From: a virus
Lineage: Duplodnaviria > Caudoviricetes
Length of the DNA stretch: 55,611 bases
Virus record (IMG/VR): IMGVR_UViG_3300035670_000261
Coordinates: 1-55,611 of that record
Reading direction: 5' to 3' (one strand)
Shown piece after piece: positions 1 to 55,611 of the stretch. The notes under the pieces were generated by a model. That model worked only from the letters and a program-made list of their open reading frames with translations, was not told the origin of the DNA and made no database searches. Each line of letters opens with the position of its first letter. The stretch's first letter is position 1. The translations under genes were made by a program, and so were the position numbers.

Positions 1-195
1 GGTGGTGTTGTAAAAGATATTGTCGATAGATATACGTTCGACTACATTCAGGGCTCATCCGTTGTAGCGGAGACTACTGATCTTGCCGGCGTGTTATATC
101 ACGATGCAGCCGAAAGCAATGACGAGCCCGCATTCTATTGGGGCGATACTACGTATGATTTTACGGATAGCTTCAACTCCCGCTATCTAAATACT
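1..195. repeat. Terminal overlap, left copy (circularisation overlap with 55417-55611)
   Basis: 1-195 matches 55417-55611 except G69 vs C55485. Confidence 0.97.
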
Positions 196-1191
196 ATACT
201 TGAGTCTGATGATTACGACCCGCCGCCCAACGATCTCAAGGGCCTGAAGACGATTCAAAATAACATTCTGTGCGGGTTTGTGGGCAATAGACTTTTCTTC
301 TCAGAACCAAATAAGCCGCATGCTTGGCCGTCTGATTACGAGAAGGTAGTCGATTTCGATATCGTAGCCGTCGAGCCTATAAGCAGCATTGGCGCAATCG
401 TTCTGACCAAAGGCTACCCGTATCTAGTAGATGGTAGCGATCCGGCTGTTCTAACTATTCGCCGTGTCGACGCGCTGTATCCATGCGTAAGTTCTAAAGG
501 TGTGGTGCCAATGAGCTATGGCATCATCTACCCGACGTACGAAGGACTAGCTGTATACTCCCCAACCTCCGGACCGAGGCTTATTACAGGTGCGCTATAC
601 GAACAGGATTCATGGTCGCTGTCATTCGACCCGAAGACGGTTGTCGCGACTTACTATAACGACAGTTATCTTGCTTCGCATTCAGCTGGCGGATTTGTAT
701 TTCAATTCGACCAGCAGACGGGCGGCATCTTCGTCGACATTGACCAGACGTTTGTGGCCGCTCATGCGGATAGTCTGAATACAAGGGTCTTCTTTGCGCA
801 GGATAATACCGGTAACGTATATGAGTGGGACGATCTTTCGCAGCCAAGCCAGATTGCAGAGTGGAAATCCAAAGTCCTGATAACCAAGGATTACATAAAT
901 CTAGGCGCTGCCAAAATTATAGCTGATTACGGAAGTACTCTTCCCACCTGGGATTTGTGGGATACAAACTGGGAAAATAACACCACGACTACCTGGGGCG
1001 AGGCGACTAATCTTACGTTTAATATGTGGGCTAATAAGTCGCTTGTGTTCTCTACTACTGTAACATCTGGCCAGACGTTTAGATTACCTACCGGATACCG
1101 CACCGATACTTACGAAGTTGGTGTCGTTACACCGGTGCGCGTACGCTCTATTCATCTGGCCGAAACGCCGCTTGGCCTGAAAGAAATCTGA
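1..1191 (+). CDS. 3' part of tail nozzle / tail tubular B-like protein (joins 54160..55416; about 815 aa total)
   Basis: Frame is continuous across the overlap (55417-54160 = 419 codons); beta-rich sequence with LFFSEPNKPHAWP and WKSKV motifs typical of podoviral nozzle proteins. Confidence 0.8.
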   Translation, partial: GGVVKDIVDRYTFDYIQGSSVVAETTDLAGVLYHDAAESNDEPAFYWGDTTYDFTDSFNSRYLNTILESDDYDPPPNDLKGLKTIQNNILCGFVGNRLFFSEPNKPHAWPSDYEKVVDFDIVAVEPISSIGAIVLTKGYPYLVDGSDPAVLTIRRVDALYPCVSSKGVVPMSYGIIYPTYEGLAVYSPTSGPRLITGALYEQDSWSLSFDPKTVVATYYNDSYLASHSAGGFVFQFDQQTGGIFVDIDQTFVAAHADSLNTRVFFAQDNTGNVYEWDDLSQPSQIAEWKSKVLITKDYINLGAAKIIADYGSTLPTWDLWDTNWENNTTTTWGEATNLTFNMWANKSLVFSTTVTSGQTFRLPTGYRTDTYEVGVVTPVRVRSIHLAETPLGLKEI

Positions 1192-1553
1192 TGGCTACTC
1201 GAACTCCACAGCGTCTGTTTGGCGCGCTGCCACAGCTACCGACAACTGATAATGTTGCCTTGAATCAGTGGTGCAGTGCCGTGACGCAGCAACTCCGGGT
1301 GCTGACGGCCAACGCTGGGGATAACGCCCTTCCGGCAAGAGCAATCGTGCGAGCGGACGTTACGGTGGCCGTACCCGAAACTACAATTAAAGCATGTAGC
1401 GCCACGGGTAGCGCGATCAATATAAGCGGTGCTTTGGCGGCTGAAGGTACGGACCATGCGCAGCTTGTCTCCGATGTCAAACAACTAGTAGCCGATGTGA
1501 ATAGACTACAAGCCGCTGTTAAGCTACTAACTAATCAGCTTAAAGGAGCATAA
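1191..1553 (+). CDS. Hypothetical virion protein (120 aa) with C-terminal coiled coil
   Basis: TGATG coupling to the nozzle gene; lies in the late operon. Confidence 0.7.
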   Translation: MATRTPQRLFGALPQLPTTDNVALNQWCSAVTQQLRVLTANAGDNALPARAIVRADVTVAVPETTIKACSATGSAINISGALAAEGTDHAQLVSDVKQLVADVNRLQAAVKLLTNQLKGA

Positions 1554-1555
1554 TC

Positions 1556-2413
1556 ATGGGTATTACTCCTATCTCTCTTACGCAACGTGTTCAAGCTGCT
1601 CGGGTAAGGGCCGCACCTGCTAATGTTGTGGCCGGGTCTAACAATGCTGGAGTCATTAGACCGCCGACTATCCCTGGCTCTCCGGTGCCCCGCTCCGGCG
1701 GTGTTATGCCAGAAGGTGGCGCAGCTGCTTTGGGAGCCATGATGCCAAATCCGTTTAGCAATCTGGCCACGACGTCTATGTACCAGCAACCGGACGTATC
1801 GCAGATTCCTATGGGCACGTTCCAAGAGGGCGGCTTTGTAGGTCCGGGTGGTATGCCGATGCAAGGTGGTATGCCAATGCAAGGTGGTATGCCCCAACCG
1901 GTGCAAGCTGGTATGCAGATGCAACAAATGCCGCAGATGCAGCAACAACCGCCTATGAACCCGCAAATGGTTCAGATGCAGGTGCAGGAAGCTATCAACA
2001 ATAACCCGCAGACAGTGGCCCAAGTTAGGCAAGCCATTGAGCAAGCCATGGCCAGTGGTGAACTGACTGCGCAAGAACTCCAGCAGGCAACTGAGTTAGC
2101 TACGCTGGTGCTAAGCAATCCTAGTATGTACCCACAAGTCCGCGCCTTCGCTATTCAGAACGGTCTGGCTGGCGAAGAAGATTTGCCGATGGAGTACGAC
2201 CAAGGACTGGTTATTGCTCTGCTTATCGCAGGCAAAGTTATGCAAACCGGCGGCATGCAGACGTTTGAATTTGGCGGGCAGGTCGCCGGGCAGATGAATT
2301 CCCCGGTGCCAATCATGGCCCATGAAGGCGAGTATGTAATCCCTAAAGAAGTTGTTATGCGTAAGGGCACGGATTTCTTCGATAAAATGGTAGGTCCGAA
2401 GCAGCCTAAATGA
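1556..2413 (+). CDS. Putative internal virion protein, M/Q/P-rich, with FxxGG motifs
   Basis: AAGGAG RBS; GGMPMQ repeats; C-terminal VPIMAHEGEYVIP motif seen in phage virion proteins. Confidence 0.65.
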   Translation: MGITPISLTQRVQAARVRAAPANVVAGSNNAGVIRPPTIPGSPVPRSGGVMPEGGAAALGAMMPNPFSNLATTSMYQQPDVSQIPMGTFQEGGFVGPGGMPMQGGMPMQGGMPQPVQAGMQMQQMPQMQQQPPMNPQMVQMQVQEAINNNPQTVAQVRQAIEQAMASGELTAQELQQATELATLVLSNPSMYPQVRAFAIQNGLAGEEDLPMEYDQGLVIALLIAGKVMQTGGMQTFEFGGQVAGQMNSPVPIMAHEGEYVIPKEVVMRKGTDFFDKMVGPKQPK

Positions 2414-2880
2414 CAAATGAAACTGTAGATACCCAAGTAGACTATGAGCCAATACTGCTTGGAACGCAGGAGCTACTTAACTATTACTGGCCCGCAATAG
2501 CATGGCAGCTTGAACGCTGTGTAGATAAAACCATGCGCGGCGAAGTAACGGTCGAAGATATCTATGACGCTGTTCTTAGGGCTGCAGCTGTTCTGTTTAT
2601 CGTCGGCAGAAAAACTGAAGAAGGGCCGGACGTTAAACTAGTCGTAGTGCTTGAGCCGGTAATTTATCCTCGCTTTCAGGCTATGAATATACTAGCATTG
2701 GCCGGTGAGAACCTAAACGATTTGCACGACCGCTATTGGAAAGCGCTGTGCGGCTGGGCCTACATGAACGGGGCCAGAGCTTTCGAAGGTTACGTATCCC
2801 CCGCTATGTTTAGGATCGTAAATAAATTCGGTTTTCATCAGGATAGTATATTTATCCGAATGCCCCTGACGGGAGAGTGA
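2410..2880 (+). CDS. Putative acetyltransferase (GNAT)-fold virion-associated protein
   Basis: ATGA overlap; C-terminal WAYMNGARAFEGYV...KFGF pattern; position just before the ejection genes, as for T7 gp13-like genes. Confidence 0.55.
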   Translation: MTNETVDTQVDYEPILLGTQELLNYYWPAIAWQLERCVDKTMRGEVTVEDIYDAVLRAAAVLFIVGRKTEEGPDVKLVVVLEPVIYPRFQAMNILALAGENLNDLHDRYWKALCGWAYMNGARAFEGYVSPAMFRIVNKFGFHQDSIFIRMPLTGE

Positions 2881-2881
2881 A

Positions 2882-4096
2882 ATGCACATCCAGTACGTCG
2901 CGCCAGCTCCGGGGGAGTACCCCGAACTGACCGAAGAGGCTTCAGGCAAGGGGCTGAAAAAAGGCCTTGGCGCTATTCTAGGTGTCGTGGTTAGCGCGTT
3001 TATCCCTGTAGTGGCTCCCCAGATTTTTGGCGCTCTCACTACTTCGCTGGGTCTTAAAGGCGCATTAGGGGCCGCCCTCACTAGCACGGCAGGAAGGGCT
3101 ATTGGAAGCGCACTGACAGGTGCTGTCCTCGGCGGCGCAACGAGCGCTCTTACCGGCGGTGACTGGCGTCAAGGTGCTTTGATGGGGGGCATCGGTGGCG
3201 GACTCGGCGGGCTGCGGGCTCCTATAGCTAGACCTGTCGCGGGGCCAACTCCAGGTCTTCCTCTTAAAACAGCGGGTATAGCGCCGACATTGACTACTTC
3301 TCCAGTGGCAGCGCCGGGTCAGCCGGGTGGTGGACCCATTGATCTCACGACGCCGACGGTACCGGATAGTAAATTTGCTAATATTGGTACTATCGACGGT
3401 GTTACTAAGGCCCAAGATATTGCTAATATAGCGGCAGGTAAAGGCCCGGTTGCCGCGCCTGCTCAAGCTCCGGTGGCTGCGCCTATGAGTACAACTGCTA
3501 GAGTAGCTGCACCGGGCGTCGGAGCAGGAGGCGGTATTACCGAACAACTTACCGGCGCTCTTGGGAGAGCGGTTCCTAATATTGTTGCAGGCGTAGCAGC
3601 TCAGTATTCTGGAGCGGCGGAAGAAGCCGAACTTGCACGAAGGTCCAGGGAAGAACAATACCGCTTGGCGCAACAAGCTTATGCTAGACAACAGGAGCTG
3701 GCTGCAAAAATCAGGGCTCTCGGCGACCGAAATGATCCTGAAGCACTGGCGACGCGTGCTGCTGTCCAACAACAATTAGCAGCGTTGAGAGCTACCCAAC
3801 AGACTGAGCGCGAATTCGCAGGTAGAGGGTATAATGAAGAACGCCTCAGAGGTATTCGGCGTCGTGGTAAACTAGCCGGAGCACGAGCCGCAGGACTTGG
3901 CGCAACGCAAGCAGCTGCTGGGGGTTCAGCGGCACAAGCGCAAATATATGGAACCGCCGCAGGACTATATGGCCAGACTCCACCTGCGTATGAGCCGACG
4001 CAATCAGTTAGTAATGTCGCCGGCAGCCTTGGCAATCTTGCTGGCGGGTTGTTTTACAATACAAACCAACCGGGCAATTTGTGGGGAGGGGGGTAA
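2882..4096 (+). CDS. Putative DNA ejection / pilot protein
   Basis: GGGAG RBS; Gly/Ala-rich hydrophobic N-terminal helices, coiled-coil C-terminal half. Confidence 0.6.
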   Translation: MHIQYVAPAPGEYPELTEEASGKGLKKGLGAILGVVVSAFIPVVAPQIFGALTTSLGLKGALGAALTSTAGRAIGSALTGAVLGGATSALTGGDWRQGALMGGIGGGLGGLRAPIARPVAGPTPGLPLKTAGIAPTLTTSPVAAPGQPGGGPIDLTTPTVPDSKFANIGTIDGVTKAQDIANIAAGKGPVAAPAQAPVAAPMSTTARVAAPGVGAGGGITEQLTGALGRAVPNIVAGVAAQYSGAAEEAELARRSREEQYRLAQQAYARQQELAAKIRALGDRNDPEALATRAAVQQQLAALRATQQTEREFAGRGYNEERLRGIRRRGKLAGARAAGLGATQAAAGGSAAQAQIYGTAAGLYGQTPPAYEPTQSVSNVAGSLGNLAGGLFYNTNQPGNLWGGG

Positions 4097-4099
4097 ATC

Positions 4100-5830
4100 A
4101 TGGCCAACTTTATCGATTACCTCGGTCTTACAGCCCCTGGCGTAATAGAAGGACGAGCAGCTAGACAGACTGAAGATATCAATCGGCTCCGTATTGCGGA
4201 GGCACAGCGCGCTGCGCGCCTAGCTGCACAAACCGAAGAGATGAACGCGGCGATTGCGCGGCAACTTCAGCCTATGAGTCTAGGAGGTCTACGCCAGCCG
4301 CAACCCGATGAAAGCCGGTATACCGCTACGCTGACTGAAAGGCCTGCTGCGGATACTGCGCCGGCTACTGCGCCTGCTGCAGCTACTGCGCCGGCTATTG
4401 CGCCTGCTACTGCACCTGCTGCGGCTACCACGCCTGCTGCGCTTTTTCGGTTTGGCGGGGCAGAAAGCTGGCGATTTGAGCCGCCGCAAGAGCCGGTACA
4501 GCCAGTGCGAGAACTAACGGCTTTACAAGCAGTGCGGTACAACAGATATCGCGAAGCGTTCCGACAATACGCCCTCGGTGAAGCAAGTATAGAAGTCGTA
4601 CGTCGAGCTAGAGATGCTGCAATACGTACCGGCGCTATAACTGGTACACCGTCTGCGGGTGAAACAGTCCGAGAGCGGCGCAGAGGCCGTATTACTGCTC
4701 CGCTTATTCCTGAATCACAAGCCCCCGCCGCTGCTCCCGCTGGCAGCGTGCTCCCAACTGCTAGTGATATAGATTGGCAAAACATAGGCATACAAGGGTT
4801 TCGTCTTACAGAAGGTGTACGCCAAGAAGGTGAGCGACCACAGGGCGGCGCTCCGGCTTCGCAGCATTATATGTCGCAGGGCGGCACTGCTGTAGATTTT
4901 AATATCGGCCCGCCGGGAAATATATTAGTACCGAATGCACAGCAAGAGGCGCAGATACGCCAGCAACTGGCAAACCATATTGGCGTGCCCGTTGAACAGC
5001 TTCGCGGCGGTTTTACGCAGCGAGGGACTGCACCACATTTTCATTATGAATGGGGTCCGCAGAACGGGCAAGCAGCACGAGCCGGACTAAGTGCTGCAGC
5101 AAGTCTAGCCACCTCTCCTATTTCGCAGCCATCGGGGGATGATGAGTCCGATCTTGCAACGCTTCGGTTTAGAGGAGCCAACAATATAATTCCGCAGGGC
5201 ATGCAGTTTGCGGATATGCAGGCTAATGCTTTAGCGCAAGTATACAACACGCTGCTATCTTATGGGCGTGGAATGGAAGCCCTTGGCGTGCTGGATCAAA
5301 TGGCGCAAGCGCATAATCAGATCGAAGCCTTGTCTCTTGAACAAGATGTTTTTGCAGCAATTGCCGGCGATCTTCAACCGCTGGCCCAACGACTGGCTAA
5401 CGCTACACAGTCTAATATTGAGGTTAGTGATAACGGCGACGGTACCTACACGTTCTTTCAAGACAACGAAGAAGTAGGCACAGCCACAGCCTCGCAATTT
5501 ATCACAATGTCTAGAGCTTTGTTGGACCGGCAATTCAGACAAACTCAGGCTGAAGTCGCTGCCCAACGTGCAGAACGACAAGCAGAACTCGCTGGAGAAC
5601 TGCAACTAGCTTATTTAACCGGGGCGATAGATATAGAAGAAGCACGTATTCGCGCTGCTGCCGCGCAAGGCGGATTTGAAATCACAGATTTTACAGACGC
5701 CGAGGGAAATACGGTAGTAGCAGTTATCGATAGAAGAACCGGACGTACAGTAAGGGTTGATAGGTATGGCGAAGTGCCCGGTCCACGCGGCACAAGTACG
5801 TACGGCGTAACACAAATTCCTGCGGGTTAG
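4100..5830 (+). CDS. Internal virion (ejection) protein with a peptidase M15-like Zn motif
   Basis: LTEGVR...SQHYMSQGGTAVDF...PHFHYEW; Ala/Pro/Thr linker repeats. Confidence 0.6.
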   Translation: MANFIDYLGLTAPGVIEGRAARQTEDINRLRIAEAQRAARLAAQTEEMNAAIARQLQPMSLGGLRQPQPDESRYTATLTERPAADTAPATAPAAATAPAIAPATAPAAATTPAALFRFGGAESWRFEPPQEPVQPVRELTALQAVRYNRYREAFRQYALGEASIEVVRRARDAAIRTGAITGTPSAGETVRERRRGRITAPLIPESQAPAAAPAGSVLPTASDIDWQNIGIQGFRLTEGVRQEGERPQGGAPASQHYMSQGGTAVDFNIGPPGNILVPNAQQEAQIRQQLANHIGVPVEQLRGGFTQRGTAPHFHYEWGPQNGQAARAGLSAAASLATSPISQPSGDDESDLATLRFRGANNIIPQGMQFADMQANALAQVYNTLLSYGRGMEALGVLDQMAQAHNQIEALSLEQDVFAAIAGDLQPLAQRLANATQSNIEVSDNGDGTYTFFQDNEEVGTATASQFITMSRALLDRQFRQTQAEVAAQRAERQAELAGELQLAYLTGAIDIEEARIRAAAAQGGFEITDFTDAEGNTVVAVIDRRTGRTVRVDRYGEVPGPRGTSTYGVTQIPAG

Positions 5831-5834
5831 TATC

Positions 5835-7139
5835 ATGGATGACAGATTTAATCTCAGAGAGTTTTTGTTTCCGACGAGCCGCGTGAACCAGCGAGAAACA
5901 GAACGAGCCGTCGAGCGCGAACAAGCTGTTGCAAGGGAACGGCAAGGGCTTCCTTCTTTGGAAAGTTTGCGCGCACGCATGCCTGCGTCTGACCCAAGAT
6001 TTGCTAGTACTTTTACGAATTCGCAGCTGCGCGATATGGGTTTTACACCCACTGAAATAACACAGATTTTAAATCAAGGGGTTGCCGGGGGTAGGTTTGG
6101 TAATATGCCAAGCCCTAGACTGCAAGCCACGCCGGCAAGACCGAATACTGATAATACAAATATGCCGGCGAGTACGTTTCTAAACGCACGTCCAGAGAGT
6201 GACGCGTATAGAAGAGTAGTCGGAGTCGCGCAAAGGGCCGATACAAATACTGATATACCACCAAGTATGGCGGCTGCTTTAGATACGCCGCAAGTTCAAA
6301 GCTATATGGCTGGCGTATCACGCGGGTATCGCCCAATGCCCCCGGAGAGAGCTACGGCTTATTTAGCAACAAGCGGAAATCCCAGCAATCTTAGCTACCC
6401 CAATACTCTTTCTGATGATGAGCTAAGGCAAGCCGGTTTTGGTAGAACAGAAATAAACTTGATAAGACAACGAGCCCCGCAGCAAGAATTTATATCGGGG
6501 CGGAATCCGAGGGCAGGTGTAAGAATAGAGCAGGTAGCTTCTCGCGGAAACGTAGAACCTGTATCTATGTCCCCTGTTTCGGCGACTACAGCCCGAGCTA
6601 CACCGGGATACCTTGATATGGTTGCTCAAGCATTTGATCGTAGGCAGCGAGAATCGAGAGATATAATACCTAATGCAGAACTAACCGGCCCTAGAGCTGG
6701 TTACAGAACCCGTGCGATGTCAGAAAGCTTAAGGCGCGGTGGGTATGGTGCTGAGTTGGGTGGGTTTCACGAGCAAGGTCGTGCGTGGGATTTAAGATAC
6801 GTAGATAATAATGGAGTGGAGCGCCCGTGGACAATGCGTCGGGTTAACCAAGCAATACAGGACTTTGAAAATAATACCGGGCTACGTGTGATAAGACCGC
6901 AACAAACAAATGTACCGGGTCAAATAGGCGTAGTAGAGACCGAAAGTACTTATGTAAGCCCTGTCCATGGACAACTTCATTTGGTTTGGGAGCTGCCGGA
7001 AGAACGCACAAGCTTAGAAGGATTCGGTGCAATTGGGTCTATCGAAGACCCGCGTATAGCATTACGCACAATAGGGCTTGCTGGAAGTCCGGATGTACGT
7101 GCACAAATAACTAGTTCGCAACCGGCTCGACCGCGATAG
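5835..7139 (+). CDS. Internal virion protein with a C-terminal peptidase M15-like motif
   Basis: AGYRT...FHEQGRAWD (H-x6-D)...HGQLHLVWE. Confidence 0.55.
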   Translation: MDDRFNLREFLFPTSRVNQRETERAVEREQAVARERQGLPSLESLRARMPASDPRFASTFTNSQLRDMGFTPTEITQILNQGVAGGRFGNMPSPRLQATPARPNTDNTNMPASTFLNARPESDAYRRVVGVAQRADTNTDIPPSMAAALDTPQVQSYMAGVSRGYRPMPPERATAYLATSGNPSNLSYPNTLSDDELRQAGFGRTEINLIRQRAPQQEFISGRNPRAGVRIEQVASRGNVEPVSMSPVSATTARATPGYLDMVAQAFDRRQRESRDIIPNAELTGPRAGYRTRAMSESLRRGGYGAELGGFHEQGRAWDLRYVDNNGVERPWTMRRVNQAIQDFENNTGLRVIRPQQTNVPGQIGVVETESTYVSPVHGQLHLVWELPEERTSLEGFGAIGSIEDPRIALRTIGLAGSPDVRAQITSSQPARPR

Positions 7140-7148
7140 GAAATAATA

Positions 7149-10100
7149 ATGGCAAGAGAACCTAGATCATCTGCGTTTGCGAGCCCAACGCTGCAAGCGA
7201 CTGGCTTAGGTTTACCTAGCGATCCGTACAGTATGTTCGATACGTCGACTACTGATATCGGTATGGCCGGACTTCGTACTGAGTCTATTCCTGACTATGC
7301 TGGACTTATTCGCCAGCAAGGGCAGGCGGCTATTGATAGTTTCTCTGCGCCGATGGCGAACACTGGATCACAGCTATCGCCTAGTATCTTCTATAGCCCG
7401 TCCACGCGCCGGCTTAATGTCGGCGGCTTTGAGTTTTCTGAAGAAGACGCGGCAAGCGCGCTTCAGTCCGAGCAATATCTAGGCCGACCGGCTACGCCAT
7501 CTGCGGAAGCAACTGACTGGTATGCGCTCCCTGAAAGTGCGTACTCTTCGTACATCGAAAGCGTGCGTAATCCAACGCGTGGCGAGTTGTTTAGCCGTGG
7601 GTTCCAGCGTGGCGTGCTGGGCATGCAGACACTGCTAGGTTCGGGGCTGCAATTTGCCGGTGCCGAAGAAGCCGGTGCGGGACTTGTTTCCGATGCAGCG
7701 CGCCAGCTGCAAATGTATGAGCCGTATCAACGGCAGTTCACAGACATCGACGATCCAAGCGAAGCAATCGACTGGGCAGTATCCTCTTTCGGTGAGCTGC
7801 TTCCGAGCGTGATTGAGTCTGGTGCTGTCGCTCTTGGTGGCTTTGCTGCCGGTACTGTTGGCGGCGGTGGCAATCCTCTCGTTGGCGCTGGCGCTGCTAT
7901 CTCTGGACTAGTTGGTCGACAAGCGTGGAGGCAAACCGCGCTTCAAGCTGCGCGTACATATGCGGCGCGGCGCGCTGCAGGCGATGCTCCACGGGTAGCG
8001 CTGCAAGCTATCGGTCGAGAAGGTCGAGACGCATTGCGCCAAGCGTCAGCACTGGGTGCGCTGACGGTCAACAATTATATGACCGGTGTAGCAGATACTT
8101 ACAACGAGCTGCGCCAGAGCGGTGCTGACCCTGCTGACATAGAAGCTCGCATGTTGTCGGCCTTCGCAGGTATTCCTTACGCCGCTTTCGAGACAGTGCC
8201 AGAAGCGTTGTTGATGGATCGCCTGCTTGGCGGGCGCTTCCTGTCTAACTTCCGTGGCCAACCACTTCGCCGAGTTGCTGCCGGCGCTGGTGCTGGTGCG
8301 GGTATCGAAGCTCTTGCTGAGGCTGGGCAAGAAGCCACTGTGCTTGGCGCATCGTCGCTGTTTAACAATCGCGAATTCCTCACTGACGAGAACCTTGCGC
8401 GGCTTGTGAATTCTGCTGCCGCTGGCGCTCTTGGCGGCGCGATCTTCGGCGGTATCGGTGGTGTCACTGCGCCATCTGATCCTGTTGATGTTCTCAACAA
8501 TCCGTCGCCTCCGCCACCTCCGCCGCCTCCATCTGAACCCGGCCCTGGCATGGGCGGCTTTGAGTTTGAACAGCCTTTTCCTGTCGAACCGCCGCCTCCT
8601 CCGCCAGAGCCTTTTGTGTTTACGGGCGATGTAGCAGAAGCGCCGACCGAATTTACCCCTTCGCCTGGATTAGGTATGGCTCCCGGTGCTGCGCGTTTGC
8701 GTAGAGCCGCTGCGCAACCAACTGCACAACTCGATCTGCGCCGGCCACTGAGGACCGGTGAAGGCCCCGGACTTCCGCTTGAACCTCCTGCGCAGCGCAC
8801 TGCTGAAGGCTATTTTGAGCAACGACCTGATATTCAGGTGGAGCAGTATTACCAAGGAGTCGACCGCAATAATCTCTACCGTGGTGATGTATCGCCACGC
8901 GAAGCTGCGATACCGCCGAGAGGAGCAGGAGCGCTACGAGCTGGGCCTAATCGCCGTGGGGGTACGGTTGTAGCTATTCCTCCTGCTACGCAGCCAAGGC
9001 AAACGGTATCGGCAACGCCGGAGCCTACACCTACGCAAGTAGCTCCGTTATCTATTATTCCATCGCCGCCGATCCCTCCTCCACTGGGTATGAGGCCGAC
9101 CACTATTAATCTTCGTCGTGGTAGGAAGCCCGCGACTCCTAGCGGCAAACAGCGTATCAAAAAAACCGTGGCGCTGAAGCCGGAATACTTTACTGGCCGT
9201 ATGCCGCAGGCTGTCACAGACTTTAAAAACGAGATCGAAGCCACGCCAGAAGCAGAACGTTCGGCGATCCAGCTCGCGTGGCTTGGAGATTATGACCGCA
9301 TGGCGGCGGAAGCTGCCGCACAACAAGTACAGGAAGGAGAGTCGAATGCCGCTCAAGAGCCAAGCCCAACGCAGGTACCTGTGGGCGAACAACCCGAAGC
9401 TCGCAAGAGAATTCGAAGAGGCAACGCCAAACAACCGGAAGCTGCCGGAGCGCGTGACGAAGGGCAAGCTGAACCGGAAATCAACGAAGAAAAAGTAGTA
9501 GACGCAGTTATTGCCGCGTCTCAAAAAGCCGAAGGAAAAGAAAAAGAAGCCGCATTACGTTCTATGCGCGCTGTGATCTCCAGTAAAAAACTAGGATTGA
9601 CCCAAGCCGAAAAAGACGAGGCGGCCCGCCGATTAGGTGTACCGCCAATGCAAACACCAGAGGCACGTGCTGCCAGGGGTAAGGCGTTCGTAGACCAAAA
9701 AGCACGGGCTGCGGCACTTTGGAACGATGTGTCTAACACTGCTTTTATCAAAGCAGTAGACAATGTATCGCGCGCTAGGAACGATGAGTCGCGCGCAAAA
9801 GCGCAAAACGAACTCATAGATTTTATTCTACAGAACAAAGATTTTGTGGATGCGTGGGCAACGCATTACAAAGGGCCGGATGGTAAGCGTCGCAAACGTA
9901 GAGAAAACCAAGCTGATATTATTCAAGCCACACTGGAAGAAATAAATCGCAGGGAGAACATCAAACCTGCGCCGCCAACTCCGGATGCACAGCGCCCACC
10001 GCTTAATTATGGTGTGGCGCGGATGTATATCCAGCGCTTGGTCAGTAAGATCAGTAAGAACCTGCGCAACCACATTGGTGTCCACCGTAACTGGGATGAC

Positions 10101-13100
10101 GCATTGGCGTCTATGACTCCGGCACAGCGCGATATCGCTCAACAACTGCGCCAACGGGAGCCGCGTACGCCAGCGTTTACGCTGAGCGGCGGGCGCATGT
10201 TCTTCATTACGGATAACCTTACAACCAAGCGAGAGCTTGCTGTTGTCGTGGCCCACGAAGTAGTAGGTCACTATGGGTTCCTTAAGTCTGTGGCTAGCGC
10301 TGATGGTTCGCGCCTGAGAAATAAGCTCGATGAACTCTACAATAAGTCTGCTGATATTCGCGACCGCGCCGATGCTATCATGGCGGGAACGCGTGCTAAG
10401 GATAAGTACGAAGCCATTGAAGAAGCACTAGCCGACTACGCTGGTGAGACTGAATTCAATCTGTTCCATCGTACTATTAGCTGGTTCAAAAACCTGCTGG
10501 GCAGAATGTTTGGCATTGAATTCGAAGACGCGCTTGTCGAAGCTACAATTCGCACGGCTCGCATGTACGCCAGAATGGATGTGCCTACAGTCCAAGGACC
10601 ATTGGACGAATATATTCGCGCTGCACCAGCGGCGACGGGTAGTGCAGCCACTGCCAATCCAAATGCCGGTATGTATACCGCTATCGCGGAAGCGGCCCTT
10701 CCGTTTGGCGGCGGCGTAGGCGGCGACAATTCTGGTACGCTTGGATTCCTCGGCGCAATGCGCGACCGGATGGATAAGACTGAGCTGGGGAATAATGTTA
10801 GCGCTATTCTTCAGCGCTTTGTCCGCACTGTGCAAGATGCCGGTAATAAATCGCCGATGATCGCAGCGCTAGCCGGTGTGTTTCGCGACACAGCACAAGA
10901 GAAACTATCTCTTGTTAGAGATGTGGATAGAATTCAAGACCTTATCGGAAAGATATCTGTTTTTGGCGGCGGCGGTCTGACAGATGCGCAACGACAAGAA
11001 GTATCCAACATCATGGGTGCAACACACGATGCGTTTATTCGTAGGTACGCTGAAGAAGCTGATAATCTTGAAGAAGCGCACGGACCGCTCGCTATTATCA
11101 AACCTAATGGCGATATCGAGATTAACGAAGCTGCGTTCGAGGCATACGAAACCTTCGGCACAATGACGCCAGATGAATTGAATGCTGGCTTCGATACGTT
11201 CTACGCGGACGGCACGAAGAACTATTCGTTCAACAAGAAAGACTCTCCGGTTAAGTTATCATCGCCGATCACTGGAGCAGATGACCCACGTTATCAAGCC
11301 TATGTAGAAATGCGTAGAGCTAATAACTTCATTGCTCGCAAGCGACTGGAGAATCTGATCGAAGGTTTGGGTGGCGGTCTTATCGAGCAAGGCGACCGCA
11401 TTCTGAATAACCATTCGTTCAGCCGTGACATATCTAACGATGATGCTAAGTGGTTGGCTGCGGTTGGTCGCTACTATCTCACGCTGCGCGGGCAAGATGT
11501 CACTGCTGAAAATCCAAACCCGGCAAGCCGTGCAGAAGAGTGGCTGGAATCTATTCTCCAAGTAATGCACGACAACCAGTTTGCAAAAGCGTGGATAGAT
11601 GGCACCGCAAGTGATGCGGACTTAGCGGCTAAGCCGCGCCTAAAGTATGCGGTCGATCCGGATATTCGTAAGTCTATTACCAAGGATATCATCGCTGGTA
11701 TTCCGGGTATTAGATCGCTCAAGCCTACTCGCGAGCAGCAATACGATATCCTCGGCTCTCTGCGCCGCCAGTTGCTTGGCATAACGGATATCAAAGCAGA
11801 AGACGCCAGAGCTAGGCAGACTATTGCCGGTGGGTATTTCGGCAAACAACGCGAAGGCGACTGGATGATCCGCATGTCCATGCGCTATGTGGACGGTCCT
11901 AATGCCGGACAGTTCGTCGTTATGCCAGCTGAGGTGCGTGAAAAACTTCCGTTTATGATGACGCGCACACAGCCAGAAGCTTTGGCTGAGGCTACTAAGA
12001 TCACCGAGCAATTTGGCGACGACTTTGATTTTGTCGAAGACAGTGGCGCTACGCGTAAAGTTAAGTTCGTCCCTATCGTAGAACGTGCGGCTAAGACCGC
12101 CGGTCTTGCTGAGATGCCATCGATCTACGTCGTTCGTTCAGTTCTTGAGCGACTCGGTGTGAACCTCAAGCCCAACGATATTGAGAAGTTGGTTATCGGT
12201 TTGACTAAAGCCGGTGATCGTGCACGTAAGACCATGCTGCAATACAGCGGCACGCCGGGCTGGGATAAGGACGTTATCAAGAGCAACGCCAACTGGCAGG
12301 TCAACAATACTTCGTTGGCCGCTAAGATGAAATTCCGCTGGCAGTTTGATAACGCACTGGATAACCAGAGTCTGCGTAGGGGTTCAATAGAAAAACTTCG
12401 TGAGCTTGAAGCGGCCCATAAAGCTGCAACGAATGTTGCGCAGAAAATGGAAACCAGGACCGCCCTATTGCAGTACCTGCGCCAGTACGCAACGGTAGCG
12501 CCGATTGAGGTGGGAGCGGATACGGTAACTGTAGAGGTTGATGGTAAACCAGTAACGCGGCGCTTGGAGGGTCGAGCCGAAGAGTTTAATGAGCTGGCTA
12601 AAAATCTAGTTCGTTTCTACACCACCCGCCGCGACGTCGTTGAAGATATCGATAGTTACTTGGAGCAATTCACAGGGCCGCTTCGTTCGTTTGCGGCTAT
12701 TATGTTCTTGGGTGGCACATTCTCCAGCGGTTTTATACAGTTGTTCTCGCTGTATACATCGTTTGCGCCGTACATGGCTGATATTAATTCGCGCACTGGA
12801 TATGGTGGGGGATTCGGCGACGGTCGTGTCATGGCCGAGATGCATTCTATCATAGCTAAAATCGGAAGCCCGACGTTCGGGGCTGACGAAATCTTCCAAA
12901 ATATCTATGACAAAAAAACTTGGGCCTCTCGCGGACTGAGCGAACGGCAATCTCTTTTTATGAGTGAAGCAGAGCGCGGCAATAATCTAGGCGCGTCTAA
13001 CATACTTACTCTAATGGGCCAGACTAATAGCCCAAATATGAGTGTGCTTACTCGCAAGTTTATCGAAAAGTGGATGTCGCTGTTCGTCGCTGGCGAGCAG

Positions 13101-14303
13101 TTCAATAGGCGTGTGGCGTATCTCACTGCCTATAACCTATATTCAGAGCGGCTTATCGAAGCCGGGCTTGATCCGGCAACGCTCACCGATAAGAATTCTG
13201 ACGCCTTTAAATCTATTATGCGAGAGGTGGAGAAAGCTGTAGACCAGAGCCAGGGTCAATACGCTCTATGGAATAGCCCGGAATTCTTCCGTGGTCCGCT
13301 TGGTCGTGTCGTCTTTATGTTTAAGATGTTCCCGGTCACGGTCGTGCAGCTCATGGGCAACGTATCCAACCGCCAGAAAATCCAGATGTTGGCGCTGCTG
13401 TTCTTGCTCGCCGGACTGAAGGGACTCCCGTTCGCAGAAGACCTTATGGATATCATAGATGGTATAATGCAGCGCTTTGGAATTCGCCAAGCCAGCGTCG
13501 AGCAGGCGCTTAACGAGTTTGTATACGACACTGCTATACTGCTTGGAGCCGACGAAGGGACCGCCAGTACCGTTACCATTGGTGTTATGCGTGGCTGGCT
13601 TGATGTTATGATCGGTGGATCGTTCTCGCCACGGCTGGGCTTGGGCGATCTCATTCCATTTACCGGACTGCTGCGCGAAGGCGTCGATGTCGGGCGTGAA
13701 TTTGAAAGCGGCTTCGGTCCTGTGTGGGCTGCGATGACCAGCCTTGTTAATTACGGTGGGCTGGCTGCCGATCTTGGGCTGCAATACACCGGCTTTAAGG
13801 ACCGCACGGGCGATCTGTCTCAGCTTATCCGCGAGTCGCCATTTGCTGGTATACGCCAGCTGGAAGCGCTTATGTGGGGCATGGATGGCGAGGTAACAGA
13901 CAAGCAAGGCCGTGTCGTATTTGACGATGTGGGTGCTAACACGCTAGCTCTGCGCGCCCTTGGTTTCTATCCCGCTGAAGCTACCAGGGCTAATGACATC
14001 GTGCGGCTCGGTCGTTACACAAGCGACTACGTTAAGCGGATATCTGCCAGTTATCGCAATGCTTGGTCAGATGCTCGCCGCCGTGGCGATAGGGAGCGCA
14101 TGCGTGAAATCGAACGGGCTGTGAGGGAATGGAACGCGGCGGCAAGGCAAGAAGGCAACGAGGATTATATCATCGAAGACTTCCGTGCCCGCGCTATGCG
14201 CTCATCTGAAGAACGTATGCGTGGTACTGTCGAGCGGTACCAACGCACAACGGATTTGGAATCGACAGAACGTCTGGCGCAAGTATATGGGCTGGAAGAT
14301 TAG
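7149..14303 (+). CDS. Giant internal virion / polyvalent-type protein (2384 aa) with a zincin-like HExxGH motif
   Basis: AGGA RBS; hydrophobic Gly/Ala-rich N-terminus, Pro-rich linker, AHEVVGHYG...EEALAD motif, C-terminal region with FMFKMFP/GLKGLPFAEDL resembling large podoviral ejection proteins. Confidence 0.8.
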   Translation: MAREPRSSAFASPTLQATGLGLPSDPYSMFDTSTTDIGMAGLRTESIPDYAGLIRQQGQAAIDSFSAPMANTGSQLSPSIFYSPSTRRLNVGGFEFSEEDAASALQSEQYLGRPATPSAEATDWYALPESAYSSYIESVRNPTRGELFSRGFQRGVLGMQTLLGSGLQFAGAEEAGAGLVSDAARQLQMYEPYQRQFTDIDDPSEAIDWAVSSFGELLPSVIESGAVALGGFAAGTVGGGGNPLVGAGAAISGLVGRQAWRQTALQAARTYAARRAAGDAPRVALQAIGREGRDALRQASALGALTVNNYMTGVADTYNELRQSGADPADIEARMLSAFAGIPYAAFETVPEALLMDRLLGGRFLSNFRGQPLRRVAAGAGAGAGIEALAEAGQEATVLGASSLFNNREFLTDENLARLVNSAAAGALGGAIFGGIGGVTAPSDPVDVLNNPSPPPPPPPPSEPGPGMGGFEFEQPFPVEPPPPPPEPFVFTGDVAEAPTEFTPSPGLGMAPGAARLRRAAAQPTAQLDLRRPLRTGEGPGLPLEPPAQRTAEGYFEQRPDIQVEQYYQGVDRNNLYRGDVSPREAAIPPRGAGALRAGPNRRGGTVVAIPPATQPRQTVSATPEPTPTQVAPLSIIPSPPIPPPLGMRPTTINLRRGRKPATPSGKQRIKKTVALKPEYFTGRMPQAVTDFKNEIEATPEAERSAIQLAWLGDYDRMAAEAAAQQVQEGESNAAQEPSPTQVPVGEQPEARKRIRRGNAKQPEAAGARDEGQAEPEINEEKVVDAVIAASQKAEGKEKEAALRSMRAVISSKKLGLTQAEKDEAARRLGVPPMQTPEARAARGKAFVDQKARAAALWNDVSNTAFIKAVDNVSRARNDESRAKAQNELIDFILQNKDFVDAWATHYKGPDGKRRKRRENQADIIQATLEEINRRENIKPAPPTPDAQRPPLNYGVARMYIQRLVSKISKNLRNHIGVHRNWDDALASMTPAQRDIAQQLRQREPRTPAFTLSGGRMFFITDNLTTKRELAVVVAHEVVGHYGFLKSVASADGSRLRNKLDELYNKSADIRDRADAIMAGTRAKDKYEAIEEALADYAGETEFNLFHRTISWFKNLLGRMFGIEFEDALVEATIRTARMYARMDVPTVQGPLDEYIRAAPAATGSAATANPNAGMYTAIAEAALPFGGGVGGDNSGTLGFLGAMRDRMDKTELGNNVSAILQRFVRTVQDAGNKSPMIAALAGVFRDTAQEKLSLVRDVDRIQDLIGKISVFGGGGLTDAQRQEVSNIMGATHDAFIRRYAEEADNLEEAHGPLAIIKPNGDIEINEAAFEAYETFGTMTPDELNAGFDTFYADGTKNYSFNKKDSPVKLSSPITGADDPRYQAYVEMRRANNFIARKRLENLIEGLGGGLIEQGDRILNNHSFSRDISNDDAKWLAAVGRYYLTLRGQDVTAENPNPASRAEEWLESILQVMHDNQFAKAWIDGTASDADLAAKPRLKYAVDPDIRKSITKDIIAGIPGIRSLKPTREQQYDILGSLRRQLLGITDIKAEDARARQTIAGGYFGKQREGDWMIRMSMRYVDGPNAGQFVVMPAEVREKLPFMMTRTQPEALAEATKITEQFGDDFDFVEDSGATRKVKFVPIVERAAKTAGLAEMPSIYVVRSVLERLGVNLKPNDIEKLVIGLTKAGDRARKTMLQYSGTPGWDKDVIKSNANWQVNNTSLAAKMKFRWQFDNALDNQSLRRGSIEKLRELEAAHKAATNVAQKMETRTALLQYLRQYATVAPIEVGADTVTVEVDGKPVTRRLEGRAEEFNELAKNLVRFYTTRRDVVEDIDSYLEQFTGPLRSFAAIMFLGGTFSSGFIQLFSLYTSFAPYMADINSRTGYGGGFGDGRVMAEMHSIIAKIGSPTFGADEIFQNIYDKKTWASRGLSERQSLFMSEAERGNNLGASNILTLMGQTNSPNMSVLTRKFIEKWMSLFVAGEQFNRRVAYLTAYNLYSERLIEAGLDPATLTDKNSDAFKSIMREVEKAVDQSQGQYALWNSPEFFRGPLGRVVFMFKMFPVTVVQLMGNVSNRQKIQMLALLFLLAGLKGLPFAEDLMDIIDGIMQRFGIRQASVEQALNEFVYDTAILLGADEGTASTVTIGVMRGWLDVMIGGSFSPRLGLGDLIPFTGLLREGVDVGREFESGFGPVWAAMTSLVNYGGLAADLGLQYTGFKDRTGDLSQLIRESPFAGIRQLEALMWGMDGEVTDKQGRVVFDDVGANTLALRALGFYPAEATRANDIVRLGRYTSDYVKRISASYRNAWSDARRRGDRERMREIERAVREWNAAARQEGNEDYIIEDFRARAMRSSEERMRGTVERYQRTTDLESTERLAQVYGLED
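9346..9498 (+). CDS. Nested (overprinted, +1 frame) 50-aa basic protein MPLKSQAQRRYLWANNPKLAREFEEATP...
   Basis: AAGGAG 6 nt before ATG; resembles small phage proteins of the MP(F/L)KSxxQRRxxWAxxP type (from recall, unsearched). Confidence 0.65.
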   Translation: MPLKSQAQRRYLWANNPKLAREFEEATPNNRKLPERVTKGKLNRKSTKKK

Positions 14304-14332
14304 AGAATATGTTCGACAATCTGCCATTGGCC

Positions 14333-14608
14333 TCAGTCATCGTTCATGTCTCCGTAGAAATTCGTTCCGAGGAACCGGTCGCTAATGGCTACCGGCGCAC
14401 GCCTCCCGGTGGCCCGCTCCATCGCATCACGGACGGCGGCGGCTTTGCTCAAGTCAGGCCCGCGATAAACCACGGCCCAGCCGCCGTTCTGCATGTACCG
14501 GCGAACTTCGTAGGTCTTCTTTGCTGTCATCTGCATCACTCCGTTGATGATCCGATGTAGGTTGTAAAGGGCGGCGCGCTCCTCACTCGTCGTGCTGCCA
14601 TCGCTCAT
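14333..14608 (-). CDS. Hypothetical protein (91 aa)
   Basis: ATG immediately after the pentapeptide gene stop, with AAGGAG upstream. Confidence 0.55.
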   Translation of the reverse strand: MSDGSTTSEERAALYNLHRIINGVMQMTAKKTYEVRRYMQNGGWAVVYRGPDLSKAAAVRDAMERATGRRAPVAISDRFLGTNFYGDMNDD

Positions 14609-14609
14609 G

Positions 14610-15392
14610 TCACTCTGCTCCTTCGGGGTGGGTGTGGGTGGCGAGAGCAGCCGCACGCGCTTCAATAAACGCGATGATTGCCAGGGTCTCCTCAGCCTTA
14701 GGCGTGCCGGCATAACTCGCGGCGACGTGCGCGCGATATTCTTCTGGTGAGCAATTACGGCACCCCGCCACGATGCGCACGCCCTTGTCCGTGTCGTAAG
14801 CGATGAAATGGTAGGGATCGGTCACGCGCTGAACGGTAGTAACGAGGCGCTTGATTGTCACGCCGTCCAAGTCCGCGCCGGCCAAGTCCGCGCCGGCCAA
14901 GTCCGCGCGGGCCAAGTTCGCGCCGGCCAAGTCCGCGCCGGCCAAGTCCGCGCCGGCCAAGTCCGCGCCGAACAAGTTCGCGCCGTCCAAGTTCGCGCCG
15001 GCCAAGTTCGCGCCGGCCAAGTCCGCGCCGAACAAGTTCGCGCGGGCCAAGTTCGCGCCGTCCAAGTTCGCGCCGGCCAAGTTCGCGCCGGCCAAGTACG
15101 CGCGGGCCAAGTTCGCGCCGAACAAGTTCGCGCCGGCCAAGTGCGCGCCGGCCAAGTGCGCGCCGAACAAGTTCGCGCGGGCCAAGTACGCGCCGGCCAA
15201 GTTCGCGCCGAACAAGTTCGCGCCGGCCAAGTGCGCGCCGGCCAAGTCCGCGCCGGCCAAGTCCGCGCGGGCTTTCACCGCCCACCTCACCGCGAGGCCG
15301 AGCTTGAGCGGTGTCGAGGCGCCCTCTTCGCACTCAATATCAGCGGTGAACTGCACTGCGCCGCTAAAGCGGTTTCTGACCTCAAACTTCAC
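14610..15392 (-). CDS. Pentapeptide-repeat protein
   Basis: 27 A(N/D/H/Y)L(A/F/D)(G/R) repeats; GGGAGAG RBS; C-terminal xAGCR domain common in phage pentapeptide proteins. Confidence 0.92.
14862..15266. repeat. 15-bp tandem repeat, 27 units (coding)
   Basis: Minus-strand unit GCG nAC TTG (GCC/TTC/GAC) (G/C)GC. Confidence 0.95.
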
Positions 15393-15519
15393 ATCTCTCT
15401 CCCTGTGTCTGGAAGTGGTTAGCGGGAAAAGCGACGAGCGGAGTCGCTAGGGGTCATGGGGTGCTCCGGTTTCATGCTGCGCGCTTGTTCCATGGCTTGA
15501 ACGTCGCGATGGCTTAGTT

Positions 15520-15807
15520 CTAGTGAGTGTCATTTCTCGTCTCTAATCGATTAAGCACTAGCGTCGCATAGCCGGCGATATCTCGCCAGTTATCCGTGTA
15601 ATCAGGGTCGCCGTTAATGATGCGCGATATCTTATCTAAGATAGTATCTAGTGCTTGCTTTTGATCTGGCTCCAACTCAAGCCAGTTTCCACTGGCCCTA
15701 AGTAACTCTTTCATACACATGGCTAGAACCGCATGACTGTAGAAATCTCCGTATCTCTCGCCACGCTCGCGTAAAACTTGGTCTACGGATTTGCCTTTAT
15801 CGCCCAC
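15520..15807 (-). CDS. DUF6378-like protein
   Basis: L.ERG..YGDF...KISRIINGDPDY.DNWRDIAGYATL signature. Confidence 0.7.
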   Translation of the reverse strand: MGDKGKSVDQVLRERGERYGDFYSHAVLAMCMKELLRASGNWLELEPDQKQALDTILDKISRIINGDPDYTDNWRDIAGYATLVLNRLETRNDTH

Positions 15808-15971
15808 TTTTTATCTCTTCTGTTTGCTCTATACGTTACACCAGCTACAATACCGATTGATACGCCTAGCTCTTTAGCAATGCGCCCGAAGGATTTACCT
15901 TCTTTGTATAGCTTAACAATTAGCGCATTTCGATCAGGATGCATTTCTTTCTTATTGCGCCTACGGATCAT
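15783..15971 (-). CDS. Small HTH protein, GcrA-N-terminus-like
   Basis: LIVKLYKEGKSFGRIAKELGVSIGIVAGVTYR helix-turn-helix. Confidence 0.6.
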   Translation of the reverse strand: MIRRRNKKEMHPDRNALIVKLYKEGKSFGRIAKELGVSIGIVAGVTYRANRRDKKWAIKANP

Positions 15972-18796
15972 TGGACCACCTTTAGTTTCGTGAGAAGCCC
16001 GGCTTCGAAGGCTTCCTCCGTATCGTTGAGGATATTCGCAAGCCGTTGCGTATTCAAGTCAAATCCTAATACGTACGATTGTCCTGTCTTGATCGGCGTA
16101 TCTTTTCCGAGACTCACCTTGTCATACGGTGGGCGCACGACTGCCTGTGCGCTGTCCATGTCCTGCGCAAATGTTTTGTAGTCTGCATTGATCGACGTAA
16201 GCCAACGGCGGAAGTGCGTGCGGTGGATATACATAATACCCTTGGTAAATTTAGATGAGGCGGTGGGCCTATAAAGTTCGTAGCGAATACGCACATCGCT
16301 GCGCGGAATGCGGCTGAAATCTGCGACGCCCTTGCCGGTTCCGGTATAAGTAACCGTAACTGCTGCGTCTGCGTTGTCATTGATATAGTCAGCCAGCAAA
16401 TCGAACGAGTCTGACTTATTTTCAGCCACTGACTTGCGGATTACTCCAAGCTGCGCGAGAGCCCATTGAGTGCCAATAGCATAGTCATACTTCAACAATC
16501 CAAGCCCGGCTGCAATCTCCGAAGCAAAGTCTTGGAGTAACACAGCTTGTTCCCAGTATCGTTCTTGTCCGGAAAACTTTGCTTTGTATTTGGTTGCGAA
16601 CCTAGCCTTGTGGTCATCGAGCATCGACCTAAGTTGTTCTTCTCCGAGTCCGATTATATGCTTTATGAACTCACGACCAACCAGTCCGTAGTTGCTGGTG
16701 ATATGTTTGTACATAGCCGCACCGGCGTTAGAGTTAGCAACAAATAGTTTATTGCTGGTTATAGTAAGCTCAAGCAGTCTCGCGACTTGCGCGTCAGTGT
16801 CATAGCCAGAAGTAAGAAGCTTTGATTGTAGCGACTTGTTGGTCGACACGATAACAGGAAGCGCCCATGTCTTCGGCGACCGCTCATCTGCTGCGCGGCT
16901 AAGCCTAGCCTTATCCTTACCCTGTGATACCCAATACAGAAAGTCTCCGATCTGGCTATCGTCCATCATGGTAGCTTCATCGATTGTCATAGGTAAGTTA
17001 GCGTACAAACCCATACGATGGAACAATGCGTTCTGTGTATACTTGGCTCCGTAATGCAGCTGATCTGGATTACCCCAGATAGACTGCGCCCATAGTTGAG
17101 CTAGAGTTTTGCCCGATCCTGTTGGACCATAGAGAGAAACGGTCATACCGCGAAGGCCGGTCAGCGCAAACAGCGGTGCCGAGAAGCTCATCCCAAGGCA
17201 GAACATATGAGCCGGCATGTTTGCTTTTTCTAGGATGGCGGTGCCGTCAACCCATACATCGCGTGTACCTGCCGTGGTGAAATAGTCCACGCTAGACAAG
17301 GAAGATGTAGCAATAGACACCTTATCTTCGACGACGGTCCCGCTCTCATCTGCGTGTATGACGGTATCGCCCAAGACGAATTGTTTGTAATTATCCTTCC
17401 AACCCATAGAAGAATATAGATTGGTCAGGTCTTTGACCCTACGAAGCTCCTCCATGTATGATCTAAGCATAAGCTGGAAATACTCCGTTACTTTCCTATT
17501 ATATAGCACGATGCCTTGGTCTGCTATAGTAGTAGAAAAATCTTTCATAAGAGATTCAGTTAGATATGCCTGCCGAAACTTAAGCTCGACCCACCCACGA
17601 TGCGGGCGCTTCCAATGGTACCGAACGACTTCATAGCCGGCGACTTCATCAAGCCCATAGCTCACGGGGTAAATTTCAAACGGACAGATATCGATATCCG
17701 TCTCGTCTACAGTAAGTTTCATCCCTGATTTGGTACGCTTGAATGGTGCTGGTACAGGTATGTCGTGCGCCATCTGGTCAGGCGCATCCGGAGCCGGCGG
17801 TGCTTCCTGATACTCTTTGCCGAGCTGCACGGGCGACGTAATGTTGCCTTTGTACTTACAGCTTTTGCATCCATCTGGATTAAGAGAAGCAAACTTTTCG
17901 CACGTTGTAGGTCCAGTTACCTTGGTCTTCCATTGACTAAGTTTCTTTAGGGTATCGATCTCACTGAACTCAGGATGCCCCTTGCTCCACTCGATAGCTG
18001 TTTCTTCTGGATTGGTTGTATAGGCCGCTACTCCGAGCAGCGCATACCACAATGGTTCGTCTACATTTTCTGGGTTCTTTATAGCCGCCGCGACTTGTCC
18101 GCACTTTGTAGCTACTGCATTGGCGCGTGCCTCCGGCCAATCTTGATTAACAGCGAGGTTGTTAATCAACGTGCTAGTGCGCTTCGGCTTCGGTGTTACT
18201 AGCTTAGCAATTACATCTGGGTCGCATGGCGGCGCGTCCAGCAAAACGGTTACTTCTCGCTCTCCGCTATCGCTAATGTGATATGTACCTGGGGCGCGGA
18301 GCACTCGCGCCGAGTCTCCAGTTACTGCCGGGTCGGCTACAAGTCCATGAGACTGCCATAATTGTTTGAGTGCAGCGGCAAGCGGCATCCATTCTTCGGG
18401 CGGAAGCGGGCGAGTTAAAACCCAATAGGCATGGAATCCCATGCCTGATGACAGAATCATCGGCATAGGCAGGCCTGCGGCCTGCACGAAATCATGTATA
18501 GCTTTCAGCGCTTCCTTGCGCTTGGCGTAACTATTGCGTGGCTTACCGACGTCCACATCGATAGCTAAAATCTTAGTATAATATACGTTCTCTTGCTTGC
18601 GGCCTTTGTTTAACTTAAACGAAGAGATCGCATAGTACGCGTTTAGTTTTTTGTTGCTTAGGATTTGCAGAAAATCGGACAGGTCTTCGCGCGTGGAGAA
18701 AAAACGAACCTTACCGCCTTCTGGTAAGACGGTGAAAGCTGCGTAGTAGCCATCATCGGGAAGAACGCGCCGCAAAAATTCCAGCGTGTTCATCAT
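15968..18796 (-). CDS. Primase-helicase (AEP/RepB-type primase plus DUF927-type ATPase)
   Basis: DVD, SSGMGFHAYW and RVLRAPGT primase motifs; Cys cluster; Walker A GPTGSGKT; Walker B TIDE. Confidence 0.85.
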   Translation of the reverse strand: MMNTLEFLRRVLPDDGYYAAFTVLPEGGKVRFFSTREDLSDFLQILSNKKLNAYYAISSFKLNKGRKQENVYYTKILAIDVDVGKPRNSYAKRKEALKAIHDFVQAAGLPMPMILSSGMGFHAYWVLTRPLPPEEWMPLAAALKQLWQSHGLVADPAVTGDSARVLRAPGTYHISDSGEREVTVLLDAPPCDPDVIAKLVTPKPKRTSTLINNLAVNQDWPEARANAVATKCGQVAAAIKNPENVDEPLWYALLGVAAYTTNPEETAIEWSKGHPEFSEIDTLKKLSQWKTKVTGPTTCEKFASLNPDGCKSCKYKGNITSPVQLGKEYQEAPPAPDAPDQMAHDIPVPAPFKRTKSGMKLTVDETDIDICPFEIYPVSYGLDEVAGYEVVRYHWKRPHRGWVELKFRQAYLTESLMKDFSTTIADQGIVLYNRKVTEYFQLMLRSYMEELRRVKDLTNLYSSMGWKDNYKQFVLGDTVIHADESGTVVEDKVSIATSSLSSVDYFTTAGTRDVWVDGTAILEKANMPAHMFCLGMSFSAPLFALTGLRGMTVSLYGPTGSGKTLAQLWAQSIWGNPDQLHYGAKYTQNALFHRMGLYANLPMTIDEATMMDDSQIGDFLYWVSQGKDKARLSRAADERSPKTWALPVIVSTNKSLQSKLLTSGYDTDAQVARLLELTITSNKLFVANSNAGAAMYKHITSNYGLVGREFIKHIIGLGEEQLRSMLDDHKARFATKYKAKFSGQERYWEQAVLLQDFASEIAAGLGLLKYDYAIGTQWALAQLGVIRKSVAENKSDSFDLLADYINDNADAAVTVTYTGTGKGVADFSRIPRSDVRIRYELYRPTASSKFTKGIMYIHRTHFRRWLTSINADYKTFAQDMDSAQAVVRPPYDKVSLGKDTPIKTGQSYVLGFDLNTQRLANILNDTEEAFEAGLLTKLKVVQ

Positions 18797-18815
18797 GCTT
18801 AATCCTTAGCGGAAG

Positions 18816-18837
18816 GCGGCGGAGTTTCCCCCGCCGC
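18816..18837 (-). other. GAAA-tetraloop hairpin without U-tract, upstream of the primase RBS
   Basis: GCGGCGGGG-GAAA-CUCCGCCGC. Confidence 0.55.
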
Positions 18838-18848
18838 AAACAACCACT

Positions 18849-19139
18849 TTACGACTGCCGCTTTGCAACGGCAAGAAGCATATCAAGTCTATCTTTCGGA
18901 TCGGCTGCGATAACATCGGGAGTAGGCCATGAGTGTTCTGTGAGTATGGTCAGTAACTCACGCACACGGGTCTTAAGCTTTCGTTCCAAAGGCGCACGCG
19001 GGTAGCACCCGCGCTGCCAATTGTACCAAGTCTCCCTAGATACTCCTAAATACTTACAGATATCTTTAACAGTTAGGAGCATGTGTCGCCGCAGTGCTTC
19101 CACCTTACCGAAATCTATTCGGTTCGGTGTATTAGTCAT
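18849..19139 (-). CDS. XRE/Cro-like HTH regulator
   Basis: LTVKDICKYLGVSRETWYNWQRG. Confidence 0.8.
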   Translation of the reverse strand: MTNTPNRIDFGKVEALRRHMLLTVKDICKYLGVSRETWYNWQRGCYPRAPLERKLKTRVRELLTILTEHSWPTPDVIAADPKDRLDMLLAVAKRQS

Positions 19140-20115
19140 CGTCGCCCATATCGTTTAGAAGGCCCATGATCTGGTCCTGCATGTCGGAAGCAGTCGTTGT
19201 GGGAGCGGCTGCCGGCTCCTTGTCTGCGCGCGGTTTGCGCCCGCGTGGAGCGGCTTCTGTCTTCGCCACTGGGTCACCCGCACCAAACCCACGAACGGCT
19301 TTGGCTGGTTGAGCAGGAGCGAATGCCGCCTCTTCTGATTGCGGGGCTACTGGTTTGGATGATTCACGCACCAGCAACGGCTTGGCTACCGTCACTTCTA
19401 CTGGCGGCTCGCCCTCTCCAGTAACCTCTTGCACCTCCGAGCTGCCGATCAGATTGTCAACAGCGTCAAGGGCTGCCTCGTCAAGAAACCCGCCGAACGA
19501 GAACGTAAGCTTGGGATATGATACATCCGTATCGAACGAGACACGCGTGCGTACAATCTCAGGCGGAATGCTGCGCATAAGCAATTCTTTGTGGTACTGG
19601 TTTAGCACCTTAAGCGAAGCTGGCGGAACGGTGAGCAGGTACACGGGTCCATCGGGGGCGTCAGCTGCAACCACGGCAAGGCGCTTGCTATCAGAACAAG
19701 CTTTGATCTTAGCACCTTGATCGCTGATCTTAGAGCCCCACTGGTTCTGCGGGCATAATGCACACACGTCGCTTTGCTTCTTAGGCGAGTCACCAGCTGG
19801 GCGAATACCATCCATAGAATAACAGTCAGGGCCGCTAGGTTCTACGTCTTGCGTCCACTTGGTTGCATACCAAGTCTTGCTGATGCCTGGGTTAGCCCCG
19901 ACAATAACCACATCAAGCATGTGGTTTGGCAATACGGTCTCTGTTCCGTTTTGAATAACGCGGAAGCGTGATCCCTTCAGCGAGATGCGAGGGAATGACG
20001 GACCTCCGTCCGACAAGCCGCCAGAGATAGATGTCGCCAGTGCAGACGGCTGACTCAATCGCTTCGCCAAATGGGCAGGAACTTGGACATTGGTAGGAAT
20101 TAGTGCACCAGACAT
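19132..20115 (-). CDS. Putative single-stranded DNA-binding / recombination protein
   Basis: Conserved Cys motifs (PDCYS, CALCPQN, KAC), low-complexity linker and acidic C-terminal tail; lies in the replication operon. Confidence 0.6.
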   Translation of the reverse strand: MSGALIPTNVQVPAHLAKRLSQPSALATSISGGLSDGGPSFPRISLKGSRFRVIQNGTETVLPNHMLDVVIVGANPGISKTWYATKWTQDVEPSGPDCYSMDGIRPAGDSPKKQSDVCALCPQNQWGSKISDQGAKIKACSDSKRLAVVAADAPDGPVYLLTVPPASLKVLNQYHKELLMRSIPPEIVRTRVSFDTDVSYPKLTFSFGGFLDEAALDAVDNLIGSSEVQEVTGEGEPPVEVTVAKPLLVRESSKPVAPQSEEAAFAPAQPAKAVRGFGAGDPVAKTEAAPRGRKPRADKEPAAAPTTTASDMQDQIMGLLNDMGDDD

Positions 20116-20124
20116 AGTATCTCC

Positions 20125-20523
20125 TTAAACGCTAGCGCTTGGTTTGCGGAAGCCGACACCAATTTTGGTGCCGTAATTAACCCCCGGCGGAATCACACCT
20201 TCGTCGATGTAGTTCCTAACTGCTATCTTGTTTACTCGGCGCTCCAGCATATGAAACGCTTCGTGTTCTTTGATGAATGTGAGAACTTCTTCCCAGTCCG
20301 CAACAGTCGCCATATCTGTCGTAGTCTTGTATGCCGTACCGTGTGCAGTCTTATAGCTATCCACACCTTCATCTTGCATATGCTTTAGAATCCAGCTTTC
20401 GAGTAGCTCCATCTTGGTTTTGATATCAGCCACTTTTTGCTTGGCTTCGTTCTCGATAATCTCTTTCTTCGTGCGTAGCTTCATATAGCCAGCGACGACA
20501 TCATCTATCTTTGGTTCGCTCAT
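20125..20523 (-). CDS. Conserved replication-module protein (coiled coil)
   Basis: AAGGAG-linked operon position; helical N-terminus; DWEEV...LERRV...PPGV pattern. Confidence 0.65.
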   Translation of the reverse strand: MSEPKIDDVVAGYMKLRTKKEIIENEAKQKVADIKTKMELLESWILKHMQDEGVDSYKTAHGTAYKTTTDMATVADWEEVLTFIKEHEAFHMLERRVNKIAVRNYIDEGVIPPGVNYGTKIGVGFRKPSASV

Positions 20524-22065
20524 TTATGTTCCCTCTAGCATATCAAGCAATATGCCTTGTAGTTTTTGTTTGTCTTTTAGCCTGCTGAATATCTTCCCCT
20601 CTATGCTTGTAGCTTCGATGTGAATCACCGAAGTCTTGTGCTTCTTACCGATACGTTCGACGCGACCGTTTGCTTGCGTGTACTGTTCGTTCGACGTGAT
20701 CGGACCGTACCAGATAATGGAATAGGCTGACGTGAGTGTCAAGCCATGAGCCATAGTCGCAGGGTGCGCCAACAATACTTGCGGGTCTTTGTCGTGCTGG
20801 AACGCGCGGAATATTTCGTTGCGCTTGGATGCAGAGACTGCGCCGTTGACTACGCCAATTGTATAGTGCTTGGATAGCTCGCGCTCCAGCATATGAAGCG
20901 TGCCGGTTAGCGGCACAAACACAATGACTTTGCCGCCTGCTTCCTCGATTAGATCGACTGTTAGATTAACGCGCGGTGCACAATCAAGTTCGACCATATT
21001 ACCTGTATTATCATAGGCGACACCGCATGCGATCTGAATAAGTTTCTGTAACTTAACAGCTTCATTCGCTGCTGTGATCTGCCCGCTTCCGGCCTCGACG
21101 ATCAAATGCTTGACCATGTTTTTCCAAGCCGTCTCTTGATCTGGCGATAGCTTGGTTGTTCTGGTTTGGTAGGTCGTATCTGGTAGGTCTAAACACTCGT
21201 CTCTTGTAAATCTTATAGCCGGCTGCAATACATTCATTACTATTTCGGGCGAGCTAGGGCGTGGTACCCATCGATACTGGCCGAGCTTCATCATCACCTT
21301 ATCTTTGAAACCGGTGTATGTAGAATCCAGTGTCGGGCTATCGACTAGTTTCGCCAGCGACCATGCATCCGTCGGCTCGTTGGGTGTCGGTGTACCAGTC
21401 ATAAGCCATAGCCTACAGTCTGGGTTTTCCGTCATATACTTGCGTACGTTTTTAAACCGCGTCGTGCTTGGGTTGCGTAGCACTGCAGCTTCGTCAACGA
21501 TTACGAGATCAAACATCCCACTGGCTTCTTCTCGTATGATCGGAAACCCGTCGTGATTGATTATGTAGAAGTCTACGTCTGTTTTCAGAAGCGATAGCCT
21601 GCGTTTAGCAGAGCCGTGTAGTGTAACAGCTTTACGCCCAACAAACTCGGTGAAGATGCTGTCAGCCCACACGCGTTCAAGCGTAGACAAAGGCGACATA
21701 ATAAGCACTTTGCGAATTTGCTTGGTGCGAATCAGATAGTCTGCGGCCCAAAGCGCACTATTGGTTTTGCCGGTGCCGATATCGTTAAGCACCAGAGCTT
21801 TCTTATTCATAGTAAGAAAGGCCGCCGTTAGTCTTTGGTGTTCGTACGGTGTAAATCTGCCCGGCCAATTATAGTAATGTAGTATCGGAGCCGGAGCTGG
21901 AATTCCTAGGTTACGTAGAACTTTTACTTCGTCGTTCTTGTGGGGCACAGCAACCAGGTTATGCCCGTTTAGATCAAGCCGCTTTGCTGTCGGTATGCTT
22001 GATAGTATTTTGTCTGGGTCGCTAAGCCTCAGCACCAGGGCTTTCTTGTCCTCGACGACTATCAA
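20524..22065 (-). CDS. SNF2-family (SF2) helicase
   Basis: DIGTGKT, DEAA, MTGTP, HGLTLT and QANGRVERIG motifs. Confidence 0.9.
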   Translation of the reverse strand: MIVVEDKKALVLRLSDPDKILSSIPTAKRLDLNGHNLVAVPHKNDEVKVLRNLGIPAPAPILHYYNWPGRFTPYEHQRLTAAFLTMNKKALVLNDIGTGKTNSALWAADYLIRTKQIRKVLIMSPLSTLERVWADSIFTEFVGRKAVTLHGSAKRRLSLLKTDVDFYIINHDGFPIIREEASGMFDLVIVDEAAVLRNPSTTRFKNVRKYMTENPDCRLWLMTGTPTPNEPTDAWSLAKLVDSPTLDSTYTGFKDKVMMKLGQYRWVPRPSSPEIVMNVLQPAIRFTRDECLDLPDTTYQTRTTKLSPDQETAWKNMVKHLIVEAGSGQITAANEAVKLQKLIQIACGVAYDNTGNMVELDCAPRVNLTVDLIEEAGGKVIVFVPLTGTLHMLERELSKHYTIGVVNGAVSASKRNEIFRAFQHDKDPQVLLAHPATMAHGLTLTSAYSIIWYGPITSNEQYTQANGRVERIGKKHKTSVIHIEATSIEGKIFSRLKDKQKLQGILLDMLEGT

Positions 22066-22348
22066 TGTAATCCCTCACACTTGTTATAGTTTGTTCGTCG
22101 TATACTAAAAAGTATACGCCGCCTGCTTCCTCGATTTGTTTACGGCGCAACTTCTGTAACTCAGTCATTGGCCGCTTGGCATCGGATTTACATTCGACGC
22201 CAACAAATGTACCGCATACAATAAGTATGCGATCCGGTATTCCACTCACACCATACGGACCGGCCTGTGGCGAAAAGAACCACACGCCTCTGTCGCGAAG
22301 CATACGATCAAGCGCTTGCTTGATCTTACCTTCGGGTGTCGATGCCAT
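22022..22348 (-). CDS. VRR-NUC endonuclease
   Basis: TPEGKIK...GIPD...GVECK...TELQ. Confidence 0.85.
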   Translation of the reverse strand: MASTPEGKIKQALDRMLRDRGVWFFSPQAGPYGVSGIPDRILIVCGTFVGVECKSDAKRPMTELQKLRRKQIEEAGGVYFLVYDEQTITSVRDYIDSRRGQESPGAEA

Positions 22349-22374
22349 TTTATATCACTCCGTAAGTGGAATAG

Positions 22375-22563
22375 TCAACGCCGTTCTGTGACTTTATCGG
22401 TGACGATTCGCTCGACTTCAACTATGCGAAACTTGTGGTCGTCTAGTTCATTGCGATAGATAGCCAATAACCTTCTGGCGTCGTCAATCGTCGAACAATA
22501 CCAAGACATACGAGTGTATACTCTAGCGTCTGGTCCTTTGAATTCTAGAAAGAACATATCCAT
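22375..22563 (-). CDS. Hypothetical protein (62 aa)
   Basis: ORF fills the operon gap; start uncertain. Confidence 0.5.
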   Translation of the reverse strand: MDMFFLEFKGPDARVYTRMSWYCSTIDDARRLLAIYRNELDDHKFRIVEVERIVTDKVTERR

Positions 22564-22569
22564 ACTCCA

Positions 22570-22683
22570 TCATCGGAAGTATTTGAGGAACTTGCGCTTG
22601 CGGGTTTGATGTTCAAAGATAGCGGGGCGGCCTGCCACACGATTGCGTAGCCAAAATTCGCCGGAGCGCCTATGCCACCACAT
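22570..22683 (-). CDS. Possible 37-aa basic peptide MWWHRRSGEFWLRN...
   Basis: Hand translation; fills the gap between the nuclease and the next ORF. Confidence 0.4.
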   Translation of the reverse strand: MWWHRRSGEFWLRNRVAGRPAIFEHQTRKRKFLKYFR

Positions 22684-22687
22684 GGCA

Positions 22688-23350
22688 CTATCTCTTAAGA
22701 GCGAACGCGCAATTAGATTTGGCCGGACAGTAGTTGCACAATCCGCTCGGACGTGGCGGCCATATATCTTCGTACACTGCGTCTTCGATGCGCTTGGTCC
22801 TGTCGGTTATATTACGTAGCAGGTCCGCAAACTGACTGCGCCTATATACCTCTGCATCAATAGCGCCGTCCTTGAGCCACACAAATGACGTGCTGACTAT
22901 GCGCAGCTCCGGATTGTGAATGAAAGCCTGGACTGCTGATATCTCTAGCTGAAAGAAATCCGGTTTACGCTTGCCGGTTTTCCAATCCATAATGACTGCT
23001 TTGTGTCCGATGGAAACATATATATCTAGCTTAGACCTAAGCCATGCATCGTCGGACCACCATCCTGTCGGCTGTAAGTCCCAGTTCAGGACCATCTCTT
23101 TCTCGGCCTCGACCTTACCACCCATAGACTCAACTGCACGGCACAAAAGCTCATGCTTCTCTAGTTCAGGGGGTAGCGGAGTGCCTTCTTTGATCCTGTC
23201 TTCTAGCGCTTTGTGTACACGCTCGCCATGCTTACTCGCCTCGCCTCCCTCATCCTTAACTTCCTTCGTGATGCGCTGCTTGTAATACCTAAGCGGGCAG
23301 TTCTCGAATAGTTTAATAGATGAATAGGAGTGAGTGAGTGTGTGAGTCAC
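22688..23350 (-). CDS. PD-(D/E)XK Cas4/RecB-like exonuclease
   Basis: SYSS...CP, LD...DWKTGK and C-terminal CNYCPAKSNC (1+3 Cys). Confidence 0.85.
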   Translation of the reverse strand: MTHTLTHSYSSIKLFENCPLRYYKQRITKEVKDEGGEASKHGERVHKALEDRIKEGTPLPPELEKHELLCRAVESMGGKVEAEKEMVLNWDLQPTGWWSDDAWLRSKLDIYVSIGHKAVIMDWKTGKRKPDFFQLEISAVQAFIHNPELRIVSTSFVWLKDGAIDAEVYRRSQFADLLRNITDRTKRIEDAVYEDIWPPRPSGLCNYCPAKSNCAFALKR

Positions 23351-25167
23351 TTGGCGTCTCCGTAGCTTTTGCCTACGCCGAACTCACAGGACAATGGCAA
23401 ATCACTAGCCCATGCTGGCGGCGTGGACATAATACCAGTTATAAACTTACGCGCCACATCTTCTTGCCCCTCATTTATAATACCCACAATTTCATCATGG
23501 ACTTGTAGAGGAACGTGGTGCCTCACCCCTACCTTAACCATCTGATCGGCGATGATAGCCCTAGCCAGGGCTTGGACTACGTTTTCTGTCAGCTTACCGC
23601 CGTAGATTTTGACTGGCGTCTTGCGGTCCATGAAAGACATACCGTCCGTGGTCATAGCCAGTTCGGGGTAGATCAGTGGAGTGTTGTTAGGCAAAATTAG
23701 CCTATTGCCAGCGTAAGACACCGCCCCCTCTATAAGCTCGCCTGAATTGCCGGCTGCCATGTCCTTCAGAACATGGTCACAGCGCCGCCAGAACGCCTCT
23801 ATACGATGGTTCTTAGTTCTGTAGATGTGCACGATGCGCTTAACCTCGGCGTCGTCCAGCTGGACTCTAATGCCGCCTGCGCCTAATGCCAGTGATTGCT
23901 GGAGCCTAGCCGGCCCCATGCCATAGCCTAATCCTAGGATACACGTTTTGCCAACGAAACGTTCGGTCTTATCTTGCTTGGATATGGGCCTGCCGTAGAC
24001 CTCCGAAGCAAACTCAGAGTACACATCCCTACCCTCCCGAAAAGCTTGGACTAGGTCGTCCTGACCCGAGACCCAAGCCACCAACCTCGCCTCGATCTGC
24101 GCGCTATCGCACGTAGCCACAAGCTTTCCGGGGGGAGCCCGCAGTGCACGCCTTAGTGCACCGCCCCTTGGTAGATTCTGTAGGTTCATACCATCGCCGC
24201 CTGAGAAGCGGCCTGTATGTGCGCCCCAGTAGTTAAGCAGAATAGGTAAGCGGCCCCGCTCTGCTACCGCTATGAACTTCTGTGTACGGGTTTCTTCTAG
24301 TGTTGATTTAACGCCAAGTCTAGCGGAGACAAGAGCTTGAACCCCTTTATGAGGATGCTCTTGCAGCGCAAGGAATTCTTTATCTGTCTTGGAGAAAGCC
24401 CAAGTTTCTTTTCCAGTTGTCTTGGATATCTTTCGAGGGGGGTCGACTCCAAGCTTAGTCAACAAGCTACCAAACAACTCGTTTGACATAAGCTGTTTGG
24501 TAAGCTCCTCGTCGCTGACCTTGCCTCCGGTCAGTGCGTTAAGCAGCTTTTGTTTCTTGTCCTGCACCTGTTGTAGGTGCGTGGATAGCACGTCTTTATC
24601 CAGATCAAAGGCCGGCTCTGTAAACATACGGATAGTTTGGTCAATGACCTTGATCTCCGCCGCCGTTGTTTTTCTAGCAAGCTTCTTGAATAGTTTGTAC
24701 GTGATCTCAGTATCTCTCGCACAATAGTCCGAGTATCGTGCTAGTTCTTCGGGTGAGAAGTCAGTCCGACGCTTATCTAATCCAGCGATAATCTCTGTGC
24801 CCTTCTCTGGCAGGCCGTATTCTTTAGCGAGCGCAGCGAGCGACACGCCGCATGTTCTGGCATGATAAGGCCGCGCCATCGACATAGTATCCAGCCAAAG
24901 CTTAGGCTTGATACCGTACTTCCAAGACAGAATAGCGCCATCGAATGCTGTATTATGGCAGAGAATAGCCTTGTCCTTATAGGACATGCTGTTCAAAAAC
25001 CCGCCAGGGTCCGAACCAGAATACCAATCGATGGGATTATCATCGACCTTGATGCATACACCGATGACCTCGAAACGTGGGTCACGTATGTACTCTTCTG
25101 TGGTCAGCCCGCGAAGGCTGTACTCCTTCGAATAATATGTCTCAAAGTCTATAGTTACTACTTCCAT
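23347..25167 (-). CDS. polA: Family A DNA polymerase with 3'-5' exonuclease
   Basis: DFET, HNTAFD, YCARD exonuclease motifs; DSAQIEAR, KTCILGLGYG and VHDE polymerase motifs. Confidence 0.95.
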   Translation of the reverse strand: MEVVTIDFETYYSKEYSLRGLTTEEYIRDPRFEVIGVCIKVDDNPIDWYSGSDPGGFLNSMSYKDKAILCHNTAFDGAILSWKYGIKPKLWLDTMSMARPYHARTCGVSLAALAKEYGLPEKGTEIIAGLDKRRTDFSPEELARYSDYCARDTEITYKLFKKLARKTTAAEIKVIDQTIRMFTEPAFDLDKDVLSTHLQQVQDKKQKLLNALTGGKVSDEELTKQLMSNELFGSLLTKLGVDPPRKISKTTGKETWAFSKTDKEFLALQEHPHKGVQALVSARLGVKSTLEETRTQKFIAVAERGRLPILLNYWGAHTGRFSGGDGMNLQNLPRGGALRRALRAPPGKLVATCDSAQIEARLVAWVSGQDDLVQAFREGRDVYSEFASEVYGRPISKQDKTERFVGKTCILGLGYGMGPARLQQSLALGAGGIRVQLDDAEVKRIVHIYRTKNHRIEAFWRRCDHVLKDMAAGNSGELIEGAVSYAGNRLILPNNTPLIYPELAMTTDGMSFMDRKTPVKIYGGKLTENVVQALARAIIADQMVKVGVRHHVPLQVHDEIVGIINEGQEDVARKFITGIMSTPPAWASDLPLSCEFGVGKSYGDAK

Positions 25168-25262
25168 AGGAAGCTCACCAATTCTATGATTAGAAACCAG
25201 AGATATACTGATACTATGAGCGCGAACAAAAACACTTCCAGATAGGTGGGTTTGTACTTCAT
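25158..25262 (-). CDS. 34-aa single-pass membrane peptide MKYKPTYLEVFLFALIVSVYLWFLIIELVSFLWK
   Basis: Hand translation; GGGAG RBS; overlaps the polA start. Confidence 0.5.
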   Translation of the reverse strand: MKYKPTYLEVFLFALIVSVYLWFLIIELVSFLWK

Positions 25263-25293
25263 CGCTTACTCCCCTTTAGTTTTGTAATAGGCT

Positions 25294-25536
25294 TCATGGA
25301 AGCGCCGCGCGCACCCCAGCATCCTTCGCCTCTAAAAGCTTGCGCAACGCCACCGTTCGCTCGGCATTGCGAGGCGTGGTGTCGATAATGTATCGCGCAA
25401 GATCGCAGAACGGCTTGGAGCGCGCCTGTAGGCCTGGCGGGAGATGCGCGTAGTGAAAGAACCGCAAAATAGCGTCCTGCGCAATTTCGTCGGCAGTGAA
25501 CTCTTGCGGAGCCGGGTGGATTTCGTTGTTGCTCAT
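25294..25536 (-). CDS. Small helical-hairpin protein; candidate Acb2/Tad1-like nucleotide sponge
   Basis: GGAGG RBS; FFHYAHLP...LA......P...E...ALRKLLEAKD..VRA pattern; function inferred. Confidence 0.6.
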   Translation of the reverse strand: MSNNEIHPAPQEFTADEIAQDAILRFFHYAHLPPGLQARSKPFCDLARYIIDTTPRNAERTVALRKLLEAKDAGVRAALP

Positions 25537-25826
25537 GCTGTTCCTCCATGTTGTAGGCGCGCGGAAATGCGCGCCTCTATCTCGCGCAACATTGCGCGGA
25601 CATCCGTCTTGTCTGAATTGCTGATGTAGTTAAATCGGCCGGGAGCCGGCCCATCGTGCTGCATGTCGTAAACAGCAAGGAAGAACCCGACCTGTTTGCC
25701 AGGCGACTGCGCCGCCGCCCCGCCCACGCCGTTCAGCAACTCGTCTAACGCTGACGCCAGCTCATTCATCATCGCGCGGTATTTTTCCTGAACAGGTCCA
25801 GGTTGCGCGCTAAGGTCGTCGAGCAT
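25533..25826 (-). CDS. Conserved phage hypothetical protein (97 aa)
   Basis: GFFLAVY...RFNYISN motif; TGATG coupling to the upstream remnant. Confidence 0.65.
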   Translation of the reverse strand: MLDDLSAQPGPVQEKYRAMMNELASALDELLNGVGGAAAQSPGKQVGFFLAVYDMQHDGPAPGRFNYISNSDKTDVRAMLREIEARISARLQHGGTA

Positions 25827-25919
25827 CAGATGAACCCTTTCTCTTTCGCCAACCACTCAGGCAGCGTCAAAATTCCATCAGCCAACTCAGCCTGCGACTT
25901 TGGCCTCGTCGTCGGTCAT
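25826..25919 (-). pseudogene. Gene remnant: ATG-MTDDE fused out of frame to a startless PKSQAELADGILTLPEWLAKEKGFI* tail
   Basis: Hand translation; the tail resembles the C-terminus of a small phage protein family. Confidence 0.55.
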
Positions 25920-26104
25920 GTCACTCCCCTAGTGTTATCTCTTAGTCTTGCGTACTTATCTAATAGATAGAACGTCTGCTCTATCCACTCAGATAGTTCC
26001 TCATCTTCTCCATCAATGATGGACTCGATAGCATCCGCTATAGTACAGGCGTCGTCCAGTTTCCTGGCCACACGGCGGTATTTATTTTTTAGTTCGGCGG
26101 ACAT
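25916..26104 (-). CDS. Hypothetical protein (62 aa)
   Basis: Tightly packed minus-strand operon; AAGGTGG RBS. Confidence 0.6.
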   Translation of the reverse strand: MSAELKNKYRRVARKLDDACTIADAIESIIDGEDEELSEWIEQTFYLLDKYARLRDNTRGVT

Positions 26105-26273
26105 TGGCCACCTTTAGCAATGTCATTGGGACACTAACTGTTTGCAGCACTCCATTGCCGTCGATATACCAGATGGTTGCTTTGGTCCCGCGTACGCTCT
26201 GTACCCACACTGTAGGGCTTCGTGGAAGCGCGAGCTTGGCGCTTGACCCAGCTTTAATCGATTGTTTTTTCAT
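26082..26273 (-). CDS. Hypothetical protein (63 aa)
   Basis: AAGGA RBS; overlaps neighbouring genes. Confidence 0.55.
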   Translation of the reverse strand: MKKQSIKAGSSAKLALPRSPTVWVQSVRGTKATIWYIDGNGVLQTVSVPMTLLKVANVRRTKK

Positions 26274-26520
26274 CGTGTAGTTCCTTTATTTCACCGTCGA
26301 TAATAGCAAAGTACCTGACGCGATCAGGATTCTGCAGTGATACAATCTTCACATCGATATGACAGAAGAACCTATGCTTGATCGCATCAGGGTTATCTTG
26401 TACGAACCACATGCCGGCGCGCTTAGCAATATCGATTATGTTTTGGTCATACATAATGCTTAGCGGTGCTTTAGAGAAAGGCCACTCATAATTGGCTTTA
26501 GTCCATACCCAATAGCTCAT
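26254..26520 (-). CDS. Hypothetical protein (88 aa)
   Basis: ATGA overlap with the glycosylase stop. Confidence 0.55.
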   Translation of the reverse strand: MSYWVWTKANYEWPFSKAPLSIMYDQNIIDIAKRAGMWFVQDNPDAIKHRFFCHIDVKIVSLQNPDRVRYFAIIDGEIKELHDEKTID

Positions 26521-27008
26521 GGTGCTGCCCATTTAGGTGGCCCCCTTCTAGTCCATGTCGGATAGCGTATATCAGTCTCGATCCACTTATCGAGCATATA
26601 AAATCTATATGCCGCGCACACGTCATCCATCGATTTGTAAGGCGTGCAGTTGGCGAATTCAGTTTGCGCAGCGAGCGGGAAGTGCGGTTCAAGTTCCCAT
26701 CCCATTTCGGTGCATACTTCAATCACATCCCTGGACTTGTGCTGTTTGCCATAGCGGAAGCTGTACTCATCGCACAGCGCAACGCCATGCACGGCAAGCC
26801 ATATGTAATTGTGTGGGCTGGTCCTAGCCCATACGGTGCAGGGATGGTTCTTATGCGTCGGCTTGTAGATGCCGCTGAATGTGTAGTTGAAATGGTCGAC
26901 TGTAGTACATAGAAGCTGCGCAGTCTCAAGGATCATCTTGACTACGCGCTTGTCGTCAAGCGCTTGTGCTGACGCTATCGGACAGATCGTCGTTGCGAAT
27001 ATGTTCAT
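26517..27008 (-). CDS. Pyrimidine-dimer DNA glycosylase / endonuclease V-like protein
   Basis: MNIF...DKRVVKMILETAQLL...YKPTHKNHPCTVW...EY..RYGK.H; GGAG RBS. Confidence 0.8.
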   Translation of the reverse strand: MNIFATTICPIASAQALDDKRVVKMILETAQLLCTTVDHFNYTFSGIYKPTHKNHPCTVWARTSPHNYIWLAVHGVALCDEYSFRYGKQHKSRDVIEVCTEMGWELEPHFPLAAQTEFANCTPYKSMDDVCAAYRFYMLDKWIETDIRYPTWTRRGPPKWAAP

Positions 27009-27225
27009 CGTTCTCCTCCGAGACATCGAATAAGTTAAGCTCATTAGCTCCGAGCCTACCTTGGCCTACATACTGAATAACAACTTGGCTAGGGTCAAGC
27101 CCCGTCCAATCTTCCTTTGCCAGGATTATAGCCTCGCTCACGCTAGCTGCGACCACTTGCGTGATGAGTACATGACCATTGTATCTTCCTAGCACTACGT
27201 AGCTTGGCCTACGTATACGCGCCAT
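26956..27225 (-). CDS. Hypothetical protein (89 aa)
   Basis: AGGAGG RBS. Confidence 0.6.
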   Translation of the reverse strand: MARIRRPSYVVLGRYNGHVLITQVVAASVSEAIILAKEDWTGLDPSQVVIQYVGQGRLGANELNLFDVSEENDEHIRNDDLSDSVSTSA

Positions 27226-27234
27226 AACAACCTC

Positions 27235-27489
27235 CTAGTGATCTACTCCGCACGAACCGACTATTTTGTAGCCGAGTTTGTTTATGATTGCTCGCACGTC
27301 ATCGCGTGCAGTGAACAATACGATTTGCGCCTGCTCCGCCGCTGCTCTTATAGAAGAGTAAGTATCAGCCAGTTCTGCATTATGGCCATTGTCTTCTATG
27401 TATTCATTAGCAGTCTCTATCATGGATATGAGGCAGTTATCAGCGGCATTCATAGCCGCCAGTAAATCCAACGCATACTTATCAGTCAT
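27235..27489 (-). CDS. Hypothetical protein (84 aa)
   Basis: Overlaps the upstream stop; helical, acidic. Confidence 0.6.
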   Translation of the reverse strand: MTDKYALDLLAAMNAADNCLISMIETANEYIEDNGHNAELADTYSSIRAAAEQAQIVLFTARDDVRAIINKLGYKIVGSCGVDH

Positions 27490-27919
27490 CTTCTAGCTCC
27501 GTTATAGACATCGACTGCACACCTAGACCGCATGTAGTGCAGTACTTATTAGCGGCCTCAACTGCGGCGCGCGCATCAGCCCCGACAGCCAAAGCGCCAT
27601 AGGCAAAGTCCCTTCCGGTGCCTAATGCGATTGCATTAAAGCCGTGTTCTACAGGCCCGTCCGCAAGAGAGTACCTAGTCAGTCCGGTACTTTTGCGCAC
27701 AACAATAAATTGCCCCTGCGCGTATCCTTGTGGAAACTTGGAATAGTCAGCTCCGTTTTCGTACCATCTACGCAAGCCGGCAACTAAGCTAAGCGGGCCG
27801 ATGCCAGCGTAAATGGCGTTGTCCTTCTTCCATATCTTATTCACTGGAGTGAGCGTGCGGCCATCATTACTGGCGAGATCAGTAGCCAGCGTTACACCAT
27901 CCCAAACTAGAACGCTCAT
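27482..27919 (-). CDS. Ntn-hydrolase, HslV/proteasome-beta-like protein
   Basis: N-terminal (M)SVLVWDGVTLATD, K in VNKI, AGIG, ALGTGRDFAYGAL...A..AVE.A. Confidence 0.65.
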   Translation of the reverse strand: MSVLVWDGVTLATDLASNDGRTLTPVNKIWKKDNAIYAGIGPLSLVAGLRRWYENGADYSKFPQGYAQGQFIVVRKSTGLTRYSLADGPVEHGFNAIALGTGRDFAYGALAVGADARAAVEAANKYCTTCGLGVQSMSITELEDD

Positions 27920-28554
27920 TGGTTGCCGCCTTTAATCCTATTGGCAATGAGCTTGGCCGTAACAGAAGACATATCAACTTCGGTCTTCTCCGGTAATCTT
28001 GAAGGAGCGCGCTCAACAATACGCTTGTGCTGTTCTTTGATATCATCAGGCAGGATATTCCAGAGAGACGGCCATTCTTTAAGTGCAGTAGCCAATGACT
28101 TGTGTTGCTTGAGCAAAAGACTAGCTGCATTGGCAGCGTCGTTCATCTTATTAGTCGCTACAAGAATAGCGTTATCTCTATCTTTGATAATAGTCTTGAT
28201 ACCATCAGGCAAAGCATCAAAGTCTTCGCGGCCTAGATGTAGAGTCGAATATTGGGAGATGTTATACATTGGCACATTATTAAGCCTGAACGGAAACTTA
28301 TTGCCAGCGAAATTAACGTTTATAACATAGCTACCCGGAAATGATACCTTCGCACCTTCTAAACGGCAGAAGTAATTATCTGGAAGCTGATCCATAATCG
28401 CGCGCGCTCTAGGCGGAACGAGCACATCGTAGATAGCACCGCTCCACAATTCAGGCGTTTGTTTGCAGGCCTTGTCTAGGTCTTGCTGATACAGCATTTT
28501 GATAGTGTTAACGATACGAGTAATAAGCGTTTGAGTAATTGCAACGCGAGCCAT
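27916..28554 (-). CDS. Nmad5-like protein
   Basis: C-terminal SLATALKEWPSLWNILP motif; GGAGG RBS. Confidence 0.5.
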   Translation of the reverse strand: MARVAITQTLITRIVNTIKMLYQQDLDKACKQTPELWSGAIYDVLVPPRARAIMDQLPDNYFCRLEGAKVSFPGSYVINVNFAGNKFPFRLNNVPMYNISQYSTLHLGREDFDALPDGIKTIIKDRDNAILVATNKMNDAANAASLLLKQHKSLATALKEWPSLWNILPDDIKEQHKRIVERAPSRLPEKTEVDMSSVTAKLIANRIKGGNQ

Positions 28555-28574
28555 GTGTAATCCTCCGATTAAAC

Positions 28575-29720
28575 TTACATCTTAACGACTTCGCCCCACG
28601 GGGCGTTTGTGCACAGGTTGCTAACCCACAATACGGGATAGTCAGGCTGTTGGCCAAAGTCTGCGCAATCAAGATCAGTGATGACAACGCAACAAGCCGG
28701 GTCGATTTCCCGCTTGGTTATCTCTGCAAAGACAGGTGAAAACGCAGTACCGCCACCGCCTTTAGGTTCCAGCACAACAGGCTGGTCAGTGCCAAATGTC
28801 TCGTATCCACAGACAGCGTGGTCAAAATAGATCACATGAATTTTGGTTGGCTTCATCTCCTCTTGTAGCGACTGCGCCTCCGCTTGGAAAACAGCTAGAA
28901 CCTTGTCATCGATAGAGCCAGAGCAGTCCACAGCGTAGACCATCTCACCCATAACCTCGCCATATGATGACGGCATGATGAGCGATGAGCCAGCAAAGCG
29001 ACGATTGGGCCGAGCGTATGTCCGGTTAGTCATGCCCTTAGCTCTCACAACAAACCGAGCCAGCACCTCACGCCAGTCAACCACGGGATCGAGCGCTTGC
29101 TCGACTAGCCTTGCCACGCCTTGGCTTAGCTGCCCTGCACCACGCGCCGCCGCAGCTGCATTAGCGATCTTCTCCTTAATCCGCGCTTCGATCTCGGCTT
29201 GCTTGGCCTGATCGTTAGCCGTACCGGGCGCATCTTGCATGTTATCAAGCGAGCCTTGTCCATTGCCTGAACCCGGCGCGCTTGCTTGGTCCCCTCGCTG
29301 GCATAGCAGATCATAAATCTTATCGGCCATGCCCTGACCTTGGCTAAACAAGTTAGCGTCGAGCATTCCACCAGCTATGAACTTGCCGACTTTGTCGTTT
29401 ACCAAGTGCTGGTTAATCACATAGTCGCACGCTACGTTCCACAGCCACGGGTCACGACCATTGCGCCGCAATATGTGCAGAAACGCAACGTGCATTACCT
29501 CGTGCGCCGTGAGAAATAACAGCTCATCATCGTCAAGCTCATCGACAAAACTAGGGTGGTAGGCAACTTTGAACCCATCCGTCTGCGCTGTAGGCGGATC
29601 GATTGTCTCATCGATAACGAAGTCCATATCGAGACCCAGCACGCCAATAAACGAGTGATCTAATATGAGCTTAGTCTTGACAGCGCTCACACGCCGCAAT
29701 CGTTTGTCAAAATCCGTCAT
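28575..29720 (-). CDS. DUF2201-type metallopeptidase plus VWA domain
   Basis: TAQTDG, AHEVMH, WNVACDYVIN; MIDAS-like DCSGS...GGGT...TD. Confidence 0.85.
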   Translation of the reverse strand: MTDFDKRLRRVSAVKTKLILDHSFIGVLGLDMDFVIDETIDPPTAQTDGFKVAYHPSFVDELDDDELLFLTAHEVMHVAFLHILRRNGRDPWLWNVACDYVINQHLVNDKVGKFIAGGMLDANLFSQGQGMADKIYDLLCQRGDQASAPGSGNGQGSLDNMQDAPGTANDQAKQAEIEARIKEKIANAAAAARGAGQLSQGVARLVEQALDPVVDWREVLARFVVRAKGMTNRTYARPNRRFAGSSLIMPSSYGEVMGEMVYAVDCSGSIDDKVLAVFQAEAQSLQEEMKPTKIHVIYFDHAVCGYETFGTDQPVVLEPKGGGGTAFSPVFAEITKREIDPACCVVITDLDCADFGQQPDYPVLWVSNLCTNAPWGEVVKM

Positions 29721-30571
29721 TAGAAATACCCCTGCATTTCAGCCATGATCTTAGCCGCTTCATCCGCAACCTCTTGCCGATAGTCGGGATCAAGCCGCAG
29801 GTTATCAGGGTGACAAGCCGCAATGGCTTGCTCGACACGAACGCGCATCGCTTCGAGATCAGGGTCGTCATTGAAGTTCATACGCTTAAGCAAATCGCAT
29901 TGCTCTTGTACATTCTCGATAAGCGAGTCACGGAAAATAGCCGCCGGATCGACAAGCTTCTCCTGTACTTTCTGCACCTTGTCGTGCAGCTTGCTCCAGA
30001 GGTCTTGCATTGCGATGCGAGACGCGTGTTGCACTCGCTCTTCGATGTCTTGACGAATGCCAGCGACAATGTCGTCGCCAAGCTGCACACGGAAGTCAGT
30101 AGCCGGGACCGGGAAAACCGCCAAGTCGATATAAAACTTATCCCGAATAGCCTCAGCGGGTGGGTAGTCACTGACGTTGAACATCGGACCAAGCGACGCT
30201 TGCGCTTGGCTCACAAGCTGCGGATATGCAGATACGAACGAGTCAACAAGTTGCCACCATTCCGAAGAATGCTTGCGAAACTGCGCCATGAATCCAAGAT
30301 AGTTCTTAGTAGAGAGAATGTTGGTTCCTTCAATGCCCCACGGCGAAGTGTTCTTATAGAAGTCAGCACGAATGGACGTAGTCTTGGCCTGAATGCGCTT
30401 AAGCGCATCGGTAGCAGGCAACAATGCCTTGTTGTAACGTCCGACACTAACGTCAGTGCGATAGTCAATAGCGACCTTCTCGCTCACACTGCGGTCGAAC
30501 TTGCGTCCTACCCATTGTGAAATATTGAGCTGTACTAGCAGCGCGCGATCAGATAATTTAGTTGTAGTCAT
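29720..30571 (-). CDS. Conserved helical protein (DUF3150-like)
   Basis: AAGGAG RBS; SQW.GRK.D and DYP....R.KF patterns; located between the AAA and VWA genes. Confidence 0.55.
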   Translation of the reverse strand: MTTTKLSDRALLVQLNISQWVGRKFDRSVSEKVAIDYRTDVSVGRYNKALLPATDALKRIQAKTTSIRADFYKNTSPWGIEGTNILSTKNYLGFMAQFRKHSSEWWQLVDSFVSAYPQLVSQAQASLGPMFNVSDYPPAEAIRDKFYIDLAVFPVPATDFRVQLGDDIVAGIRQDIEERVQHASRIAMQDLWSKLHDKVQKVQEKLVDPAAIFRDSLIENVQEQCDLLKRMNFNDDPDLEAMRVRVEQAIAACHPDNLRLDPDYRQEVADEAAKIMAEMQGYF

Positions 30572-30614
30572 AGCTACTCTCCTTACTCCAAAGGTTTATT
30601 GAATGCGCTTGTTC

Positions 30615-30833
30615 TTATCTTGATAGCACGGCATCGCCAGCAATGACAAGAAACGCAAAAGATACGAACGACAGCATCGTAAGTTTAAACAGGTCAAGGA
30701 TCATGCTTGGTTCGTATTGTTTGTAGTTTTTAGCAGCGAACCCGCTAAGAAACATAAGCAGAGCGCAGAGCGCAAAGGCTGCAGTTTGTAGTGCGATCAA
30801 AACTGTGATCGTGAAAATACCAGTAATACCCAT
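30615..30833 (-). CDS. Two-TM membrane protein
   Basis: Two hydrophobic segments; TAATG coupling. Confidence 0.6.
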   Translation of the reverse strand: MGITGIFTITVLIALQTAAFALCALLMFLSGFAAKNYKQYEPSMILDLFKLTMLSFVSFAFLVIAGDAVLSR

Positions 30834-31810
30834 TAGGAAAGAACTCCTTGGTTCTCAGTTGCGAACTCGATAAAAGCTTGCGTCTCACACAATGAATCGT
30901 CTCGCTTGATTGCGAGGGTCATCAGAAGCGTAGTGAATTCCAAAGGAAGACGCTTAGCGTAGCGATACACACGGTCCATGTTAGTCTTAGTCGCACGGTG
31001 CGCCAGAGCCGTTGTCACAGCATAGCGCAGCGCAGGCTCATCCGGAACGTCCATGGTATCTGGGTTAAGTAGAATAGCGTCGATGCTTGGCCGCTTTTTA
31101 TACGTCTTGATGAAGTCGGTGAACAGTATCGCCGCTTTCTCACCAATAGTGCCTTTGAAAGTTTCGAAATAGGCATCGTCAGTGATACCGCTCTTGATAA
31201 GCGTATCGACCATACCCCACGAACGAGCCGTTGGATTTACATCATTCTTGGGATCATAGGCTTGTAAGTAGTTAGGTTGAAAGCGACAGAACGCAACGAC
31301 GACAGGATCTACACCGCTTCGAAGCGCCCAAAGGCTCCAATCATCAACCGAAAAGTCATAGTCAACCATGACCATACGATTAGCGACGTGACCCAGTACA
31401 CGATTAGCCCCGGCCCTATCGACGACACGATTACTAGTAAAACAAAGCGACCAATCTTTAGGAAGCGCATGGCCATGTAACTCTCGCTCCAGCATGAGGT
31501 GTGCGGATAGTTTTTGAATGTCTGTGTTGGCTTGACCAAAGTCGTCGAAGATAATCACACCCTTGGACTCAGGGTCAGTAGGCCACCAATACGGCACGCT
31601 ATGACGAATAGCGCCGTCGACAATGGCAGGAATGCCCATGTCTTCCACAAGCATAGAGCCGCCGTGCAGCAGCACGGTGTCATACTTCATAGCGGATATG
31701 GATTGCTTCAATACGGATGTCTTGCCGCATCCCGGCGGACCCATAAGCATGAATGGCACGCGACTAGCGACCATGTTAGGGATGATCTCAAATAATTGTT
31801 TAGCTCTCAT
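30833..31810 (-). CDS. MoxR-like AAA+ ATPase (start 31810 or 31822)
   Basis: GPPGCGKT Walker A; IIFDD Walker B; TSNR sensor; ANRM arginine finger; TARSW sensor II. Confidence 0.85.
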   Translation of the reverse strand: MRAKQLFEIIPNMVASRVPFMLMGPPGCGKTSVLKQSISAMKYDTVLLHGGSMLVEDMGIPAIVDGAIRHSVPYWWPTDPESKGVIIFDDFGQANTDIQKLSAHLMLERELHGHALPKDWSLCFTSNRVVDRAGANRVLGHVANRMVMVDYDFSVDDWSLWALRSGVDPVVVAFCRFQPNYLQAYDPKNDVNPTARSWGMVDTLIKSGITDDAYFETFKGTIGEKAAILFTDFIKTYKKRPSIDAILLNPDTMDVPDEPALRYAVTTALAHRATKTNMDRVYRYAKRLPLEFTTLLMTLAIKRDDSLCETQAFIEFATENQGVLS

Positions 31811-31982
31811 TGGATTGTCCATCCTTTCTTTTGCGCGTTTTTTCCAAAGCAACGCCAATTATGGTTTGCCCTACAGCCGTAAAGAACAGGCCGATCAGGG
31901 ATAGTAATATTGCATATAACTCCCATTCTGTGTGGCTTAGTGACCACGTCCAATCGGAGTATATCAGGAGCGCTTCCACCAT
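31800..31982 (-). CDS. Small membrane protein (60 aa)
   Basis: One TM segment followed by a basic tail. Confidence 0.5.
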   Translation of the reverse strand: MVEALLIYSDWTWSLSHTEWELYAILLSLIGLFFTAVGQTIIGVALEKTRKRKDGQSNES

Positions 31983-32065
31983 GATCGCACCAGAAGTATG
32001 AGGGCTACAACGATGCTTAGTATCAGGTAAGCAAGCCCGGCCAACGTGGCGTACTCAGGTATCAT
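31964..32065 (-). CDS. 33-aa membrane peptide
   Basis: GGAGG RBS; MIPEYATLAGLAYLILSIVVALILLVRSWWKRS. Confidence 0.55.
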   Translation of the reverse strand: MIPEYATLAGLAYLILSIVVALILLVRSWWKRS

Positions 32066-32072
32066 TGGGTTT

Positions 32073-32195
32073 CTACCTCCATATTTGTGTCCACCATGCA
32101 CGGAACGCCACGACGAAAATAACTCCGCCGATAAACATTCCAGTGATAAACGCAATAATCATATCAAACGAAGGAAGCGGTACGTTTACAGTCAT
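32073..32195 (-). CDS. 40-aa membrane peptide
   Basis: GAGGAG RBS; MTVNVPLPSFDMIIAFITGMFIGGVIFVVAFRAWWTQIWR. Confidence 0.55.
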   Translation of the reverse strand: MTVNVPLPSFDMIIAFITGMFIGGVIFVVAFRAWWTQIWR

Positions 32196-32196
32196 A

Positions 32197-32559
32197 TTAC
32201 TTCTCCTCTTTATAGAGCGGCTCGCGCCGCTGACCACGGGGGGCCATAACGGCTTTAATGACGTCCTCTGTGGCATACAGAGAGCGGCTAAAGCCAGGGG
32301 CTTCCCGAACAAACGAATAGGCAGGAGCCCTTCGGTTGAACGTATTTTGCTTGTTTACAAGATCGATGGTCGCCGAAGCGCCACCACAAAGGAACACAAG
32401 CTTGGTGTAGCCTTCCTTATACAACCGATAGACATCGGTGATGTCATATTGATCGTCAGTGTGAAGGCCGCTGAAAGCGGTTCCTACCGACCAATCGTAG
32501 ATCGCATCCTGTGGTGTGTAGCCGGGACCGGCTTTAGGGGGAACCAGAACGAGTTTCAT
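32197..32559 (-). CDS. Early hypothetical protein (120 aa)
   Basis: First ORF of the long minus-strand operon. Confidence 0.6.
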   Translation of the reverse strand: MKLVLVPPKAGPGYTPQDAIYDWSVGTAFSGLHTDDQYDITDVYRLYKEGYTKLVFLCGGASATIDLVNKQNTFNRRAPAYSFVREAPGFSRSLYATEDVIKAVMAPRGQRREPLYKEEK

Positions 32560-32564
32560 GCTAG

Positions 32565-32652
32565 GCCCTTATCCAAGGGTTGAGAAAACCAGCGAGTCGT
32601 CGCCGAAGCGAGGGGCCGGTGTCGAAGGGCCGAAGCCCGACGACCCATCCAG
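32565..32652 (-). ncRNA. Candidate structured leader RNA with two cUUCGg hairpins
   Basis: GGGC-UUCG-GCCC and UCGC-UUCG-GCGA, closable by GGGUCGU/ACGACUC; CCCUU-GGAU-AAGGG next to the start codon. Confidence 0.4.
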
Positions 32653-32746
32653 CTTGACACGGCTCCGGTCGAAAGTCAAGAACCAGCGGAGCTGGTTCTT
32701 GGAGATACGTAGGCGTAATGCGTACGCGTAATGGCTCCAGGGGAGG

Positions 32747-32815
32747 GTGTAAAGGAGGGAAAGTGTAAAGCGCGGGTGTAAAGGAGGGGGAGTGTAAAGC
32801 GCGGGTGTAAAGGAG
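32747..32815. repeat. GTGTAAAG x5 (29-bp period, spacings 16/13/16/13)
   Basis: Copies at 32747, 32763, 32776, 32792, 32805. Confidence 0.9.
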
Positions 32816-32862
32816 CTTGTGGGGGGTCTTGTTAACCTTTTTTGTGGTATAGGGCTAAGAAA

Positions 32863-33541
32863 CTTGACACGGTTCGATTTTGTGTCAAGCAAAAGTAGAT
32901 AGTTTGACTAGTGAGGCGTGTCAAGATGTCAAGGATAAGCCATTGATTTTATTGGGACTATATAAAAACGCTAGTTAGTTAGGGATTTTTTTGTGAAAAG
33001 CGTTTGGGAGTTTTTCGGTTTGGGCGTTAACTATTAGGCTTTGGGGGGCTGTAGTTCGCGTTTTTGGAGAAGCGGATTCTAGTCTTAGGAGAAAAAATTT
33101 TTTGCTTAAAAGGGTATATGAGTTATTTTTGGATTTTGGGCCTATTTTATCTAGTACTAGTACTAGACACTCAATATAATATAATAAAATTCCCAGTATT
33201 TTCAAGGCTTCTGGACTTTTGCTTGACACTGGTCCGTGTAAAGGAATGCTAGTTAAAACCCGCTTTTCGTGTCAAGGAGAAAAGTAGATAGTTGACACGA
33301 TTTGGCGTTTTTTTGACTAGTTGACACGATTTTTGACTAGTTATTTCGTGGTTGACACGCTATATTATGGCAGAAATAAGGCAAGATCGCTAGAAATAAG
33401 GCAGCTTTGCCACAATTTTCGTGTCAAGATGTCAAGCTGTCAAGCAGCATTGTGTCAAGATGTCAAGCAATTAGGTCCGCATCGCGAGTCGATAAATGTC
33501 AAGCAGCATTGTGTCAAGGTGTCAAGCAATAGTGTGTCAAG
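32863..33541. repeat. Dispersed and tandem TGTCAAG / TTGACAC array around an AT-rich core; candidate origin or regulatory region
   Basis: 13 TGTCAAG and 5 TTGACAC copies in this span; nine TGTCAAG copies in 33422-33541. Confidence 0.85.
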
Positions 33542-33667
33542 CTATGACCATTAAGGGCCTAGCATTAGCGCGCACGATAAGCCTGGACCCCCCGACCAAT
33601 GGTTTTTACTCTACCCTAGAAACGCGCGCAGCTTGGACCATACGCTTGACGCGCGCGGTGCTGCGCA

Positions 33668-33696
33668 AATAAAAAGGCGGGGCCGAAACCCCGCCT
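33668..33696 (-). terminator. Rho-independent terminator
   Basis: AGGCGGGG-TTTCGG-CCCCGCCT followed by TTTTATT. Confidence 0.8.
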
Positions 33697-33703
33697 AGTA
33701 CCT

Positions 33704-33889
33704 TTACATTGGACAATTATCCCGCTCTTTCGCGACGCGGCGATCATCTCTCCATTCTTCAAAAAAGCTAATCGCTTCTTGGATGGATGACGTTATGCCC
33801 CACCACGCTATACCGAACACGATAAGGAGCATGAAAGCGCCGAACACGATGTCGCCAAGCGAGACGATATATTGAGTAGAGAAGTCCAT
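33704..33889 (-). CDS. Early membrane protein (61 aa)
   Basis: GGAG RBS; one TM segment. Confidence 0.6.
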   Translation of the reverse strand: MDFSTQYIVSLGDIVFGAFMLLIVFGIAWWGITSSIQEAISFFEEWRDDRRVAKERDNCPM

Positions 33890-33900
33890 GAAACACTCCG

Positions 33901-33927
33901 AAAAAGTGAGGGGGCCTTCGCCCCCTC
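33901..33927 (-). terminator. Rho-independent terminator (imperfect U-tract)
   Basis: GAGGGGGC-GAAG-GCCCCCTC followed by ACTTTTT. Confidence 0.65.
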
Positions 33928-33935
33928 TAAGTTTG

Positions 33936-34334
33936 TTACTCGCCGATTGTTTCCAGCTTCGCGGCTTGTGCTTGCTGGCGTTCCGCTGAGCCTGTGGCCA
34001 GCGTGATACCAATCTCACACTTGGGATTATCCGGGCTTCTAAGGGTGGCATTCATTCGAGCGCCAAGACCTGCTTCAAGCAAGTCATAGAAAGCTTGCTT
34101 ATGAACCCGATCAACTTCTTGCTGCGCCTCCCACCAAGTCCGGTAAGCGGCTTGCGCCTTGGGACCAAGTTGCGCCAGCGGGATGCTGGCGAACCATGCT
34201 TCGCGATTTTTGCTGAAAGTCCACTTTAGCGCAACCTTTAGCATGGCCCCTTGCGGGTGACGCTTAGGATCGCCAGCCGGTTGGGCTTGGGCGGGGGTAG
34301 CGGCACGCGCCGAAACAAAGCGTTGCTTTTGCAT
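33936..34334 (-). CDS. First early protein (132 aa), hypothetical
   Basis: GGAG 6 nt before ATG at 34334; preceded by a promoter and followed by a terminator. Confidence 0.7.
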   Translation of the reverse strand: MQKQRFVSARAATPAQAQPAGDPKRHPQGAMLKVALKWTFSKNREAWFASIPLAQLGPKAQAAYRTWWEAQQEVDRVHKQAFYDLLEAGLGARMNATLRSPDNPKCEIGITLATGSAERQQAQAAKLETIGE

Positions 34335-34420
34335 GAGATTCTCCAATCTCTATTCAGACCTCGGCGTCCCGGTTTGTGAAGGAACAACGGTTTCCCGTAT
34401 CGCCCGTCAGCGACACACAC

Positions 34421-34448
34421 AACATAGCGACATTGACGGGAATGTAAA
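34421..34448 (-). promoter_or_regulatory. Sigma70-like early promoter
   Basis: TTTACA-N16-TATGTT. Confidence 0.6.
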
Positions 34449-34676
34449 GCGTCCAAAAGATAAATCGCCATATCTTTAGATACGCAATTCCGCATTTATG
34501 TAATGTAGAATACAGTACGAATGTAGCGTAGTGTACGCTACATAAGCCTGGGCCTGGGGGGGCCTCCCCCCCACATGACCACGAAGCCGACACCGCCCCC
34601 CGTGATATCTAAACCCCACATAACACAGCCCCAAAAAACCAAAGTTAACAAAAATTAATAATCCGCACCTAAAAAT

Positions 34677-34705
34677 TTGACACGGCGGCAAACCAAACCT
34701 ATACG
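34677..34705 (+). promoter_or_regulatory. Sigma70-like promoter for terS, probably leaderless
   Basis: TTGACA-N17-TATACG, ATG 7 nt downstream, no SD sequence. Confidence 0.55.
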
Positions 34706-34711
34706 TATACA

Positions 34712-35161
34712 ATGCGCGGAATTAGCAAGCTGACAAAGTGGAACGACCGCCTGGCTTTTGACGTGGCTCTCATGTTGGAAGGCAGTGGCGAACCCATCGC
34801 CGAAGTTCTCAAAGCGCACAACGCATCTCAGCAAGACTTCTTGGAATACTCCAAAGACCCAGTATTCCAAAATAAAGTGTCGTCCTACCGAGACGAGATC
34901 AAGAACAAAGGCCTTACGTTTAAACTAAAGGCACGCGCTCAAGCCGAAGAACTACTGGCTACTTCCTGGTCTCTTATTCATTCTATTGATGTCTCGCCCG
35001 CTGTTAAGGCTGATCTTATAAAGTCTACAGTAAAGTGGGCTGGCCTGGAGCCAAAGGGCGACGACAATACTGGGCCTACTGGCGGCGTTTCTATCACGAT
35101 CAATCTTGGCGAAGCAGGCTCCGTGCCTATGAAACTGATCGACCATGAGTCTGATAATTGA
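34712..35161 (+). CDS. terS: Terminase small subunit
   Basis: Directly upstream of and overlapping terL; helical, with a GVSITINLG C-terminal strand. Confidence 0.7.
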   Translation: MRGISKLTKWNDRLAFDVALMLEGSGEPIAEVLKAHNASQQDFLEYSKDPVFQNKVSSYRDEIKNKGLTFKLKARAQAEELLATSWSLIHSIDVSPAVKADLIKSTVKWAGLEPKGDDNTGPTGGVSITINLGEAGSVPMKLIDHESDN

Positions 35162-36542
35162 CTACACACCCCCGGCTACGGGGAAGAAGTTCATGCTGTC
35201 TAACGCGCCTATGCGCGTACTTATGGGACCAGTAGGAAGCGGCAAGAGCGTAACCTGTTCATTCGAGATCGTACGCCGTGCGGCTATGCAGGAGCCAGAC
35301 AAGAGCGGGCTACGGCGATCTCGGTGGGCGGTGGTTCGCCAGACTGTGCGGCAGTTGGTTGACACGACAATCAAGACGTTTCTAGACTGGTTTCCTGAAG
35401 GCGTCTGCGGGCGCTTTATGCGCACTACGAAAACATATTATCTGGAAATGGGCGACGTGCGCGCCGAGATTATGTTCCGTGCATTGGACGATGCAGCGGA
35501 CGTAGCCAACCTTAACTCACTGGAATTAACCGGAGCGTGGTTCAACGAGTGCCGCGATATCGCGCCTGAGATTGTCGACGCTATGTCCAAACGGATCGGG
35601 CGATTTCCTTCGGCAAAAGATGGCGGACCAACTTGGGTTGGCATGTGGGGAGATACTAACCCGCCGACCATGGATACTTGGTGGTACTATCAGATGGAGG
35701 GACTTGACCCCAAGGATGGCGTCAGTCCTAACGACAATGGCTGGAATGTGTTCAAACAGCCCTCTGGCCGAAGCATACACGCTGAAAACGTAGAGAATCT
35801 GCCCGAAGGGTATTACGAAACGCGCGGGCGTAGCGATGAGTACATAAGGGTATATATAGATGGCGAATATGGTCTCAGCCTTGCTGGCACGCCTGTCTAC
35901 AAGTACTTCCGCCCTGAGTACCATATGGCGAAGATGCCGCTCAAGCCTATCATTAATGGCATTAGGCCATTGGTCGTTGGTATGGACTTGGGCCTCACAC
36001 CGGCGGCGATCATAGGACAACAAGACCCTAGAGGACGAATGCTTATATTTGCCGAAGCCGTCAGCTTCGACATGGGCATTCAACGCTTTACACGGACGGT
36101 CCTCAAACCTCTGTTGGCAGAACGCTTCCCTGGCATGCCTGTACAGATAGTGACCGACCCGGCTGGTATTCAACGAGCGCAGACGGACGAGCGCAGCGCC
36201 GTGGACATTGTCAAAGCCGAAGGTTTTAAAGTTATACCAGCTAGAACAAACAGCATCTCGGCGCGTCTCAATGCCGTAGATGATTTCCTCATGCGTCAAG
36301 TTGATGGAGACCCGGCATTTCTTGTCGATCCCAGATGCACACGGTTAAAGGCGGCGATGATGGGCGGCTATCGCTATCACCCAAAGAACGGCGGCATCGA
36401 CAAGACCGGCAACGCCGGTATGCATTCGCACGTGGCCGAAGCGCTTCAGTACTTAGCTTTGCATATCAACAGTATTGAGACAGGCGCTAATAGACATCAG
36501 GCAAGGCCTGTAAAACGAGTTGCGTCCGGCGGATGGACATGA
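35145..36542 (+). CDS. terL: Terminase large subunit
   Basis: GPVGSGKS Walker A; WFNE Walker B; DTNPP; GMDLG nuclease motif; SHVAEALQY. Confidence 0.93.
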   Translation: MSLIIDYTPPATGKKFMLSNAPMRVLMGPVGSGKSVTCSFEIVRRAAMQEPDKSGLRRSRWAVVRQTVRQLVDTTIKTFLDWFPEGVCGRFMRTTKTYYLEMGDVRAEIMFRALDDAADVANLNSLELTGAWFNECRDIAPEIVDAMSKRIGRFPSAKDGGPTWVGMWGDTNPPTMDTWWYYQMEGLDPKDGVSPNDNGWNVFKQPSGRSIHAENVENLPEGYYETRGRSDEYIRVYIDGEYGLSLAGTPVYKYFRPEYHMAKMPLKPIINGIRPLVVGMDLGLTPAAIIGQQDPRGRMLIFAEAVSFDMGIQRFTRTVLKPLLAERFPGMPVQIVTDPAGIQRAQTDERSAVDIVKAEGFKVIPARTNSISARLNAVDDFLMRQVDGDPAFLVDPRCTRLKAAMMGGYRYHPKNGGIDKTGNAGMHSHVAEALQYLALHINSIETGANRHQARPVKRVASGGWT

Positions 36543-36582
36543 TACATAATCCCGGCTGTTCATTTTTATCCTCTCTACCTTG

Positions 36583-36620
36583 AAGCCGCTGGCAATCCCA
36601 GCGGCTTTATCTTCTTGTTT
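36583..36620 (+). terminator. Rho-independent terminator after terL
   Basis: AAGCCGCTGG-CAATC-CCAGCGGCTT followed by a T-rich tail. Confidence 0.7.
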
Positions 36621-36676
36621 ACTTGACGTGAACTATGGTATGTGCTTCGCGGTGCAAATAACCGTAGGAGCGAGAT

Positions 36677-36922
36677 ATGCCTAAGCGTTCAATGCCGAAC
36701 CCACCCGCTGGAACGACCAAGCGCCCGCAAAGCCAACCTGGGCGCAGAGTCGGCGCAGTCGCTGGTGCGGCTGCTTCTGGTGCAAGCGAGCGACAACGCG
36801 AGATCGAGCAGATTGTAAATCAGGCAGTTAGTGCGGGTGCGCGCCGCCCGAGCCGACCGAAGCTGATGACCAACTACCCACGCCCTGGCAAGACCGACCG
36901 CCGTGGCAAAGGGGGGGTGTAA
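36677..36922 (+). CDS. Small basic protein (81 aa)
   Basis: AGGAG RBS; Arg/Pro-rich. Confidence 0.6.
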   Translation: MPKRSMPNPPAGTTKRPQSQPGRRVGAVAGAAASGASERQREIEQIVNQAVSAGARRPSRPKLMTNYPRPGKTDRRGKGGV

Positions 36923-37221
36923 TGCCTAAACCCCCGTCTAGAGGCAAGCAAGCCGCCCCCGGCGTTACGTTCACGCCAGAACCTACGGACCGGCTTAGTT
37001 CTTCGTCTTCGCCGCTTCCGAACCGCTATAGCTATGGCGAGATGGGTGAGCAGGGCGAGCTTCCGACTTATAGGGGTGAACATAGGCGCGAACGTCTAGG
37101 CGAGGGTGTTGCTCGCGCCGCTGAAGAACTGGCCCGCAGACGACCTATCATTGCTGGAGTTGCCGCCGCTGCCGTTAGCGGAGAGGTCAAGGGCCGCATT
37201 CCTCTGAACAAAAGGAAGTAA
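36922..37221 (+). CDS. Small basic protein (99 aa)
   Basis: TAATG coupling. Confidence 0.6.
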   Translation: MPKPPSRGKQAAPGVTFTPEPTDRLSSSSSPLPNRYSYGEMGEQGELPTYRGEHRRERLGEGVARAAEELARRRPIIAGVAAAAVSGEVKGRIPLNKRK

Positions 37222-37224
37222 GTA

Positions 37225-37590
37225 ATGGCCGCTATTCCCGCTCTTTTCAGCACTAGTGTAGCCGGTGTTCCCAGACTTATCTGGACCGGCATCACCACAA
37301 CTTCCGACACAGCTGATTCATTTATTGTAATAGGTCAGAGCGGAGTTGCTGGTTCTGTTCAGTTTGCCGGTACGTTTGCTGGCGGCTCCACGGCAGTGCT
37401 TCAATGTTCCAACGATGGCTCCACTTGGTTTACTATGAAGGATACGTTGGGCAATAACATCAGCGCTACTGCTGCTGCGTATTTTGAGTTTACCACAACT
37501 GCGGCTTATATCCGTCCGGCAGTGACCAGCGGCTCTGCAGATAACGTAGACGTCATTGTTCTTCTGCGCGGTCCAAGCAACAGTGACTAG
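37225..37590 (+). CDS. Virion structural / fibre adaptor protein (121 aa)
   Basis: AAGGA RBS; beta-rich; GTFAG...LQCSNDGSTW motif. Confidence 0.6.
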   Translation: MAAIPALFSTSVAGVPRLIWTGITTTSDTADSFIVIGQSGVAGSVQFAGTFAGGSTAVLQCSNDGSTWFTMKDTLGNNISATAAAYFEFTTTAAYIRPAVTSGSADNVDVIVLLRGPSNSD

Positions 37591-38896
37591 TTTTATCACC
37601 TCCTACCTCCGCAGACGGCGATTAAGCGGCGGCGCAAGACCGGCGTGGGCCAGTGATGCGTTGCACGCCTGGGACTTCGTAGAAGACCTAGCATGGTGGG
37701 ATTCTAAACGTGTCGGGCGGCTGGCGAACACCCCCAACTGGACTTTTAGCCGCGCTTCCACTGGCTATGCGCAAAACAGCGCTGGCGAGCTTGTGGCGTT
37801 TGCAAGTGGAGAATTGCGGCGCACGGACAAGGGCGTGCTGATTGAGGGGGCGAGGACTAATCTGATCTTGCAGAGTCAGACGTTCGGGACGACTTGGACC
37901 GTTACGCGCTGCTTGGCATTTGGGTCAGGCTCAGTAGCCGATGCGGTGGTCGCGCCGGACGGGACGACGACCGCCGACAAGCTGGTGGAGGATACGACCG
38001 CCAGCAACACACACCGGCTTCAGCAGTCCGGCATCACCGTCAGCGCATCCACTGCGTACACCTACACGATTTATGTCAAAGCGGCAGAGCGGTCGATTTG
38101 CACGCTGCAGATGACCGACGGCACTAACACGGGCTTTGCGTATTTTAACCTGAGTAATGGGTCTGTCGGCAGCACCAGCGGCACGTCGGCGCGGCATGTA
38201 GAGGCGCTGGCGGATGGCTGGTATCGCTTCGGCATCACGATGACGACCGCAGTCGGCGCGACCGCTATGACGGTGCAGGTGTTTATGGCTACCAGCACAA
38301 GCACGAACAGCTATTCAGGCGACGGCACATCCGGCCTCTATCTCTGGGGCGCCCAGCTTGAGGCCGCCTCCTTCCCGTCCTCCTACATCCCGACCACGAC
38401 CGCCTCCGCCACGCGCGCAGCCGACAGCCTGACGATTACGGGGGTCACTGGGCTGGACTATCCGCTGACGCTGTTCGCGGAGTTCGATTTTGCCGATGCA
38501 GATAGCAGCGTCATCGCTAGCAGTCGTGCCGCGTTCGCGTTGGGCACGAGCGGGACAACTGCGGAGCGTAACGGGATTTACAATTTGTCAGGCGGACTAG
38601 GCGGCCTATCGCAGGCGGGCGGCGTCACGCAAGCATCGCCGGGAGTCAGCGGGACAGTGGCGGTCAACACGACTGTAAAAACCGCGTACCGAGTGCAGCA
38701 AAATAATTTTAACTTCGCTAAAAACGGTTCTCTGGGAACCACCGATGTTTCAGGGACCGCGTCCGCGACGCCGAATATCATCACGTTTGGTTTTTGGCCG
38801 GGGTCGGTGGGCTGGTTGCATGGCTACCTAAAAAGAGCAGCCATCTTCGCGTCTGCCAAGACGGACGCCCAACTCCAAAGTTTGACGGCTAGCTGA
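37583..38896 (+). CDS. Head-spike / fibre protein with carbohydrate-binding and LamG-like domains
   Basis: FSRASTG, GVLIEGARTNLI, WGAQLE and SSYIPTT...TRAAD motifs. Confidence 0.75.
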   Translation: MTSFITSYLRRRRLSGGARPAWASDALHAWDFVEDLAWWDSKRVGRLANTPNWTFSRASTGYAQNSAGELVAFASGELRRTDKGVLIEGARTNLILQSQTFGTTWTVTRCLAFGSGSVADAVVAPDGTTTADKLVEDTTASNTHRLQQSGITVSASTAYTYTIYVKAAERSICTLQMTDGTNTGFAYFNLSNGSVGSTSGTSARHVEALADGWYRFGITMTTAVGATAMTVQVFMATSTSTNSYSGDGTSGLYLWGAQLEAASFPSSYIPTTTASATRAADSLTITGVTGLDYPLTLFAEFDFADADSSVIASSRAAFALGTSGTTAERNGIYNLSGGLGGLSQAGGVTQASPGVSGTVAVNTTVKTAYRVQQNNFNFAKNGSLGTTDVSGTASATPNIITFGFWPGSVGWLHGYLKRAAIFASAKTDAQLQSLTAS

Positions 38897-39363
38897 TGGC
38901 GACGATTGACCTGTTATTCTCCTTCCCCTCCGAATCCGACGGCCTCATCGCGCTTTCCGGCACGCCCTACGTCACCGAAGGCGAGAACGGCGCGGCGTGG
39001 AATCAGTCTGTGGTGTTCCCCGGCCTCCGCCTTGTCGTCACGCCCGCTGCGTATGATGAGGATGGCAACCAGACGCAGGCCGAAGTCCTGCTAAATGACC
39101 AATTCTGGCTGCTCATCAGCACCGTGGGCAACGCCCCTGACGCGAGCCTGACCGACATGGAAGCGTGTCGCATGGTTGCGAACCGCGAGCTGGCTAGCCA
39201 AGGCCAGCCTTTCATTTACAGCCAAGGCCTGCGCGCAGATCCCGCGCAGATCGCAAGCGTGACGCGCATCGACGGTCTGCCGGCTGGCTCGGCTTATCCG
39301 ATCAGCAATCCGCTGTCAATGAATCTCGAACTCACACAGGCGCAACCGCAAGCCGAGGAATAA
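38896..39363 (+). CDS. Fibre-associated hypothetical protein
   Basis: TGATG coupling; PAAYDEDGNQT motif. Confidence 0.6.
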   Translation: MATIDLLFSFPSESDGLIALSGTPYVTEGENGAAWNQSVVFPGLRLVVTPAAYDEDGNQTQAEVLLNDQFWLLISTVGNAPDASLTDMEACRMVANRELASQGQPFIYSQGLRADPAQIASVTRIDGLPAGSAYPISNPLSMNLELTQAQPQAEE

Positions 39364-39366
39364 TAA

Positions 39367-41451
39367 ATGGCAGGTCTGACGATCCTCCGCGTAGTGAGCA
39401 ACGACCAAATCCGGCAGGAGGAGGAACGCCGCGCGCGTGCGGAGATGGAAGCTCGCCAGAACCAGCCGGTTATTCTCGGAATGGCGCAGTACCTGCGCAT
39501 GTGCTGGGATGTGGCCAAGCAGGCTAAAGACCCAATCGAAAAGAATATGCTGAAGGCCAAGCGGCAACGCGATGGCATCTACGAACCGGAGAAGCTTGCG
39601 CAGATTCGCCAGCAAGGCGGCTCCGAGATTTTCATGCGCTTGACTGAGGTCAAGTGCCGATCCGCCGAAGCATGGATTCGAGATATTCTTCTGGATGCTG
39701 GCGCTCCTCCGTGGGACTTACAGCCCACGCCTATTCCAGCTATCGACCCGCAATATGACATGGAGCTGAAAAATTTAGTAGTTCAGCGCCTGCTGGATTT
39801 CCTTAGAAGTACGGGTCAAGCGCCAACTCCAGAAGATACGCGCGAGTTGGAAGAGATTGCGTTGCAAGAGTATCGATTTAGATTACTGCAGGTCGCGCAG
39901 AATCGCGCTGATCGTATGGCCGATAAGATCAAGGATCAGTTCGCCGAGGGCGGTTGGTACGAAGCGTTTGATGACTTCGTCACCGATCTAGTTACCTACC
40001 CGGCTGCCTTTATCAAAGGCCCGGTTGTGCGCCGCCAAGTATCGCTTGACTGGGAGCAAGGTGAATTTGGGCTGGAAGTTAAGCCTAAAGAGCGGCTTGC
40101 GCCTGAGTATGAGCGCGTCGATCCGTTTAGAATTTACCCCGAACCGGGCATTACTGATATCAATGAGGGATATTTATTCCAACATCACCCGCTTTCGCGG
40201 TCAGAACTTGCCGCTTTGATCGGTGTGCCGGGTTATGATGACGAAGCGATCCGTGCTTTGCTTGATAGCCCAACAAGAAACTCCTGGTTCTTCGACGATG
40301 TTGAGCTGACCAAGAACGAGTTGGAGCGGAAATACTATTCTTGGAATTCTCCGACCGCGATCTACGACGCGCTGGAGTTCTGGGGCAATATTTCGGGTAA
40401 AATGTTGCGCGAATGGGGCTTGTCAGAGGAACAAGTTCCCGATAATTCTCGTGAATACGCTGCAAATGTGTGGATTATTGGCAATTTTGTGATAAAAGCT
40501 GTCCTTAACCAAGACCCATTGGGTGAAAAACCCTATGCCAAGGCCAGTTTTTTCAAAATTCCTGGTGGTTTTTGGGGTCAAGGCATCCCAGAAATGATCG
40601 AAGACGTCCAAAATGTGTGTAATGCGAGTGCTAGAGCGCTTGTGAACAACATGGGACTAGCTTCTGGACCCCAAGTAGGAGTAAATGTCGACCGTCTTGC
40701 GCCTAATGAGGACGTAACGCAGTTATTCCCGTGGAAAATCTGGCAAACGGTGAACGATCCACTGGGTTCGTCGGCGGCTCCGCTCCAGTTCTTCCAGCCA
40801 GACGACCGTTCCGGCGTATTGATGGCGGTTTATGAGAAGTTTTCTCGCTTGGCTGATGAACACTCTGGTATTCCTGCCTATGTCAGCGGGGATATTAGTG
40901 TTACAGGAGCGGGTCGCACCTCATCTGGCTTGTCCATGCTTATGGGCGCAGCCGGCAAAGGCATTCGACAAGTTATTTCGCACATTGACAACTCTGTCAT
41001 CAAAGTAATCGTTCAGCGCCAGTTCGTGTACAACATGCGCTACGACGAAGATCAGTCCATTAAGGGCGATGTCGTCGTTGTTCCGCGAGGAACGGTTAAC
41101 TTGGCTGTCAAGGAGACGGTCAACGTACGCCGCATTGAGTTCCTTCAGGCCACGGCTAATCCGATTGACGCCGAGATCGTCGGTAAGGACGGGCGTTCTG
41201 CGATTCTGCGCGAAGTTGCCAAAGGCCTTCAGATGCCTGTGGATGAGATCATTCCATCTCGCGAAAAGGCCGCGTTCTCCGCGCGCATGGAAGCTAAAAT
41301 GGCGGCTCTTGCTCCGCCAGCGCCAGCGCCTGGGGTGGAGATGCCTGGACAGACTAACCAGCCAGCGCCTGTATCGACGTTTCCTGACGGCAGCCCGCGT
41401 GGTGGGCAGGCTGGCAATATAGTATCCAACATGCAGACGGGGGCGGCATAA
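39367..41451 (+). CDS. Portal protein
   Basis: 694 aa; RVDPFRIYP, FWGQGIPE, NNMGLASGPQV and RTSSGLSMLM motifs of P22-type podoviral portals; GAGGA RBS. Confidence 0.88.
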   Translation: MAGLTILRVVSNDQIRQEEERRARAEMEARQNQPVILGMAQYLRMCWDVAKQAKDPIEKNMLKAKRQRDGIYEPEKLAQIRQQGGSEIFMRLTEVKCRSAEAWIRDILLDAGAPPWDLQPTPIPAIDPQYDMELKNLVVQRLLDFLRSTGQAPTPEDTRELEEIALQEYRFRLLQVAQNRADRMADKIKDQFAEGGWYEAFDDFVTDLVTYPAAFIKGPVVRRQVSLDWEQGEFGLEVKPKERLAPEYERVDPFRIYPEPGITDINEGYLFQHHPLSRSELAALIGVPGYDDEAIRALLDSPTRNSWFFDDVELTKNELERKYYSWNSPTAIYDALEFWGNISGKMLREWGLSEEQVPDNSREYAANVWIIGNFVIKAVLNQDPLGEKPYAKASFFKIPGGFWGQGIPEMIEDVQNVCNASARALVNNMGLASGPQVGVNVDRLAPNEDVTQLFPWKIWQTVNDPLGSSAAPLQFFQPDDRSGVLMAVYEKFSRLADEHSGIPAYVSGDISVTGAGRTSSGLSMLMGAAGKGIRQVISHIDNSVIKVIVQRQFVYNMRYDEDQSIKGDVVVVPRGTVNLAVKETVNVRRIEFLQATANPIDAEIVGKDGRSAILREVAKGLQMPVDEIIPSREKAAFSARMEAKMAALAPPAPAPGVEMPGQTNQPAPVSTFPDGSPRGGQAGNIVSNMQTGAA

Positions 41452-41690
41452 TGAAACGCCCACCCCCCGAAGTTATTGAGCAACTTGCGTATGCTACTAA
41501 GCATTACCCGTTGCTTTTTAAGTGGCTAGAGGAGTGGCGGCAGGCTGAATTAGAGGCTTTGCCGAGCGCCCTCACCAACACGGCGCTTGCACAGGGGCGG
41601 TGCCTTGTTCTTAGCGAGCTTGTCAAGCTAGCTAAAGAAGCCCCTGAGTTGACGGCCAAGCCAAGGGCAGCCGTCGTGGCACACCGATAA
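41451..41690 (+). CDS. Small portal-adjacent protein
   Basis: TAATG coupling; AQGR motif. Confidence 0.65.
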   Translation: MKRPPPEVIEQLAYATKHYPLLFKWLEEWRQAELEALPSALTNTALAQGRCLVLSELVKLAKEAPELTAKPRAAVVAHR

Positions 41691-41699
41691 GGAGCTTTT

Positions 41700-42719
41700 A
41701 TGTCACTTCCAGCACAGGTCCGTAAGCAGTCAGAGGCTATTCAAGAGCTTTATCGGCAGATGGCTACCGATCAGGAGCCCGCGCAAAACGCGGAACCTGT
41801 AGCCGAACCTGTCGAAACTCCGCCTCCTGCCGAAGACCAGAGTCAGAATAACAACCAACAGCCGAACGAACCGGTTGCTGGTGGCCAAGATGAGACGTTG
41901 ATGCAGCGTTATCGTACGCTGCAAGGTATGTTTAATGCGGAAGTTCCGCGTCTTCAGCAAACCAATAAGGCGCTTCAAGCCCGTGTCGATCAGCTTGAAC
42001 ATCTTCTGTCTACTATGTCAGCTCAACAACCACAGCCAAAGGCTCAACCAGCCCAACAAACTGTGTCTTCTCTAATTACTGAGAAAGATGTTGAAGAATA
42101 TGGAGATTCGATTGATGTCATGCGGCGCGCGGCGCGTGAAGAGATCGCTGCTTTGCATGATGAGATTGCCCAACTGAAAGGGTTTGTTGGCCAAATGCAG
42201 GCTAACGTGGTGCCTCGCGTAGAGCAGGTAGCGCGCAATCAAGCTGCATCGGCTGAACAACAATTTTGGTCAGAGCTGCAAAACCGCGTGCCCAATTGGC
42301 AGACTATCAACAGCAATCCAGAATTTCAAAACTGGTTGCTGCAAACTGATCCGCTGACTGGAATCACGCGACAAACATATCTGGACGATGCGCAACAAGC
42401 ATTGGATGCACGCCGAGTGGCGGCATTCTTTCTCCCTTGGATGGAACAAGCTGGAAGCCAAGACGTTCGTGTTCAATCCCAACCCCAGCCGCAAGCTCCA
42501 AACCGCAAGGCTGAGTTGGAAGCGCAGGTAGCTCCCGGTCGTCCGCGAACGGTCGCACCTTCACTAGCCAACCAAGCCAAGACCTATACGCAAACCGACA
42601 TCAAGACGTTTTACAACGACATCCGTGCCGGGAAGTTTAAAGGTCGCGACGCGGAGCGGGCAAAAATCGAATCCGACATCTTCGCTGCACAGCGGGATGG
42701 TCGAATCATTCAAACCTAG
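41700..42719 (+). CDS. Capsid scaffolding protein
   Basis: Acidic/Gln-rich coiled coil, RYRTLQGM motif, immediately before the MCP; AAGGAG RBS. Confidence 0.75.
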   Translation: MSLPAQVRKQSEAIQELYRQMATDQEPAQNAEPVAEPVETPPPAEDQSQNNNQQPNEPVAGGQDETLMQRYRTLQGMFNAEVPRLQQTNKALQARVDQLEHLLSTMSAQQPQPKAQPAQQTVSSLITEKDVEEYGDSIDVMRRAAREEIAALHDEIAQLKGFVGQMQANVVPRVEQVARNQAASAEQQFWSELQNRVPNWQTINSNPEFQNWLLQTDPLTGITRQTYLDDAQQALDARRVAAFFLPWMEQAGSQDVRVQSQPQPQAPNRKAELEAQVAPGRPRTVAPSLANQAKTYTQTDIKTFYNDIRAGKFKGRDAERAKIESDIFAAQRDGRIIQT

Positions 42720-42729
42720 GAGCAGATAA

Positions 42730-43653
42730 ATGTCGTACCCTGTTGTTCCGGGGCGTCCGAATTACTCTGGTAATTTCATCCCCGAAATTTGGTCAGGCAA
42801 GCTGATCGAAAACTTCTATGACGCAACCGTTTTGGCTGCGATCAGCAATACTGATTACGAAGGCGAAATCAAGTCGATGGGTGATACGGTCAACATCCGT
42901 ACCACGCCGGAGATCACGATCCGCGATTACGTCAAGGGCCAAACCCTGACGGTCGAGCATCCGGACAAGCCGAAGCTGCAGCTTGTCATTGACAAGGGCG
43001 AATACTTTGCCTGCGTTGAAGACGACGTTGACCGCATTCAAGCCGACGTGAATCTTATGGATACTTGGTCCAAGGACGCTTCTGAGCGTATGAAGATCAA
43101 GATCGACCAACGCGTTCTGACCGATATCCTTCCGGATATCGCGGCTGCCAACAAGGGCGCTACGGCTGGCGAGCAATCGGCTTCGTTCAACCTTGGCACC
43201 ACGGGCGCTCCGCTCACGGTTACTAAGGATGGCGCTGCCGGCACGACGCCTGTTGTCGACCTCATTGTCGATATGGGCACGGTGCTTGACGAAGCCAATG
43301 CTCCGGAACAGGGACGCTTCCTCGTCATTCCCGCCAAGATGGCTGGCCTGATTAAGAAGTCGGAACTGAAGGATGCGTCGCTCACCGGCGACGGCACGAC
43401 GCCCATTCGCAACGGTCGTCTCGGCATGATTGATCGTTTCACGCTCTATGTGTCGCACAACTTGTATGTCTCATCTGGCAAGTACAGCCTCATCGCTGGC
43501 CACAAGATGGGCTTCACGTTTGCGTCGCAGATGACGGAAATGGAAACCATTCGTTCCGAATCCACGTTCGGCAACATCGTTCGCGGTCTGCAGGTCTATG
43601 GCTACAAGGTTGTGAAGCCTGAAGCTCTGGCCCAAGCCGTCGTTCAATTCTAA
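42730..43653 (+). CDS. Major capsid protein (P22 coat-like, HK97 fold)
   Basis: FIPEIWS, NTDYEGEI, GDTVNI and RGLQVYGYKVVKPEAL motifs. Confidence 0.92.
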   Translation: MSYPVVPGRPNYSGNFIPEIWSGKLIENFYDATVLAAISNTDYEGEIKSMGDTVNIRTTPEITIRDYVKGQTLTVEHPDKPKLQLVIDKGEYFACVEDDVDRIQADVNLMDTWSKDASERMKIKIDQRVLTDILPDIAAANKGATAGEQSASFNLGTTGAPLTVTKDGAAGTTPVVDLIVDMGTVLDEANAPEQGRFLVIPAKMAGLIKKSELKDASLTGDGTTPIRNGRLGMIDRFTLYVSHNLYVSSGKYSLIAGHKMGFTFASQMTEMETIRSESTFGNIVRGLQVYGYKVVKPEALAQAVVQF

Positions 43654-43667
43654 CGGAGGCACCTACA

Positions 43668-44120
43668 ATGGCTGCTTATACTGACTCACTCGGCTTCAAT
43701 AAGGGCACGGCTGCGTACCCGGACGGAACCGGCATCTCTAAGTACAGTGTTGAAGTTGATTTTGCTAAGGTTGTTGCGGCTCGTTCCGCTGCCGGCGCTA
43801 CGGCGCTTGCGGCTACGGACACGCTTCAAATCATCTCTTTGCCGGCTAACACCGTTGTTCTTTCGGCGGGTCTGACGGTTAAGGAGGTTGAGTCGACCAA
43901 CACCACGGCGACCTTTGACCTCGGTTTCACCGGCGGCACGCCGTACGCTGCTAACGCGTACGCAAACGACGTCGCGTCGAACTCATTGGGCCTGAAGGCG
44001 GCTGATCTTGCTAACCCTTCAGTCGTCGCGACTGCCGACACCATCGACCTTCTGCTTAACACGGCGGTTCCGACTGACTGTGTCATCGAAGTGTTCGCGG
44101 TCGTCGTGGATTGCAACTAA
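43668..44120 (+). CDS. Capsid decoration / cement protein
   Basis: Follows the MCP; GGAGG RBS; beta-rich. Confidence 0.65.
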   Translation: MAAYTDSLGFNKGTAAYPDGTGISKYSVEVDFAKVVAARSAAGATALAATDTLQIISLPANTVVLSAGLTVKEVESTNTTATFDLGFTGGTPYAANAYANDVASNSLGLKAADLANPSVVATADTIDLLLNTAVPTDCVIEVFAVVVDCN

Positions 44121-44125
44121 CAGGG

Positions 44126-44150
44126 AGCAGGGGCTTCGGCCCCTGCTTTC
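44126..44150 (+). terminator. cUUCGg hairpin / weak terminator after the capsid genes
   Basis: AGCAGGGGC-TTCG-GCCCCTGCT then TTC. Confidence 0.65.
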
Positions 44151-44163
44151 ATAGGAGATAGTC

Positions 44164-44535
44164 ATGGGTGTTTATACTGGGATTGCCCAAGACAACGTCA
44201 CGATCATTAGCGGAAAGGCTGACGCCCTTACGCTGCGGTCCGTCGTGTCTTTGGCTCCCGTCACCAAGACGGCAAGCTTCACACTTGGCGCGTATGAAAA
44301 CTTTGTTGTCTGCAACGGCGCTGGTTCTATCACTGTCACTTTCCCTACGGCTTCGGCCAATTCGGGGCGTGTGGTGTGGATCAAGACCATTGCTGCACAA
44401 ACAGTGGTTTCTGCGTCTTCGAACGTGAAGCCAATCAATTCCAACACGGCAGGTACGGCAATTCTTGCCGCGTCAGCCGGCGCTTGGGCTATGCTTGTCT
44501 GTGACGGCACAAGCTGGATTATTATGGCGTCCTAA
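44164..44535 (+). CDS. Short fibre / adaptor protein
   Basis: TKTASFTL...ITVTFPTA...LVCDGTSWII fibre-type domain. Confidence 0.65.
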   Translation: MGVYTGIAQDNVTIISGKADALTLRSVVSLAPVTKTASFTLGAYENFVVCNGAGSITVTFPTASANSGRVVWIKTIAAQTVVSASSNVKPINSNTAGTAILAASAGAWAMLVCDGTSWIIMAS

Positions 44536-44537
44536 CG

Positions 44538-44559
44538 GTAGGGGGCTTCGGCCCCCTAC
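44538..44559 (+). other. cUUCGg hairpin without U-tract
   Basis: GTAGGGGGC-TTCG-GCCCCCTAC. Confidence 0.65.
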
Positions 44560-44577
44560 TAACTACAGAGAATAACC

Positions 44578-47160
44578 ATGGCCGGATTTAGGATCAGTGA
44601 TCTTGCAGCACTAACGTCGGGCACGATTGCCAGCGGCGATATGTTTCTTGTGCAAGACGCAACTGAGACCGGCGACATTCGTTCCAAGAAAATTACATAC
44701 GGAGAACTTACTACAGGTATACATACGTCCTATACAATTCCGGACGGGTCAGTTACATATGCAAAACTACAAGACATATCTGCTCAATACCGCCTCCTTG
44801 GCCGTTCTTCTGCTGGGGCTGGCGATGCACAAGAAATAACTTCGTCAGCTAATGCTTTCTCGCTTATAGGCGCTGCCGACTACGCCGCCATGCGGACGTT
44901 GCTCGATCTAGAGCCCGGCGTTGACTTCGTTGCTATATCAGGCGGTACGTTTACTGGGACAGTTAACGTAAGCCAGGGCGCGGCGGCGACTACGGCTAGC
45001 GGGACGTTTGTTAATACCACTGACAACGCATCGGTGCAGGCGCTTCGCATAGAAGGGGATCGGGCGACGCCATCAACTAACGACACAGTTTATGCGGGGA
45101 TGTATCTCTCAAACGCATCAGGTACGCAATTTGAGTTTGCGCGAATTGAAGCGGTTGGGACGACGCTAACGGCGTCATCTGAGGCAGGTCGCATCAGATT
45201 TTATACAGCTTCTAGCGGAACATTAGTGTCAAGACTTCAGATAGGTTCCACAACGTTTTTCCCATCAACTAATGATGGGGTTGCATTGGGGCAGGGTGCA
45301 AACGCATTCTCGGATTTATTCCTAGCCTCTGGCGGCGTCATCAACTTCAACAACGGCGACGTAACTGTCACTCACTCCACCAACGCGCTGGCCTTCGCGG
45401 GCGCTTCGAGCGGGTATTCGTTCGATGCGGGCGTTAGCATCAGTCTTTCAGATGACACTGCAAGCGCGGGACCGCTCGTTATTGTTGAGCGAGTTTCTGC
45501 GTCCGCAGCAAATAATGACATCATGGGCCGTCTCGTTTTCAGAGGTCGTGACGACGCTGGAAACGCTGCTGACTACGCTTATATATCAAGCGTCATAATT
45601 GATCCGGTAAACGGATCAGAAGATGGCGCGATAGTCTTCAACACCCTGGTCAATAACGTAGCCACCGACCACCTTACGCTTCGAGGCGGCAACGCCCGTT
45701 TTAATGTCGCAGCCGTCCCGAACGCCAATGATGGCTCTGCACTTGGAACAGCCGCTCTCGGCTGGAGTGATCTGCACCTCGCTACAGGCGGCGTCATTAA
45801 CTGGGTCAATGGCGACGTAACTATAACTCACTCCAGCAACGCGCTCGCCTTCGCGGGCGCTTCGAGCGGGTATTCGTTTGATGCGACGGTCAGCGTTAGT
45901 CAGGGGGCGGCGGCGACTACGCCTAGTGGGACGTTTGTTAATACCACTGACAACGCATCGGTGCAGGCGCTTCGCATAGAAGGGGACCGCGCGACGCCTG
46001 CAGCGAACGACGAAGTTTACGCAAGCTTTCTGCTGAGCGACAGCGCGGGCAACCAAAGTGAGTTTGCGCGCATCACAGCGCTAGGCGCAACGATCACGAA
46101 CAATTCGGAAGTAGGTCAACTTCGATTTGGTGTCGCAAATGTTGGCGCCGTTGCCAACCTGATGCTCATGAACACCACGCGATTAGGGCCGCTCACAAAC
46201 GATGGCTTGGCGCTTGGTGTTGGCTCTGCGGCTTGGGCAGACCTGTTCCTTGCCAGCGGCGGCGTCGTCAATTTCAACAACGGCGACGTAACAATCACAC
46301 ACTCCAGCAACGCTTTGTCGGGTGCAGGTGGCCAGCTATACTGGCAATATGAAGCAGCTGCGACCACAGCGCCGCTGTGGCTAGCGAATAAGTTTGATGC
46401 CGCGTCCGTTACTGCTCTTCGTATCGAAGGCGACCGGGCAACGCCCACCAACAATGATGCTGTGGATATTGATGTGCGTCTGTCCAGCTCTACCGGGACG
46501 CAAACATCAGTCGGACGCCTCAAGTGGGTGAATTTCAACGTCACCGCAAGTTCGGAAAATACGTTCTTATACTTCGGGCTGAACCGAAACGGAACGATGA
46601 CCGACTATCTTGCGCTATCAAGCGAAGATTTAGCGCCGGTCGCTAATGATGGCATCTCGATAGGCGCAGCGACTAGGTCTTTCTCTGATCTGTATCTCGC
46701 GTCTGGCGGCGTTATCAACTTCAACAACGGCGACGTAACACTAACGCATTCGGCGGACGCACTAACAGTTGCTGGCGGCGATGTTATTCTTGCCGATGTT
46801 GGACCGTCATCTACGCTGAGCGCCGGCTTCCGTGGCTCACCAGTTAACACACAGAACACAGCGTACACGCTTGTTCTCACCGATGCTGGTAAAACTATCT
46901 ACCACGACGAAGTAACTGCGCGAACTTATACTATTCCTGCGAATTCGAGCGTAACATACCCAATTGGCACGACAATCATCATCGACAACACAGGCAATAG
47001 CGGTTCCGCTGGCACGATTACTTTGTCGATTACTACGGACACTTTGCGTCGTGGCGACGGCACAGCGGGCACGGGGTCGCGAACGATTGCTGCATCGGCA
47101 GTGGCTGTAATCCGTAAGACTAAGTCCACTGAATGGGTCATAACCGGAACGTACACCTAG
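44578..47160 (+). CDS. Long fibre protein with four internal ~150-aa modules
   Basis: DL(F/H/Y)LA(S/T)GGV(I/V)N(F/W)xNGDVTxTHS repeated four times; C-terminal adaptor domain. Confidence 0.8.
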   Translation: MAGFRISDLAALTSGTIASGDMFLVQDATETGDIRSKKITYGELTTGIHTSYTIPDGSVTYAKLQDISAQYRLLGRSSAGAGDAQEITSSANAFSLIGAADYAAMRTLLDLEPGVDFVAISGGTFTGTVNVSQGAAATTASGTFVNTTDNASVQALRIEGDRATPSTNDTVYAGMYLSNASGTQFEFARIEAVGTTLTASSEAGRIRFYTASSGTLVSRLQIGSTTFFPSTNDGVALGQGANAFSDLFLASGGVINFNNGDVTVTHSTNALAFAGASSGYSFDAGVSISLSDDTASAGPLVIVERVSASAANNDIMGRLVFRGRDDAGNAADYAYISSVIIDPVNGSEDGAIVFNTLVNNVATDHLTLRGGNARFNVAAVPNANDGSALGTAALGWSDLHLATGGVINWVNGDVTITHSSNALAFAGASSGYSFDATVSVSQGAAATTPSGTFVNTTDNASVQALRIEGDRATPAANDEVYASFLLSDSAGNQSEFARITALGATITNNSEVGQLRFGVANVGAVANLMLMNTTRLGPLTNDGLALGVGSAAWADLFLASGGVVNFNNGDVTITHSSNALSGAGGQLYWQYEAAATTAPLWLANKFDAASVTALRIEGDRATPTNNDAVDIDVRLSSSTGTQTSVGRLKWVNFNVTASSENTFLYFGLNRNGTMTDYLALSSEDLAPVANDGISIGAATRSFSDLYLASGGVINFNNGDVTLTHSADALTVAGGDVILADVGPSSTLSAGFRGSPVNTQNTAYTLVLTDAGKTIYHDEVTARTYTIPANSSVTYPIGTTIIIDNTGNSGSAGTITLSITTDTLRRGDGTAGTGSRTIAASAVAVIRKTKSTEWVITGTYT

Positions 47161-47169
47161 GAGATTACA

Positions 47170-47511
47170 ATGGTCGATATTATTAAGACGCCTCTGCGCT
47201 ACTTTGTTTCCTTGGACTCGACTGGTGCGCCAGCCAATTACCAGCGGGAGTATCAGCAACGTGTCGAAGACAACGGTGTCGAGCTGTTTCCGCCGCAAAT
47301 CAAAGTAGAAGATATTTCAGCTACTGAGTTTGAAGCATTCTTCAACAACGCCAGCGTAACTCTTAGCGCTACAGTAGCAGAACTTAACGCCGCAAATGTC
47401 GTGCTGAAAACCGAACGGGATGCGGCGTTTGCGATGGCTGAGTCGCTGAAACAGAAAGCTATGGACGCAATTGCTGCGGCTCAACCGCTTGTACAAGCTG
47501 TTGGTGACTAA
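47170..47511 (+). CDS. Fibre-associated protein (113 aa)
   Basis: AGGAG RBS; C-terminal coiled coil. Confidence 0.6.
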   Translation: MVDIIKTPLRYFVSLDSTGAPANYQREYQQRVEDNGVELFPPQIKVEDISATEFEAFFNNASVTLSATVAELNAANVVLKTERDAAFAMAESLKQKAMDAIAAAQPLVQAVGD

Positions 47512-47882
47512 TGACTGGTGTGCTCTGCGCCGCTGTTGGAGCCAAGACCGCCGCTGGCGGGGCCGTGCTATCGTTTAGTGGCACGTTCTCTTCTGCTGGC
47601 GCAACCGTCACAGTCACGTCAGCGACGCGCACGATCACTGGAACAGGCACCCTCTTATTCAATAACCTGGCTTTCTCAGATAGTGCGACGGCTATTAGCT
47701 ACAGCAAAAACGGCGGTGCGTTCACTACAATATCCGAAGGCAATACTTTGGCCATGTCCAACGGCGATACATTAGCTTTGCGTGGGCAGGTCGGAGCAAC
47801 AGTTGGCAGCGTCGCTGAGATGGATTTACGGGATAATTCGGGCGCTGTGCTGATTGAACACGTTACATTTACGAGGACATAA
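47511..47882 (+). CDS. Fibre-tip-like protein (123 aa)
   Basis: TAATG coupling; similar to 52563..53015. Confidence 0.6.
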   Translation: MTGVLCAAVGAKTAAGGAVLSFSGTFSSAGATVTVTSATRTITGTGTLLFNNLAFSDSATAISYSKNGGAFTTISEGNTLAMSNGDTLALRGQVGATVGSVAEMDLRDNSGAVLIEHVTFTRT

Positions 47883-48802
47883 TGCCTACTACTCTGACAT
47901 CTTCCACGCCGGCTAGCACTTTCAATCAGTTGCTGCATGTCGATGGCGGTCTTGATGCTACCGAGAAAACTGTCCTCGGCGGAACGGGCACGCCATCAGC
48001 TATTAAAGTTAGCACCGGATCGGCTAGCGTCGATAATATTCGACTCGACGGCAACACCATTTCTACGCTTAACGCCAACGGCAATCTTACTCTAGCGCCT
48101 GACGGTTCAGGTTCAGTGGCCATGTCGAAAGTGGCGATCACTGGCGGCACGATCAGCGGTATTACTGACTTAGCAATTGCCGACGGCGGCACGGGTGCGA
48201 GTAACGCAAGTGACGCTCGCGCAAATCTTGGGCTTGGTACGATGGCTACGCAGGCTTCGTCTGCGGTGACGATCACCGGCGGCACGATTTCAGGTGTCAC
48301 GCTACCATTCAATTCTATTACGAATATCGCTTACGCATCATTCTATGACGCGACCACTTCAAACCAAACCGGCAGTACGACTGACCGTACTGCGGTCAAG
48401 TGGGCTACTGCCGCCGTCGCCGGCTCTGGCATCACTGTAGCTAGCACGTCAAGAATTACACTTGCAGCGGCGGGAACATATCGTTTCAATGCTAGTATCC
48501 AGCTTACTAACGCCGACACAAGCGACCACGATGCAACTTTTTGGTGGGCGAAAAACGGCACAAACATCACTGCTTCCGGCGCAAAAGTAACTGTTCCGAA
48601 AACGGGCGACGGCGGTAAAGCTTTGGTGGCGTTTGAGATTTTCGAAACTGTCGCCGCCAACGACTACATTGAAATGTACTGGCTACCGGAAAACGCAAAT
48701 ATCACATTACACTATGTAGCCGCTGTGGCCGCAAACCCCGGCGTAACGCCGGCAATCCCCGTTATTCCGCCTGCTATTGTTGTCGTGCAGAGGGTAGCGT
48801 AA
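47882..48802 (+). CDS. Fibre protein with C-terminal C1q/TNF-like beta domain
   Basis: DGGTGAS...ARANLGLGTMATQ shaft; ITLAAAGTYRFNASIQ...ANDYIEMYW. Confidence 0.7.
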   Translation: MPTTLTSSTPASTFNQLLHVDGGLDATEKTVLGGTGTPSAIKVSTGSASVDNIRLDGNTISTLNANGNLTLAPDGSGSVAMSKVAITGGTISGITDLAIADGGTGASNASDARANLGLGTMATQASSAVTITGGTISGVTLPFNSITNIAYASFYDATTSNQTGSTTDRTAVKWATAAVAGSGITVASTSRITLAAAGTYRFNASIQLTNADTSDHDATFWWAKNGTNITASGAKVTVPKTGDGGKALVAFEIFETVAANDYIEMYWLPENANITLHYVAAVAANPGVTPAIPVIPPAIVVVQRVA

Positions 48803-49074
48803 TGGCCAACAAACTTAGCAAAAGCGCTATGGCTTGCAATAAACCGCGAGCCACGCCGGATCACCCTAAGAAGTCCCATGTTGTTAAAGCCTGCGAAGGC
48901 GGCAAAGAGAAGCTTATTCGATTTGGGCAGAAGGGTGTGCAGGGATCGCCGAAGAAAGCCGGTGAGTCAGAGGCGTACCGCAAGCGGCGGGAAAGCTTCA
49001 AAGCGCGCCATGCTAAGAATATCGCAAAGGGTAAGATGAGCGCGGCGTACTGGGCAGATCGCGTTAAGTGGTAA
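48802..49074 (+). CDS. Small basic protein (IRFGQ...FKARH...SAAYW family)
   Basis: TAATG coupling; Lys-rich. Confidence 0.7.
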   Translation: MANKLSKSAMACNKPRATPDHPKKSHVVKACEGGKEKLIRFGQKGVQGSPKKAGESEAYRKRRESFKARHAKNIAKGKMSAAYWADRVKW

Positions 49075-49085
49075 AGGAATACCGC

Positions 49086-49241
49086 ATGACAAAGAAACCT
49101 TGGGAACGACCTAACCCAGCTAAAAAGTCCACGCCGCTCACTCCGGCGCAGAAGGCTAGGGCCAAGGCTGCCGCGAAGAAAGCTGGCAGACCATACCCAA
49201 ATCTTGTAGACAATATGAACGCAGCAAAGGGCCGCAAATGA
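49086..49241 (+). CDS. 51-aa basic protein MTKKPWERPNP...GRPYPNLVDNMNAAKGRK
   Basis: Hand translation; AAGGA RBS; ATGA overlap with the next gene. Confidence 0.7.
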   Translation: MTKKPWERPNPAKKSTPLTPAQKARAKAAAKKAGRPYPNLVDNMNAAKGRK

Positions 49242-49507
49242 CCAAGTATCTTAAGAACATCAAAGATGGTTTTATCTACGAGTGGCATCCCATCCTCGCT
49301 AAGAACCCGCTTTGCGTGGAAGTCAGCGAAGAGGAAGCTTTCCCTGAACGCTTCGTTAAGGCTAAAGCGATAGAAATCGTAGAGAAGCGGAAGCGGCAAG
49401 GGCGCAGAACCGTCGACATCTCAGTAGATGAGAGCGTTGAGCAAGAAGAGTTCAAGTTCGATTTTCCTGAACTGAACGCCGATGCATCGCGGAGCTTGCC
49501 TAAGTGA
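49238..49507 (+). CDS. Hypothetical protein (89 aa)
   Basis: Coupled within the late operon. Confidence 0.65.
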   Translation: MTKYLKNIKDGFIYEWHPILAKNPLCVEVSEEEAFPERFVKAKAIEIVEKRKRQGRRTVDISVDESVEQEEFKFDFPELNADASRSLPK

Positions 49508-50175
49508 CACCAGCATCTGTAATAGCCGAGGTTAGGCCTATTATTCAGGACACGCTTGCGCCGTATCGCTATAGCGACGCGGTGTTGCTCGGCTTTTTTA
49601 ATCAGATACTGAAACGCATGGTGCCGTACCGGCCTGATCTATTTATGGTCAATGGTTCTGTGTCGGTCACTGCAGACAACGTGTTACAGAGCTTACCATC
49701 TTCAGCCGTGCGCCTTGTAGAAGTATATCAGGTGGTTGGTGGGGACGCTCTTACCGAAGTAAATCGCGAAACTCTAGACCAAATGTATCCGGGGTGGCGT
49801 GTCGAAGCATCGGGCACGCCGGTCAATTTTATGCGTCACCCCCGCAGCCCAAACAAATTTTTTCTGTATCCTAGACCTACAAGCGGGATAACGATTCTTG
49901 TAGAGTACGTCAACACACCAACAACATACAATCTAAATGATACTGTGACCGAGCTACCGGACACGTACCTTCCGATGATTGTGGACGGCGTGGTTTATAT
50001 GGCCGAGGCGGTCAACGCTGAGTCGGTCGCTAATGGCCGGGCTAAGTTCTATCTTGATTCCTTCCTTGAGGCGCTGGGCGTGGAATTGGGTACTCGCGCC
50101 CTGGTCGATTCTGAGTCTGGTGCAGTAGGCATGCAAGCGTCGCGCCGCAGCGCACAGGAGGGCCAAGGTGGTTGA
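49504..50175 (+). CDS. Head-tail adaptor / tail tubular A-like protein
   Basis: IQDT...RYSD.VLL, RPDL and FFLYPRP motifs; start codon uncertain. Confidence 0.7.
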   Translation: MTPASVIAEVRPIIQDTLAPYRYSDAVLLGFFNQILKRMVPYRPDLFMVNGSVSVTADNVLQSLPSSAVRLVEVYQVVGGDALTEVNRETLDQMYPGWRVEASGTPVNFMRHPRSPNKFFLYPRPTSGITILVEYVNTPTTYNLNDTVTELPDTYLPMIVDGVVYMAEAVNAESVANGRAKFYLDSFLEALGVELGTRALVDSESGAVGMQASRRSAQEGQGG

Positions 50176-50938
50176 CCGAGCTTTCTCCACACTAACAGCG
50201 CGCGCCGCGCCATATGCCCCTGGATGCCCTACGGAGACTATTCGTAGGTATATTAGGGATGCAGCGATTAATGTCTGCGAACGCTCGCTTGCATGGAGGT
50301 ATGAGATACCTAAGTACGAGCTGCTTCCCGGTGTGCATAAATACACATTTAATGTACCGGCAAACACAGAAGTATGTTGTATCTTTGCCGCTGTAGTAAA
50401 CGACCAACCCCTGGATTTGCTAAGCCTCGATAGCGCTATTCAGCAATATCCTAAGTGGGCTGATTTATATAGCGGCGAAGACCCGGATGTTCTGTGGAGC
50501 CTGACGCCTTCAGCATCAGTAAACTCGTATGTTTATAACGAACAGACATTCGACGGCATTACGGATTTTGTCCTGCCCGATGAAGTAGTCGCAGAGGCGT
50601 CAACGCCTAAAGCAGTAACGCAACTCACTCCGGATCAATATGTAATCCTTCCGCTTCCAGATGGAGAGCGGGAATACTTTATGCGTATGTTCGTGGCGCT
50701 TAAGCCGCGCCGTGACGCAACAAGTATGGAGCAGAACATCTTCAATGATCTTGAGGATGCGATTCTGCACAGGGCTCTTAACAACCTGCTTATTCTGCCA
50801 AATGTGCCGTGGTCTGATCGAGATGGAGCAACTTACCACGCTAGGCAATATTACTACTATGTCCATGAGCGTAAGGCGAGAGCAAACCTAGGTAACAGCC
50901 GAGGCTCTATGTCTATTCGCATGCGACCGCTGGCGTAG
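50168..50938 (+). CDS. Second adaptor-like virion protein
   Basis: APGCP...IRDAAINVCERS and ALKP...PNVPWSD motifs. Confidence 0.65.
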   Translation: MVDRAFSTLTARAAPYAPGCPTETIRRYIRDAAINVCERSLAWRYEIPKYELLPGVHKYTFNVPANTEVCCIFAAVVNDQPLDLLSLDSAIQQYPKWADLYSGEDPDVLWSLTPSASVNSYVYNEQTFDGITDFVLPDEVVAEASTPKAVTQLTPDQYVILPLPDGEREYFMRMFVALKPRRDATSMEQNIFNDLEDAILHRALNNLLILPNVPWSDRDGATYHARQYYYYVHERKARANLGNSRGSMSIRMRPLA

Positions 50939-50945
50939 GTGGTCT

Positions 50946-51266
50946 ATGGTAGCTGTATTCAAAAACAACGCCACGACTACTTTAGCCAGCGCAATGAGCA
51001 GCGGCGATACAAGCATTAGTGTTGTGGATGCCTCGGTATTCCCTGTGCTTAATGTCGGCGACTTTTTCAACGCCACGATCCAAAGCACGACTAACAACTA
51101 CGAGATCGTGCGCGTGACGGCCATTGCGGGCAATGCTCTGACGGTGACGCGGGCGCAAGAAGATACGCTAGCTATTCCGTTTCAAGCGGGCAGCCGTATA
51201 GAGTTGCGGACTACTAAAGTCAATTTGGAAAGTTCTCTCATATCCGGCGATTACTTAATTCTGTGA
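50946..51266 (+). CDS. Stand-alone fibre-anchor domain protein
   Basis: KNNA...EIVRVTA...VTRAQE.T...IELRTT; paralogous to the N-terminus of the next gene. Confidence 0.7.
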   Translation: MVAVFKNNATTTLASAMSSGDTSISVVDASVFPVLNVGDFFNATIQSTTNNYEIVRVTAIAGNALTVTRAQEDTLAIPFQAGSRIELRTTKVNLESSLISGDYLIL

Positions 51267-51276
51267 CGGTGCTATT

Positions 51277-52566
51277 ATGGGTATTCAACTTAAGAACAAC
51301 GCTGTAGGATATCTTAGCACCGCAATCAGCAACGCTGATACCGGTATCGCCCTTGTGTATGGCGACGGAGCTAACTTTCCTACACTTGGCGTAGGAGATT
51401 ATTTCTACGCTACACTAGTGTCTACTAGCGGCGTTCGCGAAGTAGTGAAAGTCACGGCACGTTCCGGCGACTCTATCACCGTATTGCGTGGCCAGGAAGG
51501 AACGATTGCTCAGGCCTTTGCATCTGGCACGGCGCTTGAGCTGCGTGTCACTGCGCAAAATATGCTTGATGCTGGCAGCGCGGGCGCTTCCGCCCTGTTG
51601 AGCGGGGCAAATACATGGACCGGCGTCAATACTTTTGAGAACCGCGTTGACTTTGACAATGGTTCCGAACTTCGTTTCTATGATAGCACAGATACTAATT
51701 ACCATAGCTTGCGCAATGATAGCAATGCTCTGGAGTTTACTTACAACAATACAGATTATGCAATCGTCAGTTCCTCTGGCATTATGGATTTCATTACCGC
51801 GCCTACAATTGGCGGAGCGTATATCTATCGTGCTGGTGGTACTGATATTCCAGTTGCAGATGGCGGCACCGGCGCTAGTACGACAACGGACGCGCGCACC
51901 AATCTTGGCCTCGGCACGGCTAATAGCGTAACTTTTAGCCGTCAAACGTTATCTACAAACGTATTTGCTGGGCCTGTACCAAGTTTGGTTATGAATCAGA
52001 CTTGGTATGATGTACTTAATGTATATAGTTTTCTTGAGATGAATGCTACTAGCGGCGCTACCGCATCAGCATTGTCTACGTTCATTGACTGCAAGACAGA
52101 TAGCACATCCAAGTTTAAAGTGTTCAAGGACGGCTCTGCCGAGTTTGCAGCTGGCGTTACAGTGAATGGCCAGTCAGTAGTTACCGGAACTGCCGGCACC
52201 ATCTTCACACAAAACGCAAACAACGTCTCCATCACAGGCGGATCAATCACCGGTATTACCACAGCGCAAATGCGTGTGGCTGTTTCGTCCGAGTCAAGCG
52301 GCACACTTAGTACAACATCCGCGAACAAGTCAGTGTTTCTTAGCAGCGGCATAACTGTGCCGAATAACGTATTTTCCGCTGGGGATATTATTCTCGTCTA
52401 CAATGATTCCAATACAAGTAAGGTAATTACGCAAGGCACCGGCGTTACTCTTCGCTTGGCCGGCACGACCACAACTGGCTCTCGTACTCTAGCTGCTTAT
52501 GGCGTTGGTTCGTTGCTGTTCAAGAGTGCTTCTGAAGTTGTGTTCAGCGGGACGGGTATATCGTGA
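51277..52566 (+). CDS. Tail fibre protein
   Basis: N-terminal anchor domain, DGGTGAS...ARTNLGLG shaft, C-terminal adaptor domain. Confidence 0.8.
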   Translation: MGIQLKNNAVGYLSTAISNADTGIALVYGDGANFPTLGVGDYFYATLVSTSGVREVVKVTARSGDSITVLRGQEGTIAQAFASGTALELRVTAQNMLDAGSAGASALLSGANTWTGVNTFENRVDFDNGSELRFYDSTDTNYHSLRNDSNALEFTYNNTDYAIVSSSGIMDFITAPTIGGAYIYRAGGTDIPVADGGTGASTTTDARTNLGLGTANSVTFSRQTLSTNVFAGPVPSLVMNQTWYDVLNVYSFLEMNATSGATASALSTFIDCKTDSTSKFKVFKDGSAEFAAGVTVNGQSVVTGTAGTIFTQNANNVSITGGSITGITTAQMRVAVSSESSGTLSTTSANKSVFLSSGITVPNNVFSAGDIILVYNDSNTSKVITQGTGVTLRLAGTTTTGSRTLAAYGVGSLLFKSASEVVFSGTGIS

Positions 52567-53015
52567 GCGCGCTTCTATCTCTAGTCAACGCTACATTTGT
52601 ACCTGGGCTCGACGCTATTACAGCGACATGGGCGAATATAATTTTTACACACCCCACGCTTACCGGTACAAATGCTAACGTAACCATCACTTATACAAGC
52701 GGCGGAACTCGCGATCTTCGAGTTACTTTCTCTGCGTTTGGTACGATTTCATATCGCGTGAATTCCGGATCATATGTGCCTATTAGCACCAATGGAACTT
52801 TTACAGTTTCTTCCGGTGACACCGTCAATTTCAAATTCGATGCCGTCTCAGGATCATATGAGTATCGGTACATAACAATCGCCGATGCTACGCGTGACTC
52901 GACTATAAGCACATTTGTAGCCGCTTACGAGAATAGTAGCGGCGGCGGATTCGACCCACCCCCGCCCGGTGGAGAAGAAGGTGGCGGTGGAAACGATGGA
53001 GGGCACCCAGTATGA
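52563..53015 (+). CDS. Fibre-tip-like protein (150 aa)
   Basis: GTGA overlap; beta-rich; Gly/Pro tail. Confidence 0.6.
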   Translation: MSALLSLVNATFVPGLDAITATWANIIFTHPTLTGTNANVTITYTSGGTRDLRVTFSAFGTISYRVNSGSYVPISTNGTFTVSSGDTVNFKFDAVSGSYEYRYITIADATRDSTISTFVAAYENSSGGGFDPPPPGGEEGGGGNDGGHPV

Positions 53016-53230
53016 CGCATGACCAAATACCGAATCTTGCTGATTGGGGCCGCCTATTGGAAAAAGTGGATGCTCTAGTGGAACGGACTGATGCGCTGCA
53101 CAAGGACGTAACCGGCCTCAAAGCTGCGCTTAATAAAGGCTGGGGTGTCGTCGTCGGCGCTGTGGCCATCATCGGCTTGTTTGCCGGCGAGCTAATCACT
53201 GGAATAAAGCGTTTGATAGGAATAGGATAA
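53012..53230 (+). CDS. Coiled-coil plus TM protein (holin/antiholin-like)
   Basis: GGAGG RBS; one C-terminal TM segment; lysis-cassette position. Confidence 0.55.
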   Translation: MTHDQIPNLADWGRLLEKVDALVERTDALHKDVTGLKAALNKGWGVVVGAVAIIGLFAGELITGIKRLIGIG

Positions 53231-53508
53231 TGACACCAGCTGAAGACATTATGAAGAGCCGGCAGGCTTGGTTTTGGCGACGCACAACGCTGCAAGTTAC
53301 ACTTCTGGCGCTTGCCTTGGTTCTTGCTGCTTCCATGTTTATTACTGCATCACGAGCGGGGGACTGGCCCACGACGGTTGTACAAGTAGCTATCGTATCC
53401 GCAATGGCTTGGCTTGTGACAATGTATTTTGCAATGGTCGATAATGCGGCTAAGGTTGGCGAACTCGTCAAGCAGATTGGCGATGCTGTAGATAAGGCCA
53501 GAGAGTAA
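53230..53508 (+). CDS. Putative holin (two TM segments)
   Basis: Two hydrophobic segments and a charged C-terminus; directly upstream of the spanins. Confidence 0.6.
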   Translation: MTPAEDIMKSRQAWFWRRTTLQVTLLALALVLAASMFITASRAGDWPTTVVQVAIVSAMAWLVTMYFAMVDNAAKVGELVKQIGDAVDKARE

Positions 53509-53509
53509 T

Positions 53510-53929
53510 ATGCTTTCCTTCCTCAAGATCGCATTCAATCGGTATGGATGGGTTGTACTAGTAGCAACACTTGTTTGGATGTACGTCCTGATTTTGCAGG
53601 GTGAATCCGCGCGATTGAAGGAGCGTCTTGAGGAAGCGGAGTTATCTCTGTCCGTAGCGCAGCAGCAGCTGCATGTTAATGCCGTAACGATCTCAGTACT
53701 AGAAGCTACAGCAAGCGCGCAACATCAGCTGATGGTTATAGAAGACGAAGCTGTAGAAGCTATAGAGGAAGCACCTAATGCAAATGAACCTGTTCCGCCC
53801 GATGTTGCTATCGCTTGGGCTAATGGCATTAACAGCCTGCGGGCATCGCCCGGAGCCGATGGTGGTGTCGCTCACAGTACCAGACTCGCTGAGAACTCCG
53901 TGCGAGAGGCCGGCGATGCCGTCGCCTAG
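53510..53929 (+). CDS. i-spanin (Rz-like)
   Basis: N-terminal TM segment plus coiled coil; overlapped by a lipoprotein ORF. Confidence 0.7.
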   Translation: MLSFLKIAFNRYGWVVLVATLVWMYVLILQGESARLKERLEEAELSLSVAQQQLHVNAVTISVLEATASAQHQLMVIEDEAVEAIEEAPNANEPVPPDVAIAWANGINSLRASPGADGGVAHSTRLAENSVREAGDAVA

Positions 53930-54050
53930 TGGACTGACAGTAGGACAACTGGCTGAGTTTTCAGTCAGGCAAGAAGCAGCGCTGGCTGCATGTGACCAAC
54001 GGCGCGCAGCCGTTGTATCCATTATCGAGCAGACGAATAGGAGAGACTAA
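53778..54050 (+). CDS. o-spanin (Rz1-like lipoprotein)
   Basis: Lipobox LMALTA-C; Pro-rich VPDSLRTPC; overlaps the i-spanin in another frame. Confidence 0.8.
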   Translation: MQMNLFRPMLLSLGLMALTACGHRPEPMVVSLTVPDSLRTPCERPAMPSPSGLTVGQLAEFSVRQEAALAACDQRRAAVVSIIEQTNRRD

Positions 54051-54160
54051 TGGCTAAGTCAGCAAAGAAAGCAGCGTTTCAACCATGCAAAGGTTGTCCG
54101 TCTCCGGCTAAATGCCGCGCCGCAGGACGTTGCATGATGAAGGGAAAAGGTAAGTACTAA
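54050..54160 (+). CDS. 36-aa basic four-Cys peptide MAKSAKKAAFQPCKGCPSPAKCRAAGRCMMKGKGKY
   Basis: Hand translation; AGGAG RBS; TAATG coupling at both ends. Confidence 0.7.
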   Translation: MAKSAKKAAFQPCKGCPSPAKCRAAGRCMMKGKGKY

Positions 54161-55611
54161 TGGCCGGAATTAAGTTTACAGGGTTTCGCGGCATTGCGCC
54201 GAAGTTTGCGCCGGAACTGATCGCCGATCAAGCTGGGCAAATTGCGAACAATTGTAAGCTTTTTTCGGGGGATATTGTGCCGTATCCGCAGCCTGTAATC
54301 AAAGGGCTGACAGGTCGAACAGGAGATGTCGGCACAATATACCCACTTCGCAATCCTAGCACAGATCAAATAGTCTGGTTGTCGTGGCCTAATGAAGTGA
54401 ACGTAGCGACGCCGTCTGCAGAAGTTGATTCAGGCGAGCAGCGCTTTTACTACACCGGCGATGGCGTTCCTAAAGTCAGCAATTACGAGCTGGCCACATC
54501 TGGTGTAGCTCCATACCCGGTAGATTATTATGAGCTTGGTCTTCCGCTGCCGGAGACGAAGCTAACAGCTACGGCGGTAAACTTTACTGAGAAGACTGCT
54601 TCATCGGTATCGAGGGATTCAACCGGCTACACCACCATTGTAACGTCAGCTGCGCATGGACTGCGCACCGGCAACATTGTATCTATCAGTGGATTTACTT
54701 ACTACGCCGGTACATACTCCCGCAGCGGCCAGACAATTACTGTTACTCTTAGTAACCATGGCATCGCCAATGGCTCAACGGTATACCTAAACCGAACTTC
54801 TGGCGGCATGACAGATGGCGGCTACGTTGTGTTTAATGCCGCCACTAATACGTTCCAAGTAACCGATCCGGAATCAGGTTCGACATCTGGCGGAATCAAG
54901 ATCGATACGCGCGGGTATAATACCGTTGGTTCAGAAGTAACCGTAATAGACAGTACTACATTTACGTACTTTGCTCCTGGGTTTCAGCAGACAACCTATG
55001 CCGCTTCGGGCGTTAAGGTTACACTCGGCGGCACGCCAGTATCTCGTCAATATACCTATACTTGGTATACGCCGTGGGGCGAAGAGTCGGTTGGTTCTGA
55101 CCCATCTGATTTCATTATCACGAAAGAAGGCCAGACAGTTACAGTAACTGGGCTGCCTACTGCGCCGCCAACTGAACCAGTTAAAAACTTTATTCGCGGC
55201 ATTCGTCTGTATCGCACAGTTTCTGGCGAAACCGATGCCGACTTCTTCTTACTCAAAACATTGTGGTTCCCGCAGCTTATCTCTAAAGTTTCGCGGTATT
55301 ATAATCCAGCTGACGCGAACTATTATTCGCGCGTGACAACCGTATTCCCGCACAATTTCATCAAAGATGACCGCTTCAAGATAACCAATAGCGCGGTGTC
55401 TTCGTTTGATATCACTGGTGGTGTTGTAAAAGATATTGTCGATAGATATACGTTCGACTACATTCAGGGCTCATCCGTTGTAGCCGAGACTACTGATCTT
55501 GCCGGCGTGTTATATCACGATGCAGCCGAAAGCAATGACGAGCCCGCATTCTATTGGGGCGATACTACGTATGATTTTACGGATAGCTTCAACTCCCGCT
55601 ATCTAAATACT
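54160..55611 (+). CDS. 5' part of tail nozzle / tail tubular B-like protein (continues through the overlap to 1191)
   Basis: MAGIKFTGFRGIAPK..., FYYTGDGVPK, YTYTWYTPWGEESVGSDPS and IRLYRT motifs; open to the window end. Confidence 0.82.
   Translation, partial: MAGIKFTGFRGIAPKFAPELIADQAGQIANNCKLFSGDIVPYPQPVIKGLTGRTGDVGTIYPLRNPSTDQIVWLSWPNEVNVATPSAEVDSGEQRFYYTGDGVPKVSNYELATSGVAPYPVDYYELGLPLPETKLTATAVNFTEKTASSVSRDSTGYTTIVTSAAHGLRTGNIVSISGFTYYAGTYSRSGQTITVTLSNHGIANGSTVYLNRTSGGMTDGGYVVFNAATNTFQVTDPESGSTSGGIKIDTRGYNTVGSEVTVIDSTTFTYFAPGFQQTTYAASGVKVTLGGTPVSRQYTYTWYTPWGEESVGSDPSDFIITKEGQTVTVTGLPTAPPTEPVKNFIRGIRLYRTVSGETDADFFLLKTLWFPQLISKVSRYYNPADANYYSRVTTVFPHNFIKDDRFKITNSAVSSFDITGGVVKDIVDRYTFDYIQGSSVVAETTDLAGVLYHDAAESNDEPAFYWGDTTYDFTDSFNSRYLNT
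55417..55611. repeat. Terminal overlap, right copy
   Basis: Matches 1-195 with one mismatch. Confidence 0.97.

What the first reader, a model, noticed from the sequence alone, without database searches (positions are those of the whole stretch)
9331..9498. Overprinted gene fully nested in the +1 frame of the giant virion gene
Seen: AGGAAGGAGAGTCGA-ATG at 9346 opens a 50-codon ORF, MPLKSQAQRRYLWANNPKLAREFEEATPNNRKLPERVTKGKLNRKSTKKK. It sits where the 2384-aa protein is a low-complexity linker (ESNAAQEPSPTQVPVGEQPEAR...). From recall, the peptide resembles free-standing small phage proteins beginning MP(F/L)KSxxQRR..W..P. Inference: a dual-coding locus in which the linker sequence is dictated by the nested gene. 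It would yield a basic, possibly DNA-binding peptide, and standard gene callers would miss it. This is the best candidate here for an undescribed system.
Basis: partly seen in the sequence, partly recalled or inferred. Interest (0 to 1): 0.85.

Follow-up and report, generated by a model that had tools for sequence, protein, structure and literature searches.

The report
Hidden small gene inside giant phage gene
A real, conserved 50-codon gene for a small basic protein is written in a second reading frame inside the linker of a giant phage structural gene, and related phages keep this gene, or swap in a different one, at the same hidden slot that gene callers miss.

Summary
Confirmed and extended. 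ATG 9346..TAG 9498 (+) is a 50-codon ORF in the +1 frame of the 2384-codon ORF 7149..14303. An AAGGAG Shine-Dalgarno site lies 6 nt upstream. It is the only one of 441 out-of-frame ATGs in the window's genes with such a site and at least 40 codons.

The peptide belongs to a large phage family (3991 cluster representatives; phrog_1375-like; no Pfam). Members occur free-standing, as N-terminal modules of longer proteins, or nested.

Of 44 complete homologous giant genes, 21 carry it at the same linker, always in frame +1. An ATG or GTG sits at the homologous codon 1, and 27 of 28 copies have an SD match. Substitution phase switches inside the nest: the host third position becomes the most conserved. 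Pooled pN/pS is 0.38 in the nested frame and 1.71 in the host frame. The host frame stays open in every nested copy, but free-standing copies have 1-6 stops there.

Eleven further giants hold an unrelated small gene (phrog_2423-like) in the same slot and frame. One near-identical pair differs exactly from nested start to nested stop.

Function is untested. I favour a head-associated basic protein. There are no expression data.

The parts
7149..14303 (+). Host gene: 2384-codon ORF for a giant protein. Conserved N-terminal part runs to about aa 60-430, and the conserved C-terminal part starts at about aa 810 and contains an AHEVVGH zincin-like motif at aa 1035-1041. It is the last gene of the + strand late/structural block. 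'Virion protein' is an inference.
   Evidence: ORF; phrog_11358 at E 2e-32 (unknown function); homology to the giant ORFs of L008/L088 and L004; phrog_511 'internal virion protein' lies upstream at 91-1191; portal at 39367-41451 and terminase at 35145-36542.
9345..9500 (+). Host codons 733-784: the acidic, Pro/Gln/Ala-rich linker read in frame 0 over the nested gene. This is the dual-coding stretch.
   Evidence: One search shows the host residues around the nest. Searches show the linker lies between the two conserved parts and cannot be aligned between relatives. One search shows host third positions nearly frozen and host first positions most variable in the equivalent stretch of three clades.
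9334..9339 (+). Shine-Dalgarno site AAGGAG, 6 nt before the nested ATG.
   Evidence: In one search, 27 of 28 nested family-1 copies have a match of at least 4 bases and 21 of 28 a match of at least 5 bases at -16..-4. Background at random positions in the same genes is 22% and 4.4%. One search shows the site mostly unpaired in the predicted fold, with no special structure (z = 0.13).
9346..9498 (+). Nested gene: 50 codons plus TAG, in frame +1 of the host. It encodes a small basic protein (15 K/R, 4 D/E).
   Evidence: Homologues. Selection in this frame.
9346..9453 (+). Conserved core, residues 1-36. It holds the N-terminal MPxKS.AQRR motif, two predicted helices (6-15 and 17-26, hinged at the invariant Pro17) and the TP..KLPE motif.
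   Evidence: M1, S5, Q8, P17 and A20 are invariant and L12 and P34 nearly invariant over 45 sequences. AlphaFold2 mean pLDDT 77.7, block means 84/92/81 over residues 1-30.
9454..9495 (+). Lys/Arg-rich C-terminal tail, residues 37-50. It is predicted disordered and varies in length and sequence between homologues.
   Evidence: alignment. (block pLDDT 73 and 59, no secondary structure). (the phase switch fades over the tail).

Best explanation
9346..9498 is a genuine protein-coding gene overprinted in the +1 frame of the linker of a giant, probably virion-internal, phage protein gene.

How it is expressed (inferred): the gene is transcribed as part of the long late mRNA, since no promoter-like site lies nearby. 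It is translated independently from its own AAGGAG-N6-ATG. The product is a 50-aa basic protein with an N-terminal two-helix hairpin and a disordered Lys/Arg tail.

How the two frames share the DNA (shown): purifying selection acts mainly on the nested frame. The host frame only has to stay open and encode a tolerant, acidic, disordered linker. The small-protein family is much wider than any one host gene. It also occurs free-standing and as the N-terminal module of other phage proteins.

Evolutionary reading (inferred): the linker reading is probably the younger frame, meaning the small gene was engulfed. The slot behaves as a cassette site, because related giant genes carry an unrelated small basic gene there instead.

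Function (inferred, about 30%): a head- or virion-associated small basic protein, made together with the internal/ejected proteins. Its N-terminal module would anchor it in the head or to a partner, and its tail would bind nucleic acid.
For: 1. Uniqueness in the window. 1 of 441 off-frame ATGs has a strong SD and at least 40 codons.

2. Homologues. phrog_1375 at E 4.3e-4. Three 41-43 aa proteins at 71-86% identity, E 2e-11 to 3e-8. 121 of 139 candidate viral stretches encode a relative. 3991 representatives match at E<=1e-3 and 678 at <=1e-10.

3. Giant genes fetched independently, through C-terminal motifs of the host. Of the 44 complete ORFs of at least 2300 codons (the window's own gene plus 43 fetched), 21 hold the peptide ORF inside the linker, at host codons about 670-1030, always in frame +1.

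4. Start signals in the 28 nested copies. 28 of 28 have ATG (15) or GTG (13) at the codon homologous to M1. 27 of 28 have an SD match of at least 4 bases and 21 of 28 at least 5 bases, against 22% and 4.4% background. 26 of 28 ORFs are intact at 42-67 aa.

5. Phase switch in host-gene alignments. In the L088 clade, host positions 1/2/3 vary 0.128/0.101/0.320 outside the nest and 0.345/0.143/0.024 in the nest core. Subgroup B goes from 0.240/0.185/0.460 to 0.293/0.191/0.188. The L127 clade goes from 0.432/0.378/0.597 to 0.333/0.131/0.065. The marine mid-sized host genes show the same: host position 3 falls from 0.3-0.45 to 0.085 and 0.049.

6. Pooled pN/pS over codons 2-28. It is 0.38 in the nested frame and 1.71 in the host frame. 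Free-standing copies give 0.31 and 2.29. Amino-acid identity is 0.63 in the nested frame and 0.33 in the host frame.

7. The host frame is kept open. There are 0 stops in it in all 28 giant-nested and 7 sampled marine copies. All 14 of 14 free-standing copies have 1-6 stops in that frame.

8. Cassette behaviour. L088 and L087 are 91% (239/263) and 94.5% (242/256) identical in the flanks. They are 41% (73/180) identical from the nested start to the nested stop, where one holds family 1 and the other family 2.

9. Context. Free-standing copies mostly lie in head and packaging modules. The module also sits at residue 1 of longer proteins, some carrying 'minor head protein and DNA pilot'/DUF6321, ParB-like nuclease or HExxH parts.
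Against: - There is no direct evidence of translation or of the protein. No Ribo-seq or proteomics was examined.
- Copies were recognised by similarity in the peptide frame, so the identity and pN/pS values are partly conditioned on that. The host-alignment phase test, the SD and start counts and the open-frame contrast are less affected.
- The match to phrog_1375 is weak (21.6 bits), and there is no Pfam or PDB relative.
- 12 of 44 complete giant genes have neither nested family, so the gene is dispensable for this kind of giant gene.
- One copy (L124) has an in-frame TGA after codon 20. L012 is cut to 33 aa. The Elemovirus copy has a poor SD.
- The window's own branch is very long. Its nearest giant gene is 37% identical over the C-terminal 655 columns, so no close relative tests the window's copy directly.
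- Three of the 14 free-standing or partly overlapping loci whose neighbours were examined lie in replication modules, not head modules. The functional guess rests on context only.
- The tree is the quick search, not the finished careful one.
Confidence: 0.88

Rival explanations
1. Chance ORF. A GC-rich, low-complexity linker happens to be open in a second frame, and the peptide is never made.
For: Off-frame ORFs of 60-90 codons are common in this gene. No expression data exist.
Against: Thousands of homologues begin at the same Met. The start codon and SD are conserved in 28 diverged giant genes. The substitution phase switches to the nested frame. pN/pS is 0.38. Only 1 of 441 off-frame ATGs has these signals.
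Confidence: 0.02
2. Relic. A once free-standing small gene was engulfed when flanking genes fused. It persists as sequence but is no longer expressed or needed.
For: The family is wider than any host, which fits engulfment. 12 of 44 giants lack any nested gene. L124 carries a premature stop.
Against: Nested copies have diverged to 0.63 mean identity and still keep start, SD and frame. Within three clades of giant genes the nested frame's second position (the host's third) is the slowest site, so selection is current. The cassette swap exactly at the ORF borders treats the nested ORF as the functional unit.
Confidence: 0.05
3. Recoding product, not an independent gene. Ribosomes on the giant ORF would shift +1 into this frame and terminate, giving a truncated giant protein with a basic tail. 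Alternatively, ribosomes starting at 9346 would shift -1 into the host frame, giving the module fused to the C-terminal 1600 aa, as in the in-frame fusion seen in L020.
For: L020 and L197 carry the module fused in frame to longer proteins. 65 of the 150 best representatives are at least 100 aa, mostly with the module at residue 1. The window's ORF ends G-AAA-AAG-TAG, which is slippery-like.
Against: No canonical X-XXY-YYZ heptamer is present in the window's copy, and none is conserved in position among the 28 nested copies. Lys codon runs occur equally in free-standing copies. A conserved SD plus start at M1 is not needed for a host-to-nested shift. Free-standing homologues end at comparable lengths.
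Confidence: 0.04
4. The giant ORF is really two genes with the small gene between them, and the apparent continuity of frame 0 across 9345-9500 is accidental.
For: The nest sits exactly between the conserved N- and C-terminal parts. In L086 and L139 the giant gene is split downstream of the nest.
Against: Frame 0 has no stop across the nest in 28 of 28 giant copies and in the 53 mid-sized hosts, while 14 of 14 free-standing copies have 1-6 stops in that frame. No SD-plus-start for a second half follows the nest in the window.
Confidence: 0.03

Closest known systems
Embedded o-spanin Rz1 inside the i-spanin gene Rz of phage lambda (recalled; spanin papers appeared only in the listing and were not read)
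   Same: A small gene lies wholly inside a larger phage gene, in the +1 frame, on the same strand, with its own start. It is routinely missed by gene callers.
   Different: Rz1 is a lipoprotein with a signal sequence and a lipobox Cys, sits in the lysis cassette, and its host is a 150-aa membrane protein. Here the peptide has no Cys and no signal sequence. The host is a 2384-aa structural-block protein. The nested family also exists free-standing and is older than its hosts.
Overprinted genes of small viruses (phiX174 E in D, B and K in A; reviews PMC8227390 and PMC3494269, abstracts seen in the listing)
   Same: Dual coding, with one frame dominating the constraint and the other encoding a disordered or tolerant segment.
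   Different: In the classical cases the overprinted (novel) frame is the taxonomically restricted, disordered one. Here the nested frame is the widespread, ordered one, and the host's linker is the tolerant, apparently younger reading. The genome is a 55.6-kb dsDNA phage under no obvious size pressure.
phrog_1375 (PHROGs v4, unknown function) and the uncharacterised 44-aa proteins of uncultured Caudovirales in BFVD
   Same: Sequence match at E 4.3e-4 over residues 4-50. Many relatives also match phrog_1375. Fold matches to A0A6J5L1Y8 and A0A6J5KN67 have TM 0.81 and 0.75 with 46% identity.
   Different: Those are annotated as free-standing genes. The window's copy is nested. No function is attached to the family.
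Polyvalent or Dar-type giant head-internal proteins (P1 DarB; Iyer et al. 2017, recalled and not read)
   Same: This concerns the host gene. It encodes a multi-kilodalton, multi-domain protein in the structural block with an HExxH-type motif. The relative L012 matches phrog_10089 'DarB-like antirestriction' and shares phrog_11358 with the window's protein.
   Different: No nested genes are described for them as far as my searches went. Membership of the window's protein in that class is inferred, not tested.

Membership tests
Out-of-frame embedded (overprinted) protein-coding gene | The ORF lies wholly inside a longer ORF on the same strand in another frame. | tested here: met
   9346..9498 lies inside 7149..14303, in frame +1.
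Out-of-frame embedded (overprinted) protein-coding gene | Its own translation start signals are conserved among relatives. | tested here: met
   ATG or GTG at the homologous codon in 28 of 28 copies. SD match of at least 4 bases in 27 of 28 copies, against 22% background.
Out-of-frame embedded (overprinted) protein-coding gene | Purifying selection is detectable in the embedded frame. | tested here: met
   (phase switch in four independent alignments). (pN/pS 0.38 in the nested frame, 1.71 in the host frame).
Out-of-frame embedded (overprinted) protein-coding gene | Both frames are maintained (dual coding). | tested here: met
   0 host-frame stops in all nested copies, against 1-6 in 14 of 14 free-standing copies.
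Out-of-frame embedded (overprinted) protein-coding gene | The product is detected (Ribo-seq or proteomics). | not testable with these tools
   No expression data were examined. The sequencing-run tools were not used, because RNA coverage cannot separate the two frames.
phrog_1375 | Significant match to the family profile. | tested here: met
   E 4.3e-4, 21.6 bits, residues 4-50 against profile positions 18-69 of 70. The match is weak; 28 of 54 relatives scanned also match.
Pfam DUF3008 (PF11450) | Match to the Pfam profile at or near the gathering score (24 bits). | tested here: not met
   no hit at E<=1 for the window's peptide or 44 relatives; no hit at E<=10 in the genome. The only lead is a language-model neighbour at 0.86, with 15% of members carrying the family.
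Embedded o-spanin (Rz1-like) | Lipoprotein signal sequence with a lipobox Cys. | tested here: not met
   the peptide has no Cys and no hydrophobic N-terminal stretch.
Embedded o-spanin (Rz1-like) | The host gene is an i-spanin in a lysis cassette. | tested here: not met
   the host is a 2384-aa protein at the end of the structural block.
Programmed ribosomal frameshift site | A conserved slippery heptamer at the frame junction. | tested here: not met
   no canonical heptamer in the window's copy, and none conserved in position among 28 nested copies.

The most novel reading that the evidence does not exclude
The disordered linker of giant virion or polyvalent protein genes, and of a portal-adjacent mid-sized gene in marine podoviruses, is a hidden accessory locus. 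It is a fixed +1-frame slot with its own ribosome-binding site, in which at least two unrelated small basic protein genes (phrog_1375-like and phrog_2423/DUF6496-like) are carried. These genes are exchanged as exact start-to-stop cassettes while the host frame merely reads through.

On this reading the small gene is the older coding frame and the giant gene engulfed it. The alternative cassettes are functional analogues, such as co-packaged or injected DNA-associated or counter-defence partners of the giant protein, held as a polymorphism in phage populations.
Probability: 0.4. Interest if true: 0.9.

Novelty: new variant of a known kind. Interest (0 to 1): 0.8.

Why it matters
- Annotation. 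The gene shows a widespread, conserved phage gene that standard annotation cannot see. Among isolates, 68 Flavobacterium-phage records match, and in the one inspected (elemoC) the match lies unannotated inside a 'structural protein' CDS. Searches that rely on called proteins therefore under-count this family.
- Evolution of overlapping genes. It is a clear case where the nested frame, not the host frame, carries the constraint. That reverses the usual picture of overprinting and points to gene engulfment by fusion as a route to overlapping genes in large dsDNA phages.
- A cassette site inside a gene. The same slot holds alternative small genes that swap precisely at ORF borders. This marks the giant-gene linker as a cassette site within a gene.
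- Experiments. It gives a direct handle for tests: host-synonymous knock-outs, virion mass spectrometry, and study of a set of small basic proteins that travel with giant injected proteins.

Tried and rejected
- DNA search of 8000-11000 against isolated phages found no match, so there is no close cultured relative of the window.
- tblastn of the window's peptide against isolates gave only weak hits. Relatives' peptides did find Elemovirus and Streptomyces phages.
- Pfam found nothing credible for the peptide or 44 relatives. DUF3008, which I recalled, was not met.
- PDB searches by sequence and by fold found nothing.
- Families 1 and 2 could not be shown to be homologous: hhalign probability 15.9%. 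I treat them as unrelated apart from a shared MPLK start.
- L020's fused protein and its upstream neighbour showed no BLAST similarity to the giant genes. I therefore dropped the idea that L020 is a giant gene split at the nest.
- No internal promoter-like site and no unusual RNA structure lies near the nested start.
- No third nested family turned up in the remaining giant genes with an SD-plus-ORF screen. L147 and L152 have single MP-initiated candidates that I did not pursue.
- I did not use complex prediction. I had no specific partner beyond gene neighbourhood.
- I did not use sequencing-run tools. RNA coverage cannot tell the two frames apart.
- Literature searches found no description of this nested gene, of DUF6496, DUF3008 or DUF6321, or of proteomics for Elemovirus. 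I saw only listings and abstract openings and read no paper in full.
Full report
**1. The observation**

The window is a complete 55,611-base virus record. At 9346 an ATG opens 50 codons that end at TAG 9496-9498. The ORF lies in frame +1 of the 2384-codon ORF 7149..14303. AAGGAG sits at 9334-9339, 6 nt before the ATG.

An open second frame of this length is common in this GC-rich gene, so the ORF by itself proves little. The combination of signals is singular. Of 441 out-of-frame same-strand ATGs inside the 40 main ORFs of the window, only this one has an SD match of at least 5 bases and at least 40 codons. Its 6-mer SD is as good as the best in the genome. No promoter-like site and no special RNA structure lies nearby.

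**2. The peptide has many relatives**

- PHROGs gives phrog_1375 (unknown function) at E 4.3e-4. Pfam gives nothing credible.
- A word-indexed search of 5.8 billion proteins returned three 41-43 aa proteins at 71-86% identity, E 2e-11 to 3e-8.
- In IMG/VR, 121 of 139 candidate stretches encode a relative. The best 80 were kept.
- A profile of 45 members found 3991 cluster representatives at E<=1e-3 and 678 at <=1e-10 among 1.84 billion.
- In the 150 best, the motif starts at residue 1 in 120. 65 of the 150 are 100 aa or longer.
- In one genome per prokaryotic species, 40 loci carry it. They are spread over contigs binned with many phyla.

**3. Homologous giant genes keep the nested gene**

The window's giant protein is homologous at both ends to the giant ORFs of L008/L088 and L004. 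The nest lies in the unalignable middle.

I then fetched giant-gene relatives through two C-terminal motifs, which is independent of the nest. 93 relatives were found and 80 kept. A peptide HMM run on six-frame translations found the nested ORF in 24 of these 80 loci. In 22 of them it lies inside the longest open frame, at frame offset +1. In the other two the giant gene is split: in L139 the hit lies inside the longest frame (1191 codons), and in L086 it lies in a separate 928-codon open frame upstream of the longest one.

Among the 44 complete giant ORFs of at least 2300 codons (the window's own gene plus 43 fetched), 21 carry it.

Across 28 nested copies in giant genes:
- The codon homologous to M1 is ATG in 15 and GTG in 13.
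- 26 ORFs are intact at 42-67 aa. L012 stops at 33 aa, and L124 has a TGA after codon 20.
- 27 of 28 have an SD match of at least 4 bases and 21 of 28 at least 5 bases at -16..-4. Background at random positions within 1.5 kb in the same genes is 22% and 4.4%.

**4. Which frame is under selection**

With the nested frame at +1, the nested third position is the host's first, and the nested second position is the host's third. I aligned host proteins and threaded the codons.

| Alignment | Host pos 1/2/3 outside the nest | Host pos 1/2/3 in the 28-codon nest core |
|---|---|---|
| L088 clade | 0.128 / 0.101 / 0.320 | 0.345 / 0.143 / 0.024 |
| Subgroup B | 0.240 / 0.185 / 0.460 | 0.293 / 0.191 / 0.188 |
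| L127 clade | 0.432 / 0.378 / 0.597 | 0.333 / 0.131 / 0.065 |

The same switch appears in 44 unique marine host genes. Host third-position variability is 0.3-0.45 along the gene and falls to 0.085 and 0.049 in the first 30 nest codons, while the host first position becomes the most variable. The switch fades over the Lys-rich tail.

Pooled Nei-Gojobori counts over codons 2-28 give pN/pS 0.38 in the nested frame and 1.71 in the host frame for 18 giant-nested copies. For 14 free-standing copies they give 0.31 and 2.29. Mean identity is 0.63 in the nested frame and 0.33 in the host frame.

One caveat applies. Copies were recognised by peptide similarity, so those averages are partly conditioned on it. 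The host-alignment phase test is not.

**5. The host frame is also maintained**

None of the nested copies has a stop in the host frame across the nest. All 14 of 14 free-standing copies have 1-6 stops in that frame. The locus is therefore truly dual-coding. The nested frame is constrained in sequence, and the host frame is constrained to stay open.

The host reading is an acidic, Pro/Gln/Ala/Glu-rich linker. I infer that this frame is favoured because Lys codon runs (AAG AAG) read one base earlier give Glu codons (GAA GAA), which suit a disordered acidic linker.

**6. The arrangement is widespread and always in the same frame**

Of the 80 peptide-derived viral loci:

| Arrangement | Loci |
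|---|---|
| Fully nested in a long ORF, peptide at +1 of the host | 58 (5 in ORFs of at least 1000 codons, 53 in ORFs of 250-999 codons) |
| Fully nested in the other frame | 0 |
| Free-standing | 13 |
| Partial overlap with a neighbouring ORF | 8 |
| Fused in frame to a 1495-aa protein (L020) | 1 |

Of the 40 genome-derived loci, 8 are nested in the same geometry, 0 in the other frame, 31 are free or partial, and 1 is fused.

The hosts are not all demonstrably homologous:
- the window's family;
- L023 together with the 3694-aa 'structural protein' gp20 of Flavobacterium phage elemoC, where nothing nested is annotated;
- L006;
- L012, which carries endolysin and DarB-like parts;
- a 402-418-aa acidic protein of marine podoviruses, encoded between portal (phrog_6547) and a virion structural protein (phrog_13704).

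**7. A second nested family and a cassette swap**

L140 is a close relative of L089. It is 80-84% identical in protein outside aa 690-905 of L089 and lacks the peptide. Its different linker holds another +1-frame ORF. That ORF matches phrog_2423 at E 4e-7 and, below threshold, DUF6496 at E 0.021.

An iterated search found this second family nested at the same slot and frame in 14 giant genes:
- SD match of at least 4 bases in 14 of 14;
- ATG or GTG start and ORFs of 47-60 aa in the 13 copies listed (L106 was not listed separately);
- variability 0.30/0.21/0.50 at nested positions 1/2/3.

The 44 complete giants therefore split into 21 with family 1, 11 with family 2 and 12 with neither. On a quick maximum-likelihood tree of the C-terminal 700 residues, family-1 presence is clustered. 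It needs at least 7 changes against 14.9 in shuffles, and 0 of 500 shuffles were as low. Carriers occur on deep branches.

L088 (family 1) and L087 (family 2) are 91% and 94.5% identical in the flanks. They are 41% identical from just after GTG-CC of the nested start to the nested stop. The lengths differ by 9 nt, so the host frame is kept. The two families are not detectably related (hhalign probability 15.9%). Both begin MPLK or MPFK and end in a basic tail.

**8. What the product looks like**

AlphaFold2 with the 45-sequence alignment gives mean pLDDT 77.7. It predicts helices at 6-15 and 17-26, hinged at the invariant Pro17, followed by a disordered basic tail. PDB searches found nothing. 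BFVD returned only uncharacterised small phage proteins.

Longer proteins carrying the module at residue 1 have varied C-terminal parts, and most have none that can be recognised. Those seen were phrog_220 'minor head protein and DNA pilot'/DUF6321, ParB-like nuclease, cupin and HExxH motifs.

Neighbours of the 14 free-standing or partly overlapping copies examined:

| Neighbourhood | Loci |
|---|---|
| Terminase, portal, MuF-like minor head, scaffold or major head genes | 8 (L005, L007, L010, L013, L014, L015, L044, L057) |
| Upstream of tail-sheath genes | 2 (L001, L002) |
| Replication modules | 3 (L003, L009, L019) |
| Unclear | 1 (L039) |

**9. Mechanism and rivals**

Shown:
- a conserved, SD-led, +1-frame ORF under purifying selection inside a maintained host frame;
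- cassette-like replacement of that ORF.

Inferred:
- translation by internal initiation on the late mRNA;
- the small gene being the older frame (engulfment);
- a head- or virion-associated role with a nucleic-acid-binding tail. I put this at about 30%.

Rivals:
- Chance ORF: excluded by sections 2-5.
- Unexpressed relic: unlikely given selection within clades and the swap at ORF borders.
- Frameshift product: no conserved slippery site, and a conserved SD plus start is not needed for it.
- Two genes rather than one giant gene: contradicted by the universally open host frame.

**10. Comparison with what is known, and limits**

The arrangement works like lambda Rz/Rz1 or the phiX174 overlaps. 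It fails the defining features of spanins: no Cys, no signal sequence, no lysis context. It differs from classical overprinting in that the nested frame is the widespread, ordered one.

Five full-text searches found no description of it. I saw listings and abstract openings only, and the Rz/Rz1, phiX174 and polyvalent-protein comparisons rest on recall.

Limits:
- There are no expression data.
- The window has no close relative.
- 'Virion' status of the host is inferred from gene order and from relatives' annotations.
- The function of the peptide is unknown.

Noticed in passing
L087, L099, L100, L105, L106, L111, L114, L118, L120, L123, L140, L146, L155, L156 (e.g. L140:4299-4478): A second, unrelated small basic gene family is nested in the same +1 frame and the same linker slot of giant genes homologous to the window's. 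It matches phrog_2423 at E 4e-7, with a weak DUF6496 match. Copies are 47-60 aa and start MPLK.GKS. It is not present in the window.
   Followed up: yes
L088:8800-9560 against L087:2-700: Two giant genes are 91-95% identical in the flanks but unrelated exactly from nested start codon to nested stop codon. One holds family 1 and the other family 2, which is a precise cassette replacement that keeps the host frame.
   Followed up: yes
L020:6001-10488 and L197: The peptide module is fused in frame to the N-terminus of a 1495-aa protein (L020) and of a 225-aa protein in a Prochlorococcus single-cell assembly contig (L197). About 43% of the 150 best family representatives are 100 aa or longer, mostly with the module at residue 1.
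   Followed up: partly
L124:12453-12590 against L127: In one giant gene nearly identical to L127, the nested ORF has an in-frame TGA after codon 20, caused by a cluster of substitutions. It may be a recent inactivation or an assembly error.
   Followed up: partly
L086 and L139: In these two relatives the giant gene is split into two ORFs downstream of the nest (928 + 1964 codons, and 1191 codons). The nested gene stays intact in the first part.
   Followed up: no
L057:5391-6126, L003, L009: Intermediate arrangements. The last 20-40 codons of an upstream gene overlap the small gene in the same frame relation as in full nests. This may be a stage on the way to engulfment.
   Followed up: no
window 10251-10271 (host aa 1035-1041) and host aa about 452-460: The giant protein has a conserved AHEVVGH (HExxGH, zincin-like) motif that is invariant in the three-way alignment. 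It also has a run of eight prolines in the N-terminal third.
   Followed up: no
window 1-14303 and 34712-55611 (+), 14333-34346 (-): Genome layout. The late/structural block on the + strand runs through the record's ends and includes terminase 35145-36542, an SU10-type portal 39367-41451 and an internal virion protein at 91-1191. It finishes with the giant gene. A - strand block holds a primase/helicase at 15968-18796. The record is therefore probably circularly permuted.
   Followed up: partly
L147:356-505 and L152:1881-1997: Single +1-frame, SD-led ORFs starting MP inside two further giant genes. They match neither nested family and could be more cassette types or chance.
   Followed up: no
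L163 (Streptomyces phage FlowerPower, NC_048706 27334-27552): A weak relative of the module (48% identity over 29 aa, E 1e-2) is the annotated free-standing gene 48. It lies between a small 'peptidase' gene and the holin gene, which is a lysis-cassette context unlike the head-module contexts elsewhere.
   Followed up: no
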